Position numbers and translations under genes: made by a program
IMG/VR virus record: IMGVR_UViG_3300044991_001838
Span: 64,001 to 128,000 of that record
Length of the DNA: 64,000 nucleotides
Direction: 5' to 3' (one strand)
Source: a virus
Lineage: Duplodnaviria; Heunggongvirae; Uroviricota; Caudoviricetes
The notes under the pieces: generated by a model
What the model was told of the DNA's origin: nothing
Databases searched by the model: none
The model's input: only the letters and a program-made list of their open reading frames with translations
Shown here: piece by piece, positions 1-64,000 of the stretch
Layout of the letters: the number at the start of each line of letters is the position of its first letter
Numbering within the stretch: position 1 is the first letter of the stretch

Positions 1-262
1 TATTACTTTTTTCCCAAATTCCTGATTGAAGTTTTGAAAGACTAATTTTCTTTTCAACACAATCATTAACTATTTTTTGTTGTTTTTCAATGACAGGACC
101 AATAGTGGTCATATCTGCAGGGTCTTTTAACATAGATAACATTTTATTTTGTATTCTAATTGCAGTCTGTCTTTGTTCTACAAGTTCATTGTAGATTTCT
201 TGCATTAAAGATAATATTGAATCTTTAGTAAAATTAATTTCTTTTCTTTGAGGTCTAGGCAT
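1..262 (-). CDS. Hypothetical protein, truncated at window edge
   Basis: Manual translation from ATG at 262: MPRPQRKEINFTKDSILSLMQEIYNELVEQRQ..., open to position 1; TATTTATA just upstream on coding strand. Not in ORF track. Confidence 0.75.
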   Translation of the reverse strand, partial: MPRPQRKEINFTKDSILSLMQEIYNELVEQRQTAIRIQNKMLSMLKDPADMTTIGPVIEKQQKIVNDCVEKKISLSKLQSGIWEKSN

Positions 263-281
263 AACTATAAATACTTTTCTA

Positions 282-1028
282 TTAGTTTTTCATTTTAATT
301 TGAATAATCATGTACAATTTTTTAAATCTTTTAATAGAACTTCTAATTTCTTTAGTGCTTAAATTTGTCATTTCTCTTAAAGAAAGTAGAATAACATTTT
401 TATTAAATTTGTTATTATCCGCTCCTGAAAATATTGTTTCATAATTATCAAATAAATCAACAAGGGCATATCCTAATTTTCGTTCATTCTCATTTAAATT
501 TTCTAATTCAATAAAATCTTTTAATTCTTTTAAATATTCATTGATGACGACTTGAGTTTCCACAATATCATCATCAATTCTATAACTCATATCAGCTCTT
601 TCTTCTAAACTAGCCGAAATATCTTCGTATGAAATTTTTCTATTTGTTTCTTTTTGGTCTTTAATTATTTGACCCATCAAATAATTTTTACAAATAGTAC
701 CAAAATAAGAATAGGCCTTTTTATTCTTATCTGGTTTAAATTTATCAACCTTTGTCATTAAAAAAGAATGAGTGTCGGTGTGAATTTCAGTAAAGTCCAT
801 ATCTTTACGATATAATTTATATCGTCGTATGATGGATGAAATCATCTTATCGAGAGGGCCTCTTAAAAATTCGTTATAAATTTTATTTTTATCTTGTGAA
901 CTTTCAGCAATTAAAAAATTTCTAACCGCTTCTTCTTCTCTTACATCAAAATAATTTAAATTGACTGGCTTTCTCCCCCTTTTTTTAGATAAAACATCTT
1001 CTGTCGTTGCAGATAGAGTTTCTTGCAT
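282..1028 (-). CDS. Phage RNA polymerase sigma factor-like protein (possible late sigma, gp55-like)
   Basis: Region-2-like segment KVDKFKPDKNKKAYSYFGTICKNYL and C-terminal HTH-like LREMTNLSTKEIRSSIKRFKK. Confidence 0.6.
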   Translation of the reverse strand: MQETLSATTEDVLSKKRGRKPVNLNYFDVREEEAVRNFLIAESSQDKNKIYNEFLRGPLDKMISSIIRRYKLYRKDMDFTEIHTDTHSFLMTKVDKFKPDKNKKAYSYFGTICKNYLMGQIIKDQKETNRKISYEDISASLEERADMSYRIDDDIVETQVVINEYLKELKDFIELENLNENERKLGYALVDLFDNYETIFSGADNNKFNKNVILLSLREMTNLSTKEIRSSIKRFKKLYMIIQIKMKN

Positions 1029-1835
1029 TTATACATTTTCAGATTGATATTTTATGACTCTATCGTCAGTGAAAAAATATTCTTTTTTTGCGGTTTGAAT
1101 CCAAAATTTAACTTCATCTTCAACCATTCTTTCATCACCATTTTTGTAATTCCAAAAAATTGAACCTTCTCTTAAATTAACATGTTTGTATCCAAGTTTT
1201 GGTATTGTCATAATAGATACTGAATTGTAAGTAAGTCTTAATAAAAACTCATAAATAAATGTAAGTTTCATTGAGGATTTAAACCCTCCAAAGTCTTCAA
1301 TAATTTCTTTTTTAAATACGGAACCCGCTGTTTGGAAATTTTGATAATCTTGTAATGTTTCATTAGTTAAAAATCCCATCTCTTGTGTAAAGTTTGCAGC
1401 GAATGTTGCCTCATTAGTAAATCCTGCGAAAAGACCTTTTTCATCAGTTTCAACCACTACAGGTAAAAACATTTGTGTTTCAGGGTAAGCTTCAGAATAT
1501 GTTTTAACATTTTTAAACCAAATAGACGAATATTCGTCATCAAATTCAAAAAGGGATACCCAAGTACTCTTTGCGTTTTTTATTCCATAATTCACTTGTT
1601 CACAATAGTTAGGAGCTTCTCCCCATGGTAATTTAGATACTTGTAAATCGCCAAAATCATAATTGTTAAGATGATTAACTAATGATTCTTCATTAGTGTG
1701 TACAATGATTAACTCTTCAAAACCAACTTGTTGAGTTTTAAGAGATGATATTGCCTTTTCAAAATAGTCCTCAAAGTTTTTTGCTTTTGAGGATTTAATT
1801 GGTAGTATAACCGAAAGTGATAATTTATTGCTCAT
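1029..1835 (-). CDS. Glycosyltransferase family 2
   Basis: LSVILP start, QVNYGIKNAKSTWVSLFEFDD (GT-A DxD region). Confidence 0.75.
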   Translation of the reverse strand: MSNKLSLSVILPIKSSKAKNFEDYFEKAISSLKTQQVGFEELIIVHTNEESLVNHLNNYDFGDLQVSKLPWGEAPNYCEQVNYGIKNAKSTWVSLFEFDDEYSSIWFKNVKTYSEAYPETQMFLPVVVETDEKGLFAGFTNEATFAANFTQEMGFLTNETLQDYQNFQTAGSVFKKEIIEDFGGFKSSMKLTFIYEFLLRLTYNSVSIMTIPKLGYKHVNLREGSIFWNYKNGDERMVEDEVKFWIQTAKKEYFFTDDRVIKYQSENV

Positions 1836-1836
1836 A

Positions 1837-2889
1837 TTATTCTTCTGTTTTTGAAATTTGTTGTTCGAATGAATCCGCTCTATTGTTTAAGTAACCACTA
1901 AATAAGGTTACAACTGATGATTCAAATTTATGTTTATCTGAAAATGGTTCCACAGTTTTTTTCATTTCATCAAAAACTTCAGGATTTATATTATCCTCAA
2001 GCCAATTTTGTACATAATCTGCGATAATGTCTGGAAATAATGTTTGGTCTGTAATCCAAATACCATTGTTTTCTGTCATCCAATCAGGAGATAGATTTGG
2101 TACTTTACCAATCACAGGTACATTACATTTCATAGATTCTAATGGGAATGTACCAAACCCACTGTGGTCGTCAATCCAAACACTAACAAAACAATCACTT
2201 AAAGAATTGGCAAATTCTTTTTCAGAAAGACCTCTTAAATCTCTAAATGTGAACCATCTATATTGAGGGAATTTTAAATAAAAAGCTTTAATGATGTTTA
2301 TAGAATCACTTTGTTCTTTAGTGTGAATACCAATAATTGGCATTGGGGGTGTTGATTTTGGTTTAAAAAATTCTGTGATATACGGCTCAATAATATCAAA
2401 AGACGCTTGTCTCATAATTCTTTCCGCATATTCTTTTTGTTTGTTTGATGTTGTTAAACATTTCATAAACCCAAATTGAGACCATGATTGTCCTGGTTGT
2501 AATGTTTCTAACATATGTGCGTATTGTTGATTAAATACAATTTTTGCACAAGGTAATTGTTTTACTTGGTCCATTACGTACCCAAAAATTTCAGGTATGA
2601 TTAAAAAATCTTCAGGTGAGATTTCTAAATTTTGTCCCTCAATAGCTCTATGAGGTAAAGACATATATTCCTCATTTAACCAAGCAGCGACACCAGCGTA
2701 TTCTGCCTTTTCGTGTAATATGATTGGATTAAATCCGTTGTCTTTTAATGTTTTTGCCATTTGGTAAATAAGTCTGATAGAAGCCTTTGCGTTACCTTTA
2801 GTATCTTGTACTAAAAAATATATCCTTGCTTGTTTATCTCTTAATACTTGGATGGAGTTTAATACTTTTTCTTGAATTGTGTTTTCCAT
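1837..2889 (-). CDS. GT-B (GT4-like) glycosyltransferase
   Basis: DFLIIPE and SGFGTFPLESMKCNVPVIG (GT4 ExxxxxxxE-like motif). Confidence 0.7.
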   Translation of the reverse strand: MENTIQEKVLNSIQVLRDKQARIYFLVQDTKGNAKASIRLIYQMAKTLKDNGFNPIILHEKAEYAGVAAWLNEEYMSLPHRAIEGQNLEISPEDFLIIPEIFGYVMDQVKQLPCAKIVFNQQYAHMLETLQPGQSWSQFGFMKCLTTSNKQKEYAERIMRQASFDIIEPYITEFFKPKSTPPMPIIGIHTKEQSDSINIIKAFYLKFPQYRWFTFRDLRGLSEKEFANSLSDCFVSVWIDDHSGFGTFPLESMKCNVPVIGKVPNLSPDWMTENNGIWITDQTLFPDIIADYVQNWLEDNINPEVFDEMKKTVEPFSDKHKFESSVVTLFSGYLNNRADSFEQQISKTEE

Positions 2890-2893
2890 ATTA

Positions 2894-3175
2894 TTAATAA
2901 TGATTGATTAATTTTTTATTTAAAAGACTATTAAATGCTATTCTAAAGGGAATACTTGTGTTTGAACTACCTTTCATCCCTAATTTTTCATCAACAGTGT
3001 CTTGTTCAGTTAAGATTGTTTCTAATAACATTTTTACCATATCAAATTTGATAATGTTAATTTTTATTTCTGTCTCTCCTGATAAAGTTTCAGGTATTTC
3101 CTTGTCTGACATGTCAAGGTATTGTTCAATTACATCTAAATCAATGTAATAATTTTCTCCTAATACACTTATCAT
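2894..3175 (-). CDS. Hypothetical protein
   Basis: 93 aa ORF tightly packed in operon. Confidence 0.7.
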   Translation of the reverse strand: MISVLGENYYIDLDVIEQYLDMSDKEIPETLSGETEIKINIIKFDMVKMLLETILTEQDTVDEKLGMKGSSNTSIPFRIAFNSLLNKKLINHY

Positions 3176-3768
3176 ATTATTTCTTCTATTTTTAATTTGA
3201 GTTCTTTAATCTTTGATATTGAATACTCTGTTTTTATATCTGAGTTATAAGATGTGTCATATTTAACAATGATTTTATCCTCAGGATGGTTTAATAATAG
3301 TTTAGGATTTGCTGTAAGTAAAATGTCTACTGAATTCCAAAGTAAATTAATTGTACTTTCACTATAAAATCTAACAGATTCAATCAAACATCCAAATTTA
3401 GAAATGAAAAATAAAGTCGCTGGTTTAGATTTTCCAATTTCATCTGAAACAATTACTATTTCGTGATTGTCTCTCATATCTAAATAAAAATCATTTAAGT
3501 CTGACATACTTGAATTTTCTACGGAACCTGAATGTCCAAAAATTTCCATGGTATGTTCTTTGTATAAAAAATTATACAAATCATCTTCATCTTTAAAATT
3601 AAGATGAGAAAGTATATCTAAAGAAGTTAAGTCAGATATTACTTTATACTCAAACTCTTCTTCGTTTTCTTCTTTAAATGGATTATCAATATACCATTTT
3701 TCATACTCTTGTTGAATTTTTTTTAAAGTATCTCTAAGTACACCATTTACCTCAATACCAATTCTCAT
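3172..3768 (-). CDS. 5'(3')-nucleotidase-like HAD protein with degenerate catalytic motifs
   Basis: RIGIEVNGVLRD (canonical IGIDxDGVLRD) and DILLTANP (canonical DxxIDDxP). Confidence 0.55.
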   Translation of the reverse strand: MRIGIEVNGVLRDTLKKIQQEYEKWYIDNPFKEENEEEFEYKVISDLTSLDILSHLNFKDEDDLYNFLYKEHTMEIFGHSGSVENSSMSDLNDFYLDMRDNHEIVIVSDEIGKSKPATLFFISKFGCLIESVRFYSESTINLLWNSVDILLTANPKLLLNHPEDKIIVKYDTSYNSDIKTEYSISKIKELKLKIEEII

Positions 3769-4505
3769 TCTTCGTATCTTTTTAAGATTTTAGAAATTAA
3801 TGGATTTCTCACAATATCTTCTGGTTTAAATTCAAATACCCCAACATCTTCCATGTCTTGGAATTTTTTAAGAGCATCCCACAATCCTGTTTGGGTTTTA
3901 TCTTTATGTCTATCAAATTGTTCTAAATCTCCTGATATAAAAAACTTGGAGTTAAAACCAATTCGGGTTAATAATAATTTCATTTGACTTGGAGTTGAAT
4001 TTTGAGCTTCTTCAAAAATTAAAATTGAGTTATCAATATTCATTCCTCTCATATAAGCTAACGCAAAAACTTCAATCGCTTCAATATCTTTTAGTTTTTC
4101 TCTTATGTCTTTACCAATAATTTTATTTAAAAGATAATATGAGGGAAAAATATAAGGGTCTAACTTTTCCTCAACCCCACCAGGTAAACTACCTAATTTT
4201 TCTTCAGCTTCTACTGCCGGTCTTACAATAATAATTTTTTCATATGGAGTTGTTGGGTCAATTAATAAGTCCACAGCCGCTTTCATTGCTATGTAACTTT
4301 TACCAACTCCCGCAGGTCCTGAACATATTGTAATTTGATTTGTAGATAACTTATCATAATATGTTTTTTGACTTTCTGATAAAAATTTTTGTTTTGTCTT
4401 TTTAGGGACAATTGAACAAATTAAATCTTTTTTATTGATAGGTTTGTTAGTTGTTTCAGGTGTAGGTGTTGGTTTAGTGTTCTTTGATTTGCTGTATGTC
4501 GCCAT
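3765..4505 (-). CDS. phoH: PhoH family ATPase
   Basis: GPAGVGKS Walker A, RPAVEA, YMRG, EEAQN, GDLEQ, IVRNPLI. Confidence 0.92.
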   Translation of the reverse strand: MATYSKSKNTKPTPTPETTNKPINKKDLICSIVPKKTKQKFLSESQKTYYDKLSTNQITICSGPAGVGKSYIAMKAAVDLLIDPTTPYEKIIIVRPAVEAEEKLGSLPGGVEEKLDPYIFPSYYLLNKIIGKDIREKLKDIEAIEVFALAYMRGMNIDNSILIFEEAQNSTPSQMKLLLTRIGFNSKFFISGDLEQFDRHKDKTQTGLWDALKKFQDMEDVGVFEFKPEDIVRNPLISKILKRYEE

Positions 4506-4523
4506 TTAAATTATTTTAATTGT

Positions 4524-4907
4524 TTATTTGTATTCAATATAATCTTTTTGTTCTCTAACTTCTGAATTGGTTATATCGTTAATTTTATTTTTTAACGAAA
4601 ACCTTTCATCATTAGTGTAGTATACTTTTCTTGCTAATTCAATAAAATGGGAATCAAAATTTTTTGTTGATTCAATTGTTCTTAACTCATCCTCAATTTC
4701 CCATAAATTTAAATTAACTTCGTTTAGTTCACGGTATAATTTTAAAATTTCTTCATCATCTAAATAAATTGATGACATATTATAAATTAGTTCAAATTCA
4801 TTATTAATGAATGATAATTTTTCTTCATTTAAAATCTTTGTTTTTTTTACATGGAGAATAGATAATTTATCAATCAACTCTCCAACACTTACAGGTATTG
4901 TTACCAT
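4524..4907 (-). CDS. DUF6165-like protein
   Basis: IPVSVGELIDKLSIL ... LWEIEDELR ... ARKVYYTNDERF..K pattern. Confidence 0.65.
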   Translation of the reverse strand: MVTIPVSVGELIDKLSILHVKKTKILNEEKLSFINNEFELIYNMSSIYLDDEEILKLYRELNEVNLNLWEIEDELRTIESTKNFDSHFIELARKVYYTNDERFSLKNKINDITNSEVREQKDYIEYK

Positions 4908-4910
4908 AAT

Positions 4911-5891
4911 TTAATTTTTTGTGTAAAAGTTTATCCAATGTTCAATCATTTCATCTAACATTGCCTCAAATGTGTATTCAGGTGACCATCCTGTTACCAA
5001 ATTTAATTTTGATGAGTCTCCCTTTAAATCACGAAGTTCCTCAGGTCTTAAGAATTTTTCATCAACTGTAACATAGTCTTTATAATTTAACCCTAACTTT
5101 GAAAAAGTATACTCACATAAATCTTCTACTGAATGTGAAATCCCTGTCGAACATACATAATCATCTGGTTTGTCTTGTTGTAATATCATCCACATTGCTT
5201 TTACATAATCTTTAGCGTGGCCCCAATCTCTAGTTGCTTCTAAATTACCTAATTTTAATTCATTTGATAATCCTAATTTAATCTTAACCGCTTCTTTACA
5301 AACTTTATTTGTAACAAAGTTTGTTCCTCGTCTTGGAGATTCGTGATTAAATAAAATACCGTTGGAAATAAACATACCATACGAGTTTCTATAGTTTCTC
5401 CCAATATTATAACTAAACACTTTGGCACACCCATAAGGTGATACAGGATTTAATGGGGTGGATTCTCTTTGGAACCCATCTTCGTCAATTGAGTTTCCAA
5501 ACATTTCTGAAGAAGATGCTTGGTATATTTTAATAGACGGTTTAATTAATTTAACTGCTTCTAATAAATTAAGAGTTCCAATACCTGTGACATTGGCTGT
5601 GTATATTGGTTGGTCAAACGAAATCCTAACATGGGATTGTGCTGCCAAATTATAAATTTCATCAGGATTTGTTTTTTGAATTACAGAAATTAATGAAGAT
5701 AAATCAGTTAAATCCGAGTAGTGTAGGTTAATTTGGTTAAATATGTTATCCAATCTTGCAGTTTGGTTTTCTGCTACTGAATTTCTTTTTAAAGTCCCGT
5801 GTACTTCATATCCTTTTTCAAGTAAAAATTCTGCTAAATAAGAACCATCTTGACCATTTATTCCTGTTATAAGTGCAATTTTTTTTGACAT
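4911..5891 (-). CDS. gmd: GDP-mannose 4,6-dehydratase
   Basis: ALITGINGQDGSYLAE, YNLAAQSHV, YQASSSE, SPYGCAK, LFNHESPRRG, RDWGHAKDYV. Confidence 0.95.
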   Translation of the reverse strand: MSKKIALITGINGQDGSYLAEFLLEKGYEVHGTLKRNSVAENQTARLDNIFNQINLHYSDLTDLSSLISVIQKTNPDEIYNLAAQSHVRISFDQPIYTANVTGIGTLNLLEAVKLIKPSIKIYQASSSEMFGNSIDEDGFQRESTPLNPVSPYGCAKVFSYNIGRNYRNSYGMFISNGILFNHESPRRGTNFVTNKVCKEAVKIKLGLSNELKLGNLEATRDWGHAKDYVKAMWMILQQDKPDDYVCSTGISHSVEDLCEYTFSKLGLNYKDYVTVDEKFLRPEELRDLKGDSSKLNLVTGWSPEYTFEAMLDEMIEHWINFYTKN

Positions 5892-5892
5892 A

Positions 5893-6681
5893 TTAATTTA
5901 ATCTTGTGTAGTTTAATTTTGAGTTTGAAAATATTGAGAATGTTGATAAATTTGACTTAGTACAAAATAATTTTTTTGTCATACCTAAAGTATACGCACC
6001 AAAAACAATTTCTTGAATGTGTTGTTTAATTGACTCCTCATCATTTTTTAATTTAAAAAATGGATTATCTTCAGTCTTTGATGAAGTAAATTCATCAAAA
6101 GTTATTAGTTTATTACCGTATCTTTTTTTAAATTCATTTAAATCATTAAGATTATCACACATTAAAAACACATTTTCAAACTCTTCTTTTTCTAATGTCT
6201 TAAATATTTCTGATAAATCTATTGTTGAAACATAGTGTACACTTGACATATCAGTGGCTCTTCTATGAAATCCTATAGTTTTTGTAAAATCAATTTGGGG
6301 ATGTCTTGACGAAAATAATTGTTTCATCTCATCATTTAATATAAAGTTATCTTTAATAATTGATTCACACATTTTTAAGTCTTTTGGTACAAATGTTTCA
6401 CTTTCATACGCATTTAATGGTGAAATATAATTAACTAACTCAATGTTAGAATATTCATTAACATTATTTAAATAATCATCTTTGTCTTGGACAAAACAAA
6501 CATCATAAATGTTTTGACTACCATAACCAAATATATTTGATAAGTCATAATATATTTTTAATTTTTCATCTGGATAATTTAACAATACATTATGTATATG
6601 GACAACAGCTTCGGTTATGTATGAAAAATAACCTCTTTGATGAACACCATTACCTCTTGCGGGTTTAAAGTACTTCAACAT
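5893..6681 (-). CDS. NodZ/O-fucosyltransferase-like GT-B glycosyltransferase
   Basis: IGFHRRATD (GxHxRxxD) plus VFLMCD (xFxATD-like) fucosyltransferase donor motifs. Confidence 0.55.
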   Translation of the reverse strand: MLKYFKPARGNGVHQRGYFSYITEAVVHIHNVLLNYPDEKLKIYYDLSNIFGYGSQNIYDVCFVQDKDDYLNNVNEYSNIELVNYISPLNAYESETFVPKDLKMCESIIKDNFILNDEMKQLFSSRHPQIDFTKTIGFHRRATDMSSVHYVSTIDLSEIFKTLEKEEFENVFLMCDNLNDLNEFKKRYGNKLITFDEFTSSKTEDNPFFKLKNDEESIKQHIQEIVFGAYTLGMTKKLFCTKSNLSTFSIFSNSKLNYTRLN

Positions 6682-6686
6682 CTATA

Positions 6687-7847
6687 TTAATATTTTAGTA
6701 AGATATCACAAATTCTATCAATATCTTCTTTTGTCATTTTATCATGATTTGGAACATAAACTCCTCTTTCATCTATAATTGAACAATTAGGTAATTTATT
6801 CTCACCATATAATTTTTTGTAAAATGGTTGAGTCCCCATAGACCCTGAAATTAATGGTCTACATGAAATATTATTGTCCGTTAATTCTTTAATTAAATTT
6901 TCTTTATCTATTAAAGTTTTGGTGATAACAGGGATTGCAAAATTTGATGTATAACTATCGTCAAAAGTTTTAGGAAACCATGTCTTACCTTCTAGTTTAG
7001 ATTTGTAATATAGGAAATTTTCATATCGATTATTAATCATCCCATCAACTTTATCTAATTGTTTAACTCCAATTTGTGCTTGTAAATCGGTACTTCTTAC
7101 ATTAAATCCTGGTATGTAAAATGTGTATAACGCAGAGAAATCCGTCACATCCCATTCTTTTCTTAATTCTTGTTGTTTTTCAGATGACAAATCTCTATCC
7201 CATCCGTGACTTCTAAGTTGTAATAAAGTGTCATAAATTTCGTCATCATTGGTTGTAATTACACCACCTTCAATAGTTGACATAGTATGTCCAAAGTACG
7301 TTGAGAATGAAGACATTAATCCAAAATTACCAAGTTTAGTTCCTTTAAATTTAGTCCCTTGAGATTCGCAATTATCTTCAAGTAAAATCACATCGTATTT
7401 TTCACATAACTCAACAATTGAATCCATGTCAGGGGATAATCCCAATACTGATACCAATATTAATACTGATGGTTGTTCTGTTTTAAACACTTCTTCAAGA
7501 TGATTTAAATCAACTGAAAGGTTATCTAAATTACAATCAATTAATAATGGGTGCATATCAAACTGAAGTACTGGTGCTAAATCTGTTGCCCAACATAATG
7601 ATGGTACACAAACTTTATTGTTCTTCATTTTATTAAGAACTTTTAACGCGTATAACATAAGCAAATTTGCTGATGAACCTGAGTTAACAAATACTGAATA
7701 TTTTGACCCCAACCATTGGGACCATTTATTCTCAAATTCAATTGTTTTAGAACCTTTAGTTAATCTTGGGTAATCTTTTAACCATTCAATCAAGTTATCA
7801 ATGTCTTGGTTATCAATAGTGTCTTGAATTAAATCAATTCTTTTCAT
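6687..7847 (-). CDS. colD: DegT-fold PLP enzyme, ColD-like GDP-4-keto-6-deoxymannose 3-dehydratase
   Basis: FVNSGSSANLL, EDNCES, STYFGHTMSTIEGG with His at the usual Schiff-base Lys position, RSHGWDR. Confidence 0.7.
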   Translation of the reverse strand: MKRIDLIQDTIDNQDIDNLIEWLKDYPRLTKGSKTIEFENKWSQWLGSKYSVFVNSGSSANLLMLYALKVLNKMKNNKVCVPSLCWATDLAPVLQFDMHPLLIDCNLDNLSVDLNHLEEVFKTEQPSVLILVSVLGLSPDMDSIVELCEKYDVILLEDNCESQGTKFKGTKLGNFGLMSSFSTYFGHTMSTIEGGVITTNDDEIYDTLLQLRSHGWDRDLSSEKQQELRKEWDVTDFSALYTFYIPGFNVRSTDLQAQIGVKQLDKVDGMINNRYENFLYYKSKLEGKTWFPKTFDDSYTSNFAIPVITKTLIDKENLIKELTDNNISCRPLISGSMGTQPFYKKLYGENKLPNCSIIDERGVYVPNHDKMTKEDIDRICDILLKY

Positions 7848-8767
7848 TTTCTTAGTGTTTTATAATTTTTAATAAACCAATCAATGGTTTCGGTAATTCC
7901 TTGTTCTATGTTAACGTATTCATAATCTTTAGGTATATCTGATTTTGCTGGTTTTCTAAACTGTCCTCTTGGTTTTGTTTCGTCAAAAAGTAATTTATCA
8001 TCCTCAATACCAAATTTTTTGACAACAATTTTAACAATGTCCATAACTGAATGTTCATTATCATTAACCGCCATAAATGGAACATCACTATTCCAATTAT
8101 CAATTGACCATAAAATAATTTTAGCTAAATCTTTTGAATGTATAAATTGTCTTAATGGACTTCCGTCTCCCCAAACCACAAAGTCTTCATCATTTTCTTT
8201 ACAATTATATGCTCTGTGAATGATACCAGGAATCATATGACTATGGTCAGGATGAAAATTGTCATGAGGCCCATAAACATTTGTAGGTACAATCGTAATC
8301 CAATTGTTACCTGTTAATTGTCTAATAATTTTTGTTTGATATCCCGATAATCTTTTGGCGTAAGAATACCCATGATTAGATGGGTGAGGAGGTGCAATAT
8401 CTATTTGGTCTGCAGTTAATGGATAAGTAATGTTTGTGTCAGGAAAAATACAAGTGGAAGATAAATTTACAAAATTTTTAATTCCATTTTCAAATGATGA
8501 AGTGATAACATTGTTATTTATTTTATAGTTTTCTATAAAAAAAGTTTCGTTATTTGTTGAATTTGCTTGAACTCCACCAACCATTGCTGCACAATGTATG
8601 ATTGTGTCAACACCTGAATTTTTTACATGATAAGTAATATACTCATTGGTTGATTTTTCATCAGTTAAATCGGCATCTTTTCTTGTGTGATACACATGGT
8701 TCTCCCCTAATAATTCTCTTAACGCATTTCCAACTAATCCGTTGGAACCTGTTACTAATACTTTCAT
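7844..8767 (-). CDS. fcl: GDP-L-fucose synthase / ColC-like epimerase-reductase
   Basis: VTGSNGLVG, HCAAMVGG, SSTCIFP, YSYAKR, PTNVYGPHDNF, WGDGSPLRQF. Confidence 0.9.
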   Translation of the reverse strand: MKVLVTGSNGLVGNALRELLGENHVYHTRKDADLTDEKSTNEYITYHVKNSGVDTIIHCAAMVGGVQANSTNNETFFIENYKINNNVITSSFENGIKNFVNLSSTCIFPDTNITYPLTADQIDIAPPHPSNHGYSYAKRLSGYQTKIIRQLTGNNWITIVPTNVYGPHDNFHPDHSHMIPGIIHRAYNCKENDEDFVVWGDGSPLRQFIHSKDLAKIILWSIDNWNSDVPFMAVNDNEHSVMDIVKIVVKKFGIEDDKLLFDETKPRGQFRKPAKSDIPKDYEYVNIEQGITETIDWFIKNYKTLRK

Positions 8768-9546
8768 ATTTTAATCCAATTTTCACAATATAAATCGTCA
8801 GTATTAAATGACGAATAGTTAACACCAAACCATTTAGTTGGAGCTACTACTTTTTTATTTTCATTTTTATTTAACCACGCTCCCCACCAGCTAAATGTTG
8901 AGTTTGCAATTATATTATTTTTACACATAGACATTAAATATAAGTCTTGGTAATCTAAATTATTTGAGATAAATGTTTTGTTTTTAATAAACCCAAAATT
9001 TTCTTCACACCATTTAATATCGTCTGAAAATATTAAAAAATGTTTATCTTCCCCAATAATTTTAACAGCATTTTCAAAATAGTCAATTGGTTGTGACGGA
9101 TGATGATTTGGTAAAGAAATATAATCTCCTCTTCTAACATGAATAGAACAAGTATCTTGATTTAAAATTTCATTATATTTTTCTAACAAATATGAATTTG
9201 TGTTTTCATCAATTTTAAAAAGGTCCAATATCTCATTTTTGTAATCTATAAAATATTTTTCACTTTGAAAGTGTCCTATTAATTTTATATTTCCTTCTAA
9301 TTTTGGTATTGGAAAATATTGAAATCCGCCTTCCCCTGAATGTTGTTGATTAGTTATTGTGTCTGAAAATTTTATTTTTCTAAAAATATTATTAATATAA
9401 AATTGGTATGATTTGTGAGGTATCATCATGTCCCGAGTGTCACAAATCATTTCTTTATTATCTCTAAGTGATACACTATAAGTTGCAGCAATTTGAAACA
9501 TTAGATTTCCTAACCCTCCCATTAATCTTGTTGATGCAATATTCAT
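8764..9546 (-). CDS. Alpha-1,2-fucosyltransferase (GT11)
   Basis: GGLGNLMFQ, SIHVRRGDY, FSDD, NSTFSWWGAWL. Confidence 0.92.
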   Translation of the reverse strand: MNIASTRLMGGLGNLMFQIAATYSVSLRDNKEMICDTRDMMIPHKSYQFYINNIFRKIKFSDTITNQQHSGEGGFQYFPIPKLEGNIKLIGHFQSEKYFIDYKNEILDLFKIDENTNSYLLEKYNEILNQDTCSIHVRRGDYISLPNHHPSQPIDYFENAVKIIGEDKHFLIFSDDIKWCEENFGFIKNKTFISNNLDYQDLYLMSMCKNNIIANSTFSWWGAWLNKNENKKVVAPTKWFGVNYSSFNTDDLYCENWIKI

Positions 9547-9550
9547 AATT

Positions 9551-10351
9551 TTAATTATTTTTTATAAATGATTTAACCTCGTCTTCAACTCTTTTTCTAA
9601 AATCATGGTAATTCATGGATTTTTCATAATTTATATTAACATATTCTAACATATTTTGATATGTTTCAGGAGTAATTGTATTACACACATCTACCATTTC
9701 GTCTAATGTTTTTACATGGAACATACCTCGTAAATCAAAATAATCACCAATATTATCACACCCAATATAAATAGGAATTGTTTTTGTTTGAAAACAATCA
9801 ATTATTTTTTCTGTAAACCAATTATCTGATGTCACATTTTCAATAACAATATGAAATTGGGAATAAAATAATTCGTTTTTCCAAAGATTACTTTTCATTT
9901 GTTTTAATTCAGGTGATTGAGTAAATGACGTGTTAACACTATTATACAAATGAATTGGTATAGATGTTATTAATTTACTTTTTTCGGGTACAGAATGTCT
10001 TAATCTATGACCAGTACATTGAGATTTACCACCAACTAATGTTGTAATACAATATTCTTTTTGTTCAGGAAATTCAAAGTCTTTAATCCAAGTTGTTCCA
10101 TATGGAAACAGTTTGGCGTTTGGACACAATGATAAAATTTCTTTATCCCATGTTAAAATTAAATCAAACTTACTATGATTAGTTATTGCGTTTTGTCTAA
10201 ATCCTGAAACTTCATTTGGTTCCATAACCCATAAAACTCTGATAGATTCTTTAGGTGTGTGAGGAACTATATCGGCATAAAGTTCACAAAATTTGTCTGT
10301 TTGGAATGATACATCTAATCCGAAACTAGATATTACTGATAAATTATGCAT
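9551..10351 (-). CDS. GT10-like (alpha-1,3/4-fucosyltransferase-like) glycosyltransferase
   Basis: FHIVIEN...FTEKIIDCF..KTIPIYIG motif. Confidence 0.7.
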   Translation of the reverse strand: MHNLSVISSFGLDVSFQTDKFCELYADIVPHTPKESIRVLWVMEPNEVSGFRQNAITNHSKFDLILTWDKEILSLCPNAKLFPYGTTWIKDFEFPEQKEYCITTLVGGKSQCTGHRLRHSVPEKSKLITSIPIHLYNSVNTSFTQSPELKQMKSNLWKNELFYSQFHIVIENVTSDNWFTEKIIDCFQTKTIPIYIGCDNIGDYFDLRGMFHVKTLDEMVDVCNTITPETYQNMLEYVNINYEKSMNYHDFRKRVEDEVKSFIKNN

Positions 10352-10352
10352 A

Positions 10353-11450
10353 TTATTTATTTATTAATGTTTTTACGGTATCCAAAGCACTTTTAATTAC
10401 TTGGTGCATATCGTAATATTTATACTGTCCTAATCTACCACCAAAAATGTGTTTTGATTGTAACTCTGACAATTCTTTATATTTTGAATATTTTAAATTG
10501 TTTTCAGAATCATTTACCGGGTAATATGGTTCAGTTTTATCCGCTTGATATTCAATTGGATATTCATAAGTTAACCAAGTTACCGGTGATTCGGTTTTTT
10601 CAAAATGTTTATGTTCAATTATTCTGGTATATGGTATGGCCTCATCAGTATAATTTACCATTACAACTCCTTGAAAATTTTGAACATCTTTTTTTACATG
10701 TTTAAACTTTGTTGTTTTATATTCAAGTTCTCCAAATTGATAATTATAAAATTTATCAATAGGACCTGTATAAATTATATTTTTACCAATACTATCCCAA
10801 TATTCTTTATCATTAAAATAATCAGTATTTAACTTAACTTCAACACCATCTAATAATTTTTCAAAAATTTGAGTATAACCACCAATTGGTATTCCTTGGT
10901 ATGTATCATTAAAGTAATTATTGTCGTATGTAAACCTAATTGGTAATCTTTTAATAATCTCTTTTGGTAATTCTTTTGGGTCTTTTCTCCATTGTTTTGC
11001 GGTGTAACCTTTAATCAATTTTTCATACACATCTTTACCAACTAATTTTATTGCCTGTTCTTCTAAATTTTTAGGCTCATCAATATCTATTGATTGGGAC
11101 TTAATAATTTCTTGAGCTTCTTCAGGTGTTGTTACATTCCATAATTTATTGAATGTCCACATACTAAAAGGTAATGAATATATTTCGCCTTTATAATTTG
11201 CTACAGGAGTTAAAATAAAATTATTAAATTTAACATATTGGTTAATCCAATTCCATATCTCCTCATCTGAAGTGTGAAATATGTGAGGACCGTATGTGTG
11301 TATGTTTATATTGTCTTTTTTTTCTGTATGACAATTACCACCAATATGGTTACGATTTTCAATTACCAAACATTTATATCCGTTATCAGTTAGTTCTCTT
11401 GCGCAAATAGAACCAAAAAACCCACTACCAACTATTACATAATCATACAT
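10353..11450 (-). CDS. glf: UDP-galactopyranose mutase
   Basis: VGSGFFG, HIGGNC, HTYGPHIFHT, YQGIP, RIIEHKHF, EPYYP, GRLGQYKYYDMHQ. Confidence 0.95.
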   Translation of the reverse strand: MYDYVIVGSGFFGSICARELTDNGYKCLVIENRNHIGGNCHTEKKDNINIHTYGPHIFHTSDEEIWNWINQYVKFNNFILTPVANYKGEIYSLPFSMWTFNKLWNVTTPEEAQEIIKSQSIDIDEPKNLEEQAIKLVGKDVYEKLIKGYTAKQWRKDPKELPKEIIKRLPIRFTYDNNYFNDTYQGIPIGGYTQIFEKLLDGVEVKLNTDYFNDKEYWDSIGKNIIYTGPIDKFYNYQFGELEYKTTKFKHVKKDVQNFQGVVMVNYTDEAIPYTRIIEHKHFEKTESPVTWLTYEYPIEYQADKTEPYYPVNDSENNLKYSKYKELSELQSKHIFGGRLGQYKYYDMHQVIKSALDTVKTLINK

Positions 11451-12114
11451 TTAATACTAAGTCAATTTTAATATTTGATTTATTTTCTTCGTTCCAAAAA
11501 AGACTAATTAAATGATTTCTTCCATCAATGATTTCTTTCCAATTAGGTAGTTCAGATATGTAATCTTTTTTCTTTTTAATTTCAACAATTGTCAGACCAT
11601 AAGACTCAGGATAGTTACTCATTTTAATAAACTCATCTTCATAGTTTAATGAATCAACATTAAAAAATAATTTAACCCCTTCTTCAACTCTACCCCAAGT
11701 AATATCTCCATACTTATCATGTTGCCCTATCGGCCAATTTGTGTCATGGAATGCAATAAACCCGCCCTCTTCAAGATGAGGATACCAAAAATATAATTCA
11801 GATAAAACTTGGTCTTTGATGTGAAAAGTGTCAACAAATAATCCACTTATTTTTTTATCCCAATATTTTCCAACGGTAGACGAATCGCCTAAAATTGTAG
11901 TATAATTAGGATGAGAACTAATTTCAGAGTTTAACATACTCCAATCAACATCAACACCAAATACTTTATTATTATTTTTAACAGAATCTGATAACATTAT
12001 TTTAGACGAAAGACCTTCTCTAACACCTAAGTCAACAAATATTGATTCAGTATATTTTGATGTAATATCGTATAAAACATTTTTATTTACTCCTAAGTCG
12101 TCATTTAAAATCAT
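11443..12114 (-). CDS. Class I SAM-dependent methyltransferase (Methyltransf_24-like)
   Basis: VDLGVREGLS, GDS, LFVDTFH, GGFIAFHD. Confidence 0.75.
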   Translation of the reverse strand: MILNDDLGVNKNVLYDITSKYTESIFVDLGVREGLSSKIMLSDSVKNNNKVFGVDVDWSMLNSEISSHPNYTTILGDSSTVGKYWDKKISGLFVDTFHIKDQVLSELYFWYPHLEEGGFIAFHDTNWPIGQHDKYGDITWGRVEEGVKLFFNVDSLNYEDEFIKMSNYPESYGLTIVEIKKKKDYISELPNWKEIIDGRNHLISLFWNEENKSNIKIDLVLNV

Positions 12115-12995
12115 TATAAAAAATATTGTTTAGTTAAATTATGTAATTGTTCTTTTTGGTTTTTAATTGAAGACCTGTATAAAGAATACTCGTCAATAAC
12201 GGATTCAAAGTTTTCAAAACAATTACGAATTGTATTTCCAATTTCTTCAACATTAGATGTTTTAAATTGTTTACTAACAGGAATATCATTATAAAAACCA
12301 GCAGACCCTGTAGAATTAGTTATTACACAATTTCCAAGTATTGCAGATTCTCTCGGGATTCTATCTCTACCAGGATGATGACCAAAATCAATATAAATTT
12401 TACTTGTTTTTAATAATTCAATTATTTGATTTTCATCCATACCCACAATAGGTACAAGTTCAATATCAGGATTTAATGATTTAATTTGATTGGTAACTCC
12501 AAGACCCTTAACAGGGTTATAACAAACAATATTTTTCTTTTGGTTTATATCGTAAGTTGATTCAATATATTTTGATGGGATATAGTCAAATAATGGAAGA
12601 TATTTTTCCACACCATTTTTTTGTAAAAAATCCAAGGCATAAAAAGATTGGTAAAAATGAGTAATATTTGAATTTGAAAAATCTTGAAATTTACCATGGT
12701 TATTGTCAACACTTAACCACCATATGGCTTTTTTCATATTTTTATAGGTGTCTAATTTTTCGGTCCAAACTTCAGGATAGATAACCCAATTATCAGAAAT
12801 GTCTTCAACATCTTTTGAATGTTGAATATTATAATGTTTATATTTTGCAGGGATTGGGTCAGCATATGGGATATCCCATAATACAATTGATTCCCCACCA
12901 ACATTGTTAATTGCATCCGCTAATTGAAATAGGGATTCAACACCACCCGCAGCTACTCCGGCTGGAATGTTAATGTACACTTTACTTGTTTTCAT
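12114..12995 (-). CDS. Putative GT-B glycosyltransferase
   Basis: GGVESLFQL, VIYPE, YNPVKG, IYIDFGHHPGRDRIPRES. Confidence 0.55.
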   Translation of the reverse strand: MKTSKVYINIPAGVAAGGVESLFQLADAINNVGGESIVLWDIPYADPIPAKYKHYNIQHSKDVEDISDNWVIYPEVWTEKLDTYKNMKKAIWWLSVDNNHGKFQDFSNSNITHFYQSFYALDFLQKNGVEKYLPLFDYIPSKYIESTYDINQKKNIVCYNPVKGLGVTNQIKSLNPDIELVPIVGMDENQIIELLKTSKIYIDFGHHPGRDRIPRESAILGNCVITNSTGSAGFYNDIPVSKQFKTSNVEEIGNTIRNCFENFESVIDEYSLYRSSIKNQKEQLHNLTKQYFL

Positions 12996-13681
12996 ATGTT
13001 ATGTTTGTTTCTTACGTGATTTATTTCCAAATGCATATCTTTTTTGTATAAACTACTAATTTGATGTTGATGCATTCTATTTGTGATTAAACAATTAGTA
13101 ATAATTTTAGGAAAACCATATCTGATGTAAAGTTGATAATACATTTCACAATCCATTAACATAGTTAATTCTTCGTCAAATAAACAAGGGGTTTCATTTT
13201 TGAAAGATAAAACCGACGGGGAACTAATTGTATTAACACCTATTGCAATTTTATCATTCCATGAAGGGCTCATAAAATTATAAAAAGTATTTCCATCATC
13301 ATTCGTATGATTACACCCATTAACTAACCATTTACATTCATCTTTTTTAAATTCCTCACTAATTAATTCTAATGATGTATCATCATAAAAAAAATCGTCT
13401 TGGAACATTATTTTAATAATTTCACCATCGGCGTGAATAATTGAGTTATTGGTATTCGCCGGTCCATTACCTAATAATTTATCATTTTTAAAATATTTAA
13501 TTTCAAATTTATCGGAATATGACTCACAAAGATTTTTAATCTCATTATTTTTACTATGGTCGGAAATAATAACATTAAAATTCTTATATGTTTGATTTAA
13601 AAATTTGTCAAAATTATTTTTTAAAAATCCAGTCCCATAACCATATTGTTCCCAAGTAGGAATGCAGATTGAAATTTTCAC
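12992..13681 (-). CDS. Glycosyltransferase family 2
   Basis: ISICIPT, IISDHS, GPANTN, IKIMFQDD. Confidence 0.85.
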   Translation of the reverse strand: MKISICIPTWEQYGYGTGFLKNNFDKFLNQTYKNFNVIISDHSKNNEIKNLCESYSDKFEIKYFKNDKLLGNGPANTNNSIIHADGEIIKIMFQDDFFYDDTSLELISEEFKKDECKWLVNGCNHTNDDGNTFYNFMSPSWNDKIAIGVNTISSPSVLSFKNETPCLFDEELTMLMDCEMYYQLYIRYGFPKIITNCLITNRMHQHQISSLYKKDMHLEINHVRNKHNI

Positions 13682-14394
13682 TATTGTAATTTATTATATG
13701 ATGGTTTATTTCTAATGATATTTGCTGTTGATGACACTTTTGGTAAATCAACTTTATGCTCGTTTAGAGGATTTAAATCATTATAGATATAATTAATTGA
13801 CGATACAAATTTAAAATGTTCCTCACCCGCCATTTCAACCATAGGGAACATAAACGCCAAATCACAAGCAATATCCCATCTATTACCATCATCGTCTCTT
13901 AAATCTTCTTCTTTGATTTTTTTCCATAACCAAGATTTCCAAGTTCTTAAATGCGATAGAGTAAATGCTTGCTTTCTTATGTTTGTAAAATTTGTGGGTG
14001 GATTTGCAAATCCTGGTCTACCATCATGGTATTTAAATGAACCACTTGTAATCCATACATTAGGGTCTTGATATACTTCATTAACTAAAGTAAGAACATT
14101 TGAATTTGGTAACCAATCATCACCATCTACCTCAACACAAATTTCATTATCAGGTATTTCTCTAAGTCTTATTACTTGGTCATAGTTACCTGCTTGATAC
14201 ATTTTTGATTGATTCTCAATTAAAATAAAACGAGAATCACCATTAATTGTATTTTTTATTATATCAACAGTATTATCAGTTGACATATCATCAGTGATAT
14301 AACATGTAAAATCTTTAAAATTTTGACTCATTATAGACAATAAAGATTTTTCTACATATTTTTCACAATTATAAGTTGTTGTTAAAATTATCAT
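13681..14394 (-). CDS. Glycosyltransferase family 2
   Basis: TTTYNCEKYV..SL.SI..Q, DDMSTDNT, VDGDDWL. Confidence 0.88.
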   Translation of the reverse strand: MIILTTTYNCEKYVEKSLLSIMSQNFKDFTCYITDDMSTDNTVDIIKNTINGDSRFILIENQSKMYQAGNYDQVIRLREIPDNEICVEVDGDDWLPNSNVLTLVNEVYQDPNVWITSGSFKYHDGRPGFANPPTNFTNIRKQAFTLSHLRTWKSWLWKKIKEEDLRDDDGNRWDIACDLAFMFPMVEMAGEEHFKFVSSINYIYNDLNPLNEHKVDLPKVSSTANIIRNKPSYNKLQ

Positions 14395-15551
14395 TGTATA
14401 TCAATTTTTAATCCCTCAGGACTTGTCCCCCTTGGGAAAAATTTTAAACGACCATTGTAGGATTCGCTTAAAGTGTTTAAGTTTTTTATAATCTCGGGTC
14501 TCTCAATTAAATTAACCATATACCCCTCATCTAATAAATCTATACATAGTTTATATTGTTGAGATTCCTCTAAACTATCAGAACCTTTTTTATAAGTAAT
14601 ATAATTCATAACAAAAGGAACCTCTTTATTTGGGTTTAAGGAAATGTAATGATTCTTTAAAAACAAAAAATGTTCTTCATTAAATTTGTTTATTGCGATG
14701 GGTAATGTTAATTCCATATCTAAATTTTCTCCAAATTTAACTAATGCTCGATTACCTTTTGGTAAGTAAGGTCCACCAAATCCAAACCCATATTTCATAT
14801 TTTTTTTACCAATCCTTGAATCTCCTCCAATTGCATTTAAAACAAGGTCAATTTCTTCATTTAATCCAGATTTCATTAAAACATTTCCTATCATATTCGC
14901 ATAACTAATCTTTGATGCGACCATACAATTAATACTAATTTTAGTAATTTCAGCGGCTTTATAACTCATAATATGGGCGTTTAGCTGGCCTGTTTGGATT
15001 CTTCCATAAATTTTTATTAACTCATTTGATAATTCTTGATATTCAGTACCTATTAAAAGAATATCTAAATTTTCAAGACCACTGACGGTACTATTTTGAG
15101 AAATAATTTCAGGACAATACGCAACTTGAATATCAAACATTCTAAGTTTATTCTGTATTTGTTCAACATCACCAGGATTAGTTGTACTTCCCACAACAAA
15201 TTTTTTATTATAAATTGGTATCTCTAATTGAGATGCGGTAAAAAACTCGTTAGTAATTTCAAAAAGGGTTGTTGTGTCATAATCACCATCTAAAGTTGGT
15301 GGGGTTGGCACAAACGTAAAAATTATATCAGATTTTTCAATGACTTCCACATTTGAAGTTGTTGCACTAAAATCATAAACCTCAAATAACATTTTCTGAA
15401 TTAAAGGCTCATTTGTTTTACAAATACCTTGATTTAAATTATAAACATAATCCTCATTAGTGTCGGATACCAAAACATTGTATCCCGCCTTTTCACATAA
15501 TAATGCGAAAGATAATCCTAAATTTCCTACCCCGATAACGCCTATAGTCAT
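14391..15551 (-). CDS. UDP-glucose/GDP-mannose dehydrogenase family protein, catalytic Cys absent
   Basis: GVIGVGNLG, FVPTP, AEITKISIN, KISYAN; GFGGPYLPKG where GGxCxxxD is expected. Confidence 0.8.
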   Translation of the reverse strand: MTIGVIGVGNLGLSFALLCEKAGYNVLVSDTNEDYVYNLNQGICKTNEPLIQKMLFEVYDFSATTSNVEVIEKSDIIFTFVPTPPTLDGDYDTTTLFEITNEFFTASQLEIPIYNKKFVVGSTTNPGDVEQIQNKLRMFDIQVAYCPEIISQNSTVSGLENLDILLIGTEYQELSNELIKIYGRIQTGQLNAHIMSYKAAEITKISINCMVASKISYANMIGNVLMKSGLNEEIDLVLNAIGGDSRIGKKNMKYGFGFGGPYLPKGNRALVKFGENLDMELTLPIAINKFNEEHFLFLKNHYISLNPNKEVPFVMNYITYKKGSDSLEESQQYKLCIDLLDEGYMVNLIERPEIIKNLNTLSESYNGRLKFFPRGTSPEGLKIDIQ

Positions 15552-15552
15552 A

Positions 15553-17181
15553 TTATAAATTTTTAAGGTATTCTTCTTTTATTTGTTTTGCGACATTAGA
15601 CGCGTAATATTTTTCCATATCTGTAGGAGGGTTAAATTTTTCTTTTGATAAAATAAAACCACCCGAATCTACTTTATAAATCCAACTCGGTTTTCCACAC
15701 ATCCAACCTTCAATAGTTGTTCTACCTAATTGAATACCTGCGGTTTCCTCACATTTGTAAATAAAATTTTCAACAGACCAAGTAGTTGGGAAATGTTTCA
15801 CATGTTTTTCAAATAATACTTGTTGTAAATAATTTCCTTTATCCTCACCGACTAACCAAAGTTCTTTACCTTCTTCTTTAGTTCTTTCCATTAAATCCAA
15901 AATTGTTTCTTTTCGTAAGTAATCAATTGTCCCAACAAATAAAACCGCGTTTTCAGTTTTAATTAAAGGATTTGGTTTAAACTTATCACTATCAATTGGA
16001 TTATAAATTATGTCAACTTGTTCTTCAGGTATTTCAAATTTATTTACAATGTAATCCTTAATCTCAGGTCTGATTGCAATATATTTTTTAATTGTATCAT
16101 CTTTTATTGGATTTTCTAATTCAATAACTTCAGAATGTATTGAGTATATTTTATTTAATTCAGGATAAAATTGTAACATTCTTTCCGCAACAGGTTTGTG
16201 TTGCATATGTATGATGTCATAATTAACTTCAGATATTCGGTACATTGAATTTTCTTTTGAAACTTCATAACCATTAGGTCCATTAACCCCCCATTTACCA
16301 TCACCCATCTTAAATCCGGGGGCTTCTTCAAATGATAAACATTTAATACCAAGTTTCTTTGCCATATCAGTTAATGGGCCACCTATTTGGGATAAAACTG
16401 TTACACTACAATTAAGTTTTTTTAATTCTTTTGCCAATTCAAAAACATATAATTCAGAACCTGTTAAAGTTTTAAAATTTAAACAAGATAATAAAACTCT
16501 AACCTTATCATTTAAATTATATGGAATTTTACAAGGTAAATTTTCTTTATATTTTTCTGCAAATAATAATTTGTTATCTTCCCATTGTTGGTTAGTCTGA
16601 CCAATTGATTTATGAGTCATTCTTATATTAGTTATTACACCAACTTTAACACCATCAATATGATTTTGAAAACAAAACGGGATATCGTAAAAATGGAATC
16701 CTTTAAAGTCCTCAACAAAATTATGTTTAATTCTTTTTTTACTAATGGCAATAAAAAGACCATCAACAATTACGGTCTCTTTAATTTTATTATTTAAATC
16801 ATCAGAATATTTTGATACCCATTTTTTTCCATCACTTTCGTGATTAACAATACCAATCATTTTTTTTCTGTTTTCCCACCACATACCGCTAGAAGGCATT
16901 TCGGTAGTTCCTGCCATTCCTATAATTCCAAAATCACTTTTTTCAAAATGTTTAAGTAATTTGTGATACCAAGAACTGGTGTCAAAATAAATGTCGTCAT
17001 GACAAAGAACAACTATGTCAGTCTTTGCTTCAGATAATATTTCGTTATACACTTGAGAAAGAGATTTCTCACCATTATTAACTTTTTCAATAACCTCAAG
17101 TTTTTTAAATCCTGAACTTTTTTTCAAGTATTCAATAAACTCTGGGTTAGATTCTCTTGTTGAATATCCTACTGTAATCAT
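15553..17181 (-). CDS. Bifunctional glycosyltransferase (GT-A N-terminal + GT-B C-terminal)
   Basis: VVLCHDD and GFHFYD in N-half; TGSELYVFELA and GRTTIEGWMCGKP in C-half. Confidence 0.7.
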   Translation of the reverse strand: MITVGYSTRESNPEFIEYLKKSSGFKKLEVIEKVNNGEKSLSQVYNEILSEAKTDIVVLCHDDIYFDTSSWYHKLLKHFEKSDFGIIGMAGTTEMPSSGMWWENRKKMIGIVNHESDGKKWVSKYSDDLNNKIKETVIVDGLFIAISKKRIKHNFVEDFKGFHFYDIPFCFQNHIDGVKVGVITNIRMTHKSIGQTNQQWEDNKLLFAEKYKENLPCKIPYNLNDKVRVLLSCLNFKTLTGSELYVFELAKELKKLNCSVTVLSQIGGPLTDMAKKLGIKCLSFEEAPGFKMGDGKWGVNGPNGYEVSKENSMYRISEVNYDIIHMQHKPVAERMLQFYPELNKIYSIHSEVIELENPIKDDTIKKYIAIRPEIKDYIVNKFEIPEEQVDIIYNPIDSDKFKPNPLIKTENAVLFVGTIDYLRKETILDLMERTKEEGKELWLVGEDKGNYLQQVLFEKHVKHFPTTWSVENFIYKCEETAGIQLGRTTIEGWMCGKPSWIYKVDSGGFILSKEKFNPPTDMEKYYASNVAKQIKEEYLKNL

Positions 17182-17184
17182 AAA

Positions 17185-17802
17185 CTATATTAATCCTGTA
17201 CTTCCAAAACCATTATCACCTCTATCTTTGTCTTCGATTTTATCTAATCGATTTAATCTAACATATTTTCCTGTGAATACAGGACATAAAACGGCTTGAG
17301 CAATTTTCATACCTTTATTAATACTAATCGCTTCTCCACCTGCGTTCAAGACAATAACTTTAATTTCACCATTATATCCTGAATCAACAGTACCAGGGGT
17401 GTTTAATACTGTTAGGCCATGATTAATTGCCAACCCACTTTTAGGTCTTACTTGAACTTCACAATCGTCAGGGATTGATAATTTAATACCTGTCGGAATA
17501 AGAGCCCTACCTGATGGTGGAATAATACAATCAACAACTGAATGTAAATCAAATCCTGAATCAGATTTATATGCGTATGATGGAAACTTGGCGTCAGGGT
17601 GAATTAACTCAACACCTAAAACTTTACTTTTAATTGCGGTTTCAGTATCACGATTCATTTCTTCTATAGACATACCAAAAATTTCTTCTAACTCTTTTTG
17701 ATAAGTTTCCTCAGGTTCAACACCCGCTTCCGATATTATGTTTTTAAATTGTTCTTGTATTTGAGCCCACCCTTCTGGACTTATACCTAAATTTTCAGTC
17801 AT
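17185..17802 (-). CDS. dut: dUTPase (trimeric) with acidic N-terminal extension
   Basis: SGFDL, RPKSGLA, PGTVDSGYNGEI, KIAQ, RGDNGFGSTG. Confidence 0.93.
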   Translation of the reverse strand: MTENLGISPEGWAQIQEQFKNIISEAGVEPEETYQKELEEIFGMSIEEMNRDTETAIKSKVLGVELIHPDAKFPSYAYKSDSGFDLHSVVDCIIPPSGRALIPTGIKLSIPDDCEVQVRPKSGLAINHGLTVLNTPGTVDSGYNGEIKVIVLNAGGEAISINKGMKIAQAVLCPVFTGKYVRLNRLDKIEDKDRGDNGFGSTGLI

Positions 17803-18503
17803 TACTTTAATTTTAATAATTTATTAATTACGTCGATTAATACCGACACATCTTTTTCACAATATTTTACAATACCTTCAATATCTTTTTTAACCCAAAA
17901 AGCGTCATGAACTTTATTACCTGTGATTTCCATTGTTTTAGAAGATTCAACCCCTAAACAAACACACATAAGTTCTAACGATGCAATAGACCCATAACCA
18001 CCATATTGCCAAAGTTCTTTAGTGTCAAGAGCTTTGATTTCCCATGGCTTGGTATCGTGACCTGGTAATATTTTAGGAGGAAGAACTCCATTCATAATCA
18101 TTCTTTTTGCCAACATTGGTATGTCAAAACCTTTAACATTATGACCACATAAAAAGAAACCTAATTCACCAACTCTATGTAAGAGTTTTTGAACATCTTC
18201 TAATAGTTTTTTTTCATCAGGGTCACTGAATGATTGCATCTTAGTTTCACCTTTTTCAGTAACAAAGGCAACACTAACACAAGCAATTCTTGCAAACTCA
18301 GGAACTAATGCAGCTCTGTTTACAAACATTTCACCCACAGGTTTGTCAGCGTCTTCAGGGAATCTTTTTTGAAACCAATCGTGGTAATTTCTAAATTGGA
18401 ATGCCAATTCAGGTCTATTAGATTCAAGTGACTCCCAATCAGGTTGGACACCGACAGTTTCGATATCCAAGAATAAAATTTTAGTTAAAGGTATGTTTAT
18501 CAT
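17802..18503 (-). CDS. Stand-alone DEDD 3'-5' exonuclease (PolB-exo-like)
   Basis: FLDIET, GHNVKGFDIP, YCEKDV. Confidence 0.85.
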   Translation of the reverse strand: MINIPLTKILFLDIETVGVQPDWESLESNRPELAFQFRNYHDWFQKRFPEDADKPVGEMFVNRAALVPEFARIACVSVAFVTEKGETKMQSFSDPDEKKLLEDVQKLLHRVGELGFFLCGHNVKGFDIPMLAKRMIMNGVLPPKILPGHDTKPWEIKALDTKELWQYGGYGSIASLELMCVCLGVESSKTMEITGNKVHDAFWVKKDIEGIVKYCEKDVSVLIDVINKLLKLK

Positions 18504-19714
18504 TATACAATTGATTTATAGAATTCCGCTCTTGTTTTTGTTACGATGTTAAGGTCATATTTGTCTTTTACAGTCTCATATAGTCTTTCACCCATATCTT
18601 TTGCTAAGTTAGGGTTTTTTACTAACTTTTCAATAAATTTCGCCCAATCAGAATGATTTCTATTTTCATCAACTAACATAGCGTTTCCATCAACAAACTC
18701 TCCATTTTTTAAACAATGTTTTAAGTCGATAGTATATGGTCCTAAATCAGATGCTATTAAAGCCTTTTTATAGAATCCCGCCTCAATTACTTTTAATTGA
18801 GATTTCATTCTATTAAACATAGTGTTTTTAATTGGTGATAAAGAAACATCAAACTTAGAATAATTTTTAGCATATGATGTTACAGGTTTTGTCCAAACTC
18901 TAACATATGATTCATCTAAATCACCTGTATAGATATCTTGATTGTAGTTTACCAAATGTTTTTTATATTCATCTGATACAATAGAATAATCTTGTGTAAA
19001 TATTTTTTCATATTGAGCCCAAACGGTTTCATGTGGAAGAATATTTCGTTTTGTTTGTTCTCCTGTTTGAGCGTTAATTTCAGTAACAGTTCCTCTTGTG
19101 TCAAAACCACAAAGAACATATTGAACTTTATCTTTAAGAGATTTTATTTTACTAAACCCTTGGTCTAACAATTGTATGTCGTGTAAGTGAGAAGAACCAC
19201 CTAACCAACCAATTCTAAGTTTATTAGACTCTAATGTTGGTTCTTTAAATTGAGATTCGTTAGGGTTAATTGCGTTAGGGAATACAACAACATTCTTGTT
19301 TAATTTTTTGATTTCATCGGCAAATATTGTGGTTGTAGTTGTTACATACTTTGCAACTTTTAAATTCTCAACAATCTTTTCGTTGATTTTGTGAACTTTA
19401 ATAATATCGTGAATTGGGTGCTCTTTTCCTGGCATCCAATAATCGTCAATATCACAAATAGTAATTACCCCTAAAGAATTTAATTTTTCAATAAGTTGTT
19501 TGGCCCTTTCAAAATCAGGCCCAATACTTCTATGGAATGATACTATTTGGTATTGAGTCCAATAATTAATATCGTCAAATGGTGGGTCATATACAATATC
19601 GACATAAAAATCATCAGGATATTGATTTTGTAAAAAAATGTGAGGGTCTACTGACCTAAACTTACCAACTCCTGTTCTATCGGATGGTACTACTAGTACT
19701 TTAATTTTTGACAT
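18503..19714 (-). CDS. GT-B glycosyltransferase
   Basis: DIDDYW, RIGWLGGSSHLHDI, FNRMKSQLKVIEAG. Confidence 0.75.
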   Translation of the reverse strand: MSKIKVLVVPSDRTGVGKFRSVDPHIFLQNQYPDDFYVDIVYDPPFDDINYWTQYQIVSFHRSIGPDFERAKQLIEKLNSLGVITICDIDDYWMPGKEHPIHDIIKVHKINEKIVENLKVAKYVTTTTTIFADEIKKLNKNVVVFPNAINPNESQFKEPTLESNKLRIGWLGGSSHLHDIQLLDQGFSKIKSLKDKVQYVLCGFDTRGTVTEINAQTGEQTKRNILPHETVWAQYEKIFTQDYSIVSDEYKKHLVNYNQDIYTGDLDESYVRVWTKPVTSYAKNYSKFDVSLSPIKNTMFNRMKSQLKVIEAGFYKKALIASDLGPYTIDLKHCLKNGEFVDGNAMLVDENRNHSDWAKFIEKLVKNPNLAKDMGERLYETVKDKYDLNIVTKTRAEFYKSIV

Positions 19715-19730
19715 AAATTTATTTTATACT

Positions 19731-19738
19731 CAAAAGTA
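19731..19738 (-). promoter_or_regulatory. Bacteroidetes-type -7 element (TACTTTTG) heading the glycosylation operon
   Basis: Matches TAnnTTTG, 16 nt upstream of ATG 19714; upstream TTTG spacing is non-canonical (13 nt). Confidence 0.4.
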
Positions 19739-19767
19739 TAAGAATTTAAGTCAAATAAGAAAAGGCG

Positions 19768-20403
19768 TTAAGATAATTTTTTAATTTTGGTTACTTTACC
19801 TTCAAACACATGTTTACCAACTTTAAAACTAAAGATTTCATTAGATTTTTCAGCACTTTCTGTGACTAACCCATTTTCTTTTAACGCTTTGGTAATCGCC
19901 TCATTAATCATTTTTTGAATTAATCTGTAGTTAATTCCCTCTCCTGTACTTTTTTGAGTTTGAGATACAGGTTGTTGTGTGGTTTTTGTAGATTCGGAAA
20001 CATAGTTGCCTTCATTTCCAGTTTTCATTAACCTTGTAGCCCTTTCAATTAAATCATTAGATAATGTTGCTTCTTGTTGTTGTGGTTGATTAATAGGATG
20101 TTCCATCATTAATCTTTTAATTTCGTCAGGTAGTTTTGAATTTTTAATGGCATCAACACTTGTATTACCTACTGGTTTTGTATTCACTCTTGGAAGTTCT
20201 GACAAATAAGGTTGTTGACCTTGTCCCATAGATGGTTGTTCTTGTAGAAATTCTTGAGGTATATTATATTTTGCTTGTGGCATACTAAATTCTTGAACCA
20301 TATTTTGTGGTTGTGAATTGGTAGGACTACCCTTAATATTGTCTGTTTTGTCCATAATAGCCTTAGACGCTACTAATCTACTCATTAAATCATTTTCGTT
20401 CAT
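19768..20403 (-). CDS. Hypothetical Q/P-rich protein
   Basis: Likely start MNENDLMSRL at 20403; the track's 20508 start overlaps the upstream gene and reads as shadow sequence. Confidence 0.7.
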   Translation of the reverse strand: MNENDLMSRLVASKAIMDKTDNIKGSPTNSQPQNMVQEFSMPQAKYNIPQEFLQEQPSMGQGQQPYLSELPRVNTKPVGNTSVDAIKNSKLPDEIKRLMMEHPINQPQQQEATLSNDLIERATRLMKTGNEGNYVSESTKTTQQPVSQTQKSTGEGINYRLIQKMINEAITKALKENGLVTESAEKSNEIFSFKVGKHVFEGKVTKIKKLS

Positions 20404-20404
20404 A

Positions 20405-20875
20405 TTATGTAATGTTTTCTTCTGGTGTTGGTGTTGTTGTTGGCGTTGCAGGTGTTGGATTAGTTGGTAATGGTTGTGGGACTGTTGGTTGATTATCAAA
20501 TTTTGCATTGATAATTACACTGACCATACTCTTATCACCGTTAAAATTATAATTAGGTCTTGGAGTATTGTAAACTTCACCTGTTGGTTTAATTGATAAT
20601 ATCTTATCTAATCTAAAAAGTCTCCACCCTGGTAAGGGCTGTTCACCTTTATATGCGGTATGGGAAGCACCTTCATCATCCCATGCTCTTAAAACTTTAT
20701 TACCTGCTTTACTTACCCCTAGACAAACAGGTTCAATTTCTCTAATACCCCTACCTCCTGGTTCATCACCATCGTAATAAACAATAACTTTTTGTCTCTG
20801 TTTAATAGCGTCAACAACACTATCAATAGAGGCAATTTCGCATATTAAACCTTTAAGAGTATCTTTTAATTTCAT
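20405..20875 (-). CDS. Stand-alone WYL-domain-like protein with P/T-rich tail
   Basis: IREIEPVCLG...VLRAW...WRLFRLDKI. Confidence 0.7.
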   Translation of the reverse strand: MKLKDTLKGLICEIASIDSVVDAIKQRQKVIVYYDGDEPGGRGIREIEPVCLGVSKAGNKVLRAWDDEGASHTAYKGEQPLPGWRLFRLDKILSIKPTGEVYNTPRPNYNFNGDKSMVSVIINAKFDNQPTVPQPLPTNPTPATPTTTPTPEENIT

Positions 20876-21168
20876 TAGAAATTAGGATATGTTTTTGATG
20901 AGTTAAATTTATTAATTTTGATTTCGCTTTTTCTTTCTATCACATCATTAATAGTACCTGCGTTTACATTGTAAACATCTAAAAATGAGCCTGTTCCTCT
21001 TCCCATTGAATCTCCGTCCGCAACCGCGTCTTTGTTTACTGAAGAATATGGATTACCTGCTTCGTTGTAATCATTTTTAGGTATTAATTTTGCTCTTTCG
21101 GCATCAGCTATCGCGGTAAGAGCGTTTGGTTCATTTTGACTTAAATCAACAATTAGTTCGTTTGCCAT
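20875..21168 (-). CDS. Hypothetical protein
   Basis: 97 aa ORF in operon. Confidence 0.65.
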   Translation of the reverse strand: MANELIVDLSQNEPNALTAIADAERAKLIPKNDYNEAGNPYSSVNKDAVADGDSMGRGTGSFLDVYNVNAGTINDVIERKSEIKINKFNSSKTYPNF

Positions 21169-21170
21169 GA

Positions 21171-21647
21171 TTATAGTTTTGAAATTATTTCGTTTATTCT
21201 TTTAAGACTTTCAGTGACTGCCGAATTATATCTGTCAACAGTTCTTGTATGTTCTTGAGAAGGTCTTACATTTGTAAAATTTTTCTTTTCGTGAGGTTTA
21301 ATAAATTGGTTTTGCATTCCAGCATCCATTTTATTAGTTTTGGTCATTTTATTGTAATCCCTCATTTTTCTTAATTCATTCTCAACCCAATTCTTTATTA
21401 CAACTCCACCATTTAATATAAATGGAGCTTCATGGTGATTACCTTTAAAATTATCAAAAAAGTTTTTTATTCTTTTTAATTGTCGGTATTCAATGAAATT
21501 TTGTGTTTGTAATTCTTGGTTTCTATTAAATCCTTCGGTATTTTCATCAGCATTTTTAACTATACGAAAACATTTTTTCATATGTTCTTGTTTGTCTTTA
21601 GGAAATTCAATTTCCCCTTTCGCCGAACCGTATAAATCTTTATTCAC
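21171..21647 (-). CDS. Hypothetical protein
   Basis: 158 aa ORF in operon. Confidence 0.65.
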   Translation of the reverse strand: MNKDLYGSAKGEIEFPKDKQEHMKKCFRIVKNADENTEGFNRNQELQTQNFIEYRQLKRIKNFFDNFKGNHHEAPFILNGGVVIKNWVENELRKMRDYNKMTKTNKMDAGMQNQFIKPHEKKNFTNVRPSQEHTRTVDRYNSAVTESLKRINEIISKL

Positions 21648-22446
21648 TCTTTAATAATTTAATTAATTCAGAAATAGACAAACCTTCTTTTTCTGCTTGT
21701 TTTTTCAGACTATTTATATTTCTTTTTAATATTTTAGAAGCATCAAGTTCTTTTTTATTAACATCGGCATCATCAGACGAACTTTTTTTAGTTAATAAAT
21801 ACTCAACCATTTTGATGGCTTTTTGTTTTTGTATTTCAGATAATGTCGCTCTTGTAATAAAATTCTTATCTTTATAGTAAGGTGATTTTTTATCTTTTTT
21901 ACCTGAAGGGTCTTTACCTTGTTGTTTTGTTCTTTCCTTTGCATCATCAGGTTCCATACCCATATTTTTAATTAAATATTCATATGTTTCTGGCCCATCC
22001 ATATTTTCAGTTTCTTCATATCCAAAAGCTCCTGACATATCAATTTCTTTCATTTCACTTTCACCATAGTAAGTTCTATATCCACGAGAGATTGGGTCAT
22101 TTGTAATTCTGGCGGCAGCTACCGTTTGGTCCATTGTTTTTCTTGGATGAAGTTTTGGGTCCAAAATAGGAATTGCGGAATTTGACATTGCACCATCATC
22201 ATTTACTAATTCTTCCAAATCAGTTTTTAATGTTTTGGTATCTTTGATTTTTTTCTCCTGTGCAATTTTTTTCAAATGTTTTTTTACCTTCTCACCCTTA
22301 CTTTTTTCAAAGTGAATTACCTCGTCTTTTTTACGAGCTTCAGTCAAATTACCCTCTACAGAGAAATATAGAGAATATTTGCTCCCTTTATCTCTTAGGA
22401 GAAAATAATACGGTGATGAGTAAAATTCGTTATCTGTGGCAATCAT
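21640..22446 (-). CDS. Hypothetical protein
   Basis: Start probably MIATDNEF (22446) or MLKEK (22461), downstream of the TATTTATA motif. Confidence 0.7.
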   Translation of the reverse strand: MIATDNEFYSSPYYFLLRDKGSKYSLYFSVEGNLTEARKKDEVIHFEKSKGEKVKKHLKKIAQEKKIKDTKTLKTDLEELVNDDGAMSNSAIPILDPKLHPRKTMDQTVAAARITNDPISRGYRTYYGESEMKEIDMSGAFGYEETENMDGPETYEYLIKNMGMEPDDAKERTKQQGKDPSGKKDKKSPYYKDKNFITRATLSEIQKQKAIKMVEYLLTKKSSSDDADVNKKELDASKILKRNINSLKKQAEKEGLSISELIKLLKSE

Positions 22447-22461
22447 CTTTTCTTTTAACAT

Positions 22462-22488
22462 ATAAATACTCTGAAACAAGGTATTTAT
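22462..22488. promoter_or_regulatory. Divergent pair of TATTTAT putative late promoters
   Basis: ATAAATAC (22462-22469) and GTATTTAT (22481-22488) form a perfect inverted repeat at the minus/plus strand switch. Confidence 0.55.
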
Positions 22489-22497
22489 CATTAGTTT

Positions 22498-25400
22498 ATG
22501 GCATATCAAAATATTAATCAATATAATTTTAGGAGATGGGGTATTAAACCCGTCAACGAAATCACGGACATATGTCTCGCATCAGATGAGAAAGACTATG
22601 ACCAAGAGGTGATATTCTCCCCATTATTAATAGGTGAGGACGATGGTAATAGAATGCCATTTAAGTTTGACTTTAATAGTTCGGGTACCACAATTTGTCA
22701 AACAGGTGGATGTAATTTTGATACCAATACTATCGTATCTGAAAATTATTGGAACCCTGACCACCTTGACCCAAACTTTTGTCCTGTAGTTACAAATTTA
22801 TGTGACGTTGGGTTAACTGGTATAGATAATGGTCTTGTTAAGAATATGTCAGGTGAGACAATTCAAATTACTACAGGACTTTATACTTCATCTGCTGACA
22901 CATATAGTAGATACAAATACGATAGGAGAATGAAAATGCATCCTATCACAGGATTTACTACAACTCAAAATAGATTATGGAACGATAATTCATATTCATA
23001 TGACATGTCTTATGTCACCAATGGAACACCTGTTGGATATTTTGCAAGATTAAATGGTGGGTTCTTCCAAGGATTTTATAAATTATCTGATTATGATTAT
23101 CAAGTATTCCCTCAAAGAGTTTCATTAGGTTGGACTGCGGAGTTTGTATTGAAATATAGATGGACAGGTGATACTAATGTTGGATTAAACGCTCGTTATC
23201 CTGACAATAAAGGAACATTCTTTTATATGGGGGCAAGAGCTGAAAATAAATTCTATCATTATGCTGACGGTTCACCAAAACAAGACACAGGTTATACAAG
23301 AGTAACATCAGGATTAACTTGTATGCATACTTGTGGATGTGCAAGTAGTGCCAATACCTCATCAGAGTGTCTTCAAGTCTATCAACCATCAGGAGGAACA
23401 ATAACACATTGTACTTGTGGATGTCCTTGTGATTGCCAAACAACCGCCAAATACCCTGAAAAAGACCCATTATATGATGGAGTCTCAAATGGTATATCTC
23501 TTAGACTTAGTGGTGATACAGGAAACCCAAGGTTATGTGTTAAGACTTATAGAATTACCGGAGGATGTGAACATAGTGGAACTTGTCTTACAGGATTAAC
23601 ATATCATACAGGAACCTCAGTTACCGAATGGTGTTCAACCAGAGGTATCTTTAGTGATTGTAGTGGAACCACATACCCTAATGTAGAACATTGGGTTCAA
23701 ATTGATGCGGTATTCCAAAGAAAAGAATGGTTTGATAAATGTGACCTATATGAAAAGGGTGGTCTTGGGTTATTAGTTAAACAAGAATATTTTGCAACTA
23801 TTGAAAACAGAAGTCCTACATTAGTTGAACCACCTTTGACACACGAACAACCTTATAACCCACCATATACCGAAGTCGTTACATTTAACGATATGTGGAC
23901 CGAAGAACAAAAATATAGATTAGGTAATCTTAAATTTTATGTTAACGGTAAATTGTTTATGGTTGCGGAAAACTTTGAAGAAATTATCCCAAGACTTCTT
24001 AATGTTGAAAAAGAAAAACAAATTGGTGTTGGATATAACATCTCTGTGGGTGGGGGAACTCAAGGATTACATGATAATCTTACTTTTTCTGCAGGATGTC
24101 CTGCCGAGTTAAGTGGTATTACATATCAACAAGACCCTGAATGTTTAACAACAAATGATTTAACACATACCGAATATTCAGGACTTACAACTCAAATTAG
24201 GTTGGAAGAAATATTTGGAGGTAGTTTGATTGGGGATATCAGTGCATTTAGAATGTACACCGAACCATTAAATGCCTCTCAAATTAAACATAATTTTAGA
24301 ATATTAAAATATAAGTATGACCTACTTGACCCTAATTGTTTAAATTGTAGAATCATTATTCCAAATAATGATTTAATTTACATTTCAGTACCATGTAATG
24401 ACTTAGGATATACATTATATCCATGTCCAACCGTGACACCAACAATGACTCAAACTCAAACTCCTACTCCAACAAATACACAAACTTCTACTCCAACAAA
24501 TACACAAACACCAACAAATACGCAAACTTCTACCCCAACAAACACAAAAACACCAACTCCTTCAGTTACTGTAGGATTAACACCTACCGCAACTCCAACT
24601 AATACTGAGACGCCAACTAAGACGCCAACAAACACACCAACCAATACTAAAACTCCAACAATGACACCAACTAACACAACAACACCTACGGTAACACCAA
24701 CTAATACTAAAACCCCAAATCAAACTCCAACTAACACATCAACTCCTACAATAACACCAAGTAATTCTTCATGTAAGAGTTATTTGTTATTTGGTGGAAT
24801 TCAAAATCAAACAACCTTTGTTGGTATTGATTGCGATGGATTTGCTTTTGATACCTTCTTAGATGTGTATGCTACTCAAGTTATTTGTGCTGAATCTGTT
24901 CAAATTGCCGACGGGGATGGTAATATTACACTATTAGGTAGTTGTCCTTTACCAACCCCAACTCAAACCCCTACTAATACCGTAACAAAAACTCCAACTC
25001 AAACTCAAACCCCAACTCAAACTAATACAAAAACACCAACTCAAACTCCAACCAATACAATGACTCAAACACCAACTAATACAATGACACCAACTCAAAC
25101 CTCAACTAATACAATGACACCAACTCAAACCCCTACTAATACAATGACACAAACCCCAACTAATACAATGACACAAACCCCAACTAATACAATTACACAA
25201 ACCCCAACTAATACAGAAACTCCAACGCAAACACCAACACCTACAAGGTCTAGAACCGAATTTGTTAGTTGTTATGGATTGACACAAGTTGATGCATGTT
25301 CATGTTTAGATAATTCTACAATATGGGGGGATAACTCTAATTTTGATGAAAACGCATTTTTCTATGATTCAGAATTTGGTGGTAATACAACAGATTTAAT

Positions 25401-26211
25401 AGGTTATTACAATTATTCAAATGTTGTTGTTGAACTTAATTCAAATGGGGATATTGTGGGTAATTATAATCTATGTCCAATTCCAACCCAAACTCAAACA
25501 CCAACTCAAACTCAGACTCCTACGAATACTGAGACAGGAACTTCTACCCCAACCCCAACAAACACGGAAACTCTGACTCAAACACCTACACCTACAAATA
25601 CCAAAACACCAACTCAAACACCAACTCAAACAAATACAGAGACCCCAACTAGTACACCAACACCAACACCTACACCTAATTATAATGTAACATTTATCAA
25701 TAATTCAACAAACGGAATAATAGAAGCCTTTGCGGATAACAGTGGACAAATACCATTATTTGATTCAACAAGTTCATTGCCTTTGAATGGTGGTGGCCAA
25801 GTACTTTTTGCAAATCATGGGTTAACTTCTAATTCACCTCAAATTGCGTTAAATGGTACAGGTTCTGTAACAATTCAAATTAAAATTAATGGAAATGTTT
25901 TAGTGGATTCAGAGACTGTTGTACCTAGCTCAATTGGTGTAACACCAGGAGGTGTTCCATTGCAAGCATCTGATGTTTTAATTATAACAATTGGAGATAT
26001 TCCACCAACACCGACACCAACTCAAACAGAAACTCCAACTCAAACACCAACAAATACTGAGACCCAAACTCCAACTCCAACAAATACTAATACCCCGACT
26101 AACACCGAAACACCAACACCGACACCAACACCAACTGAATTAGTTTTCTTGGCTCAAGAAAATTATTTTACCATACAACAAGAAGATGGTTTTAATATTT
26201 TCGTAACCTAA
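22498..26211 (+). CDS. Large putative virion fibre protein: LamG/ConA-like N-region, Cys-bounded modules, four Thr/Pro-rich tracts
   Basis: IGDISAFRMYTEPLNASQIKHNF (LamG-like end); PT/QT/NT repeats; many Cys. Confidence 0.65.
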   Translation: MAYQNINQYNFRRWGIKPVNEITDICLASDEKDYDQEVIFSPLLIGEDDGNRMPFKFDFNSSGTTICQTGGCNFDTNTIVSENYWNPDHLDPNFCPVVTNLCDVGLTGIDNGLVKNMSGETIQITTGLYTSSADTYSRYKYDRRMKMHPITGFTTTQNRLWNDNSYSYDMSYVTNGTPVGYFARLNGGFFQGFYKLSDYDYQVFPQRVSLGWTAEFVLKYRWTGDTNVGLNARYPDNKGTFFYMGARAENKFYHYADGSPKQDTGYTRVTSGLTCMHTCGCASSANTSSECLQVYQPSGGTITHCTCGCPCDCQTTAKYPEKDPLYDGVSNGISLRLSGDTGNPRLCVKTYRITGGCEHSGTCLTGLTYHTGTSVTEWCSTRGIFSDCSGTTYPNVEHWVQIDAVFQRKEWFDKCDLYEKGGLGLLVKQEYFATIENRSPTLVEPPLTHEQPYNPPYTEVVTFNDMWTEEQKYRLGNLKFYVNGKLFMVAENFEEIIPRLLNVEKEKQIGVGYNISVGGGTQGLHDNLTFSAGCPAELSGITYQQDPECLTTNDLTHTEYSGLTTQIRLEEIFGGSLIGDISAFRMYTEPLNASQIKHNFRILKYKYDLLDPNCLNCRIIIPNNDLIYISVPCNDLGYTLYPCPTVTPTMTQTQTPTPTNTQTSTPTNTQTPTNTQTSTPTNTKTPTPSVTVGLTPTATPTNTETPTKTPTNTPTNTKTPTMTPTNTTTPTVTPTNTKTPNQTPTNTSTPTITPSNSSCKSYLLFGGIQNQTTFVGIDCDGFAFDTFLDVYATQVICAESVQIADGDGNITLLGSCPLPTPTQTPTNTVTKTPTQTQTPTQTNTKTPTQTPTNTMTQTPTNTMTPTQTSTNTMTPTQTPTNTMTQTPTNTMTQTPTNTITQTPTNTETPTQTPTPTRSRTEFVSCYGLTQVDACSCLDNSTIWGDNSNFDENAFFYDSEFGGNTTDLIGYYNYSNVVVELNSNGDIVGNYNLCPIPTQTQTPTQTQTPTNTETGTSTPTPTNTETLTQTPTPTNTKTPTQTPTQTNTETPTSTPTPTPTPNYNVTFINNSTNGIIEAFADNSGQIPLFDSTSSLPLNGGGQVLFANHGLTSNSPQIALNGTGSVTIQIKINGNVLVDSETVVPSSIGVTPGGVPLQASDVLIITIGDIPPTPTPTQTETPTQTPTNTETQTPTPTNTNTPTNTETPTPTPTPTELVFLAQENYFTIQQEDGFNIFVT
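24427..24759 (+). repeat. Thr/Pro-rich coding repeat tract 1
   Basis: (PT/QT/NT/KT)n. Confidence 0.9.
24952..25245 (+). repeat. Thr/Pro-rich coding repeat tract 2, with TPTNTMTQ-type units
   Basis: Repeated ccaactaatacaatgacacaaacc-like 24-mers. Confidence 0.9.
25483..25677 (+). repeat. Thr/Pro-rich coding repeat tract 3
   Basis: [18 protein letters not shown]... Confidence 0.9.
26002..26136 (+). repeat. Thr/Pro-rich coding repeat tract 4
   Basis: [21 protein letters not shown]... Confidence 0.9.
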
Positions 26212-26241
26212 ACTTAATAATATTTATAAAATAAAAAGAAT

Positions 26242-26811
26242 ATGCCGAATTTACCAATATCACAATTACCTGAAATAACCGCCACGACATCGAATGCTGA
26301 ATATGTTGTTGCTCAAGATGGTGTTACATATAAAATTAAAAGAGGTTATATGGCGAGCGGTAAATTATATGGTTCGTTTTATCAAGAAAATAGTATATCA
26401 GGATTAACACCTGATACTGCATATTCTATGAGTGCTTCGACAACATCCTCTAATAATGGGATAACGGTTGTTGATGGGTCAAAAATGACAGTTCAAAGTG
26501 GTGGAACATTTAATATACAATTTTCCGCTCAATTACAAAAACAACAAGGAGGGTCATCAGAAAGTATTACAATATGGTTGAGGAAAAATGGTGTTAATGT
26601 TGATTGGTCGTCAACTGATATTACATTCGCTAATAATAATCAACTTGTGGTGGCAGCTTGGAATTTTGTGGAAACATTATCAGCGGGTGAAAATTTGGAA
26701 ATTATGTTTTCAATAACGGATACTGAAATAATCATATACGGAAACCCATCAAGAATAACACCAATAAGACCGGCAATTCCATCTGTTATTATAACAATGG
26801 TTCAAATATAG
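26242..26811 (+). CDS. Putative virion protein with ISQLP N-motif and C1q/BclA-C-like domain
   Basis: PISQLPE; GTFNIQFSAQL...IWLRKNG...AAWNF..TLSAGENLEI. Confidence 0.55.
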   Translation: MPNLPISQLPEITATTSNAEYVVAQDGVTYKIKRGYMASGKLYGSFYQENSISGLTPDTAYSMSASTTSSNNGITVVDGSKMTVQSGGTFNIQFSAQLQKQQGGSSESITIWLRKNGVNVDWSSTDITFANNNQLVVAAWNFVETLSAGENLEIMFSITDTEIIIYGNPSRITPIRPAIPSVIITMVQI

Positions 26812-26813
26812 AA

Positions 26814-27386
26814 ATGAACACAACAGACTGTAATTATTTTAGGATAACAAATTATAATACCGTACAAGAAGGTTATTATAGATGGACAGGATGTACTGAT
26901 ATTGTTAGTGTTAGTACTATAGACCCACTTAAAACCGAATATGTTTGTGCAAAAGATATTCTTGTTGAAAGTTATAGTGCTCCTTTAGATATTGTCTTTG
27001 TAGGATTATGTCCGTCAACAACACCTACACCAACCGTCACCTCAACTCCAACACAAACATCAGTAACACCAACACCAACATCTACTTCTCCCACACCAAC
27101 TGTTACACCAACACCAACTGTTACACCAACAACTGTTTTTATGTATAATTTACGAACAGGAGGTTGGTATCAAGATGTTTGTGGTTCTGTTAATATGACG
27201 GCTAATCCAGCAAATGTGACCATTTATACATCAAAACTTTTTTCAAATTTAGTTAAAGGTGATTATGTTTATGGTGATAAATCTTTAACAATACCACCAA
27301 ATGGTACCAATTTTACAATATCCGATGGTGCCACATTTATACAATTAGGGGGTAATCAAGTTATTAATGTCGGAATTTGTGGATAA
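26814..27386 (+). CDS. Thr/Pro-rich two-module putative virion protein
   Basis: Two Cys-containing modules joined by a PTPTVT linker. Confidence 0.65.
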   Translation: MNTTDCNYFRITNYNTVQEGYYRWTGCTDIVSVSTIDPLKTEYVCAKDILVESYSAPLDIVFVGLCPSTTPTPTVTSTPTQTSVTPTPTSTSPTPTVTPTPTVTPTTVFMYNLRTGGWYQDVCGSVNMTANPANVTIYTSKLFSNLVKGDYVYGDKSLTIPPNGTNFTISDGATFIQLGGNQVINVGICG

Positions 27387-27422
27387 TGAATTATAAAGTA
27401 AAAAGTGTCTATATTTATTAAC

Positions 27423-27962
27423 ATGGCAGATTGTGGTGTATTAATTTCTAGTGTAAATTTGAGTGGATTAACAACCGAAGTTACGTTCTTTCCTCAAACG
27501 GGAGGTACCGTAGATTTAGGGTATCAAGTTTTTCCATTTAGCTATGTTGCGGATTATTATTATGGGACATATAATTGTTATGTACCAACATATGCGTATA
27601 CCTATACAATTGCCATATTAGGACCAACTCCAACTCCAACACCAACCAATACGACAACACCTACTGTGACTCCGACTCAAACACCTAGTGTAACTCCAAC
27701 TAATACGGAAACTTTAACACAAACTCCAACCCAAACGACTACTCAAACTCAAACACCTACTAATACAGGAACACCTACTCAAACACAAACGACTACTCAA
27801 ACTCAAACACCTACTAATACAGGAACACCTACTCAAACGCCAACCTACACTCAAACCCCAACCCCAACAGAAATACCTATAGTTCTTATAAACCCAATCC
27901 TAATTGATATTCCAAACGAATATCTTAGTGTTGGGAATGACGAATATCTAAAATTTAATTAA
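27423..27962 (+). CDS. Thr/Pro-rich putative virion protein
   Basis: ATG at 27423 follows TATTTAT (27412-27418); the track's GTG at 27405 is less likely. Confidence 0.65.
   Translation: MADCGVLISSVNLSGLTTEVTFFPQTGGTVDLGYQVFPFSYVADYYYGTYNCYVPTYAYTYTIAILGPTPTPTPTNTTTPTVTPTQTPSVTPTNTETLTQTPTQTTTQTQTPTNTGTPTQTQTTTQTQTPTNTGTPTQTPTYTQTPTPTEIPIVLINPILIDIPNEYLSVGNDEYLKFN
27732..27839 (+). repeat. 54-bp direct tandem duplication (53/54 identical)
   Basis: caaacgactactcaaactcaaacacctactaatacaggaacacctactcaaac(a/g) x2. Confidence 0.9.
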
Positions 27963-27974
27963 AAACACAAAAAT

Positions 27975-28553
27975 ATGTTGACAGGAAAAACAATTAGCGA
28001 ATTACCACAATTAACAGGAGTGACCGATACTATGGTACTACCCGTAGAATTAAGTGGAGTGACTTATCATGTTGATTATGTTCAGATTGCACATAAAGCA
28101 AATGCTGCCTACTATAATACCGAGACACAAATAGTTTCTGGGTCTAATACACCATCAATTGTATTACTAAACACTATTGTAAATGAATCAAATATTAGAT
28201 TGGTTAACAATTCAAAAATTTATGTTGACTTAGACGGTACCTACCAATTGGGAGTATCTTATCAATTAGGGAAAGCAACACTTGCAGGTGGTGCAGCAAC
28301 AATTGTTTTTTGGGTTAGAGTTGATGGTGTTGATGTAACAGATAGTGCAGGGGAAATTGTTTTAGTTAATAATACAGATAAAACATTACCTTTTATCCCA
28401 TATTATTTTGATTTAACCGCTGGTCAATACATTGAACTTGTCTTTGCATCGGCGGATGACACCGCTAAAGTCTTCACCGTACCCGCTTCATCATCACCAT
28501 ATGTTAGACCTTTAATTCCATCGACATATGTTACAATAAACCAATTATCTTAA
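27975..28553 (+). CDS. Putative virion protein with ISELP N-motif and C1q/BclA-C-like domain (paralogue of 26242)
   Basis: KTISELPQL; GTYQLGVSYQL...FWVRVDG...YFDLTAGQYIELVF; both end in RP.IPS. Confidence 0.55.
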   Translation: MLTGKTISELPQLTGVTDTMVLPVELSGVTYHVDYVQIAHKANAAYYNTETQIVSGSNTPSIVLLNTIVNESNIRLVNNSKIYVDLDGTYQLGVSYQLGKATLAGGAATIVFWVRVDGVDVTDSAGEIVLVNNTDKTLPFIPYYFDLTAGQYIELVFASADDTAKVFTVPASSSPYVRPLIPSTYVTINQLS

Positions 28554-28638
28554 TAATAGGTAATAAAAATATAAAATTTAAACCCTATTTAATAAATTAG
28601 AATAAATCGTAGTATTTATAAGAAAATAGAAATATACC

Positions 28639-30549
28639 ATGGCATGTAGTAAATATACTTTAACGAACACCGGTTCAACAATTGTGAACTTTAATTATAG
28701 AAGATGCGATGACTCTCTTTGGGAGTATCAAGTTGAATTGAACCCTAACCAAACAAAAAACATTTGGTTAATTAATAATACATATTCAATATCTCCTGTT
28801 TATGTTAATTCGGTTTCTTTGTTTAATCAAGGTGCGTTTCCTCCTGTTGGTCAAACGGCAACGCCAACTCCAACTGCGACTCAAACCCCAACTATAACTC
28901 CAACTCAAACTCAAACTCCTACGCCGAGTACGACTGCGACTCAAACCCCAACTCAAACTGGAACACCAACTCAAACTCCTACTAATACGCAAACTCAAAC
29001 TCAAACTCCTACTAACACCGAAACTCCAACTCAAACTCAAACCCCTACTAACACCGAAACTCCAACTCAAACTCCAACTCAAACACCAACCCAAACTCAA
29101 ACACAAACTCCAACTAATACAGAAACCCCAACTCAAACTCAAACTCCAACTAACACAGAAACTCCAACTCAAACACAAACACAAACAGTGACAGGAACGG
29201 CGAATGTAACTCCAACAGTAACTCCAACTCAAACTCAAACACCAACTTCACCTCTTCAAGTATTTAACATATTTTCAGGAGACAGTTCAAATGAAGCTTG
29301 TAATTCTGGAATTTCAACAACACTATACGCATTTAATCCAACATTTGATGCAAATACTCAATTCTATAATGACCCATCAGGAATTGTTACAATTGATTTA
29401 ACAGGATTCTATAGTAACAATTCATCTGTTACTGAATTAAGTTCAGGTGGAACTCAACTAGGGTTCTATAGTCTTTGCTCATTATTACCAACTTCAACTC
29501 CAACAGCGACAACTACTCAAACACCTACAAATACACCAACACAAACAACAACACCAACAGCAACATTTGGTTATTATACCTATAGTTTAGGTACGGGTAG
29601 CACAACAAATGAAGCATGTGCTGATTTTAGTTCAGCCCCTAATACAGTTTATGGAACAGTTGCGGGTGGAGTAGGACCAAATTTAGGTGAATACTTATAC
29701 GTTAATACATCATTGACAACACCTGTTGCTGATGGTTATTACTCTAACGGTGTTGATTGGTATCAAGTATCAGGTGGAGCAGGACAAATTACTACAACAG
29801 ACCCTAATGGATGTGTGGGATTAATTACTCCAACTCCAACATCAAGTAATACTCCAACCCCTACAGAAACACCAACTAATACACCAACAGTAACAGAGAC
29901 ACCAACAGGAACACCAACCCAAACACCAACTAATACTGAAACTTCAACACCAACTCCAACTCAAACACCAACTCCAACATCTCCTCTTTTCGCATTTAAT
30001 GTGTTCTCAGGAAGTACTTCAAATACTGCATGTACGTCTGGAGTTGCAATAACACTACACGGATTTAACGCATTGTTTGACGCAAATACTCAATTCTATA
30101 ATAATTCAGACGGAACTGTTACGATTGATTTAGCAGGTTTCTTTAGTGATGGAACATCTGTTACACAATTAAGTTCAGGTGGAGCTCAAATAGGTTCTTT
30201 CACACTTTGTTCAGTAGTACCGACAGTAACTCCAACAGTAACTCAAACTTCAACACCAACAATGACACCAACACAAACAACAACACCAACAGCTACATTT
30301 GGTTATTACACTTATAGTTTAGGTACAGGTACAACGGCAAATTTAGCATGTATTGACTTTGGTTCCGCACCTAACACAATTTACGGAACAGTTGCAGGTG
30401 GTGTAGGTCCTAATGTTAGTGAATATTTATATGTTAATACTGCACTAACAATCCCAGTAACGAATGGTTATTACTCTAACGGTGTAGCTTGGTATCAAGT
30501 AACAGGTGGTGCAGGACAAATTACCTCATCAGACCCTAACGGTTGTTAA
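28639..30549 (+). CDS. Mucin-like Thr/Pro-rich putative virion protein with duplicated Cys-bounded modules
   Basis: About 130-aa (xT)n tract, then A-B-A'-B' modules. Confidence 0.7.
29242..30546 (+). repeat. Internal 573-bp duplication (29242-29814 and 29974-30546)
   Basis: Both units run PTSPL...DPNGC and are equal in length. Confidence 0.9.
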
Positions 30550-30580
30550 TAATTTAAAATAAAAATAAAATATATTATTC

Positions 30581-30610
30581 AAAACCCTCGACATTCTCGG
30601 GGGTTTTTTT
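30581..30610 (+). terminator. Intrinsic terminator
   Basis: aaaaccctcga-cattc-tcgggggtttt hairpin plus T-tract. Confidence 0.75.
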
Positions 30611-30635
30611 ATGTTTATCATAAAATATACAATAT

Positions 30636-31901
30636 ATGAAAATTTTTATTCAGATTGCGTCCTATCGAGACCCACAATTAGTACCAACTATTAAAGATAT
30701 GTTGGCAAACGCCAAAAGACCCAAAAATTTAGTGTTGTCAATTGCAAGACAATTTGCTGAAGAAGACGGGTTTGATAACTTAGATGAATATAGAGATGAT
30801 AAGAGATTTAAAATCTTAGATATCCCATATCAAGAAGCCAAAGGAGTTTGTTGGGCAAGAAACTTAACTCAACAACTTTATGACGGTGAAACATATACCT
30901 TACAAATTGATTCTCATATGAGATTTGTTAAGGATTGGGATGATATCCTAATCAAAATGATTAAGGGTCTACAAAAAGATGGTTATAAGAAGCCTCTACT
31001 TACGGGTTATGTACCATCTTTTGACCCTGAAAATGACCCAGCAGGAAGGTCTCAAGAAGCTTGGAGAATGGTGTTTGATAGATTTATTCCTGAAGGAGCA
31101 GTATTCTTCTTACCTGAAACAATTCCAGGTTGGAAAGAAATGAAAAAACCTGTTACCGCAAGATTCTATTCTGCCCACTTCTGTTTTACATTAGGAGAAT
31201 TTTCAAAAGAAGTTCAACACAACCCTGAATATTATTTCCACGGAGAAGAGATTTCAATTGCTGCTAGAGCTTACACTTGGGGTTATGATTTATTCCATAC
31301 TCACATACCTGTTGTTTACCACGAATACACTCGTAAAGGTAGAACAAAACAATGGGACGATGATAAAACTTGGGGTGATAAAAACAAACATTCTCACCAT
31401 ACAAATAGAAAACTATTTGGAATGGATGGTGAAAAACAAGAAGGACATGATGGACCTTACGGATTTGGAACTGTTAGGACTTTAAAAGATTATGAAAAAT
31501 ATTCAGGTCTTTTATTTGAAAAGAGAGCAATTGACAAATATACTTTAGATAAAAATTATCCACCAAACCCATATAACTTTGAAACAGAACAAGAATGGAA
31601 AGATAGTTTCTGTATGGTGTTTAAACATTGTATTGATATTGGATATTCTCAAGTTACTGAAACTGATTATGACTTTTGGGTTGTTGCGTTCCACGGTAAA
31701 GAAGATAAAACATTATTTAGAAAAGATGCCGATAAGAATGAAATTGCAGGATTTATGAGAGACCCTGATAAATATTGTAAAGTTTGGAGAGATTTTCAAA
31801 CAGACGAATTACCAGAATACTGGGTTGTGTGGCCACACTCAGAATCAAAAGGGTGGTGTGATAGAATTACAGGTCAATTAAACCACAATGTTGTAAGTTA
31901 A
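30636..31901 (+). CDS. GT60-like polypeptide/hydroxyproline N-acetylglucosaminyltransferase
   Basis: IFIQIASYRD, AKGVCWARN, LQIDSHMRFVKDWD (DSH motif), YFHGEEISIAARAYTWGYD. Confidence 0.8.
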   Translation: MKIFIQIASYRDPQLVPTIKDMLANAKRPKNLVLSIARQFAEEDGFDNLDEYRDDKRFKILDIPYQEAKGVCWARNLTQQLYDGETYTLQIDSHMRFVKDWDDILIKMIKGLQKDGYKKPLLTGYVPSFDPENDPAGRSQEAWRMVFDRFIPEGAVFFLPETIPGWKEMKKPVTARFYSAHFCFTLGEFSKEVQHNPEYYFHGEEISIAARAYTWGYDLFHTHIPVVYHEYTRKGRTKQWDDDKTWGDKNKHSHHTNRKLFGMDGEKQEGHDGPYGFGTVRTLKDYEKYSGLLFEKRAIDKYTLDKNYPPNPYNFETEQEWKDSFCMVFKHCIDIGYSQVTETDYDFWVVAFHGKEDKTLFRKDADKNEIAGFMRDPDKYCKVWRDFQTDELPEYWVVWPHSESKGWCDRITGQLNHNVVS

Positions 31902-32635
31902 TGAATATTACCGATATACCTAAATTTATTGTTAATTTAGAAAGAAGACCTGACCGATTAGAACACATCAAAAAAGAGATGGAATATATCGGTTGGGATT
32001 ATGAAATATTTAAAGCGGTTGATTTAAATAATCATGGGGGGTGTACATTATCCCATGTAGAAATATTAAAAATTGCTAAAGAAAGAGGTTATGAATCAGT
32101 AATGGTTATTGAGGATGATTGTACATTCTTACCATATTCAAAAGATTTGATAAATAAAATTGAAACTGAAACAGGTGAATTTGAATTTGGGATTATTAAT
32201 CTTGCTCCCACTTTAAATAGACCTGTAAATCGTAGTGAGGAATTACCGTTATTTTTAGACATAACAAATCTTCCACCAAAAAAAGAACACGAACGAGGGA
32301 TATTTGCAACTAATATGATATTATATCATAAGTCAATTTATGATAATGTTATTGAAATGGAGAAACCTGAAATTTTAGGGTATTATGCTATTGATGATTA
32401 TATCTATCAATTTATTTTACCAATCAAACAAAGTTATTCTCCAATATTACCAATCGCCCCTCAAATGAGTAGTTGGTCCGATGTATCTCAGGGTCAGTAT
32501 AATAATTTTTATACTCAAACTTATAATTGGAATGGGTATAGTCCTTGTAAAATACCTTCGGAATATTTAAACGGAACATTAACACAAGATTTAAAAAACA
32601 ATAAAGAACACAAACAATTTACATATGTCAGTTAA
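31901..32635 (+). CDS. Glycosyltransferase family 25
   Basis: IVNLERRPDR, GCTLSH, VIEDD. Confidence 0.8.
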   Translation: MNITDIPKFIVNLERRPDRLEHIKKEMEYIGWDYEIFKAVDLNNHGGCTLSHVEILKIAKERGYESVMVIEDDCTFLPYSKDLINKIETETGEFEFGIINLAPTLNRPVNRSEELPLFLDITNLPPKKEHERGIFATNMILYHKSIYDNVIEMEKPEILGYYAIDDYIYQFILPIKQSYSPILPIAPQMSSWSDVSQGQYNNFYTQTYNWNGYSPCKIPSEYLNGTLTQDLKNNKEHKQFTYVS

Positions 32636-33512
32636 AGTTAAATTTATTACATCAATTTATAGTGATTTATATGGTACAGAATTTGGAGGTAGAATGAGTA
32701 GGGGAGGGCACTATAGTTATAGTTTACTTTCTTTATTAAAAATGACCGACGCAGATTTTTTATGCTATACCTCAGATAGAGAAATAGAACCATTAAAACA
32801 ATTTTTTTATGAGACCCATTCAATATCTCCTGAAAAATTAAAATTTGAAATTTTTGATATTTCAAAAACAAAATTCCAACATTTAATTGAAGAATATAAA
32901 GATGTTGAAATGACTAAAAGGTCTGATAGATGTGTTGAAATTCAATACTCTAAATTTCATTGGTGGTGGAACGAAGATAAGTCCTACGATTATTATTATT
33001 GGATTGACGCAGGATTATCTCATTGTGGGTTAGTACCTAACAAATATTTAAGTGGAACTCATCCTGAACAAAGATATTATGAATGTAGTTTATTTAATAA
33101 TGATTTCTTACATAATATGATTGAAGATACTGGTGATAAATTCTTAATTATTGGTAAAGATAACGATAGAAACTTTTGGTCTCAAACTTTAGACCCAAAA
33201 TGGTACACAGAGTATGATAGGTCTCTTCATATTATAGGAGGATTGTTTGGTGGCCATAGAGATAAATGGGATAAAATAGTTAATATGTTTGAAGACTATG
33301 CGGAAAAAACTATTGTTGATGCAAAAAATTTACATCACGAAGAACCAATTATGACTTTGATGTATTTTAACCATAAAGAATTATTTGAAAGAAAACATTT
33401 TGATATTTGGTGGTGTAGAGATAATGCACCCGCAGGAGTAACGGATGAAATGTTTACATTAAACATAAGCTTTTTTAAAATTTTAGAAGAATTAAATAGA
33501 ATATATGAGTAA
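32625..33512 (+). CDS. HtrL/YibB (WlaTC-like) putative glycosyltransferase
   Basis: KFITSIY, YSKF, YYYWIDAGL, IIGGLFGG, EEPIM. Confidence 0.65.
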   Translation: MSVKVKFITSIYSDLYGTEFGGRMSRGGHYSYSLLSLLKMTDADFLCYTSDREIEPLKQFFYETHSISPEKLKFEIFDISKTKFQHLIEEYKDVEMTKRSDRCVEIQYSKFHWWWNEDKSYDYYYWIDAGLSHCGLVPNKYLSGTHPEQRYYECSLFNNDFLHNMIEDTGDKFLIIGKDNDRNFWSQTLDPKWYTEYDRSLHIIGGLFGGHRDKWDKIVNMFEDYAEKTIVDAKNLHHEEPIMTLMYFNHKELFERKHFDIWWCRDNAPAGVTDEMFTLNISFFKILEELNRIYE

Positions 33513-35178
33513 TATAACTTTAGTAACGGGTATTTGGGATATAGGTAGAGGAAACCTAACAGAGGGATGGAGTAGACCATTCCAACATTATTTAGACAAA
33601 TTTGAAAAATTATTAGAGGTTGAAGAAAACCTTATAATTTTTGGTGATGAAGAATTAAGAGAATTTGTTTTCCAAAAAAGAAAACACGAAAATACACAGT
33701 TTATTGTTAGACCTTTAAGTTGGTTTACAGATTCAGAGTTTTTTCCTTTAATTCAAAACATTAGGACTAACCCTGAATGGTATAATCAAGTTGGTTGGTT
33801 ATCAGAGTCAACTCAAGCAAAATTAGATAATTACAATCCTTTGGTGATGTCTAAAGTTTTTTTATTAAATGATGCCAGAATTATGGACCAATTTAATTCA
33901 GAATATATGTTTTGGATTGATGGTGGATTAACAAATACGGTACATCCAGGATATTTTACACATGATAAAGTTTTAGACAAGTTATCAAAATATGTTTCTA
34001 AATTTTCATTTGTTAGTTTTCCATACGATGCAGAGACTGAAATACACGGGTTTAATTACCCAAAATTAAATGAATATGCAGGAAACAAAGTAACTAAAGT
34101 TTCTCGAGGAGGATTTTTTGGTGGACCAACACATACAATCTCAGATATTAATGGGATATATTATGGGTTATTAAAATCTACATTACAAGAGGGGTATATG
34201 GGTACTGAAGAATCAATCTTTAGTATTATGTCATATAAACATTCTGATTTAATTAACTATTTTGAAATAGAATCAAATGGATTAATTGGTGGGTTTTTTG
34301 AAAGTTTAAAAAACGATGAACTTAAAGTAAAAAATGAAAATGGGACTAAAGAAATTAATTCATTGGACACAGGTAAAGTTGGATTATATGTCATTACCTT
34401 TAATAGTCCAAAACAATTTAGAACTCTTATTGATTCTATGTTGGCGTATGACGGAGATTACATTTTAAAAACTAAAAAGTTTTTATTAGATAACTCTTCT
34501 GATTTATCAACTACTGAAGAATATTTGAAAATTTGTGAGGAATATGGGTTTGAACATATTAAGAAAGATAATTTAGGTATATGTGGAGGAAGACAATGGA
34601 TTGCAGAACATTTTGAAGAAACAGATTTAGACTATTATTTGTTTTTTGAAGATGATATGTTTTTTTATCCAAATGAAGGTGCCGTTTGTAGAAATGGATT
34701 TAGCAGATATGTACCAAACTTATATTCAAAATCTTTAGAAATAATGAAAAAAGAAAACTTTGATTTCTTAAAGATGAATTATTCTGAGTTCTATGGTGAT
34801 AATGGAACCCAATGGGCGTGGTACAATGTACCTCAATCAGTTAGAGATGAATTTTGGCCGGGTAAACCAAGACTTCCTGAGATGGGACTTGACCCTAATG
34901 CACCAAAAACCAAATTTAACTCGGTATTATCACACAAAAGTATTCCATACGCTGTTGGTGAAGTTTACTATTGTAATTGGCCTCAAATTGTTAGTAGACC
35001 TGGTAATAAAAAAATGTTCTTGGATACAACATGGGCACACCCATTTGAACAAACTTGGATGAGTCATATGTATCAATTGGTTAAAAAAGATGAATTGTAT
35101 CCAGGTTTATTACTTATGACACCAACAGAGCATGATAGATTTGAACATTATAGTAGAGAGTTGAGAAAAGAATCATAA
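33505..35178 (+). CDS. HtrL/YibB domain fused to GT2-like domain
   Basis: TLVTGIWDIGR, SKVFLL, FWIDGG, GGFFGG, TEESIF; C-half LLDNSSD, NLGICGGR, FFEDD. Confidence 0.7.
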   Translation: MSNITLVTGIWDIGRGNLTEGWSRPFQHYLDKFEKLLEVEENLIIFGDEELREFVFQKRKHENTQFIVRPLSWFTDSEFFPLIQNIRTNPEWYNQVGWLSESTQAKLDNYNPLVMSKVFLLNDARIMDQFNSEYMFWIDGGLTNTVHPGYFTHDKVLDKLSKYVSKFSFVSFPYDAETEIHGFNYPKLNEYAGNKVTKVSRGGFFGGPTHTISDINGIYYGLLKSTLQEGYMGTEESIFSIMSYKHSDLINYFEIESNGLIGGFFESLKNDELKVKNENGTKEINSLDTGKVGLYVITFNSPKQFRTLIDSMLAYDGDYILKTKKFLLDNSSDLSTTEEYLKICEEYGFEHIKKDNLGICGGRQWIAEHFEETDLDYYLFFEDDMFFYPNEGAVCRNGFSRYVPNLYSKSLEIMKKENFDFLKMNYSEFYGDNGTQWAWYNVPQSVRDEFWPGKPRLPEMGLDPNAPKTKFNSVLSHKSIPYAVGEVYYCNWPQIVSRPGNKKMFLDTTWAHPFEQTWMSHMYQLVKKDELYPGLLLMTPTEHDRFEHYSRELRKES

Positions 35179-35194
35179 CAGTATATTTATTGTT

Positions 35195-35572
35195 ATGGAA
35201 TTTTATATTAAAAAGAATGCAACATTACCTGTGTTAAAAATGCAGGTAGTTAAAGATGGTAGGGCCGGTTACATGCAACTAATGCAAGACTTGGAGGTCT
35301 CTACTATTTTTTTTACTATGATTGAAGAGGAGACAGGTATTCCTAAAATTGTCTCCGCTCCTGCTGAAATAGTTAATTTAATTTTACCTGAAGGTTCTGA
35401 CCCCGAATATTATATCTATTTTAAATTTACAGAAAGAGATACAAATACACCGGGTCGATATCAAGGACAATTTTTAATTAAAAACGACGAAGGAAATTTA
35501 ATTCTTCCGATTAGAGAAGAACTTTATATTAATATCCAAGATAGTTTTATTTCAGAAACTGCTTGTTGTTAA
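35195..35572 (+). CDS. BppU-N-like virion structural protein
   Basis: FYIKKNATLP.L...DTNTPGRYQGQF; preceded by TATTTAT. Confidence 0.5.
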   Translation: MEFYIKKNATLPVLKMQVVKDGRAGYMQLMQDLEVSTIFFTMIEEETGIPKIVSAPAEIVNLILPEGSDPEYYIYFKFTERDTNTPGRYQGQFLIKNDEGNLILPIREELYINIQDSFISETACC

Positions 35573-35575
35573 CTT

Positions 35576-36061
35576 ATGAAACTAACTAATTTATTAACAA
35601 AGATAATTTTAGAGGAAGTAGGTACTACTATTCCTGTTACTAAATTTGTAACTGATGGTTATTTGATAACACTTAATGCCAGTAAACATCAGTGGAAAGA
35701 TAGACAAGGAAGTAAATCTCTTGAAGATATTGTTGAAATATATGAGGATAATTTTTTAAACAATCCTAAATTTTATGATAGAGTTGGCGTTCCAAACAGG
35801 TTAATTAAAAATGTATTTATTAATGATTTTTATATTATTAAAAAAAGGATGTCAAATTTAAATAATCCCAAAAATTCAGTGGTTTTTATAAAAGAAGTTG
35901 GTGATGAATTAAATTTACCTCAATATATGAATTTTATTGAATTTTTGTTATTCACGGAAGACTTAATAAACTATACAATAGTTACTTCCGTATTTTCAGA
36001 ATATGGTGATTACCTAAAAACTTTTGGAAAAACTAAAAATAGTCCAAGATTTATGTTGTAG
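35576..36061 (+). CDS. Hypothetical protein
   Basis: 161 aa ORF; MKLTNLLTKIILE leader. Confidence 0.6.
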   Translation: MKLTNLLTKIILEEVGTTIPVTKFVTDGYLITLNASKHQWKDRQGSKSLEDIVEIYEDNFLNNPKFYDRVGVPNRLIKNVFINDFYIIKKRMSNLNNPKNSVVFIKEVGDELNLPQYMNFIEFLLFTEDLINYTIVTSVFSEYGDYLKTFGKTKNSPRFML

Positions 36062-36077
36062 GTTTAAAATAGTTTAC

Positions 36078-36085
36078 TATCTTTG
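36078..36085 (+). promoter_or_regulatory. Bacteroidetes -7 promoter element TATCTTTG
   Basis: TAnnTTTG with GTTG 19 nt upstream. Confidence 0.6.
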
Positions 36086-36122
36086 TACTCAATAACAACA
36101 ACCCCTAACACCCACAGAAATC

Positions 36123-36236
36123 ATGACAACAGTAACTTTCACAATGCAAGAAATATGGGCAGCTTCAAGACCATCAATTCAAAAAAGTAAAAAAACTTAC
36201 AATAGAAAACCAAAACACAACATCAACAAATATTAA
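36123..36236 (+). CDS. Small basic protein (37 aa)
   Basis: MTTVTFTMQEIWAASRPSIQKSKKTYNRKPKHNINKY, between its own promoter and terminator. Confidence 0.6.
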   Translation: MTTVTFTMQEIWAASRPSIQKSKKTYNRKPKHNINKY

Positions 36237-36242
36237 TGAATG

Positions 36243-36269
36243 ACCCAACATAAAAGTGTTGGGTTTTTT
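36243..36269 (+). terminator. Intrinsic terminator
   Basis: acccaaca-taaaag-tgttgggt followed by T-run. Confidence 0.75.
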
Positions 36270-36280
36270 AGTTAATAGAA

Positions 36281-36311
36281 TTTGACTAACCATTTTAATT
36301 TTCTATATTTG
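36281..36311 (+). promoter_or_regulatory. Bacteroidetes sigma-A promoter for DNA polymerase
   Basis: TTTG (36281-36284), N19, TATATTTG (36304-36311). Confidence 0.7.
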
Positions 36312-36375
36312 TATACAATGAGTAAGGTGAACTTCACAATGACGTGATTGCCAATAAACCACTCCTACACAAAAT

Positions 36376-39171
36376 ATGTTTACAGACCAATACATTGAGT
36401 CGTTCCTACATGGAAACGACCCAGAAGAATTTATAGTTGCCATTGAGTACGACTATCGTGAGAACTGCATCTACAAAATTAAAGAGATTCCTGGTAAAGG
36501 AAAAGAAATCCGTAAAGATACATTTACCCCATTTGCTTGGGTAGGTGACTTACGTCAAATTAATTTTTACAAAGGTTCCAAAGCAGCTCAAAAAGAAGCC
36601 ATGACCAAACATGGTATTATGATTGAAAAATTAGAAACCCACGGTAATGAAAGATTACAAAAGGGTATGACTTTCATGGTTAAATCACTTAAAGGTTATA
36701 GAGAACTTATCCAATTCTTTAGAGAAGGCGGATGTGACCCATGGGGAGATAAAACCAAAGACAAAGTAATAATTCTACCTCCTGTAGAACAATATTTAAT
36801 ATCCAAAGAAAAAAGATTATTCAAAGGATTTGAGAATTACGAAGAAGTTACCCGAATGGTATATGACTTGGAGACGACTGCTCTTGAACCTCAAGATGGT
36901 CGTATCTTCATGATTGGAATTAAAACCAATAAAGGTTACCATAGAGTTATTGAATGTGTGGATGAATCTGAAGAGAGAAATGCCATCATTGAATTTTTCA
37001 AAGTAATTAACGAACTTAAACCAAGTATTATTGGTGGTTATAATTCTGCAAACTTTGACTGGCATTGGATATTTGAAAGATGTAAGATTTTAAATATTGA
37101 CCCAAAGAAAATTTGTAAATCATTGCATCCCGACCATTCATTTACAAGAAAAGATAGTATGTTAAAACTCGCCAATGAGGTTGAGTCTTATACTCAAACT
37201 TCTATTTGGGGTTACAATGTTATTGATATAATTCATGCTGTTCGTAGAGCGCAAGCAATTAACTCAAGTATCAAAGCTGCTGGTTTGAAATACATTACCC
37301 AATACATTAATGCGGAAGCACCTGACCGTGTGTATATTGACCATTTAAATATTGGTCCATTCTATACAAAGAAAGAAGACTTTTGGTTAAACATTCAAAA
37401 TGGTAAGTATAAAAAAGTTGGTATTGATTCTAAAATTGATGCGGTTTGTGAGAAACGAAGTGATATCTACAATAAAATAACAGGAGATAAGTTAGTTGAG
37501 ATGTATCTTGACGATGACTTAGATGAAACCCTTAAAGTTGACCAAGAGTTCAACCAAGGTTCATTCTTGTTGGCTGCAATGATTCCAACAACATATGAAA
37601 GGGTTTCAACAATGGGTACCGCAACATTGTGGAAAATGTTAATGTTAGCATGGTCTTACAAACATGGACTTGCAATCCCTGCCAAAGAATCAAAGACTGA
37701 CTTCGTAGGAGGTCTTTCTAGACTACTTAAGGTTGGTTATAGTAAGAATGTACTTAAACTGGATTTCTCGTCCCTATATCCTTCTATTCAGTTGGTACAT
37801 GATGTATTTCCTGATTGTGATGTGACGGGAGCTATGAAAGGGATGTTAAGTTATTTCCGTAATACTCGTATTAAGTACAAACAACTTGCTGAAGAATATT
37901 ATAACATTGACCGTAATAAATCTGAATCGTATGGTAATAAACAATTACCAATTAAGATTTTTATTAACTCTATGTTTGGTGCCTTGTCTGCCCCTCAGGT
38001 TTATGCTTGGGGTGATATGTACATGGGAGAACAGATTACTTGTACGGGTAGACAATATCTTCGTCAGATGATTAAATTCTTTATGACCAAAGGATATGTA
38101 CCATTGGTTATGGATACAGACGGTGTTAACTTTTCAACACCTGATGATGCAAAAGACCGAGTTTATGTTGGTCGTGGATTGAATTGGAAAGTTGAAGAGG
38201 GTAAAGAGTATTATGGACCCGAAGCTGATGTTGCGGAGTATAATGATATTTTTATGAGAGGTGAGATGGCTCTTGATACTGATGGTGTTTGGCCGTCAAC
38301 CATTAATTTGGCTCGTAAAAACTATGCGGTTATGGATGCCAAGGGTAAGATTAAATTAACAGGTAATAGTATTAAATCTAAAAAATTACCATTGTACATT
38401 GAGGCGTTTTTGGATAAAGGTATTAAAATGTTATTGGAAGGTGATGGTAAAGCATTTGTTGAATATTACTACGAGTATCTTCAAACCATTTATGATAAAA
38501 AAATTCCATTGTCTAAAATTGCACAAAGAGCTAGAGTTAAGTTAAGTCTTGATGATTATAAAAAAAGGTTAACAACAAAAACTAAAGCAGGTAATAGTAT
38601 GAGTAGAATGGCTCATATGGAATTGGCATTACAAAATAGTCTAAATGTAAGTTTAGGTGATGTTATTATGTATGTTAATAATGGAACCAAATCATCACAA
38701 GGAGATGTGCAAAAGATGACGGTAAAACAAATCAAAGATGCAAACGCTTTTAACTTGTTTAATGACCCGAAATCAAAATCAATCAGTGATGGTGTAATGA
38801 TTAATTGTTATATGTTAGATAAAGACATTTTAGATAATAATCCTGATTTGACAGGCGACTATAATGTACCACGAGCAGTTGCAACATTCAATAAAAAACT
38901 TCAACCTTTAATGGTTGTTTTTAAAGATGAAGTTAGAAATGGGTTAATTGTTAATACCCCTGAGGAAAGAGGTATTTTTACAACGGCACAATGTGAATTA
39001 ATCAATGGTTATCCATTAGGTAATGGGGACCAAGATAGTTTGGAAGAAGTTATGACATTATCAGATGGTGAATTATCTTATTGGGAAAAAAGAGGTCTTA
39101 ATTCTGATTATATGTATGAAATGGCAGAAGAAAATTGGGAAGAAAAATTAGGATTGCTTCAAACCGTCTGA
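36376..39171 (+). CDS. Family B DNA polymerase
   Basis: Exo motifs YDLET, GYNSANFD, YLDDD; Pol motifs DFSSLYPS, KIFINSMFG, MDTDG. Confidence 0.95.
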   Translation: MFTDQYIESFLHGNDPEEFIVAIEYDYRENCIYKIKEIPGKGKEIRKDTFTPFAWVGDLRQINFYKGSKAAQKEAMTKHGIMIEKLETHGNERLQKGMTFMVKSLKGYRELIQFFREGGCDPWGDKTKDKVIILPPVEQYLISKEKRLFKGFENYEEVTRMVYDLETTALEPQDGRIFMIGIKTNKGYHRVIECVDESEERNAIIEFFKVINELKPSIIGGYNSANFDWHWIFERCKILNIDPKKICKSLHPDHSFTRKDSMLKLANEVESYTQTSIWGYNVIDIIHAVRRAQAINSSIKAAGLKYITQYINAEAPDRVYIDHLNIGPFYTKKEDFWLNIQNGKYKKVGIDSKIDAVCEKRSDIYNKITGDKLVEMYLDDDLDETLKVDQEFNQGSFLLAAMIPTTYERVSTMGTATLWKMLMLAWSYKHGLAIPAKESKTDFVGGLSRLLKVGYSKNVLKLDFSSLYPSIQLVHDVFPDCDVTGAMKGMLSYFRNTRIKYKQLAEEYYNIDRNKSESYGNKQLPIKIFINSMFGALSAPQVYAWGDMYMGEQITCTGRQYLRQMIKFFMTKGYVPLVMDTDGVNFSTPDDAKDRVYVGRGLNWKVEEGKEYYGPEADVAEYNDIFMRGEMALDTDGVWPSTINLARKNYAVMDAKGKIKLTGNSIKSKKLPLYIEAFLDKGIKMLLEGDGKAFVEYYYEYLQTIYDKKIPLSKIAQRARVKLSLDDYKKRLTTKTKAGNSMSRMAHMELALQNSLNVSLGDVIMYVNNGTKSSQGDVQKMTVKQIKDANAFNLFNDPKSKSISDGVMINCYMLDKDILDNNPDLTGDYNVPRAVATFNKKLQPLMVVFKDEVRNGLIVNTPEERGIFTTAQCELINGYPLGNGDQDSLEEVMTLSDGELSYWEKRGLNSDYMYEMAEENWEEKLGLLQTV

Positions 39172-39483
39172 ACTTAAAATATACCAATTACCACCAACAA
39201 ACCTAAATTCAATACAAGCATATCTTTCTGCGACTACTTCATCATAGTCCTCATCAATTTTACCGGTGTCAGGTATGATTGTAAGTCTTGTCATTGATTT
39301 TACTACAACATGGTCTGTTGTTTTTGAGTCTAAAATAACTGTTGAGTCGGAAACTCCCCTAACAACTATACAAGATTCACCATTGGTTTGGTAATTTGTT
39401 TCAGAAACTATTGAGATTTCTGATGTGTCTATAACTAAACCATTAATGATTTTTCTTGAGGGTATTGTTTTTATAATTGCCAT
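39148..39483 (-). CDS. Hypothetical (probable structural) protein
   Basis: 111 aa ORF following neck gene. Confidence 0.6.
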   Translation of the reverse strand: MAIIKTIPSRKIINGLVIDTSEISIVSETNYQTNGESCIVVRGVSDSTVILDSKTTDHVVVKSMTRLTIIPDTGKIDEDYDEVVAERYACIEFRFVGGNWYILSSDGLKQS

Positions 39484-39487
39484 AAAT

Positions 39488-40612
39488 TTAAATTACATAT
39501 ATTTGACGAGGCATTGCTCTAAACTTCATTTGTTTGTTTAAGTTTTCTGCTATTAACGCTTCTCTTTCCATTACTTTATCGGGTCTCATTCTTGTTAACC
39601 ATCCTTCAGCCCCTGTTAATTCTTCTATTAATTTAGATTTTTCATCTTTGGCCTCGGTTAGTAAACTTTGGTAATCCATTACAATTTCAGAATCAGGTGT
39701 CTTTAAGTTCCCACTATATTTACCTCTAACTCTCGCCAAAGTTTCTTTACAATATGCTGTAAACCATCTTCTCACCCATTGTTGACCAGGGACATTTAAG
39801 TCTTCCCAAGATAATTCTTCAATAGGTACATCTGTTGGTAATTTAATAATATCAGGATTATTTTTTAAACAATCGGCTCTACTATCAGGTTCAACATCAT
39901 AGTACCAATACCATACGGCTTTACCCACGTATTGACTATAACTTGACCAATTAAATTTACCACCAGGGGTATTCATTAAGTGAATTAACTTTTTACCATC
40001 AGGTAATCCTGTTATTCTATATGTCATTGAACCACCTAATATTCTATTAAGAATATTTGCTTCTTGCATTCTAATTAAATAATCAAAACCTGACATCATA
40101 AAATAAGAACCTTGATTACCCATTTGAGCAAATCCTGCTTGGTCGGCACCTAAACCGATACCACCAAAACCACCACCCATACCACCTATTCCAAAGGCGG
40201 TCCAAGGTTGGTCACTAAACCATAGTAATTCGTTAACCTCTCTACCTGCGGGAATTTCGTATGTTTGAACATTCTTTTCAAGAACAAAATAATCTTTCTT
40301 TAAAACCCAAGGACCTTCAGTTTGAAGACCAACAATTTTAGAATAAGCATAACTGAACTGTTGTTCAAAATCCATAGTTCTTGTGACTAAGGCTCTTGCA
40401 ACTGACCTTTCGTTCATGTTTAAATTCACAAGATTAACCCATTGTGAATCAATTAACCATTGAAGAATATACTCTTCGTAATCCCCAAGGGCTAACTCCA
40501 TTAATGAATCCATCATCTCATCTTCAAGTTCAACACTTCTTAGTGGTGCACCTAACTGATGTTTAATTCTTGTATAAATTTTACTTCTTTCTGGTTCCGG
40601 TATTACTGCCAT
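39488..40612 (-). CDS. Neck/head-tail adaptor protein (T4 gp13-like)
   Basis: RIKHQLGAPLRSVEL start, ARVRGKYSG..TP C-terminal pattern; TATTTAT upstream. Confidence 0.6.
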   Translation of the reverse strand: MAVIPEPERSKIYTRIKHQLGAPLRSVELEDEMMDSLMELALGDYEEYILQWLIDSQWVNLVNLNMNERSVARALVTRTMDFEQQFSYAYSKIVGLQTEGPWVLKKDYFVLEKNVQTYEIPAGREVNELLWFSDQPWTAFGIGGMGGGFGGIGLGADQAGFAQMGNQGSYFMMSGFDYLIRMQEANILNRILGGSMTYRITGLPDGKKLIHLMNTPGGKFNWSSYSQYVGKAVWYWYYDVEPDSRADCLKNNPDIIKLPTDVPIEELSWEDLNVPGQQWVRRWFTAYCKETLARVRGKYSGNLKTPDSEIVMDYQSLLTEAKDEKSKLIEELTGAEGWLTRMRPDKVMEREALIAENLNKQMKFRAMPRQIYVI

Positions 40613-40629
40613 GTCAATAAATATATTAG

Positions 40630-42168
40630 TTATTCTATTTCGTGAATTAATGATGAATCATTAAACACATATTGGTTATGGTTTTTTATTGGTTTATTAT
40701 CAAAAATCAAAATTTTATTTGTTTTTGTATTAATAAATATCATCCAATCTACACTATATGGTTGAACATTACCAGTATCTTTAACCGTAATTGTGTTGTT
40801 TTCTTTTGTGATTGAGGAATATGGTTTAACTTGTGTTCTATATCTTTTACCATTTAAAGTGATTGCCAAATCTTCCCCTTTAAATGCGTCTATTTTTTGA
40901 CCATGACCCCCAAGTTTTTCAAGTTTTGCAGAATCTCCAAAATATTTTTGGAATTTATCTAATACCTCATCTTCAGACTTTTGTCCTCTATCCCATAGTT
41001 TTTTTAATACTTTGATGATATTAATAAATTCTTCGTTATTTTTTGTGAATATTTTTGTTTTAAAATGATTTAACGCTTTAACCAATCGGTTAATTTCTGT
41101 AATTGTTCTGTTTTCTTTTTTAGAAAAATCAAATTTCTTTTCGGGTTTACCTAATTTCTCAATTTGAATATTGATTGCTCGGGTTAACAAACAAAATGTG
41201 TTGAAGTTTGTGTTTAAATTATTAAGGATTGACCTTCCTTCTTTAGACTCTAATCCGTAAAACCCTGACATTTCTTTATCAGTACTCTCAACCCAAAATT
41301 GATGGAATACTTGTTTTAGTGAGTCAGTTACTCCGTCTTGATAAATTTTCTTAATTTTTGTATTGTTGATAAGTTCTCTGTAGAATTGAACTTCTTTGGC
41401 ATCACAGAATTTTGCCTCTTTAGATTCGGTTATTAATTTCTCAAGTTTAACAGATTCCATTAGTTTTGTTTCTGTTTTCATTTCATATAATTTAGAAACA
41501 AAATCCCAATTTACAACTTTCCAAAAGTTTACAATATATTCATCTCTTTTGTTTCTATACTTTAGATAATAAGCGTGTTCCCATAGGTCTAACCCTAAAA
41601 GTGGAAATCCACCACCTTCAATAACATTCATTAAAGGATTATCTTGATTTGGAGTTGACATAATCTTTAATGTGTTTTTAGCTGTGAGTACTAACCATAC
41701 CCAACCTGAACCGAATCTATCTTTAGCAACAGTATCAAATTGTTTTTTGAAAGAGATAAAACTTCCAAATTGTTTTGTTATTTTTTTTAAAAGTTCCCCT
41801 TCTAATTTCTTAGGGGTCGGGGTTAACATGTTCCAAAATAATGCGTGGTTAAAGGCTCCACCGGCATTATTTCTAATTGTTTTATCAAAACGACCTATTG
41901 TTTTAATAATTTGTTCTAACTCTAAGTCCCCGTATTTTTTCTTGGATAAAGCATCGTTTAGTTTATCTACATACCCTTTGTAATGTTTGTTGTAGTGGAA
42001 GTTCATTGTTTCGGGGTCAATAAACTGTTTGAGGGCTGAATAGGAGTATGGTAATTTTTCTATTCCTATTTTTTTCATTTCGGTAATCAATAACTCTTTT
42101 TCTTTGGTGATGTGGTTTTCAAGTATTTGTGTTTCGAGTTGTTGAATTTTCTCTTCTATTTTTTTCAT
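40630..42168 (-). CDS. sodA: Mn-type superoxide dismutase fused to an unknown C-terminal domain of about 280 aa
   Basis: LPYSYSAL, HYNKH, NNAGGAFNH, GSGW, STPNQD, DLWEHAYY; all four metal ligands present. Confidence 0.88.
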   Translation of the reverse strand: MKKIEEKIQQLETQILENHITKEKELLITEMKKIGIEKLPYSYSALKQFIDPETMNFHYNKHYKGYVDKLNDALSKKKYGDLELEQIIKTIGRFDKTIRNNAGGAFNHALFWNMLTPTPKKLEGELLKKITKQFGSFISFKKQFDTVAKDRFGSGWVWLVLTAKNTLKIMSTPNQDNPLMNVIEGGGFPLLGLDLWEHAYYLKYRNKRDEYIVNFWKVVNWDFVSKLYEMKTETKLMESVKLEKLITESKEAKFCDAKEVQFYRELINNTKIKKIYQDGVTDSLKQVFHQFWVESTDKEMSGFYGLESKEGRSILNNLNTNFNTFCLLTRAINIQIEKLGKPEKKFDFSKKENRTITEINRLVKALNHFKTKIFTKNNEEFINIIKVLKKLWDRGQKSEDEVLDKFQKYFGDSAKLEKLGGHGQKIDAFKGEDLAITLNGKRYRTQVKPYSSITKENNTITVKDTGNVQPYSVDWMIFINTKTNKILIFDNKPIKNHNQYVFNDSSLIHEIE

Positions 42169-42210
42169 ATAATTAGATTATTCATTACATATAAATAATC
42201 CAGTTTTTAT

Positions 42211-43965
42211 TTAATTACGCATTTGGTTAATTCGTTTCAAAATTTCTTCGGCAGCATCTGCGGTATTTTGATTATCACCCATCACAGTTGCAATGACTTG
42301 TTTCTTGTTATTGAGTATGTCATAGATAATTCCTTCAATTGTATTTTCAAATATTGGGTAATAAACTAATACATTATTTTTTTGACCGTATCTATAACTT
42401 CTATCTTCAGCTTGAGCGTGGTCTGAAGGAAGAAACGATAAATCATTAAAGATTACCGCTTCGGCGGCGGTTAATGTAATACCAACACCAGCAGCTTTAA
42501 TATTACCCACAAATACTTTTATTTTATCATTCTCTTGGAATTGGTCAACACTATATTGTTTTTCTGTTTTAGACATTGTCCCATTAAGTTTAACAGCCAT
42601 TTTTCCAAAATGTTCTGTTATTTTTTCTAATGAATCAGTAAAATTACAGAAGATAATAACTTTTTTACCTTGTTCAATAATGTTCTCGGCAAGTTCTATT
42701 GTTTGGGTGATTTTTTCATCAGCAATAACTTGTCGTATTTTTGTTAATTTAGTAAATTGAACCGTAAGTGATTTTGACTCTTCGGGGTTTTTATCATACC
42801 AATCATAATACTCACCCATAATTGCTTCATACATTTTAGATTTTAACCTAAGATATACAGGTGTGATAATTTTGTCGGGAAGGTTAAGGACATTTTCTTT
42901 GAGTCGTCTTAATGTAAGACCCGCAGTTCGGTCTCTTAATTCTTCAAGATTGGATGCTCCTGTTACATTCCATATTTTTCTACCGCCAGCATTAAATTGA
43001 TAACCTTGACAATATCTAATAGCGTATGCCATCCAATTCTTTGCAACGGGGGAATCAACTAAACTTAATAGATTAAAATAATCCATTGGTCTTGATGTCA
43101 TTGGGGTACCTGTTAATAACCAAAGTCGGTCTACTTTTTTAACAAGGTCATTGATTAATTTTGTTCTTTGGGCGGTGGCGTTTTTAATGTAGTGGGCTTC
43201 ATCAACAATTACTAAATCAAAATTAGAATCAAGAATTTGGGAGTTTTCTTTCTTTTTTGTGGTGTGAAAGTTTTTAATAATATCGTAATTAATAATGACA
43301 AAATCCGCATCACCATTAAAATTTTTACCTTCTGAGATGTAGATAGATTTATCTGAATAATTTTCTATCTCTCTTTTCCAGTTAATCTTTAAAGTTGCGG
43401 GACAAATAATTAAAACTTTTTTAGAACCTGATTCTAATGCGGCAATGATTGTTGAGGTTGTTTTACCCAATCCCATATCATCGGCAAGAATAAACTTTTT
43501 GTTTTCTACTAATTTTTGGATTGATTCTTTTTGATGGTCAAGTGGTGGACGGTGAGAATATTTGTCGTAATTTATAACAACATTTTTTACCGTATTATCT
43601 TTAATGATTGCCGCTTTTGGTAACCAAAAATCATGAAATTCTTGTGTCTCTGTTATTCTACCCCAAATGTGAAACGCTTTTTCTTTGTCTGCCAATAACT
43701 TTTCAACCCACACCCTTTCAGGTATTTCAGTCATAAGTTTATCATCCGCCAATTTTTGTGCAAAATAGGCATCAAGTATTACCCATTTTTTTGCAACCTT
43801 TGGTTGTTTGTCATGGTTATTAATTATGTATTCTGCCTGACTTCTTGTTGGATAAAATCTTCTATTTATTTGAGATTTTCTTTTAAGTTCAATAAGATAA
43901 TTATTTCCCCCTTCGTAAGTCTCCAATAAGGTCATCGCCTTAGACTCTAAACTTGCTTCACTCAT
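42211..43965 (-). CDS. SNF2/SWI2-family (HARP-like) helicase
   Basis: LADDMGLGKT, DEAH, LTGTP, QAEDRSYRYGQ. Confidence 0.9.
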   Translation of the reverse strand: MSEASLESKAMTLLETYEGGNNYLIELKRKSQINRRFYPTRSQAEYIINNHDKQPKVAKKWVILDAYFAQKLADDKLMTEIPERVWVEKLLADKEKAFHIWGRITETQEFHDFWLPKAAIIKDNTVKNVVINYDKYSHRPPLDHQKESIQKLVENKKFILADDMGLGKTTSTIIAALESGSKKVLIICPATLKINWKREIENYSDKSIYISEGKNFNGDADFVIINYDIIKNFHTTKKKENSQILDSNFDLVIVDEAHYIKNATAQRTKLINDLVKKVDRLWLLTGTPMTSRPMDYFNLLSLVDSPVAKNWMAYAIRYCQGYQFNAGGRKIWNVTGASNLEELRDRTAGLTLRRLKENVLNLPDKIITPVYLRLKSKMYEAIMGEYYDWYDKNPEESKSLTVQFTKLTKIRQVIADEKITQTIELAENIIEQGKKVIIFCNFTDSLEKITEHFGKMAVKLNGTMSKTEKQYSVDQFQENDKIKVFVGNIKAAGVGITLTAAEAVIFNDLSFLPSDHAQAEDRSYRYGQKNNVLVYYPIFENTIEGIIYDILNNKKQVIATVMGDNQNTADAAEEILKRINQMRN

Positions 43966-44358
43966 TTAAGTAACATTAGTATGTGTCCTACCGTCGCTCC
44001 AATAACTCATATCACCATAATATGTGAAAATTTCTTCGTTAGGATTTATTTCTTTTATTGCGTAAAATTCAAAAGTGTTGTTTTCCAAATTTGACCTCCA
44101 ACTTGAATTTGGGTTATCACTATGATTATACAACATTCCATAACCTGTAGGTATAACTTGTGATGTCCAATCATTTCCTTGAGGCCAATTATATCGGTAA
44201 TCAATTAATATGTGACTAACTTCTTTATTCAACCCCATATCAATTACAGGACATATTTCAATGATTTCTCCTTCGTAAATTATTTCATTTGCGAATACTC
44301 CTAACCCATGTATTGTGCTATGAGCGATGTAAATTTTATGTGGTGTTGGTATTTTCAT
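43966..44358 (-). CDS. SET-domain protein (lysine methyltransferase)
   Basis: HGLGVFA, YNHSDNPN, EEIFTYYG. Confidence 0.85.
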   Translation of the reverse strand: MKIPTPHKIYIAHSTIHGLGVFANEIIYEGEIIEICPVIDMGLNKEVSHILIDYRYNWPQGNDWTSQVIPTGYGMLYNHSDNPNSSWRSNLENNTFEFYAIKEINPNEEIFTYYGDMSYWSDGRTHTNVT

Positions 44359-44404
44359 AAAAGATTACCTTAAATATAAGTAATTATAATGTATTTATCA
44401 ATAT

Positions 44405-44725
44405 ATGAGTATGAATCAAAAACAATTAGAAAAGTTGATAGGTAAAATGATGAATGTCATTAAACCTAATGGTGTATCTGATATGGGTTTTAATTTAGAA
44501 CCAATGGAAACTTATGAGGATGAATACTACATGAGGGTCACATATATTGTCCCTGATGGAAGTGAATTTTTAAGAAGAGACAACATGAAAAAAACTGATG
44601 TTTATAGAGACCAATGGAATCGTGAAATTAAAAATACCATTAAAAATTATTTTAATGTTAATGTTGTTATTAGTTCATCGTCTATTGAATCTGAATCATA
44701 TCATAATAGATTAAAACAACATTAA
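44405..44725 (+). CDS. Hypothetical protein
   Basis: 106 aa ORF after TATTTAT. Confidence 0.6.
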   Translation: MSMNQKQLEKLIGKMMNVIKPNGVSDMGFNLEPMETYEDEYYMRVTYIVPDGSEFLRRDNMKKTDVYRDQWNREIKNTIKNYFNVNVVISSSSIESESYHNRLKQH

Positions 44726-44726
44726 T

Positions 44727-45239
44727 ATGCAGAAATTAGTTCCAATAACAAGATTAGGTAAATTCTTCGGAGGAGAAGATTACACCCTAGACATAGGTAT
44801 GGGTGAAGAATGGTTATTGGGTGATATGAACTTCACAGTAGTTCTTTATCGTGTTGATAAATATAAGACAAAAACTGACGATGTCTACGGTGAGGTAACC
44901 GAAGATGGAATACAATTTATGGTACCTATTGAGTTAAAAGGTTTGGTTCAGGTAATGGCCCCTGCCCATAAATTTTTAGGTAATTCTAAAGTGGAACAAC
45001 AAGAACCTGGTAATATGAAGTTTTCTATTTATCAAAAAACTTTAGATGAGTTAGGTGTTGAAATATTCCTAGGGGATTATATTGGATATAATGAAACTGA
45101 AGATAGAATTAGATATTATGTGGTGAGTGATGATGGATATGTTAAGTCAGACAATAAACATACTTATGGTGGTTATAAACCATTTTATAGAAGTATTATG
45201 GCCACTTACGTAAGTGAAAACGAATTTAGAGGGATATAA
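44727..45239 (+). CDS. Head closure/neck protein (gp14-like)
   Basis: DDVYGE, FSIYQKTLDELG..IFLGDYI; position near tail genes. Confidence 0.5.
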   Translation: MQKLVPITRLGKFFGGEDYTLDIGMGEEWLLGDMNFTVVLYRVDKYKTKTDDVYGEVTEDGIQFMVPIELKGLVQVMAPAHKFLGNSKVEQQEPGNMKFSIYQKTLDELGVEIFLGDYIGYNETEDRIRYYVVSDDGYVKSDNKHTYGGYKPFYRSIMATYVSENEFRGI

Positions 45240-45544
45240 TGAAATACATAATAACTGAAAATAGGTTAAATTCGATTATTGAAAATTGGTTAAATGAAAA
45301 CTATAGTGATTTAGAAAGATATCATCGTACTGAATTTAGGGAAATTTATTTATCTAAAAATGGAAGGTTTAAATTCATGTATAATTTAAGAACAAAACGA
45401 TTATATGTTGTTAATGAAGTTTGGAGTTTTATTACAAATATGTTTGGTTTAGATTATGACGAGACGGAAAAAATTCTATTAAATTGGTGTAGTAATAAAT
45501 TTGGGTTTAGGATAAAAAACCTTGTTAAGGTAGATGAAATATGA
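45239..45544 (+). CDS. Hypothetical protein
   Basis: MKYIITE leader. Confidence 0.6.
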   Translation: MKYIITENRLNSIIENWLNENYSDLERYHRTEFREIYLSKNGRFKFMYNLRTKRLYVVNEVWSFITNMFGLDYDETEKILLNWCSNKFGFRIKNLVKVDEI

Positions 45545-45954
45545 AAATATTAGTAACCGAATCTCAATTTGATTCCATCTTTATAGGTAAAAAAGTTATG
45601 GTGTATTATAATTTACACAAACATACTTTTTCAGTTACATACGATAGTAAGGTAATATTACATTCAGACTATGTTAAGTTAGGGGATGTTGAATTTAGAG
45701 TTAGACCTGGTGGTAAGGATAGGGTTAGAAAAGAAAAAAGTAAAAATGTTCATGCTTTTGTTATTGGTACATTACTTGATTATTGTGAGTATCCATGTGA
45801 TGATATTCCAAATCCACCATCAGATATGATTGTCACCTATGACCCATACAAGTTTAACACATTTGTGTATAAAAATACTGAAGAACCTGTATATCAAGCA
45901 AAAGAAGTTGACATGATAAATTCAAAAAATAAACTATTTGTAGTTAAAAAATAA
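45541..45954 (+). CDS. Hypothetical phage protein
   Basis: MKILVTE leader; VYYNLHK...KNVHAFVIG. Confidence 0.65.
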   Translation: MKILVTESQFDSIFIGKKVMVYYNLHKHTFSVTYDSKVILHSDYVKLGDVEFRVRPGGKDRVRKEKSKNVHAFVIGTLLDYCEYPCDDIPNPPSDMIVTYDPYKFNTFVYKNTEEPVYQAKEVDMINSKNKLFVVKK

Positions 45955-45955
45955 T

Positions 45956-46996
45956 ATGCCATTACCAAAAAAAGTTATACCAACACTACCATTAGTCCCT
46001 AAAAAGACATTGTCTGCTCGTAGAGAACAATTGTTAGAATATATTAATGAAGATGGAACTTATTTACCTAAGTCAGTTTTACATGCAGATTTAGATAGAG
46101 GAATGTTAGATTTTGTTAAAGATGATTTACAAGTTATCACAGCAGGAAAAATTGTACCAATGGTGGATATCATTATTACAACTCAGAATTGGAGTCAATA
46201 TGTTGAGACAGCATTATTTGTTGATTTAGATTATAACCCTTCACCACCTTTCATTACCGTAGTTAGAAGTCCTGAAGTAAAATTTGGAACTAATCCCGCA
46301 CTTCAATATACAATCCCAAATAGAAAACAATTCTATTACGCCTCAGTACCAACTTGGAATGGTAATGAACAAGGTATGGACATTTACACAATACCACAAC
46401 CTGTTCCTGTTGATATTAATTATAGTGTGAAAATTATTTGTAACCGAATGAGAGAGTTAAACGAACTCAACAAAGTTATAATGCAAAAGTTTTCATCAAG
46501 ACAGGCTTATACATTTATAAAAGGTCAATATGTTCCAATCATACTAAATAATATTTCTGATGAATCTCAAATGAGTATTGAATCAAGAAAATATTATGTT
46601 CAAAATTATGATTTTACTATGTTAGGTTATTTAATTGACGAAGATGAATTTGAAGTTAAACCGGCAATTGCGAGAGTTGCTTTATTAACAGAACTTGAAA
46701 CTTCATCGTTTGGTAAGAGAAGAAAAAAATCTCCTGAAAACCCTGATGAATTTTTATCTAATTTTTATTATATGGTAGGTAATGATACTTTAAGTGATGT
46801 TGTTGCTTACACTGCAAATTTAACTTGGGCAAATTCAACTAATGTAAATTCTTATGATGTTTATATTAATGGAGACTATTATGGGACTGATGTACAAAAA
46901 ATTCAAATAACTACTAACGATATATTATCAATCACCGTAGTGAAACAAAATAACTTATTAGAATCAAACATTAAGTTTGATAATATCTTAGTTTAA
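45956..46996 (+). CDS. Tail terminator/sheath stabiliser (gp15-like)
   Basis: PVPVDINYSVKI...ELNKVIMQKF; directly upstream of sheath. Confidence 0.55.
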   Translation: MPLPKKVIPTLPLVPKKTLSARREQLLEYINEDGTYLPKSVLHADLDRGMLDFVKDDLQVITAGKIVPMVDIIITTQNWSQYVETALFVDLDYNPSPPFITVVRSPEVKFGTNPALQYTIPNRKQFYYASVPTWNGNEQGMDIYTIPQPVPVDINYSVKIICNRMRELNELNKVIMQKFSSRQAYTFIKGQYVPIILNNISDESQMSIESRKYYVQNYDFTMLGYLIDEDEFEVKPAIARVALLTELETSSFGKRRKKSPENPDEFLSNFYYMVGNDTLSDVVAYTANLTWANSTNVNSYDVYINGDYYGTDVQKIQITTNDILSITVVKQNNLLESNIKFDNILV

Positions 46997-47145
46997 TCTT
47001 CCCCGTAGATATCTTTTTTCTCTTTACAGGTCTCAACGATTAAATTTTCTAAAAATTTATAAATCTTAAACCCTCGTTTATCACAATACTTTTTTAGTAT
47101 TTCGTGGACTTTAGGGTCTATTTTAATGTTCTTGATTTCTTTCAT
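46993..47145 (-). CDS. Small ribbon-helix-helix-like DNA-binding protein (50 aa)
   Basis: Manual translation: MKEIKNIKIDPKVHEILKKYCDKRGFKIYKFLENLIVETCKEKKDIYGED; alternating beta pattern followed by two helices. Confidence 0.65.
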   Translation of the reverse strand: MKEIKNIKIDPKVHEILKKYCDKRGFKIYKFLENLIVETCKEKKDIYGED

Positions 47146-47275
47146 AGTTTTTGTGGTGAGAAAAAAGGTAGAATTTATTCCTACTGTTTACTAATACATA
47201 TTCAAAAGTCAAGTTTTTTGTGTTAGTATCTAATATTTATCAATAAAATAAATCTGCAATAGAATTAATTAAATA

Positions 47276-50200
47276 ATGGCAACAGCACAAGCAAATCAAA
47301 AAGTTTTTGTATCACCTGGAGTTTACACATCAGAAACGGACTTATCGTTCGTAGCACAAAGTGTAGGTGTTACTACCTTAGGTTTAGTAGGGGAAACAAT
47401 AAAAGGACCTGCATTCGAACCTGTATTTATAACTAACTACGACGAGTTCCAAGCATATTTTGGAGGAACTGAACCTGTAAAATTTGTAAACACACAAATA
47501 CCAAAATATGAAGCGGCGTATATCGCCAAATCATACTTACAACAATCTAACCAATTGTTTGTAACAAGAATATTAGGATTATCAGGATATGACGCTGGTC
47601 CATCTTGGAGTATTAGAGTTACTGCCAATGTTGACCCGTTAACGATTGGTATAATTTCACCAACAGGAGGAACCGCTTTTTCGGCAACATTCACAGGATA
47701 TTCTTCAGGAAGTACAATTCAATTTATTGGGGGAGCATTACCAACTCAAGTAAGTAATAACTATAATACTCTTTACAGATTATCTGATGGTAGTACTTCA
47801 ACATATGGTGAAGATTTCAATAGTAATTTAAGTTTTATTATTGATAATAATTCTTATTCCGCAACAACCGTTGCTATGTATGGTGCAATTCCTTCAGACC
47901 AATATTGGAGTCTTGTTAGTCAATATTCAAATCAATTAAATGTTTTTGGTTCAGACACAAATAATTTAGATACTAACGATTTAAGTTCAGACTCAAATGA
48001 CCCATGGTATTACGCAGCGTTTACTAATGATGCAAATGTAAATAACGATTATGCTGGTTATTCATTTTATTATGATGTATCATCATTAAGTACTAGTGAT
48101 GGTGGTATCACTTATACAGGAACTATTACAGGAGAGTCATATAATTTTTCAGGAACTGCTTATAGTGAATATAATAATATGGTTGTTGGAACTTTGCGTT
48201 CAAGAGGTATTTCATTATATTCTAACAATGCAGACCTTGACCAACATGGACCTGTATATGAAGTGACAGGACTTACTGATGTTACTTTAATTAGTACTGG
48301 ACAATATTCAGGAATCACTAATTCACCATATGAAGGGTTTTTACTTTCAGGTATAACTAATGATAGTAATACGTTTTCTTTTGAAACTTCATTATCAGCG
48401 GCATCATCTAAATTTATTACTAAAGTTTTAGGCACAGATAATTTTGGTAAATCAAGATATGAAGTACCAATCTTTGTTGAAGAGTTATATCCAAGTTCTT
48501 TGAGTTATGCTTATAACCAAGGATATATTAAAGGTATTAATCCTCAATTAGTTGCTCTTGAAGATGCAAGAAGTGAAAACACACAATCAATCGCGTATAA
48601 AGTTGAAAAATACCAATCACCTGAAACACCATTTTTGGTTTCTGAGTTAAGAGGTAATCAAGTTTATAAATTATTTAAATTTATCTCAATCTCTGATGGA
48701 GACGCAGCGAATGTTGAGGTAAAAATTTCAATAGCTAACTTATCGTTTAATAACATGACATTTGATGTACTTGTTAGAAACTTCTTTGATACTGATGCAA
48801 ATCCTGTTGTTATTGAGAAATTCACTAATTGTAATATGGACGCAGGTTCTAACAATTTCGTAGCGAAAAAAATTGGTAGTGCAAATGGGGAATACGCATT
48901 AATTTCAAAATTCGTTATGATTGAATTAGCGGAAGAATATCCTATAGACGCAATTCCTTGTGGATTCTACGGTTATACTCAGAGAGAATACGAATCAACT
49001 GAAAATATTTCACCAGTACCTAAATTCAAAACTAAATATTATTATCCAGGTGAGGTTGTTTTTAACCCCCCATTTGGAACAACTGCAAATGCAACTGAAT
49101 CAGCAGGTGATATTGTTAGAAGAACTTACTTAGGATTCTCAAGTCAATTTGGTATTGATGAAGCATTTTTATCTTATAAAGGTAAACAAAACCCACCAAA
49201 CTGGGTTAGTTCAGCATTACCTATCGCAGGTCAAGCGTGGAATTACTTAAGTAGAGGTTTCCACATGGACTCAGGAGCAACTGTTGTTACAATTGCAAAC
49301 TCATACCAAACAAGTGGGGCGACTGCTTTTGAATGTGGTGTAGCTGATTTTAGATTTGACCCTGAAACTCAAGAAAACCCATACTACTTCATTTACTCAA
49401 GAAAATATACATTATGTTTTGCGGGAGGATTTGATGGTTGGGATGTTTATAGAGAATTTAGAACTAACCAAGATAGATTCCAATTAGGAGCATCAGGTTA
49501 CTTGGCAGGAGCATCGTCTTCTACAAGATACCCAACAGCAACAGGTCAAGGTTTATTTAAACGAATTGTGGTAAGTAATAACACACAAGATTTTGCAAAC
49601 ACTGATTATTATGCATACTTACTTGGTATCTTAACATTCTCAAATCCTGAGGCAACAAATATTAACATATTTGCAACTTCAAGTATTGATTATGTTAACA
49701 ACTCAAACCTTGTTGAAGAAACTATTGATATGGTACAATATTCAAGAGCTGACTCTGTGTATATCGCAACAACTCCTGATTACTTAATGTACACTCCAGA
49801 TGGAACTAACTCTTTAGATATCATCTACTCACAAGAAGCGGTTGATAACTTAGATAATACAGGAATTGACTCTAACTATACTGCAACTTACTATCCATGG
49901 ATTTTAGTAAGAGATACTGTGAATAACACACAAATCTATTTACCACCAACAGGTGAAGTTGTAAGAAACTTGGCATTAACTGATAACATTGCGTTCCCTT
50001 GGTTCGCATCTGCGGGTTACACAAGAGGTCTTGTAAACTCAATCAAAGCAAGAGTTAAATTGACTCAAGAAGATAGAGACACACTTTACCAAGGTAGAAT
50101 TAACCCAATTGCTACTTTTGCGGATGTAGGTACTGTAATTTGGGGTAACAAAACATTACAAATTGCTGATTCAGCACTTAACAGATTGAACGTAAGAAGA

Positions 50201-50491
50201 TTATTACTTCAAGCTCGTAAGTTGATTTCAGCGGTGGCAGTAAGATTATTGTTTGAACAAAACGACCAAATCGTTAGACAACAATTCTTAGATAGTGTTA
50301 ACCCAATCTTAGACTCAATTAGAAGAGACAGAGGTTTATATGATTTCCGTGTAACAGTTTCTTCAACACCTGAAGACTTAGATAGAAATACATTAGTAGG
50401 GAAAATCTATTTAAAACCTACGAAGGCGTTAGAGTTCATTGATATTGAATTCTTCATTACTCCAACAGGAGCTTCGTTCGAGAATATTTAA
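47276..50491 (+). CDS. Contractile tail sheath protein
   Basis: FVSPGVYTSETD start; WFASAGYTRG, LYQGRINPI, WGNKTL, LNVRRLL, IYLKPTKALEFIDIEF end. Confidence 0.93.
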   Translation: MATAQANQKVFVSPGVYTSETDLSFVAQSVGVTTLGLVGETIKGPAFEPVFITNYDEFQAYFGGTEPVKFVNTQIPKYEAAYIAKSYLQQSNQLFVTRILGLSGYDAGPSWSIRVTANVDPLTIGIISPTGGTAFSATFTGYSSGSTIQFIGGALPTQVSNNYNTLYRLSDGSTSTYGEDFNSNLSFIIDNNSYSATTVAMYGAIPSDQYWSLVSQYSNQLNVFGSDTNNLDTNDLSSDSNDPWYYAAFTNDANVNNDYAGYSFYYDVSSLSTSDGGITYTGTITGESYNFSGTAYSEYNNMVVGTLRSRGISLYSNNADLDQHGPVYEVTGLTDVTLISTGQYSGITNSPYEGFLLSGITNDSNTFSFETSLSAASSKFITKVLGTDNFGKSRYEVPIFVEELYPSSLSYAYNQGYIKGINPQLVALEDARSENTQSIAYKVEKYQSPETPFLVSELRGNQVYKLFKFISISDGDAANVEVKISIANLSFNNMTFDVLVRNFFDTDANPVVIEKFTNCNMDAGSNNFVAKKIGSANGEYALISKFVMIELAEEYPIDAIPCGFYGYTQREYESTENISPVPKFKTKYYYPGEVVFNPPFGTTANATESAGDIVRRTYLGFSSQFGIDEAFLSYKGKQNPPNWVSSALPIAGQAWNYLSRGFHMDSGATVVTIANSYQTSGATAFECGVADFRFDPETQENPYYFIYSRKYTLCFAGGFDGWDVYREFRTNQDRFQLGASGYLAGASSSTRYPTATGQGLFKRIVVSNNTQDFANTDYYAYLLGILTFSNPEATNINIFATSSIDYVNNSNLVEETIDMVQYSRADSVYIATTPDYLMYTPDGTNSLDIIYSQEAVDNLDNTGIDSNYTATYYPWILVRDTVNNTQIYLPPTGEVVRNLALTDNIAFPWFASAGYTRGLVNSIKARVKLTQEDRDTLYQGRINPIATFADVGTVIWGNKTLQIADSALNRLNVRRLLLQARKLISAVAVRLLFEQNDQIVRQQFLDSVNPILDSIRRDRGLYDFRVTVSSTPEDLDRNTLVGKIYLKPTKALEFIDIEFFITPTGASFENI

Positions 50492-50492
50492 T

Positions 50493-50519
50493 AAAAAAAA
50501 TGGGGGGAACAATCCCCCC
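50493..50519 (-). terminator. G/C hairpin with upstream A-tract (minus-strand terminator or mRNA-stabilising stem)
   Basis: A8-t-gggggga-acaa-tcccccc. Confidence 0.5.
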
Positions 50520-50527
50520 TTAGCCAA

Positions 50528-51355
50528 ATGAAAAAGAATTTAACAGAAGGATTTAAAGAAGAAGGTTCCCCAGATATGAAATATTATGCGTTTGATTGGG
50601 ACGATAATATTGTTCATATGCCAACCAAAATTATGGTTAAAACAGAAGGGGGTGACGAAGTGGGTATGTCAACTGATGATTTTGCGGAATATAGACATCA
50701 ATTAGGTAAATCACCATTTCAATATAAAGGTGAGACAATTGTAGGTTATGGTGATGAACCATTTAAAAATTTCCAAACTCCGGGGGATAAAGATTTTTTA
50801 ATTGACGCGATGAGGGCTGAAGAAGGTCCGGCATTTAATGATTTTAAAGAGGCGATTAATAACGGGTCAATTTTTTCTATAATCACTGCGAGAGGTCATA
50901 AACCAAACACTTTAAAACAGGCGGTTTATAACTACATAATAAATGATTATAATGGGATTAATAAAGAAGAACTTCTTAAGAATCTTAAAAAATATAGGTC
51001 GTTTGCTGGTGAAGATGAGATGAATGATGATGAGTTAATTAAAACTTATTTAGATATGTGTAAATTCCATCCTGTATCTTATAATGATGTGGAAGGGGCT
51101 GCAAATCCTGAGGAAGCCAAAGTTCGTGCAATGGACAAATTTGTGGAGTACATTAGAGAATTATCTTCTAATTTAAATAAAAGAGCATTTTTTAAAGACG
51201 ATGTTAATAATAATTTTGTCCCATCAAAACCTACTATTGGATTTTCAGATGATGATATTAGAAATGTGGAAGTAATGAAAAAACATTTTAAGGATAAGCC
51301 TGATAACATTGTTAAAACTTATTCTACTGCAGGAGGAATAAAAAAAGAATATTAA
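50528..51355 (+). CDS. HAD-superfamily hydrolase
   Basis: FDWDDN, ITARGH, GFSDDD. Confidence 0.7.
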   Translation: MKKNLTEGFKEEGSPDMKYYAFDWDDNIVHMPTKIMVKTEGGDEVGMSTDDFAEYRHQLGKSPFQYKGETIVGYGDEPFKNFQTPGDKDFLIDAMRAEEGPAFNDFKEAINNGSIFSIITARGHKPNTLKQAVYNYIINDYNGINKEELLKNLKKYRSFAGEDEMNDDELIKTYLDMCKFHPVSYNDVEGAANPEEAKVRAMDKFVEYIRELSSNLNKRAFFKDDVNNNFVPSKPTIGFSDDDIRNVEVMKKHFKDKPDNIVKTYSTAGGIKKEY

Positions 51356-51430
51356 CTAGTAATAAAAAACTAGTATTAAATAAATAAAGAAAAAAAACTA
51401 GTTAAAATAACTAGAATTAAATAAACTAGT
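51354..51430. repeat. Five AACTAG(T/A) motifs at about 14-bp periodicity in A-rich intergenic DNA
   Basis: Starts at 51354, 51368, 51396, 51409, 51424. Confidence 0.85.
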
Positions 51431-51440
51431 CTGGAATATA

Positions 51441-51469
51441 ATGATAATAATTTAATTTCAGAAAGTCAA
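51441..51469 (-). promoter_or_regulatory. Sigma70-like promoter pointing into the AACTAG array
   Basis: Minus strand TTGACT-N17-TATCAT. Confidence 0.45.
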
Positions 51470-51532
51470 TAAAAATATTTTCCATTTGGATATATTTATG
51501 ATAATAAACAAAGAAAAACTAATTTAAATAAT

Positions 51533-52021
51533 ATGGCTGATTTATTGATGAAAATGCCGATTCCTTATGAACCGAAAAGACAAAACCGATTCATTTTAAG
51601 GTTTCCATCAAGTTTAGGGATTAATGAATGGTTTGTAGAGTCTACATCAAGACCACACATTACCATTGCAGCGACGGAAATACCGTTCTTAAATACTTCA
51701 ACTTATGTTGCTGGTAGATTCAACTGGCAAACAATTAATGTAACATTTAGAGACCCAATTGGTCCTTCTGCATCACAAGCTCTTATGGAGTGGGTTCGTT
51801 TACATGCTGAGTCTGTAACAGGTCGTATGGGATATGCTGCGGGTTATAAAAAAGATATTGACCTTGAAATGTTAGACCCAACAGGAGTTGTTGTTGAAAA
51901 ATGGATTCTTTACGGAACATTCTTAACAGATGTAAACTTCAATGCGTTGGCTTACAATACAGACGCGTTAGCAACAATCACTGCGACACTTCGTATGGAT
52001 AGATGTGTACTTGTTTACTGA
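51533..52021 (+). CDS. Tail tube protein (gp19-like)
   Basis: YEPKRQNRFI, AGRFNWQTINVTFRDP, YKKDI.L, W.LYGTF; follows sheath. Confidence 0.88.
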   Translation: MADLLMKMPIPYEPKRQNRFILRFPSSLGINEWFVESTSRPHITIAATEIPFLNTSTYVAGRFNWQTINVTFRDPIGPSASQALMEWVRLHAESVTGRMGYAAGYKKDIDLEMLDPTGVVVEKWILYGTFLTDVNFNALAYNTDALATITATLRMDRCVLVY

Positions 52022-52072
52022 TATAGTAATAGAATAGTCTTTCTATTTATAAAAAATTAATACTAATTATAT

Positions 52073-52110
52073 TTAACCGTAAAGAACATAAACTTTACGG
52101 TTAATTTTTT
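52073..52110 (+). terminator. 12-bp hairpin plus T-tract just before the chaperone start codon
   Basis: ttaaccgtaaag-aacataaa-ctttacggttaa-tttttt. Confidence 0.7.
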
Positions 52111-52112
52111 AT

Positions 52113-52856
52113 ATGGATAATCAATCAAAAGAATACGGACAAGCGAATTTTACGCTACCCCACGATGTGGTACCATTACCATCTCAGGGAGTCTTTTACA
52201 AAAACAAGAAAAAATCTATCAAAGTCGGTTATTTAACCGCTAATGATGAGAATTTATTAATGGCGGGTGGTGACGGAATGACTCAAAATCTTTTAAGAAC
52301 CAAAATTTACGAACCAGATTTACGTGTTGAAGATATGTTAGAAGGTGATGTTGAGGCAATACTTATCTTTTTACGAAACACGGCTTTTGGCCCTGAAATG
52401 GAGTTAACACTTACTGACCCTGGTACTCGGAAACCTTTTAAAACTACGGTTGCTTTAGACCAACTATCAATCAGTCAAGGACAACAACCTAATGAGGACG
52501 GTACTTTTATTACCACTTTACCAAAATCACAAAATACTATTAAGTTAAAACCAATGACTTATGGTGAAATTTTGGAAAATCAAAGAATTGCAGACACTTA
52601 CCCTGCAGGTAGAGTTGTACCAACAGTTACATTAAGACTTCAAAAAGAAATTATTGAAGTTAACGGGATAACCGATAAAGGCGAAATCGCAAAATTTATT
52701 GAGTCGATGCCAATCGCGGATTCAAAATTCATACGAAAATTTATGAATGATAATGAACCAAGATTAGATATGACACGCACAGTTACAACCCCATCAGGAG
52801 AAAAACTTACAGTTAATGTAGGATTTGGGGTTGACTTTTTTCGTCCTTTCTTCTGA
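52113..52856 (+). CDS. Tail assembly chaperone / baseplate hub assembly (gp26-like)
   Basis: LPSQGVFY, YLTANDE, MPIADSKFIR, ends GFGVDFFRPFF; lies between tube and tape measure. Confidence 0.7.
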   Translation: MDNQSKEYGQANFTLPHDVVPLPSQGVFYKNKKKSIKVGYLTANDENLLMAGGDGMTQNLLRTKIYEPDLRVEDMLEGDVEAILIFLRNTAFGPEMELTLTDPGTRKPFKTTVALDQLSISQGQQPNEDGTFITTLPKSQNTIKLKPMTYGEILENQRIADTYPAGRVVPTVTLRLQKEIIEVNGITDKGEIAKFIESMPIADSKFIRKFMNDNEPRLDMTRTVTTPSGEKLTVNVGFGVDFFRPFF

Positions 52857-52995
52857 TTATAGGAAAAGTCAGCTCGATGAATATTACTATTTGACTACGT
52901 TATTACACATAGGATACCAAGATTTTTTAATAATGCCTCTTTTTATGAGGAAATATTTACTAGATAAATGGATTGAAGATAATAAAAAGGACTGA
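52840..52995 (+). CDS. Frameshift extension of tail chaperone (gp51/gpT-like), +1 frame
   Basis: FVLSSDYRKSQLDEYYYLTTLLHIGYQDFLIMPLFMRKYLLDKWIEDNKKD*; no upstream ATG; T6 run at 52836-52841. Confidence 0.6.
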   Translation, partial: FVLSSDYRKSQLDEYYYLTTLLHIGYQDFLIMPLFMRKYLLDKWIEDNKKD

Positions 52996-53010
52996 AAACT
53001 CAGTCCTTTT
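52985..53010 (+). terminator. Hairpin terminator overlapping the stop of the +1 ORF
   Basis: aaaaggactga-aaac-tcagtcctttt. Confidence 0.7.
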
Positions 53011-53040
53011 GTATTTATAAATAACTAATACAATTATAAT

Positions 53041-54891
53041 ATGGCAGATAATACAGAAGACGGATTTTTAAATGAGATGAAAGATGCTACAAATTTCTCA
53101 GCTAAAGAATTTGAGTATGGATACGAAAGAATTAGTTCCACCGCTGGACAAATCAACAAACTTTTTGGACAGACAAGAGAAAGAATTAATGAATTAAAAA
53201 CTTCTCTTGCAGACACTTCACCTGGAATTGTTAGATTAGGTGGGGATTTAGGTGCCGTTGCTGATACTATTAGTGAAATAGCTATCGCTTCAAGAAGAAA
53301 TGTTGTTGCGAATAAAGAAGATGTGGAGCAAATGTACGCGGCTCAGAAAATTTTAGGAACTTCTGTTGGGGAGTTATCTGAAAAATTTATGGATATTGGA
53401 GTTGGTATTTCCCAAATACCAGAAGAATTAGAAAAATCAATCAATTATATTCAAAGTATTGGTGGTAACACCAAACAGGTAATGAAAGATGTTCAAGACA
53501 ACATGGGTCAAATGAATCGTTACCAATTTGAAGGTGGTGTTCAAGGTTTAACCAAAATGGCAGCCCAAGCGTCAATGTTAAGATTTGATATGGGTCAAAC
53601 ATTTGCATTAGCGGAAAAAGTGTTAACTCCTGAAGGTGCAATTGAAACTGCAGCAGCATTCCAAAGATTGGGAATATCTGCAGGAGCTCTCGCCGACCCA
53701 TTTGCATTAATGAATCAGTCAATTAATGACCCATCAGGTTTACAAAATAGCTTGGCGGATGTTGCCAAACAATTTACTTATTTTGATGAAAAAACAAAAA
53801 CTTTTAAAATTAACCCACAGGGTGTATTAACTTTAAAAGAAATGGAGACTCAAACAGGTGTTAGTGCTAGAGAGATGAGTAAAATGGGTCTTGCGGCTGC
53901 GGAATTGGACCAAAGATTATCAGCGATTAAAACAGCGGGACTTACAATTGCAAGTGAAGAAGACAAACAATATTTAGCTAACATTGCGACAATGCAAGAT
54001 GGTAAATACAAAGTGACTTTAGAAGATGGTACCAAAAAAGAATTGGCAGAATTAACACAACCTGAATTTGATAAATTAATTGAACAACAAAAAACAGGTC
54101 CAAAAACTTTAGAAGACATTGCCAGAAAACAAATGAATTATTCTGACATAATTTCGTCTGATGTAAAGGCGATTAAATCGGCGGTTATTGGAGGTGCTGT
54201 AACACAAAAAGATTTATTAAGACTTTCAGAATCTGCTAGGTCAAGAAGTACTGATTTAACAGGAGCAGCATCACGAAACTTTGCAAGTCCTGAGGCAGTT
54301 AGAGGAGAATTAACAACAGCGTTAGGTGATATGAAATCACTGTATAAAGATATCCAAGAGGGTAAGAAAACCCCAACAGACGCTCTTAGCGATTATCTTA
54401 AAAAGATGGGAGAACAAGGGGAAAACATTAATTCAAAATTATTATCTAGTTTTAATAAATCAATAAAAGAAGCTCGTGATAAAAACCCTAATCAAACAGG
54501 TTTGGACAAAATGGTTCAAGAAGGTTATAATAAAATTTTAAACGAATTAGACAAAACAGAAAATGCTGCTAAAGCAAAAGAAAAAAATACTGTTTACGGT
54601 AATAAAAATATATCTTCACTTATTGAAGGAAGACAAACAAAAGATTTAAAAGAATCCTCATCAACGGAGGGCGCTTTTGGAAGTAAAAGTCAAAATGTTA
54701 CTTATGATGGTACAGTTAATGTTAATGTTAATTTTACAGGAAATGGTGCGAAAGATTTAAACCCATCACAAATGGAACAAGTAACTAAAGCCATTACAAG
54801 TACATTACGCTCTACAGCATTTGCACAAACATCCTATAATAATGCTCGTCCCGGCAATCCAACTAAATCACCTAAAGAAGTTACGGTTTAA
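53041..54891 (+). CDS. Tape measure protein
   Basis: Helical A/Q/M-rich composition, position after tube and chaperone. Confidence 0.75.
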   Translation: MADNTEDGFLNEMKDATNFSAKEFEYGYERISSTAGQINKLFGQTRERINELKTSLADTSPGIVRLGGDLGAVADTISEIAIASRRNVVANKEDVEQMYAAQKILGTSVGELSEKFMDIGVGISQIPEELEKSINYIQSIGGNTKQVMKDVQDNMGQMNRYQFEGGVQGLTKMAAQASMLRFDMGQTFALAEKVLTPEGAIETAAAFQRLGISAGALADPFALMNQSINDPSGLQNSLADVAKQFTYFDEKTKTFKINPQGVLTLKEMETQTGVSAREMSKMGLAAAELDQRLSAIKTAGLTIASEEDKQYLANIATMQDGKYKVTLEDGTKKELAELTQPEFDKLIEQQKTGPKTLEDIARKQMNYSDIISSDVKAIKSAVIGGAVTQKDLLRLSESARSRSTDLTGAASRNFASPEAVRGELTTALGDMKSLYKDIQEGKKTPTDALSDYLKKMGEQGENINSKLLSSFNKSIKEARDKNPNQTGLDKMVQEGYNKILNELDKTENAAKAKEKNTVYGNKNISSLIEGRQTKDLKESSSTEGAFGSKSQNVTYDGTVNVNVNFTGNGAKDLNPSQMEQVTKAITSTLRSTAFAQTSYNNARPGNPTKSPKEVTV

Positions 54892-54934
54892 TGATAAAAA
54901 ATAACCCTCAATCTATTTATTAATAAAGTAATTA

Positions 54935-57900
54935 ATGGGAAGTCCTTTAGATTATATTAATTCGGATGGTTTCAGAAAGAAACTTATTGTTAGAAACTTA
55001 ACACCTTATGCTAAGTCTCCTAACCGACCTACGCAACCAATTGATACAGAATATATTCAATCAGACACATCTGTACAAGATAGTCCTGACCAATTAATTG
55101 ATATCCCATCATTTGCAAATCAATTATATCCTCTTAACCAATACGGTAATGAGGGTGGTTATGAACAAGTTCCTGACCCAAACGCATTAATGAATACCAA
55201 ATCAAATGAGGGCGAATATGGATTTCAAGATGCTCATATTGTAGACCAATCATTACCCGAATCTCAAAAATGGAAACCACTTAATGTTTTTTCAAATGGT
55301 TCGCAAACACAAATTGATAGTGCCGAATTTTTTAATTCATTAGACAAACCACAAACCACAAACAACTATAACAATCAACCCTATCCAACTACATTTGTAC
55401 CATCATTTTATAGTCCTTTATCTATATTATTATCTCCTGACCCTTCAGGTAGTAATGGTTCGTTAAGTCAAGATAGTTTTATTGCTCGTTTAGGGGCTCA
55501 AACACTTAGACGTGAGTTTGAAGAAAGGATTGCAGCACAAATTTATCAAGACACAATAGGTCGCGCCAATATTTTAAATATTAATAGTGGTTCTGATTTA
55601 GTTAACATTATATCAGGAAATGTTCCATTATTGGAGCCAAACTACACAATCACGGTAAATGCAAACCCAATTTTAGCGGCGGCTAATTTTGCGTTAAGAT
55701 TAGGAGGTAGTATTTTACCAACATCTACAATACCAGGTTCTTATTTTGACCCTACCGTTAATCCTGGTCAACCAACGACAATACAACAATTATCATTGGC
55801 CTTTGGACAAAGTACTGTTGGTAATTTCTTTAATAAGTTAATTGGTGCTGGACAGACAGGGTCTCAAATTTTTTATAACAATACAGGTGCAGGACAAAAA
55901 TCAAGATTGTTTAAAAATATTGATTATAACAAATACAAACCAAATTACGACAGAACTCTTATTGATAGAATTGGTGGTGCACTAACAGGTACTTTAACTA
56001 ATAATAGTAATTTCTATGTTGGTAGTATAACATCAGACCCATCAAGAGTATTCTCACCAGGTGGAGATGTTCCTGTTAACGCTTTTGGACAAGAACAACA
56101 AACTCCTGTTTATGGTCCATCAGAGTTAGCACAACTATATGAAGGTCCAAGTAAAGAAATTCGTTTAGGAGCCAATGGTCCAACATATAGTAACGGTGGT
56201 GGTATTGAGGGTGGATTTACATGGGTATCACCTAAATACAAAGGTAATGCTGGTAAGACAGTTGGTATTGGTGGTGAAATTATAAACCAAGACCAAGACT
56301 TTAAACCTTCATCATATAATTCAACTGAGTCTACAGAAAGAACATTTAAACAAGGTTCAATATTAGACCAAACACAAAGAATTATTGATAGTCAACCTCA
56401 AGGTGGTAGAAGATTACAACATGTTGGAAATGCTATTGACCAAGTAAGTAAAGTCTTTCATGATGGATATAAAGAAATGACTAAAGGTTCAATGGTTTAT
56501 AAATATACAGGTGCTATTGGACAAGAGGTAGGTACAGAATATTGTAGAGTATTTGCCAAAGATATACCTTACTTACAATATAATGACCTTCAAAAAGTTG
56601 ATGGTATTACAGTTAACGGTAGAAGATTTGCAGATTCAGTATTAGATAATACATACAACCTTAATATAGCTCCAAACAAACAAGAAGGTGGGCAAGACTC
56701 TACAAATTTAATAGGTAGTGGGGTAAATGGTTACGCCAAAAAATATATGTTTTCTTTAGAAAACTTGGCGTGGAGAACCTCAAGCACTCCTGGGTATTCT
56801 GTTTCCGATTTGGCAATTTGTGAAAGAGGTCCAAACGGTGGTAGAGTTATGTGGTTTCCACCATATGGATTAACTTTTAGTGAATCAGTTTCAACAAATT
56901 GGAATCAAAGTGATTTCTTAGGAAGACCTGAACCTGTTTATACATATAAAAGTACTCAAAGGACTGGTAGTTTAACTTGGAAAATAGTTGTTGACCACCC
57001 ATCTGTGTTAAATGTAATTGTTAATAAAGTATTAGCAAACGAAACAAATAAAACTAGAGTTAATAGTATTTTGGACTCATTCTTTGCGGGATGTAGAAAA
57101 TACGATTTATATGAACTTGCCAAAAAATATGCTAATATACCTCCTGGAGAACTATCTTATTTACAAGACATTATTAGTTCAAAAGATGTGTCTAAGGAAG
57201 AATTAGAATATACTAAAGGTACCATTCAAACAGGAGATAAATCACCTGACGGAAGTACAGACCCAATTTCTCAAGTTGGAGGTGGTGGTAATACAAAAGA
57301 TTATTTTAAAAAATATGTTAATGTAGGTGCTTATTTTGGAAATGATTTCCCAAAACCAAGTAATGTTTTAAATTATTCAAGTGAATATACTAGATATACA
57401 TCTCCTGCTAATGTAACGATATACACAGGAAAAACTAATGGAGCTCAATTAGGAGAATTTTTTAACACTGTTGTTACTCCAAACTATGATGTTTTAACTG
57501 CGATGACACTTGATTTGTCAACACAATTAAAACAATATCCTGATGGGATTGTTACGGTCATGATTGATTCGAGTTGTTCTGCACCTGCGACACAAACATA
57601 TAATGTTGAATTATCCAAACGAAGAATATCATCACTTAAGAAATTTTTTGAAGAAGATACTAATGTTGCTGCGTTTGTTACACAAAAAAGATTAATCATT
57701 AAAGAAGGTAAAGCGTTTGGTGAAAATATTCAAAACACTCAGCCACGTATGGCAAATAGTTCTACAGGTCCATTTACCGCTGACAATTTAACTAAACAAG
57801 GGACGACAGTAAATTGTACCGATAGTGATGTTAATACCCCTGGAGGTGATACACAAGCAGGGTCAAAAGACATTTTTACAACAGCCGCGATGGCTTGTAG

Positions 57901-59986
57901 GAGAGCTTACATATCGGCAATTGAGTCAACATTAAACGCACCTAAATCACCTCCTGTACCACAATATACAGAAGTTACGGTTGGTAATGTTGTGACAAAA
58001 ACAGTTAAAGAAGAAGTAATTACTCAAGAAAGAAGACCATACGATAATATAACTAAAAGAGTTTTAAGGTCTTTATTATCGGAGTGTGATTATTTTGAAA
58101 CAATTAAGACTGAAACTCCAATGGTTTATGATAACCTTAAAGATAAGTTGAAATTTTTCCAACCAGCATTTCACTCAACAACACCGGAAGGGTTGAATAC
58201 AAGACTTACATTTTTACAACAATGTATGAGACCTGGGAATACTATACCAACAATAAAACAAAATACACCTCAAAGTAAACCCGTGTTAGAATATAATAAC
58301 GCTATTAACACGGCTTTCGGTGCTCCACCGGTATTAATTTTAAGAATTGGGGATTTTTATAATACAAAAATTATCCCAACTTCATTGGCATTAACATATG
58401 AACAATTGGATATTAATCCTGAAGGGATTGGTGTGCAACCAATGATTGCCAATGTAACAATGGCGTTCAATTTTGTTGGTGGTAGTGGATTAAAAGAATC
58501 TGTAGATAAATTACAAAACGCTTTGACATTTAACTATTATGCAAATACAGAAATATATGATGATAGGTCTGATGTTACTTCAAATAAGGAATTATTAAAA
58601 GTATTGGATAAAGAATTTTTAGCGTTAAATAATCCGCCGGCACCTCCTGCTGTTAATCAGGCAGAACCTAATGCCGGTCAGGATAATAATGGAACGGTTG
58701 GAAAAATAACTAGTAATAATATTACCGCTAGTGGTGAAACGGGAACATTAAATTATTCAGAATTTATGGATAAAGTAGTTAAAGATACTCAAACATATTT
58801 TACTACTGTTGTTAATAAAACAAAAGAAACCGTTAGTCAATATAATAATGCGGTTCGTCAACAATGGATGTTACAACGCTCGTACACACAGGGTAAATTA
58901 AATGTTGATAATGAAATCCCTGTTGTTCTTTTTGGTAAACCTAGTGGTGTTGAAAAAAGATTTGATGAAATTTTTGGAGCATTTGAAAAAAACATTAAAA
59001 ATGATAATGACCCATTTATAGAGTTTATAAGTGCACCAATTAGAGACTTCTCTAAAAGATTAATTTCAACAGTACAAGACAATTATTTTAATTTTGTTAA
59101 AAATAAAAGAAGTGCATTTCAAAACGCAATTTTTAAAATCACCCAAGATTTAACAACTATTGAACAAAGTTATCTTCAAACAATGGGTAAAACAAATCTT
59201 ATTACTTTTGCTGGAACCTTAAATAATGGAACTGATGGGTTACAAGGTAGTACGGGTAATGCCAAAGTTTATGTGACTTCAGGTACAACAAAAGTGTCAA
59301 CATCTTCCTCAGGTGCCGACACATTAATAGAATTAGTGGATGATGTTAAAAAAATACAACTCGGTATTAAAAACTTTAATCAAGTTATTGGGACCGACTC
59401 AACATTTGTATATCCTGCAGATAGTAAAGAATATACAGGTACTTTAGTTTTTAGTGTTAGTGATGGGATATCAAAAGCGACAACTGTTGAACAAGTTTTT
59501 GTACCTTTTAGTAAAAATTCGTTATTTGATAATGTATCATTTAAACAAGAATATATGATTTTATCAGACGATATACTTGATGATAAAAAATATCAAACAT
59601 TTAAAACGGCAATAATTGGTAATATAATTGGTAATAAATCAATAATTGGTAAGGGGGCTGACAATATCGATGCGGTATTTGACGCATATTGGTTGACTGT
59701 TACAAAACCTGTTTTCTTAGGGGAGAATAATATAACTAAATCTTTTATTGAAAATATGGAAAAAACAAAATTAAAAGACTTTTTAATTTATACACCATTT
59801 ACTACTAAAACAAGGGAATTTACATATACTATTGAAAATAGCGCGTCTGAAGATAAGGTAAAATCACAAAAAAATATGATTAAAGGTTTAGGGGCGACAA
59901 CAAATCAAAACACAAATAAAAACACTTGGAATGATACTGATGGTAATACGACAGGAGCATACATTTCTAAAGCAAAATTAAACTAA
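54935..59986 (+). CDS. Large baseplate/tube-initiator protein with OmpA-like insert
   Basis: WNQSDFLGRPEPVYTY...WKIVVDHP and PPVLILRIGDFYNTKII halves; YNVELSKRR...CRRAYI insert. Confidence 0.6.
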   Translation: MGSPLDYINSDGFRKKLIVRNLTPYAKSPNRPTQPIDTEYIQSDTSVQDSPDQLIDIPSFANQLYPLNQYGNEGGYEQVPDPNALMNTKSNEGEYGFQDAHIVDQSLPESQKWKPLNVFSNGSQTQIDSAEFFNSLDKPQTTNNYNNQPYPTTFVPSFYSPLSILLSPDPSGSNGSLSQDSFIARLGAQTLRREFEERIAAQIYQDTIGRANILNINSGSDLVNIISGNVPLLEPNYTITVNANPILAAANFALRLGGSILPTSTIPGSYFDPTVNPGQPTTIQQLSLAFGQSTVGNFFNKLIGAGQTGSQIFYNNTGAGQKSRLFKNIDYNKYKPNYDRTLIDRIGGALTGTLTNNSNFYVGSITSDPSRVFSPGGDVPVNAFGQEQQTPVYGPSELAQLYEGPSKEIRLGANGPTYSNGGGIEGGFTWVSPKYKGNAGKTVGIGGEIINQDQDFKPSSYNSTESTERTFKQGSILDQTQRIIDSQPQGGRRLQHVGNAIDQVSKVFHDGYKEMTKGSMVYKYTGAIGQEVGTEYCRVFAKDIPYLQYNDLQKVDGITVNGRRFADSVLDNTYNLNIAPNKQEGGQDSTNLIGSGVNGYAKKYMFSLENLAWRTSSTPGYSVSDLAICERGPNGGRVMWFPPYGLTFSESVSTNWNQSDFLGRPEPVYTYKSTQRTGSLTWKIVVDHPSVLNVIVNKVLANETNKTRVNSILDSFFAGCRKYDLYELAKKYANIPPGELSYLQDIISSKDVSKEELEYTKGTIQTGDKSPDGSTDPISQVGGGGNTKDYFKKYVNVGAYFGNDFPKPSNVLNYSSEYTRYTSPANVTIYTGKTNGAQLGEFFNTVVTPNYDVLTAMTLDLSTQLKQYPDGIVTVMIDSSCSAPATQTYNVELSKRRISSLKKFFEEDTNVAAFVTQKRLIIKEGKAFGENIQNTQPRMANSSTGPFTADNLTKQGTTVNCTDSDVNTPGGDTQAGSKDIFTTAAMACRRAYISAIESTLNAPKSPPVPQYTEVTVGNVVTKTVKEEVITQERRPYDNITKRVLRSLLSECDYFETIKTETPMVYDNLKDKLKFFQPAFHSTTPEGLNTRLTFLQQCMRPGNTIPTIKQNTPQSKPVLEYNNAINTAFGAPPVLILRIGDFYNTKIIPTSLALTYEQLDINPEGIGVQPMIANVTMAFNFVGGSGLKESVDKLQNALTFNYYANTEIYDDRSDVTSNKELLKVLDKEFLALNNPPAPPAVNQAEPNAGQDNNGTVGKITSNNITASGETGTLNYSEFMDKVVKDTQTYFTTVVNKTKETVSQYNNAVRQQWMLQRSYTQGKLNVDNEIPVVLFGKPSGVEKRFDEIFGAFEKNIKNDNDPFIEFISAPIRDFSKRLISTVQDNYFNFVKNKRSAFQNAIFKITQDLTTIEQSYLQTMGKTNLITFAGTLNNGTDGLQGSTGNAKVYVTSGTTKVSTSSSGADTLIELVDDVKKIQLGIKNFNQVIGTDSTFVYPADSKEYTGTLVFSVSDGISKATTVEQVFVPFSKNSLFDNVSFKQEYMILSDDILDDKKYQTFKTAIIGNIIGNKSIIGKGADNIDAVFDAYWLTVTKPVFLGENNITKSFIENMEKTKLKDFLIYTPFTTKTREFTYTIENSASEDKVKSQKNMIKGLGATTNQNTNKNTWNDTDGNTTGAYISKAKLN

Positions 59987-60309
59987 TGGCATTTCAATAC
60001 TGGAATAGATATAGTGATTTTTTAATTAACGGAGAACAAACCGTTGTACCGTATGTGCCAATCGCCCAAAAATCTACGGATAAAGCTTACATCTATAAAG
60101 TCGCTCAAAGTAGATTAGATAAAGTTTCTCAAGAGTATTACAATTCACCATACTTTAGTTGGTTAATACTCCAAGCTAATCCACAATTTGGTGGACTTGA
60201 AAACAACATATATGATGGTGCTATATTGATAATTCCTTTTCCATTACTACCTTCATTACAGGATTATAAGGCAGCGTTAGAAAATCATTTTTATTATTAT
60301 GGTAGGTAA
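59986..60309 (+). CDS. LysM-like baseplate protein (P2 gpX/gp53-like)
   Basis: RLDKVSQEYYNSPYFSWLILQANP. Confidence 0.7.
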   Translation: MAFQYWNRYSDFLINGEQTVVPYVPIAQKSTDKAYIYKVAQSRLDKVSQEYYNSPYFSWLILQANPQFGGLENNIYDGAILIIPFPLLPSLQDYKAALENHFYYYGR

Positions 60310-63300
60310 TTTAGGACCGGACAACAGCGGAAACATATATGTTGAATTTGACTATAACAATTTAATAGTTGTTGACCCAAACAAAACAACTAAAGATGGT
60401 CAAGTTTCTGAAAGATTAGTTGACCACGAAAATCTTGTTATGTATGCGAATTTGGAAGCGGAAGTACTTCCAAGAACAAAACTTGCGGTAGGGATAAGTC
60501 CTGAAGATAGTGGGATAAGAACAATTTCTGTTGCTAAAATGAATTTTTTAAAACCAGGTAAAAATGATTATCTTGGAACGGGATATTATGACGAACTAAC
60601 AGGACAAAATGTTACAAAATTTGATGGAACTAACCAACCACTACAAGTAGGTGTAATACCTAAAAATGGGGATAAACCATATTATACTAATACGGTTTCA
60701 AATGAAACAAATGTAATGGATAATGGGTTATTAGGTATTACCCAAATACATGTTACAACAAATACGTCATTTATACCATCTGTAACTATGGAATTAGAAG
60801 ATGTTCAAGGTAAGGCATTATTTCAATTAGGTAACAACTCTCCTTATTCTGCCTTTTTTAATTTACCATATCCAGTATTTTATTTAACACTAAAAGGTTA
60901 TTACGGACAGGCGATTAGATACCAATTAAACTTAGAAAAATTTAACGCTAGATTTAATTCGGTAAGCGGTAATTACCAAGTTTCATTAACTTTTAAAGGA
61001 TATAAGTTTAATATATTAAATGAGATTGCTATGGGTCATCTTTTGGCAACACCACACATGTTTTCTCAGACATTTAATATAAGTCAATCTCCTGTTGGTC
61101 CACAACAAACAAATAGGGCAACTGAATCACAATCTAAGACTCAAGCGGCAAAGGCGTTTAATAATGTTAATAGTTCTGATGCGGTTGTGACTGAGTTAAT
61201 TGCGGAAAAAGGATATCAAAAAATTGCCGAAGTTTATAGTGAATATAAAGCTAAAGGACTAATTTCAAAAGATTTACCGGAATTAACAATAGTCCAATTA
61301 ATGTCTAAATTAGAACAGTTTGAAAAATTAATTACTGCGTCTTTTGATAAAACTGAAGTTGGGTCATTAACAAATATTAGAAATTATAAAGGAATATTAA
61401 CCCAATATTTTTCAAATGTTAGAGGGGCAACAAGTTCTTGGTTTAATACATATTTAAATCCAAATCCAATAATTTTGAAGGGTGGTGATAAAACCTATGT
61501 TTTTAAAAATAGTGACCCCGGTCTTCATGTTACCGCTATTTCATTATTAGAAAGTAATATTAAAAAATATAATGAAGGGTTGGCAGAAAATCCAACATTA
61601 GGTACTAATGGCACGGCACCAATACCTAATCCAATTACCCTTAAAATGATTAAAATTGACCCGCCATTAGACTCTAATGTTGATTGGGTTGCAACAGCAA
61701 CCGCACAAACGGGAAATTATAAACCAAGTAAAGAAGTTGTTGATTCGGTTTACAATCAATATATTCCAATATTCACACCAGCTATTAATGAAACAATAGT
61801 TAATGGAAAACCTCAACGTACAGAAATTAAACCTTCATTTTTTGTGTTTGAAGGTAATGGTAGATTTGATTCAACAATATCGTCTTTAGAAACACAGGCA
61901 AATAAAAAATTATCTGAGTACGAAACAAAGATTACTGCGGAATTATTAAGAAAAATTGAAGATAAAGACACAGGACTTGGGTTTAAGCCAACAGTAAGAA
62001 ACATTATTGCGGTTATTATGGCGTCTGCAGAAGGGTTTATTAGATTAATGGATGACACGCATACCAAAGCGTGGAATGTAAAATATGACCCTGTTAGAAA
62101 ACAAGCTATTTTAGATAATCCTTCATCGGCACCTAGTTCTGAAACAAGAGACCACGTAGTACAAACACAAGGTTCGTTATTAGGTAATACCGCGGCTGAG
62201 AATTCTCAAATCCCTGTATACCCATGGCCACAATATTTTGTTGAGACATCTGATGATAAAAAAGGTAGATTCCAATTAAAGTATCTTGCAGACCCAACAG
62301 AAATTGATAAAACTGATGGGGGTAATTATGCTAAATGGCCTGAAGTTCAATTTGTTGAAGAGTACATGAAAGGACTTACAATGAAGTTTCAATCACCAAT
62401 TGCTCCGCCACCATTAGAAACGGAAAGAGAAACTAATATAATTAATATTAATGCGATTGAATTTCCTTCGACAGGAATTGCATATCGTAATAAAGAAGAA
62501 ATTAAATTTTTCTATGAGATATGGGAAAGACAATTTTTGACTGCTCATTATTCAGGATTTGTAAGGGCTAATTTAAATCAAATTCAAGATTTAATTAAAC
62601 TTAATGTTGAGGCGGAAATTAGTAATGTTAAAAATGGTTTAGGATTAAGTTCTCCTTATATTACATTTACATTAAAAAATTATGGGTTAAACGCGGCTTC
62701 CTATCCGGATTTCTTAAAGAATATCTCAAATATGGGAACAGGCCGAGCATACCAAGATTATGTTAGAGATTTCTTTGTTACACCATATCTTAAAACTATT
62801 ACTGAAGATTCTTTCAGTATATTAGGTGTTGAAGATATTGGTAAAATTCCACAGACAACAACAAAATCAGAAGGACTTAAAAAGTTAATAGACAATGCGC
62901 CTAACGACCCAATGATTGTTGATACAATACCATACACAGACCAAACATGGTGTGCAAACAATTTAAATCAAGGGGCGAGCTCTACGGGTAATCAAGTATA
63001 TGGAACTAAAAAAAGTTTGATGATATTTGAACCAAGAAAAATTATTGCAAATTTTAATAATGTTTTTGACTTTAAAAATAATAGACCTGTAACAAACTTT
63101 TCATATTTATTAGGTCAAAATCCTACAATTCTTGCACTTTCATCAATGTTATTTGGTTTAGGGTTATCCGGTTTTTATGATACAAGGGAGTCTGACGATT
63201 TTATTGCAACTGAAGGATATGTTTATGGAGCCACTCCAACAGGAATATTAAGTCCAAGAACAACAACGTCCATGTTGAATACTCCGTATTTTGTTAACGC

Positions 63301-64000
63301 TATTCAAAACGGTGTAGATAATTCAAGAATTTCAGGTAACACTTATCCATATACTCAAGCCGCGTATTTATTCATTAATTCATTACCATTAGCAACTTTA
63401 AGAGAAAAATATAAATCAGTATCAGATAATAATACTGTAACTGAATTAGATTACATATCATCTTGTTTTAAAAAGTTTGGTGCAATACATAAAATACCGT
63501 ATGCTTGGATATTAAAATACGGGTCAATATGGTATAGATATAAAACGTACAAACAAACAGGTACTGATATATTAAAAACTGCTTGGAAAAATTTTGATTA
63601 TTCCAAAAATTATAATCCGATAGTTCCGGTAACAACGGGTACCACAACAGGGACCACTACAACAGGGGTGATAATTACAGGTACAACAAGTACGTCAGTA
63701 GAATATAAATTTAAATACAATGGTGTTAATAGAAATGTTGTTTTACAAAGTGAAACATCTATAGATGTTGATATGCAAGTTGGATTTTATCCAAAATTAA
63801 TTAACGATTTTAATTTCTTTTATAATGGATATGATTTGTATACGGGTTATACAAATAGTGAAATACAACAAAGTGTTAATGATGGATTAAAAATGTATAA
63901 TTTTTTAGGTTCAAATATCAATAATGGTAAACAAAATGGTAAAAATTTAAGATTAATAACATGGTCTGTAATGTTACCAAATAATGTACCTGAAGATGAT
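60299..64000 (+). CDS. Large baseplate hub-like structural protein, truncated at window end
   Basis: ATG at 60299 (MVGNLGPDNSGNIYVEFDY...); frame open where checked (about 60.3-61.1 kb, 62.0 kb, 63.9-64.0 kb); GITQIHV...PSVTMELEDVQG hub-like segment; absent from track because it has no stop. Confidence 0.7.
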   Translation, partial: MVGNLGPDNSGNIYVEFDYNNLIVVDPNKTTKDGQVSERLVDHENLVMYANLEAEVLPRTKLAVGISPEDSGIRTISVAKMNFLKPGKNDYLGTGYYDELTGQNVTKFDGTNQPLQVGVIPKNGDKPYYTNTVSNETNVMDNGLLGITQIHVTTNTSFIPSVTMELEDVQGKALFQLGNNSPYSAFFNLPYPVFYLTLKGYYGQAIRYQLNLEKFNARFNSVSGNYQVSLTFKGYKFNILNEIAMGHLLATPHMFSQTFNISQSPVGPQQTNRATESQSKTQAAKAFNNVNSSDAVVTELIAEKGYQKIAEVYSEYKAKGLISKDLPELTIVQLMSKLEQFEKLITASFDKTEVGSLTNIRNYKGILTQYFSNVRGATSSWFNTYLNPNPIILKGGDKTYVFKNSDPGLHVTAISLLESNIKKYNEGLAENPTLGTNGTAPIPNPITLKMIKIDPPLDSNVDWVATATAQTGNYKPSKEVVDSVYNQYIPIFTPAINETIVNGKPQRTEIKPSFFVFEGNGRFDSTISSLETQANKKLSEYETKITAELLRKIEDKDTGLGFKPTVRNIIAVIMASAEGFIRLMDDTHTKAWNVKYDPVRKQAILDNPSSAPSSETRDHVVQTQGSLLGNTAAENSQIPVYPWPQYFVETSDDKKGRFQLKYLADPTEIDKTDGGNYAKWPEVQFVEEYMKGLTMKFQSPIAPPPLETERETNIININAIEFPSTGIAYRNKEEIKFFYEIWERQFLTAHYSGFVRANLNQIQDLIKLNVEAEISNVKNGLGLSSPYITFTLKNYGLNAASYPDFLKNISNMGTGRAYQDYVRDFFVTPYLKTITEDSFSILGVEDIGKIPQTTTKSEGLKKLIDNAPNDPMIVDTIPYTDQTWCANNLNQGASSTGNQVYGTKKSLMIFEPRKIIANFNNVFDFKNNRPVTNFSYLLGQNPTILALSSMLFGLGLSGFYDTRESDDFIATEGYVYGATPTGILSPRTTTSMLNTPYFVNAIQNGVDNSRISGNTYPYTQAAYLFINSLPLATLREKYKSVSDNNTVTELDYISSCFKKFGAIHKIPYAWILKYGSIWYRYKTYKQTGTDILKTAWKNFDYSKNYNPIVPVTTGTTTGTTTTGVIITGTTSTSVEYKFKYNGVNRNVVLQSETSIDVDMQVGFYPKLINDFNFFYNGYDLYTGYTNSEIQQSVNDGLKMYNFLGSNINNGKQNGKNLRLITWSVMLPNNVPEDD

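Follow-up and report, generated by a model that had tools for sequence, protein, structure and literature searches.

A soluble glycosyltransferase of the GT60 family is encoded downstream of phage genes whose products carry long alternating x-Thr tracts, and this enzyme belongs to a conserved gene module that is statistically associated with tract genes. Our preferred explanation, which we hold with somewhat better than even confidence, is a cytoplasmic O-glycosylation of the Thr tracts on the phage's own fibre-like proteins. In this mechanism, the GT60 enzyme would put the first HexNAc, by analogy alpha-GlcNAc from UDP-GlcNAc, on Thr hydroxyls of x-Thr/Pro tracts in the host cytoplasm. The acceptors would be modular proteins of the phage, encoded by four genes directly upstream of the GT60 gene and by at least one gene elsewhere in the genome. 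Two conserved partners, p295 and p557, and a lineage-specific GT25 enzyme would extend the chain, and nucleotide sugars may come from a divergent cluster at 1-19.7 kb. The outcome would be stiff, protease-resistant, mucin-like stalks, holding small Cys-bounded and lectin-like domains off the particle.

Alternating threonine tracts in the window

The window, i.e. the whole 64-kb stretch of DNA that was analysed, comes from an uncultured freshwater jumbo phage. Translations and a regular-expression scan showed that exactly four window ORFs, all on the plus strand between 22498 and 30549, contain (x-T)n tracts with P. The four tract genes listed in the initial annotation are thus borne out, the start given there at 27423 being an internal ATG of ORF 27405-27962. 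The genes of this region are the following.

22498-26211, plus strand: 1237-aa protein, tract blocks at residues 644-757, 819-920, 996-1059 and 1170-1213 (324 tract residues)
26242-26811, plus strand: 189-aa protein without tract, paralogue of the 27975-28553 product (29% identity)
26814-27386, plus strand: 190-aa protein, two small domains bridged by a 40-residue PT/ST tract (residues 67-106)
27405-27962, plus strand: 185-aa protein, 82-residue x-Thr tract (residues 74-155), alternative ATG at 27423
27975-28553, plus strand: 192-aa protein without tract, paralogue of the 189-aa protein (BLASTP E 5e-20)
28639-30549, plus strand: 636-aa bead-on-a-string protein, tracts at residues 72-203, 284-309, 396-447 and 528-553

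Combined, the four tract ORFs hold 682 tract residues, including 338 Thr. The Thr position is T in 97% of cases, and the x position is mainly occupied by P (40%), Q (21%), N (12%) and E (5%). These tracts are far beyond chance, since in one complete relative the forward tract pattern gave 186 matches and the same pattern read backwards gave 0. All four window proteins have the dense Ser/Thr/Pro tracts expected of substrates of mucin-type O-glycosylation.

The N-terminal domain of the 1237-aa protein, about 640 aa long and rich in Cys, is LamG/concanavalin-like according to its language-model neighbours; three small globular domains follow, then a short tail at the C-terminus, the whole being linked by the four tract blocks. 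This protein shows no evident signal peptide, and its sole PHROG match (phrog_15511) was to the tract itself. The 636-aa protein presents an N-domain and then two types of Cys-bounded domains (80-86 aa) in two copies each, with copy pairs 61% and 81% identical, joined by 236 x-Thr tract residues; one of these domain types recurs in the 1237-aa protein. An antisense ORF at 28786-29238 was dismissed as arising from the repeat itself. Outside the window, near the terminase and portal genes, there is a fifth tract gene, about 55 kb from the GT60 gene and about 47 kb upstream of the closest tract gene of the window.

Pfam and PHROG searches gave no match of the tract proteins to a known virion family: in PHROG only the low-complexity tract was matched, and the globular pieces yielded nothing usable in Pfam at E 5. 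In the same way, the tract-free 189-aa protein had no match in Pfam or PHROG. Its atlas neighbours, taken as a lead only, include clusters in which Mtd_N (58% of members) or C1q (22%) occurs, domain kinds of phage receptor-binding fibre tips. Language-model neighbours, hypervariability and the context in other phages suggest that the tract proteins are fibre-like.

The GT60 enzyme, its cassette and the sugar cluster

The remaining features considered here are the GT cassette, the hairpins that bound it and a divergent gene cluster.

282-19714, minus strand: divergent glycan-supply cluster
30581-30607, plus strand: strong terminator-like hairpin with an 11-bp stem and a T run, located after the last tract gene and before the GT60 gene
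30636-31901, plus strand: 421-aa soluble GT-A glycosyltransferase of the GT60 family (PF11397), from Pfam and a fold model
31901-32635, plus strand: 244-aa GT25-family glycosyltransferase (Pfam E 4e-14), start overlapping the GT60 stop
32625-33512, plus strand: 295-aa p295, conserved module member with weak HtrL-like motifs
33505-35178, plus strand: 557-aa p557, fusion of an HtrL_YibB domain (residues 3-252) and a C-terminal GT-A-like domain
35195-36061, plus strand: two small ORFs (125 and 161 aa) within the same terminator-bounded unit as the GT cassette
36242-36265, plus strand: terminator-like hairpin ending the GT cassette, ahead of a DNA polymerase gene

The product of 30636-31901 had been described as a GT60-like enzyme, and the profile search, the invariant residues and the fold agree with this assignment. 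Pfam PF11397 (GlcNAc, GT60) matched it with an E value of 1.2e-64 and 219.4 bits for a cut-off of 21, a result confirmed on the genome record. The DxH motif (D92, H94) and a distal His (H229) are invariant across 72 homologues. An AF2 model built on a 72-sequence alignment reached a pLDDT of 95.7, compared to 38 for the single-sequence version, which was unusable. The best Swiss-Prot fold match of the model is Dictyostelium Gnt1 (E 6e-24, TM 0.64), followed by polypeptide GalNAc-transferases only, and its best 50 matches in the PDB are all GT27 ppGalNAc-Ts. No match came from PDB sequence searches, either with the protein or with the profile. The first beta strand of the model begins at residue 3, and therefore the enzyme has no membrane anchor; a C-terminal beta domain covers residues 325-414 approximately. 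The enzyme is predicted to be an initiating polypeptide HexNAc-transferase. More than 7,400 clusters of this enzyme at 90% identity were present among the matches listed, which were limited to 8,000 candidates.

The GT25 gene announced as the next one was found in that place, in a slot that is variable in other lineages. Regarding the two HtrL-family genes of the initial annotation, one stood: the N-terminal half of p557 matched PF09612 (HtrL_YibB) with an E value of 2.3e-19 (70.5 bits, cut-off 24.1). The other, p295, had no Pfam match even at E 5 and presents a weak similarity to the HtrL half of p557 (BLASTP E 0.039), with the WIDAGL and GGxFGG motifs common to both. The C-terminal domain of p557 exhibits a weak phrog_842 match and an EDD motif. 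The GT60, GT25, p295 and p557 genes overlap or abut inside one terminator-bounded unit. No match to the cassette came up in a megablast against isolated phages, and no homologue of the 125- and 161-aa ORFs was found in XacN1, a Xanthomonas jumbo phage. Because a strong terminator-like hairpin stands between them, the tract genes and the GT cassette are not one operon and are probably separate transcription units.

The sugar cluster placed at 1-19.7 kb does exist, on the minus strand. It contains genes for GDP-mannose 4,6-dehydratase, DegT aminotransferase, UDP-galactopyranose mutase and UDP-glucose dehydrogenase, together with GT11, GT10 and GT2 genes, a GT2_5+GT4 fusion and a methyltransferase. 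A gene of the NAD-dependent epimerase/dehydratase family is possibly a GDP-fucose synthase, a name that Pfam does not give, and PhoH, dUTPase and exonuclease genes are interspersed. This cluster may be linked to the tract proteins.

The same layout can be explained differently. The tracts would be unglycosylated proline-stiffened spacers, the GT cassette and the 1-19.7 kb cluster would remodel host envelope glycans (LPS, capsule, cell-surface proteins), for example for a superinfection block, and both would merely lie in the same surface-related region. Such remodelling is in line with the GT25 and HtrL families being named after LPS/LOS core loci, with the similarity of the large sugar cluster to O-antigen or capsule clusters, with the terminator between the tract genes and the GT genes, and with the occurrence of tract genes far from GT60. 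However, the nearest folds of the GT60 enzyme act on polypeptides and not on lipid-linked or polysaccharide acceptors. Considering also the distribution of tracts and module described below, we judge this explanation unlikely.

Distribution of the module and of the tracts

The initial annotation had proposed to test whether GT60 and tract genes occur together across related phages, and the outcome is favourable. They do so in close relatives, in roughly three quarters of the relatives with 57-79% identity, in the L086 clade, in XacN1-type phages and in a third of the bacterial loci, and seven large phages devoid of GT60 are also devoid of the tracts. In close relatives, tract ORFs are immediately upstream of GT60 in 76 of 80 loci, the remaining four having less than 300 bp upstream. 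In the divergent relatives (57-79% identical), tract genes lie within 10 kb in 42 of 55 loci, some of them moved to the other side and strand, and the other 13, among them some with full flanks (L149, L123 and L090), have no tract gene within 10 kb. The viral-contig scan led by a distant homologue (A2) gave mostly the wider lineage of the window, that is an identity gradient and not independent clades. As loci within the lineage are not phylogenetically independent, p-values overstate the case. Adjacency alone is weak within the lineage, because tract genes are also found at other places in this genome and in complete relatives, where they occupy at least three genome places.

The GT60, p295 and p557 genes form a conserved module in XacN1-type Xanthomonas jumbo phages (XacN1, Xoo-sp13), and GT60 with p557 is also present on a marine contig. 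The genes between module members are swapped elsewhere for a carbamoyltransferase, or for a methyltransferase and a weak sulfotransferase-like match. Two GT60 genes of the unrelated clade L086 follow a gene for a 651-aa protein, whose x-Thr/Ser tract is about 150 residues long, and a Peptidase_S74 tail-fibre gene. The XacN1 tract genes stand apart from the cassette, which adjoins baseplate wedge genes. Alternating-Thr matches numbered 213 vs 2 for the control pattern in XacN1, 150 vs 5 in Xoo-sp13 and 15 vs 1 in RAS14. BLASTP revealed no homology between the window globular domains and the tract proteins of XacN1 and L086; therefore, the feature common to the window, XacN1 and L086 is the tract and not the domains.

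Thr and Pro positions are retained, the Thr position at 85-97%, while the x residues change with base composition (Q/N/E in the window vs V/A/R/I in XacN1). Thr and Pro being strictly held while x drifts represents more constraint than a plain spacer needs. Seven GT60-negative large phages, including RaK2 and GAP32, showed no x-Thr tracts above background, which also argues against simple spacers.

In bacteria, p557 adjoins GT60 in at least 35 of 80 loci. In 26 of these 80 loci, a stringent Thr/Pro-tract ORF is at most 1.5 kb away from the module, whereas 58 control regions in those genomes give an expectation of approximately 0.5% (Fisher p about 0.005 in a 29-genome subset). Thr/Pro-tail genes are thus about 60 times commoner beside or around the bacterial module than expected, an excess that speaks against envelope remodelling. 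The tract neighbours comprise PqqD-domain, twin-arginine-signal and T9SS-tail proteins, as well as a VgrG whose C-terminal (PT) run counts about 59 repeats. Gemmatimonas-type operons have p295 and GT60 on either side of a gene for a PqqD-domain protein that bears a Thr/Pro tail. Some short bacterial MAG contigs with the module may be mis-binned phage DNA. Literature searches on GT60 with bacteriophage, and on PF11397, found no description of a phage or bacterial module.

The residue carrying the sugar could also be hydroxyproline instead of Thr, as for Gnt1 on Skp1, once a 2OG-Fe(II) oxygenase of the phage or of the host had hydroxylated the prolines. We consider this quite improbable. The best single structural match is Gnt1, the Skp1-hydroxyproline GlcNAc-transferase, Pro occupies 40% of the x positions, and the complete relative G001 has three P4H-like (PF13640) oxygenases. 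Nevertheless, the conserved position is Thr and not Pro, and the tracts of some bacterial neighbours are dominated by Ser and Thr. The complete relative G002 and XacN1 both have module and tracts, yet no PF13640 gene was found in either, and for this reason hydroxyproline was rejected as a general mechanism. Glycosylation of hydroxymethyl bases in the phage DNA, for restriction evasion, is very improbable: the p557 C-domain has a weak PHROG match to beta-glucosyl-HMC alpha-glucosyltransferase (E 4e-4) and the neighbouring cluster a dUTPase/dCTP-deaminase-like gene, but the same GT60 and p557 module is chromosomal in many bacteria beside secreted Thr/Pro proteins, and known GT60 enzymes and their fold relatives act on polypeptides.

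To our knowledge, very few systems are documented in which phage-particle proteins are glycosylated, and the initiation of mucin-type chains by GT60/GT27-like enzymes is considered a eukaryotic trait. If O-glycosylation of the Thr tracts is correct, an abundant freshwater jumbo phage group makes mucin-like glycoprotein stalks with its own enzymes inside the host, and the module is a new bacterial route to glycosylate proteins before export. This would matter for phage adsorption and immunogenicity, for protease and grazer resistance, and for the question of how mucin-type glycosylation arose in evolution. We tentatively extend the proposal, with less than even confidence, to a widespread and undescribed prokaryotic pathway of cytoplasmic mucin-type O-glycosylation, composed of GT60 and HtrL/GT-A enzymes, whose substrates, decorated on their Thr/Pro tracts, would exit the cell folded (twin-arginine substrates, a T6SS VgrG spike, PqqD-domain proteins, phage particles). 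In jumbo phages the pathway would serve, together with exchangeable tailoring genes, to build glycan-coated fibres, and it may be the prokaryotic root of eukaryotic GT60/GT27 initiators.

Comparison with known systems

Dictyostelium Gnt1 is a cytoplasmic Skp1-hydroxyproline alpha-GlcNAc-transferase, while Dictyostelium Gnt2 and Trypanosoma cruzi OGNT are Golgi polypeptide alpha-GlcNAc-transferases with Thr in Thr/Pro repeats as acceptor. The phage enzyme shares with these protist GT60s the Pfam family, the GT-A fold and the DxH motif with distal His. Like Gnt1 it is soluble and anchorless, and like the Gnt2 and OGNT substrates its candidate acceptors have PTxT-type repeats. However, its identity to Gnt1 is only 23%, it has an additional beta domain of about 100 aa at the C-terminus, and its partner is an HtrL+GT-A fusion in place of PgtA/AgtA-type extenders. 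Like the GT27 family (animal and Toxoplasma ppGalNAc-Ts), it has a DxH metal-binding motif, a beta-rich domain C-terminal to the catalytic one, and acceptors (candidate ones here) with dense Thr/Pro tracts. Identity to GT27 is 10-18%, with no detectable sequence relationship to any PDB chain; the GT27 ricin-type lectin domain is longer than the phage C-terminal domain, and GT27 enzymes work in the Golgi, whereas the phage enzyme would act in the cytoplasm.

The GT60 homologues of XacN1, Xoo-sp13 and Stenotrophomonas RAS14/CM1 are 44-47% identical to the phage enzyme. For XacN1 and Xoo-sp13, the two compared, p295 identity is 30-31% (XacN1 ORF332, 31%) and p557 identity 41%. Phages of the XacN1 group have many x-Thr tract proteins, as here, but in XacN1 the tract genes are dispersed, x is V/A/R/I, the variable slot holds a carbamoyltransferase instead of GT25, and the terminases of the two phages are not closely related. 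For XacN1 virions, at least two glycoprotein bands were reported from Schiff staining, and the authors attributed them to ORF328/ORF334 (PMC5852040). ORF334 is the GT60 homologue, and this staining argues against unglycosylated spacers. The text and supplement of that paper do not give the identities of the glycoproteins among the virion proteins, and the paper does not link them to Thr tracts or GT60 (PMC5852040).

Mycobacteriophage capsid and tail-tube proteins are modified by phage glycosyltransferase genes, as cited in PMC11256854 and other papers. As in our proposal, a phage-encoded glycosyltransferase acts there on the phage's own structural proteins inside the host. That system, which operates in actinobacterial hosts, uses other glycosyltransferase families, and its acceptors are extensions at the C-terminus of major capsid and tail proteins; we know of no long alternating Thr tracts in these acceptors.

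Finally, the bacterial GT60 and HtrL loci beside Thr/Pro-tail proteins are a new observation of this analysis. They contain the same two or three module genes as the phage, with p557 up to 64% identical, but they are chromosomal and their candidate substrates are exported cell proteins, not phage proteins.

Threonine tract proteins and the glycosyltransferase cassette

The initial annotation had described four genes with long tracts, followed by genes for a GT60-like enzyme, a GT25 and two HtrL-family proteins. Translation and a pattern scan bore out the tracts. Four ORFs carry stretches with Thr at every second residue (x-Thr tracts), in total 682 tract residues of which 338 are Thr; T makes up 97% of the Thr phase, and the other phase holds P (40%), Q (21%), N (12%) and E (5%). 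Such tracts were found in no further ORF in the scan of the 64-kb window. The features are as follows.

Features of the tract and glycosyltransferase region
282-19714 (-), glycan cluster of about 20 kb, divergent from the tract and glycosyltransferase genes
22498-26211 (+), tract ORF, 1237-aa protein
26814-27386 (+), tract ORF
27405-27962 (+), tract ORF
28639-30549 (+), tract ORF, 636-aa protein
30581-30607, terminator-like hairpin between the last tract gene and GT60
30636-31901 (+), GT60 (PF11397, E 1.2e-64), first of an overlapping gene run after the hairpin
after GT60, same run, GT25 (E 4e-14)
32625-33512 (+), same run, p295, weak similarity to the HtrL domain (E 0.039)
33505-35178 (+), same run, p557, HtrL_YibB domain (E 2e-19) and C-terminal GT-A-like domain
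after p557, two small ORFs inside the cassette
36242-36265, second hairpin, closing the cassette

All four Thr codons are in use in the tracts, and the DNA repeats are degenerate (periods of 6-66 bp, 67-94% matches for most arrays); it is therefore in the protein that the regularity of the tracts is maintained. An antisense ORF of 150 aa rich in S, L, W and C (28786-29238, -) was rejected as a gene, being a repeat by-product on the strand facing the 636-aa gene's long tract.

The tracts connect small globular units. At the N-terminus of the 1237-aa protein lies a Cys-rich domain of about 640 aa, for which atlas neighbours give a LamG/concanavalin-like lead. Cys-bounded domains of 60-86 aa recur in this protein, in the 636-aa protein and in a fifth tract protein, which is encoded outside the window. 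Interleaved with the tract ORFs are the genes of two paralogues without tracts (189 and 192 aa), which have Mtd_N and C1q clusters among their atlas neighbours, again as a lead. Judged from the translated sequences, none of these proteins has a signal peptide-like N-terminus, and the tract proteins gave no match to any known virion family. The gene of the fifth protein with a tract (453 aa; G000:C1:38429-39787 in the genome record holding the window, L167:8429-9790 in the fetched locus) lies about 55 kb from GT60 and precedes the terminase and portal genes by about 4 kb; the protein's Cys-bounded domain is homologous to one of the 1237-aa protein.

In the cassette, the GT60 and GT25 assignments both held. 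Of the two proposed HtrL-family genes, the one for p557 is confirmed by its HtrL_YibB domain; p295 has no Pfam match. The predicted GT60 structure (pLDDT 95.7, 72-sequence alignment) has Dictyostelium Gnt1 as its best reviewed fold match (E 6e-24, TM 0.64, 23% identity), all other reviewed fold matches are polypeptide GalNAc-transferases, and the best 50 matches among solved structures are all GT27 enzymes. Sequence and fold both place the enzyme in GT60/PF11397. D92, H94 and H229 are invariant in the 72-sequence alignment, in keeping with the DxH plus His metal site of the GT60 and GT27 families. In the model, a beta-rich domain of about 100 residues lies C-terminal to the catalytic domain, and the enzyme is predicted to be soluble because the chain begins directly with the first beta strand. 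The family is very large: clustering at 90% identity leaves at least 7,400 clusters close to the query, and clustering at 50% identity leaves 4,366.

The divergent cluster encodes a GDP-mannose 4,6-dehydratase, an epimerase-family protein, a DegT aminotransferase, GT11 and GT10 fucosyltransferase-like proteins, UDP-galactopyranose mutase, a methyltransferase, three GT2 proteins, UDP-glucose dehydrogenase and a GT2_5+GT4 fusion, with PhoH, dUTPase and PolB-like exonuclease genes scattered within it.

Pairing of GT60 and tracts among phages

The phage is a low-GC (~31%) jumbo myovirus, since its relatives reach 321 kb, the window genes include tail sheath, DNA polymerase and helicase, and terminase and portal genes lie just upstream. 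The window spans bases 64001-128000 of its parent IMG/VR contig, which is 129.6 kb long (43% complete by CheckV), the relatives of up to 321 kb have direct terminal repeats, and among isolates its terminase has only distant T4-like relatives (≤30% identity).

A test for co-occurrence of GT60 with PT-rich genes across relatives, as proposed in the initial annotation, favoured the pairing. Tract ORFs lie immediately upstream of GT60 in 76 of 80 close relatives (GT60 86-96% identical), the remaining four being without upstream sequence. These ORFs vary greatly in number and length beside a conserved GT60, a pattern to be expected of proteins that are exposed and evolve fast. Of the 55 loci whose GT60 is 41-79% identical, 42 carry tract ORFs no more than 10 kb away, and in several of these (L136, L105, L134, L148, L135) the tract ORFs occupy the opposite side and strand; in the other 13 no tract ORF was present in the fetched flanks. 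On an unrelated contig (L086), two tandem GT60 genes, 43% and 51% identical to the window's, come directly after a tail-fibre gene that encodes a Peptidase_S74 chaperone domain and the gene of a 651-aa tract protein, whose x-Thr/Ser tract spans about 150 residues and whose globular parts have no homology to those of the window.

The Xanthomonas jumbo phages XacN1 and Xoo-sp13 carry GT60 (46-47% identical), p295 (30-31%) and p557 (41%), with a carbamoyltransferase and another gene between them replacing GT25. Their alternating-Thr pattern matches number 213 and 150, against 2 and 5 in the backwards control. The XacN1 tracts, in ORF174, 180, 190, 232-236 and the 2823-aa ORF384, have 85% T and 15% S in the Thr phase and 42% P at the x positions, the rest being V/A/R/I and not Q/N/E; Thr and Pro are retained between the window and XacN1 while the other tract residues follow base composition. 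The GT60-positive Stenotrophomonas phage RAS14 has 15 matches versus 1 in the control. RaK2, GAP32 and the five T4-like phages whose terminases most resemble that of this phage are GT60-negative, with alternating-Thr matches at background; RaK2 and GAP32 were named in the XacN1 paper as closest for structural genes (PMC5852040). Purified XacN1 virions showed at least two Schiff-stained glycoprotein bands, reported without band identities, and the authors proposed ORF328 and ORF334 as their makers (PMC5852040). ORF334 is the GT60 homologue, and ORF330 corresponds to p557.

The case for a link between the enzymes and the tracts is weakened by the good terminator candidate between the tract genes and the glycosyltransferase genes, by the distance of about 55 kb between this genome's fifth tract gene and GT60, by the placement of tract genes at three or more places in complete relatives and their dispersal in XacN1, and by the failure of the tract proteins to match any virion family already known. 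That the tracts are unglycosylated spacers and the enzymes act on host envelope glycans is an alternative that we consider improbable. Hydroxyproline, rather than Thr, as the acceptor is less probable again: the complete 321-kb relative G001 has three P4H-like 2OG-Fe(II) oxygenase genes (G001:C1:28772-29065, 152970-153233 and 162023-162214), but neither the complete relative G002 nor XacN1 yielded any. Glycosylation of DNA is very unlikely.

The module in bacterial genomes

Species-representative genomes contain at least 548 loci with a GT60 homologue, and in at least 35 of the best 80 bacterial loci a p557 homologue (32-64% identity) adjoins GT60. A stringent Thr/Pro/Ser tract ORF lies within 1.5 kb of the module of GT60 and its partner genes in 26 of these 80, and a random 3-kb span is equally close to one in 0.5% of trials, drawn from 58 regions of 20 kb from 29 of the same genomes. 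In this 29-genome subset, tracts of at least 20 residues were found at 7/29 GT60 loci versus 2/58 control regions (Fisher p 0.0055). Throughout the analysis the loci lack phylogenetic independence, which weakens the case and makes p-values upper bounds on significance.

In Gemmatimonas-type MAGs (L181, L182, L186, L189) the operon order is p295-like protein, PqqD-domain protein, GT60 and p557, and the PqqD-domain protein contains a hydrophobic segment and ends in a Thr/Pro/Ser tail. The operon has the look of a unit dedicated to one substrate and its enzymes. The usual role of PqqD domains is peptide recognition. Locus L087 (GC 62%), with the order GT60, PqqD, ScmC-like, GT60, presents another peptide-modification-like context. 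Immediately downstream of GT60 in L220, L226 and L234 are small proteins that combine a twin-arginine motif (RRQF) with a body of almost nothing but PT, which suggests cytoplasmic modification before Tat export. Saprospiraceae/Lewinellaceae neighbours have, besides a tract, an RRxxLK-like motif and a T9SS sorting domain. In Ralstonia sp. (L217:12270-15131, -), a T6SS VgrG spike (Phage_GPD, Gp5_trimer_C) located 1.2 kb from GT60 has about 59 (PT) repeats at its C-terminal end. Bacterial neighbours of these kinds can receive modifications in the cytoplasm and exit the cell folded. Proteins of 800-950 aa with long (PT)n runs are also encoded 2.5-4 kb from GT60 in Achromobacter (L215) and Paraherbaspirillum (L210).

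In four Saprospiraceae/Bacteroidia MAGs (L171, L173, L176, L177) p557 is 60-64% identical to the phage's; their GT60, 42-44% identical to the distant homologue used as query, is much less close. This either hints at a host or gene donor among the Bacteroidota or reflects phage contigs mis-binned into MAGs; several of these MAG contigs are only 5-15 kb. A GT60 homologue with 75% identity (P0079) is labelled Candidatus Elulimicrobium in NCBI nr, probably a phage contig binned with this ultra-small bacterium, or else a host hint.

Proposed tract glycosylation and known systems

Glycosylation of the tracts by phage-encoded enzymes is partly supported. During infection, newly made tract proteins would receive a first HexNAc on their spaced Thr residues from the soluble GT60, while still in the cytoplasm. 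The chain would then be extended or decorated by the conserved p295 and p557 and by a lineage-specific tailoring enzyme, which would be GT25 here, the carbamoyltransferase in XacN1 and, in a marine contig, a methyltransferase (with a weak sulfotransferase-like match). The divergent cluster at 1-19.7 kb could conceivably supply activated sugars. The products would be extended, protease-resistant stalks bearing lectin-like and small disulfide-type domains.

Glycosylation of phage virions is known from mycobacteriophages, according to work cited in PMC11256854 and further papers. Literature searches found no description of a phage or bacterial GT60-HtrL module. In mycobacteriophages, virion glycosylation involves other glycosyltransferase families and other acceptors than those of the window. 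The predicted activity resembles that of protist GT60 enzymes in its initiation on Thr/Pro repeats, and the proposed initiating mode resembles GT27 mucin initiation; unlike both, the window system would act in the bacterial cytoplasm, with an HtrL+GT-A partner, and would be phage-encoded.
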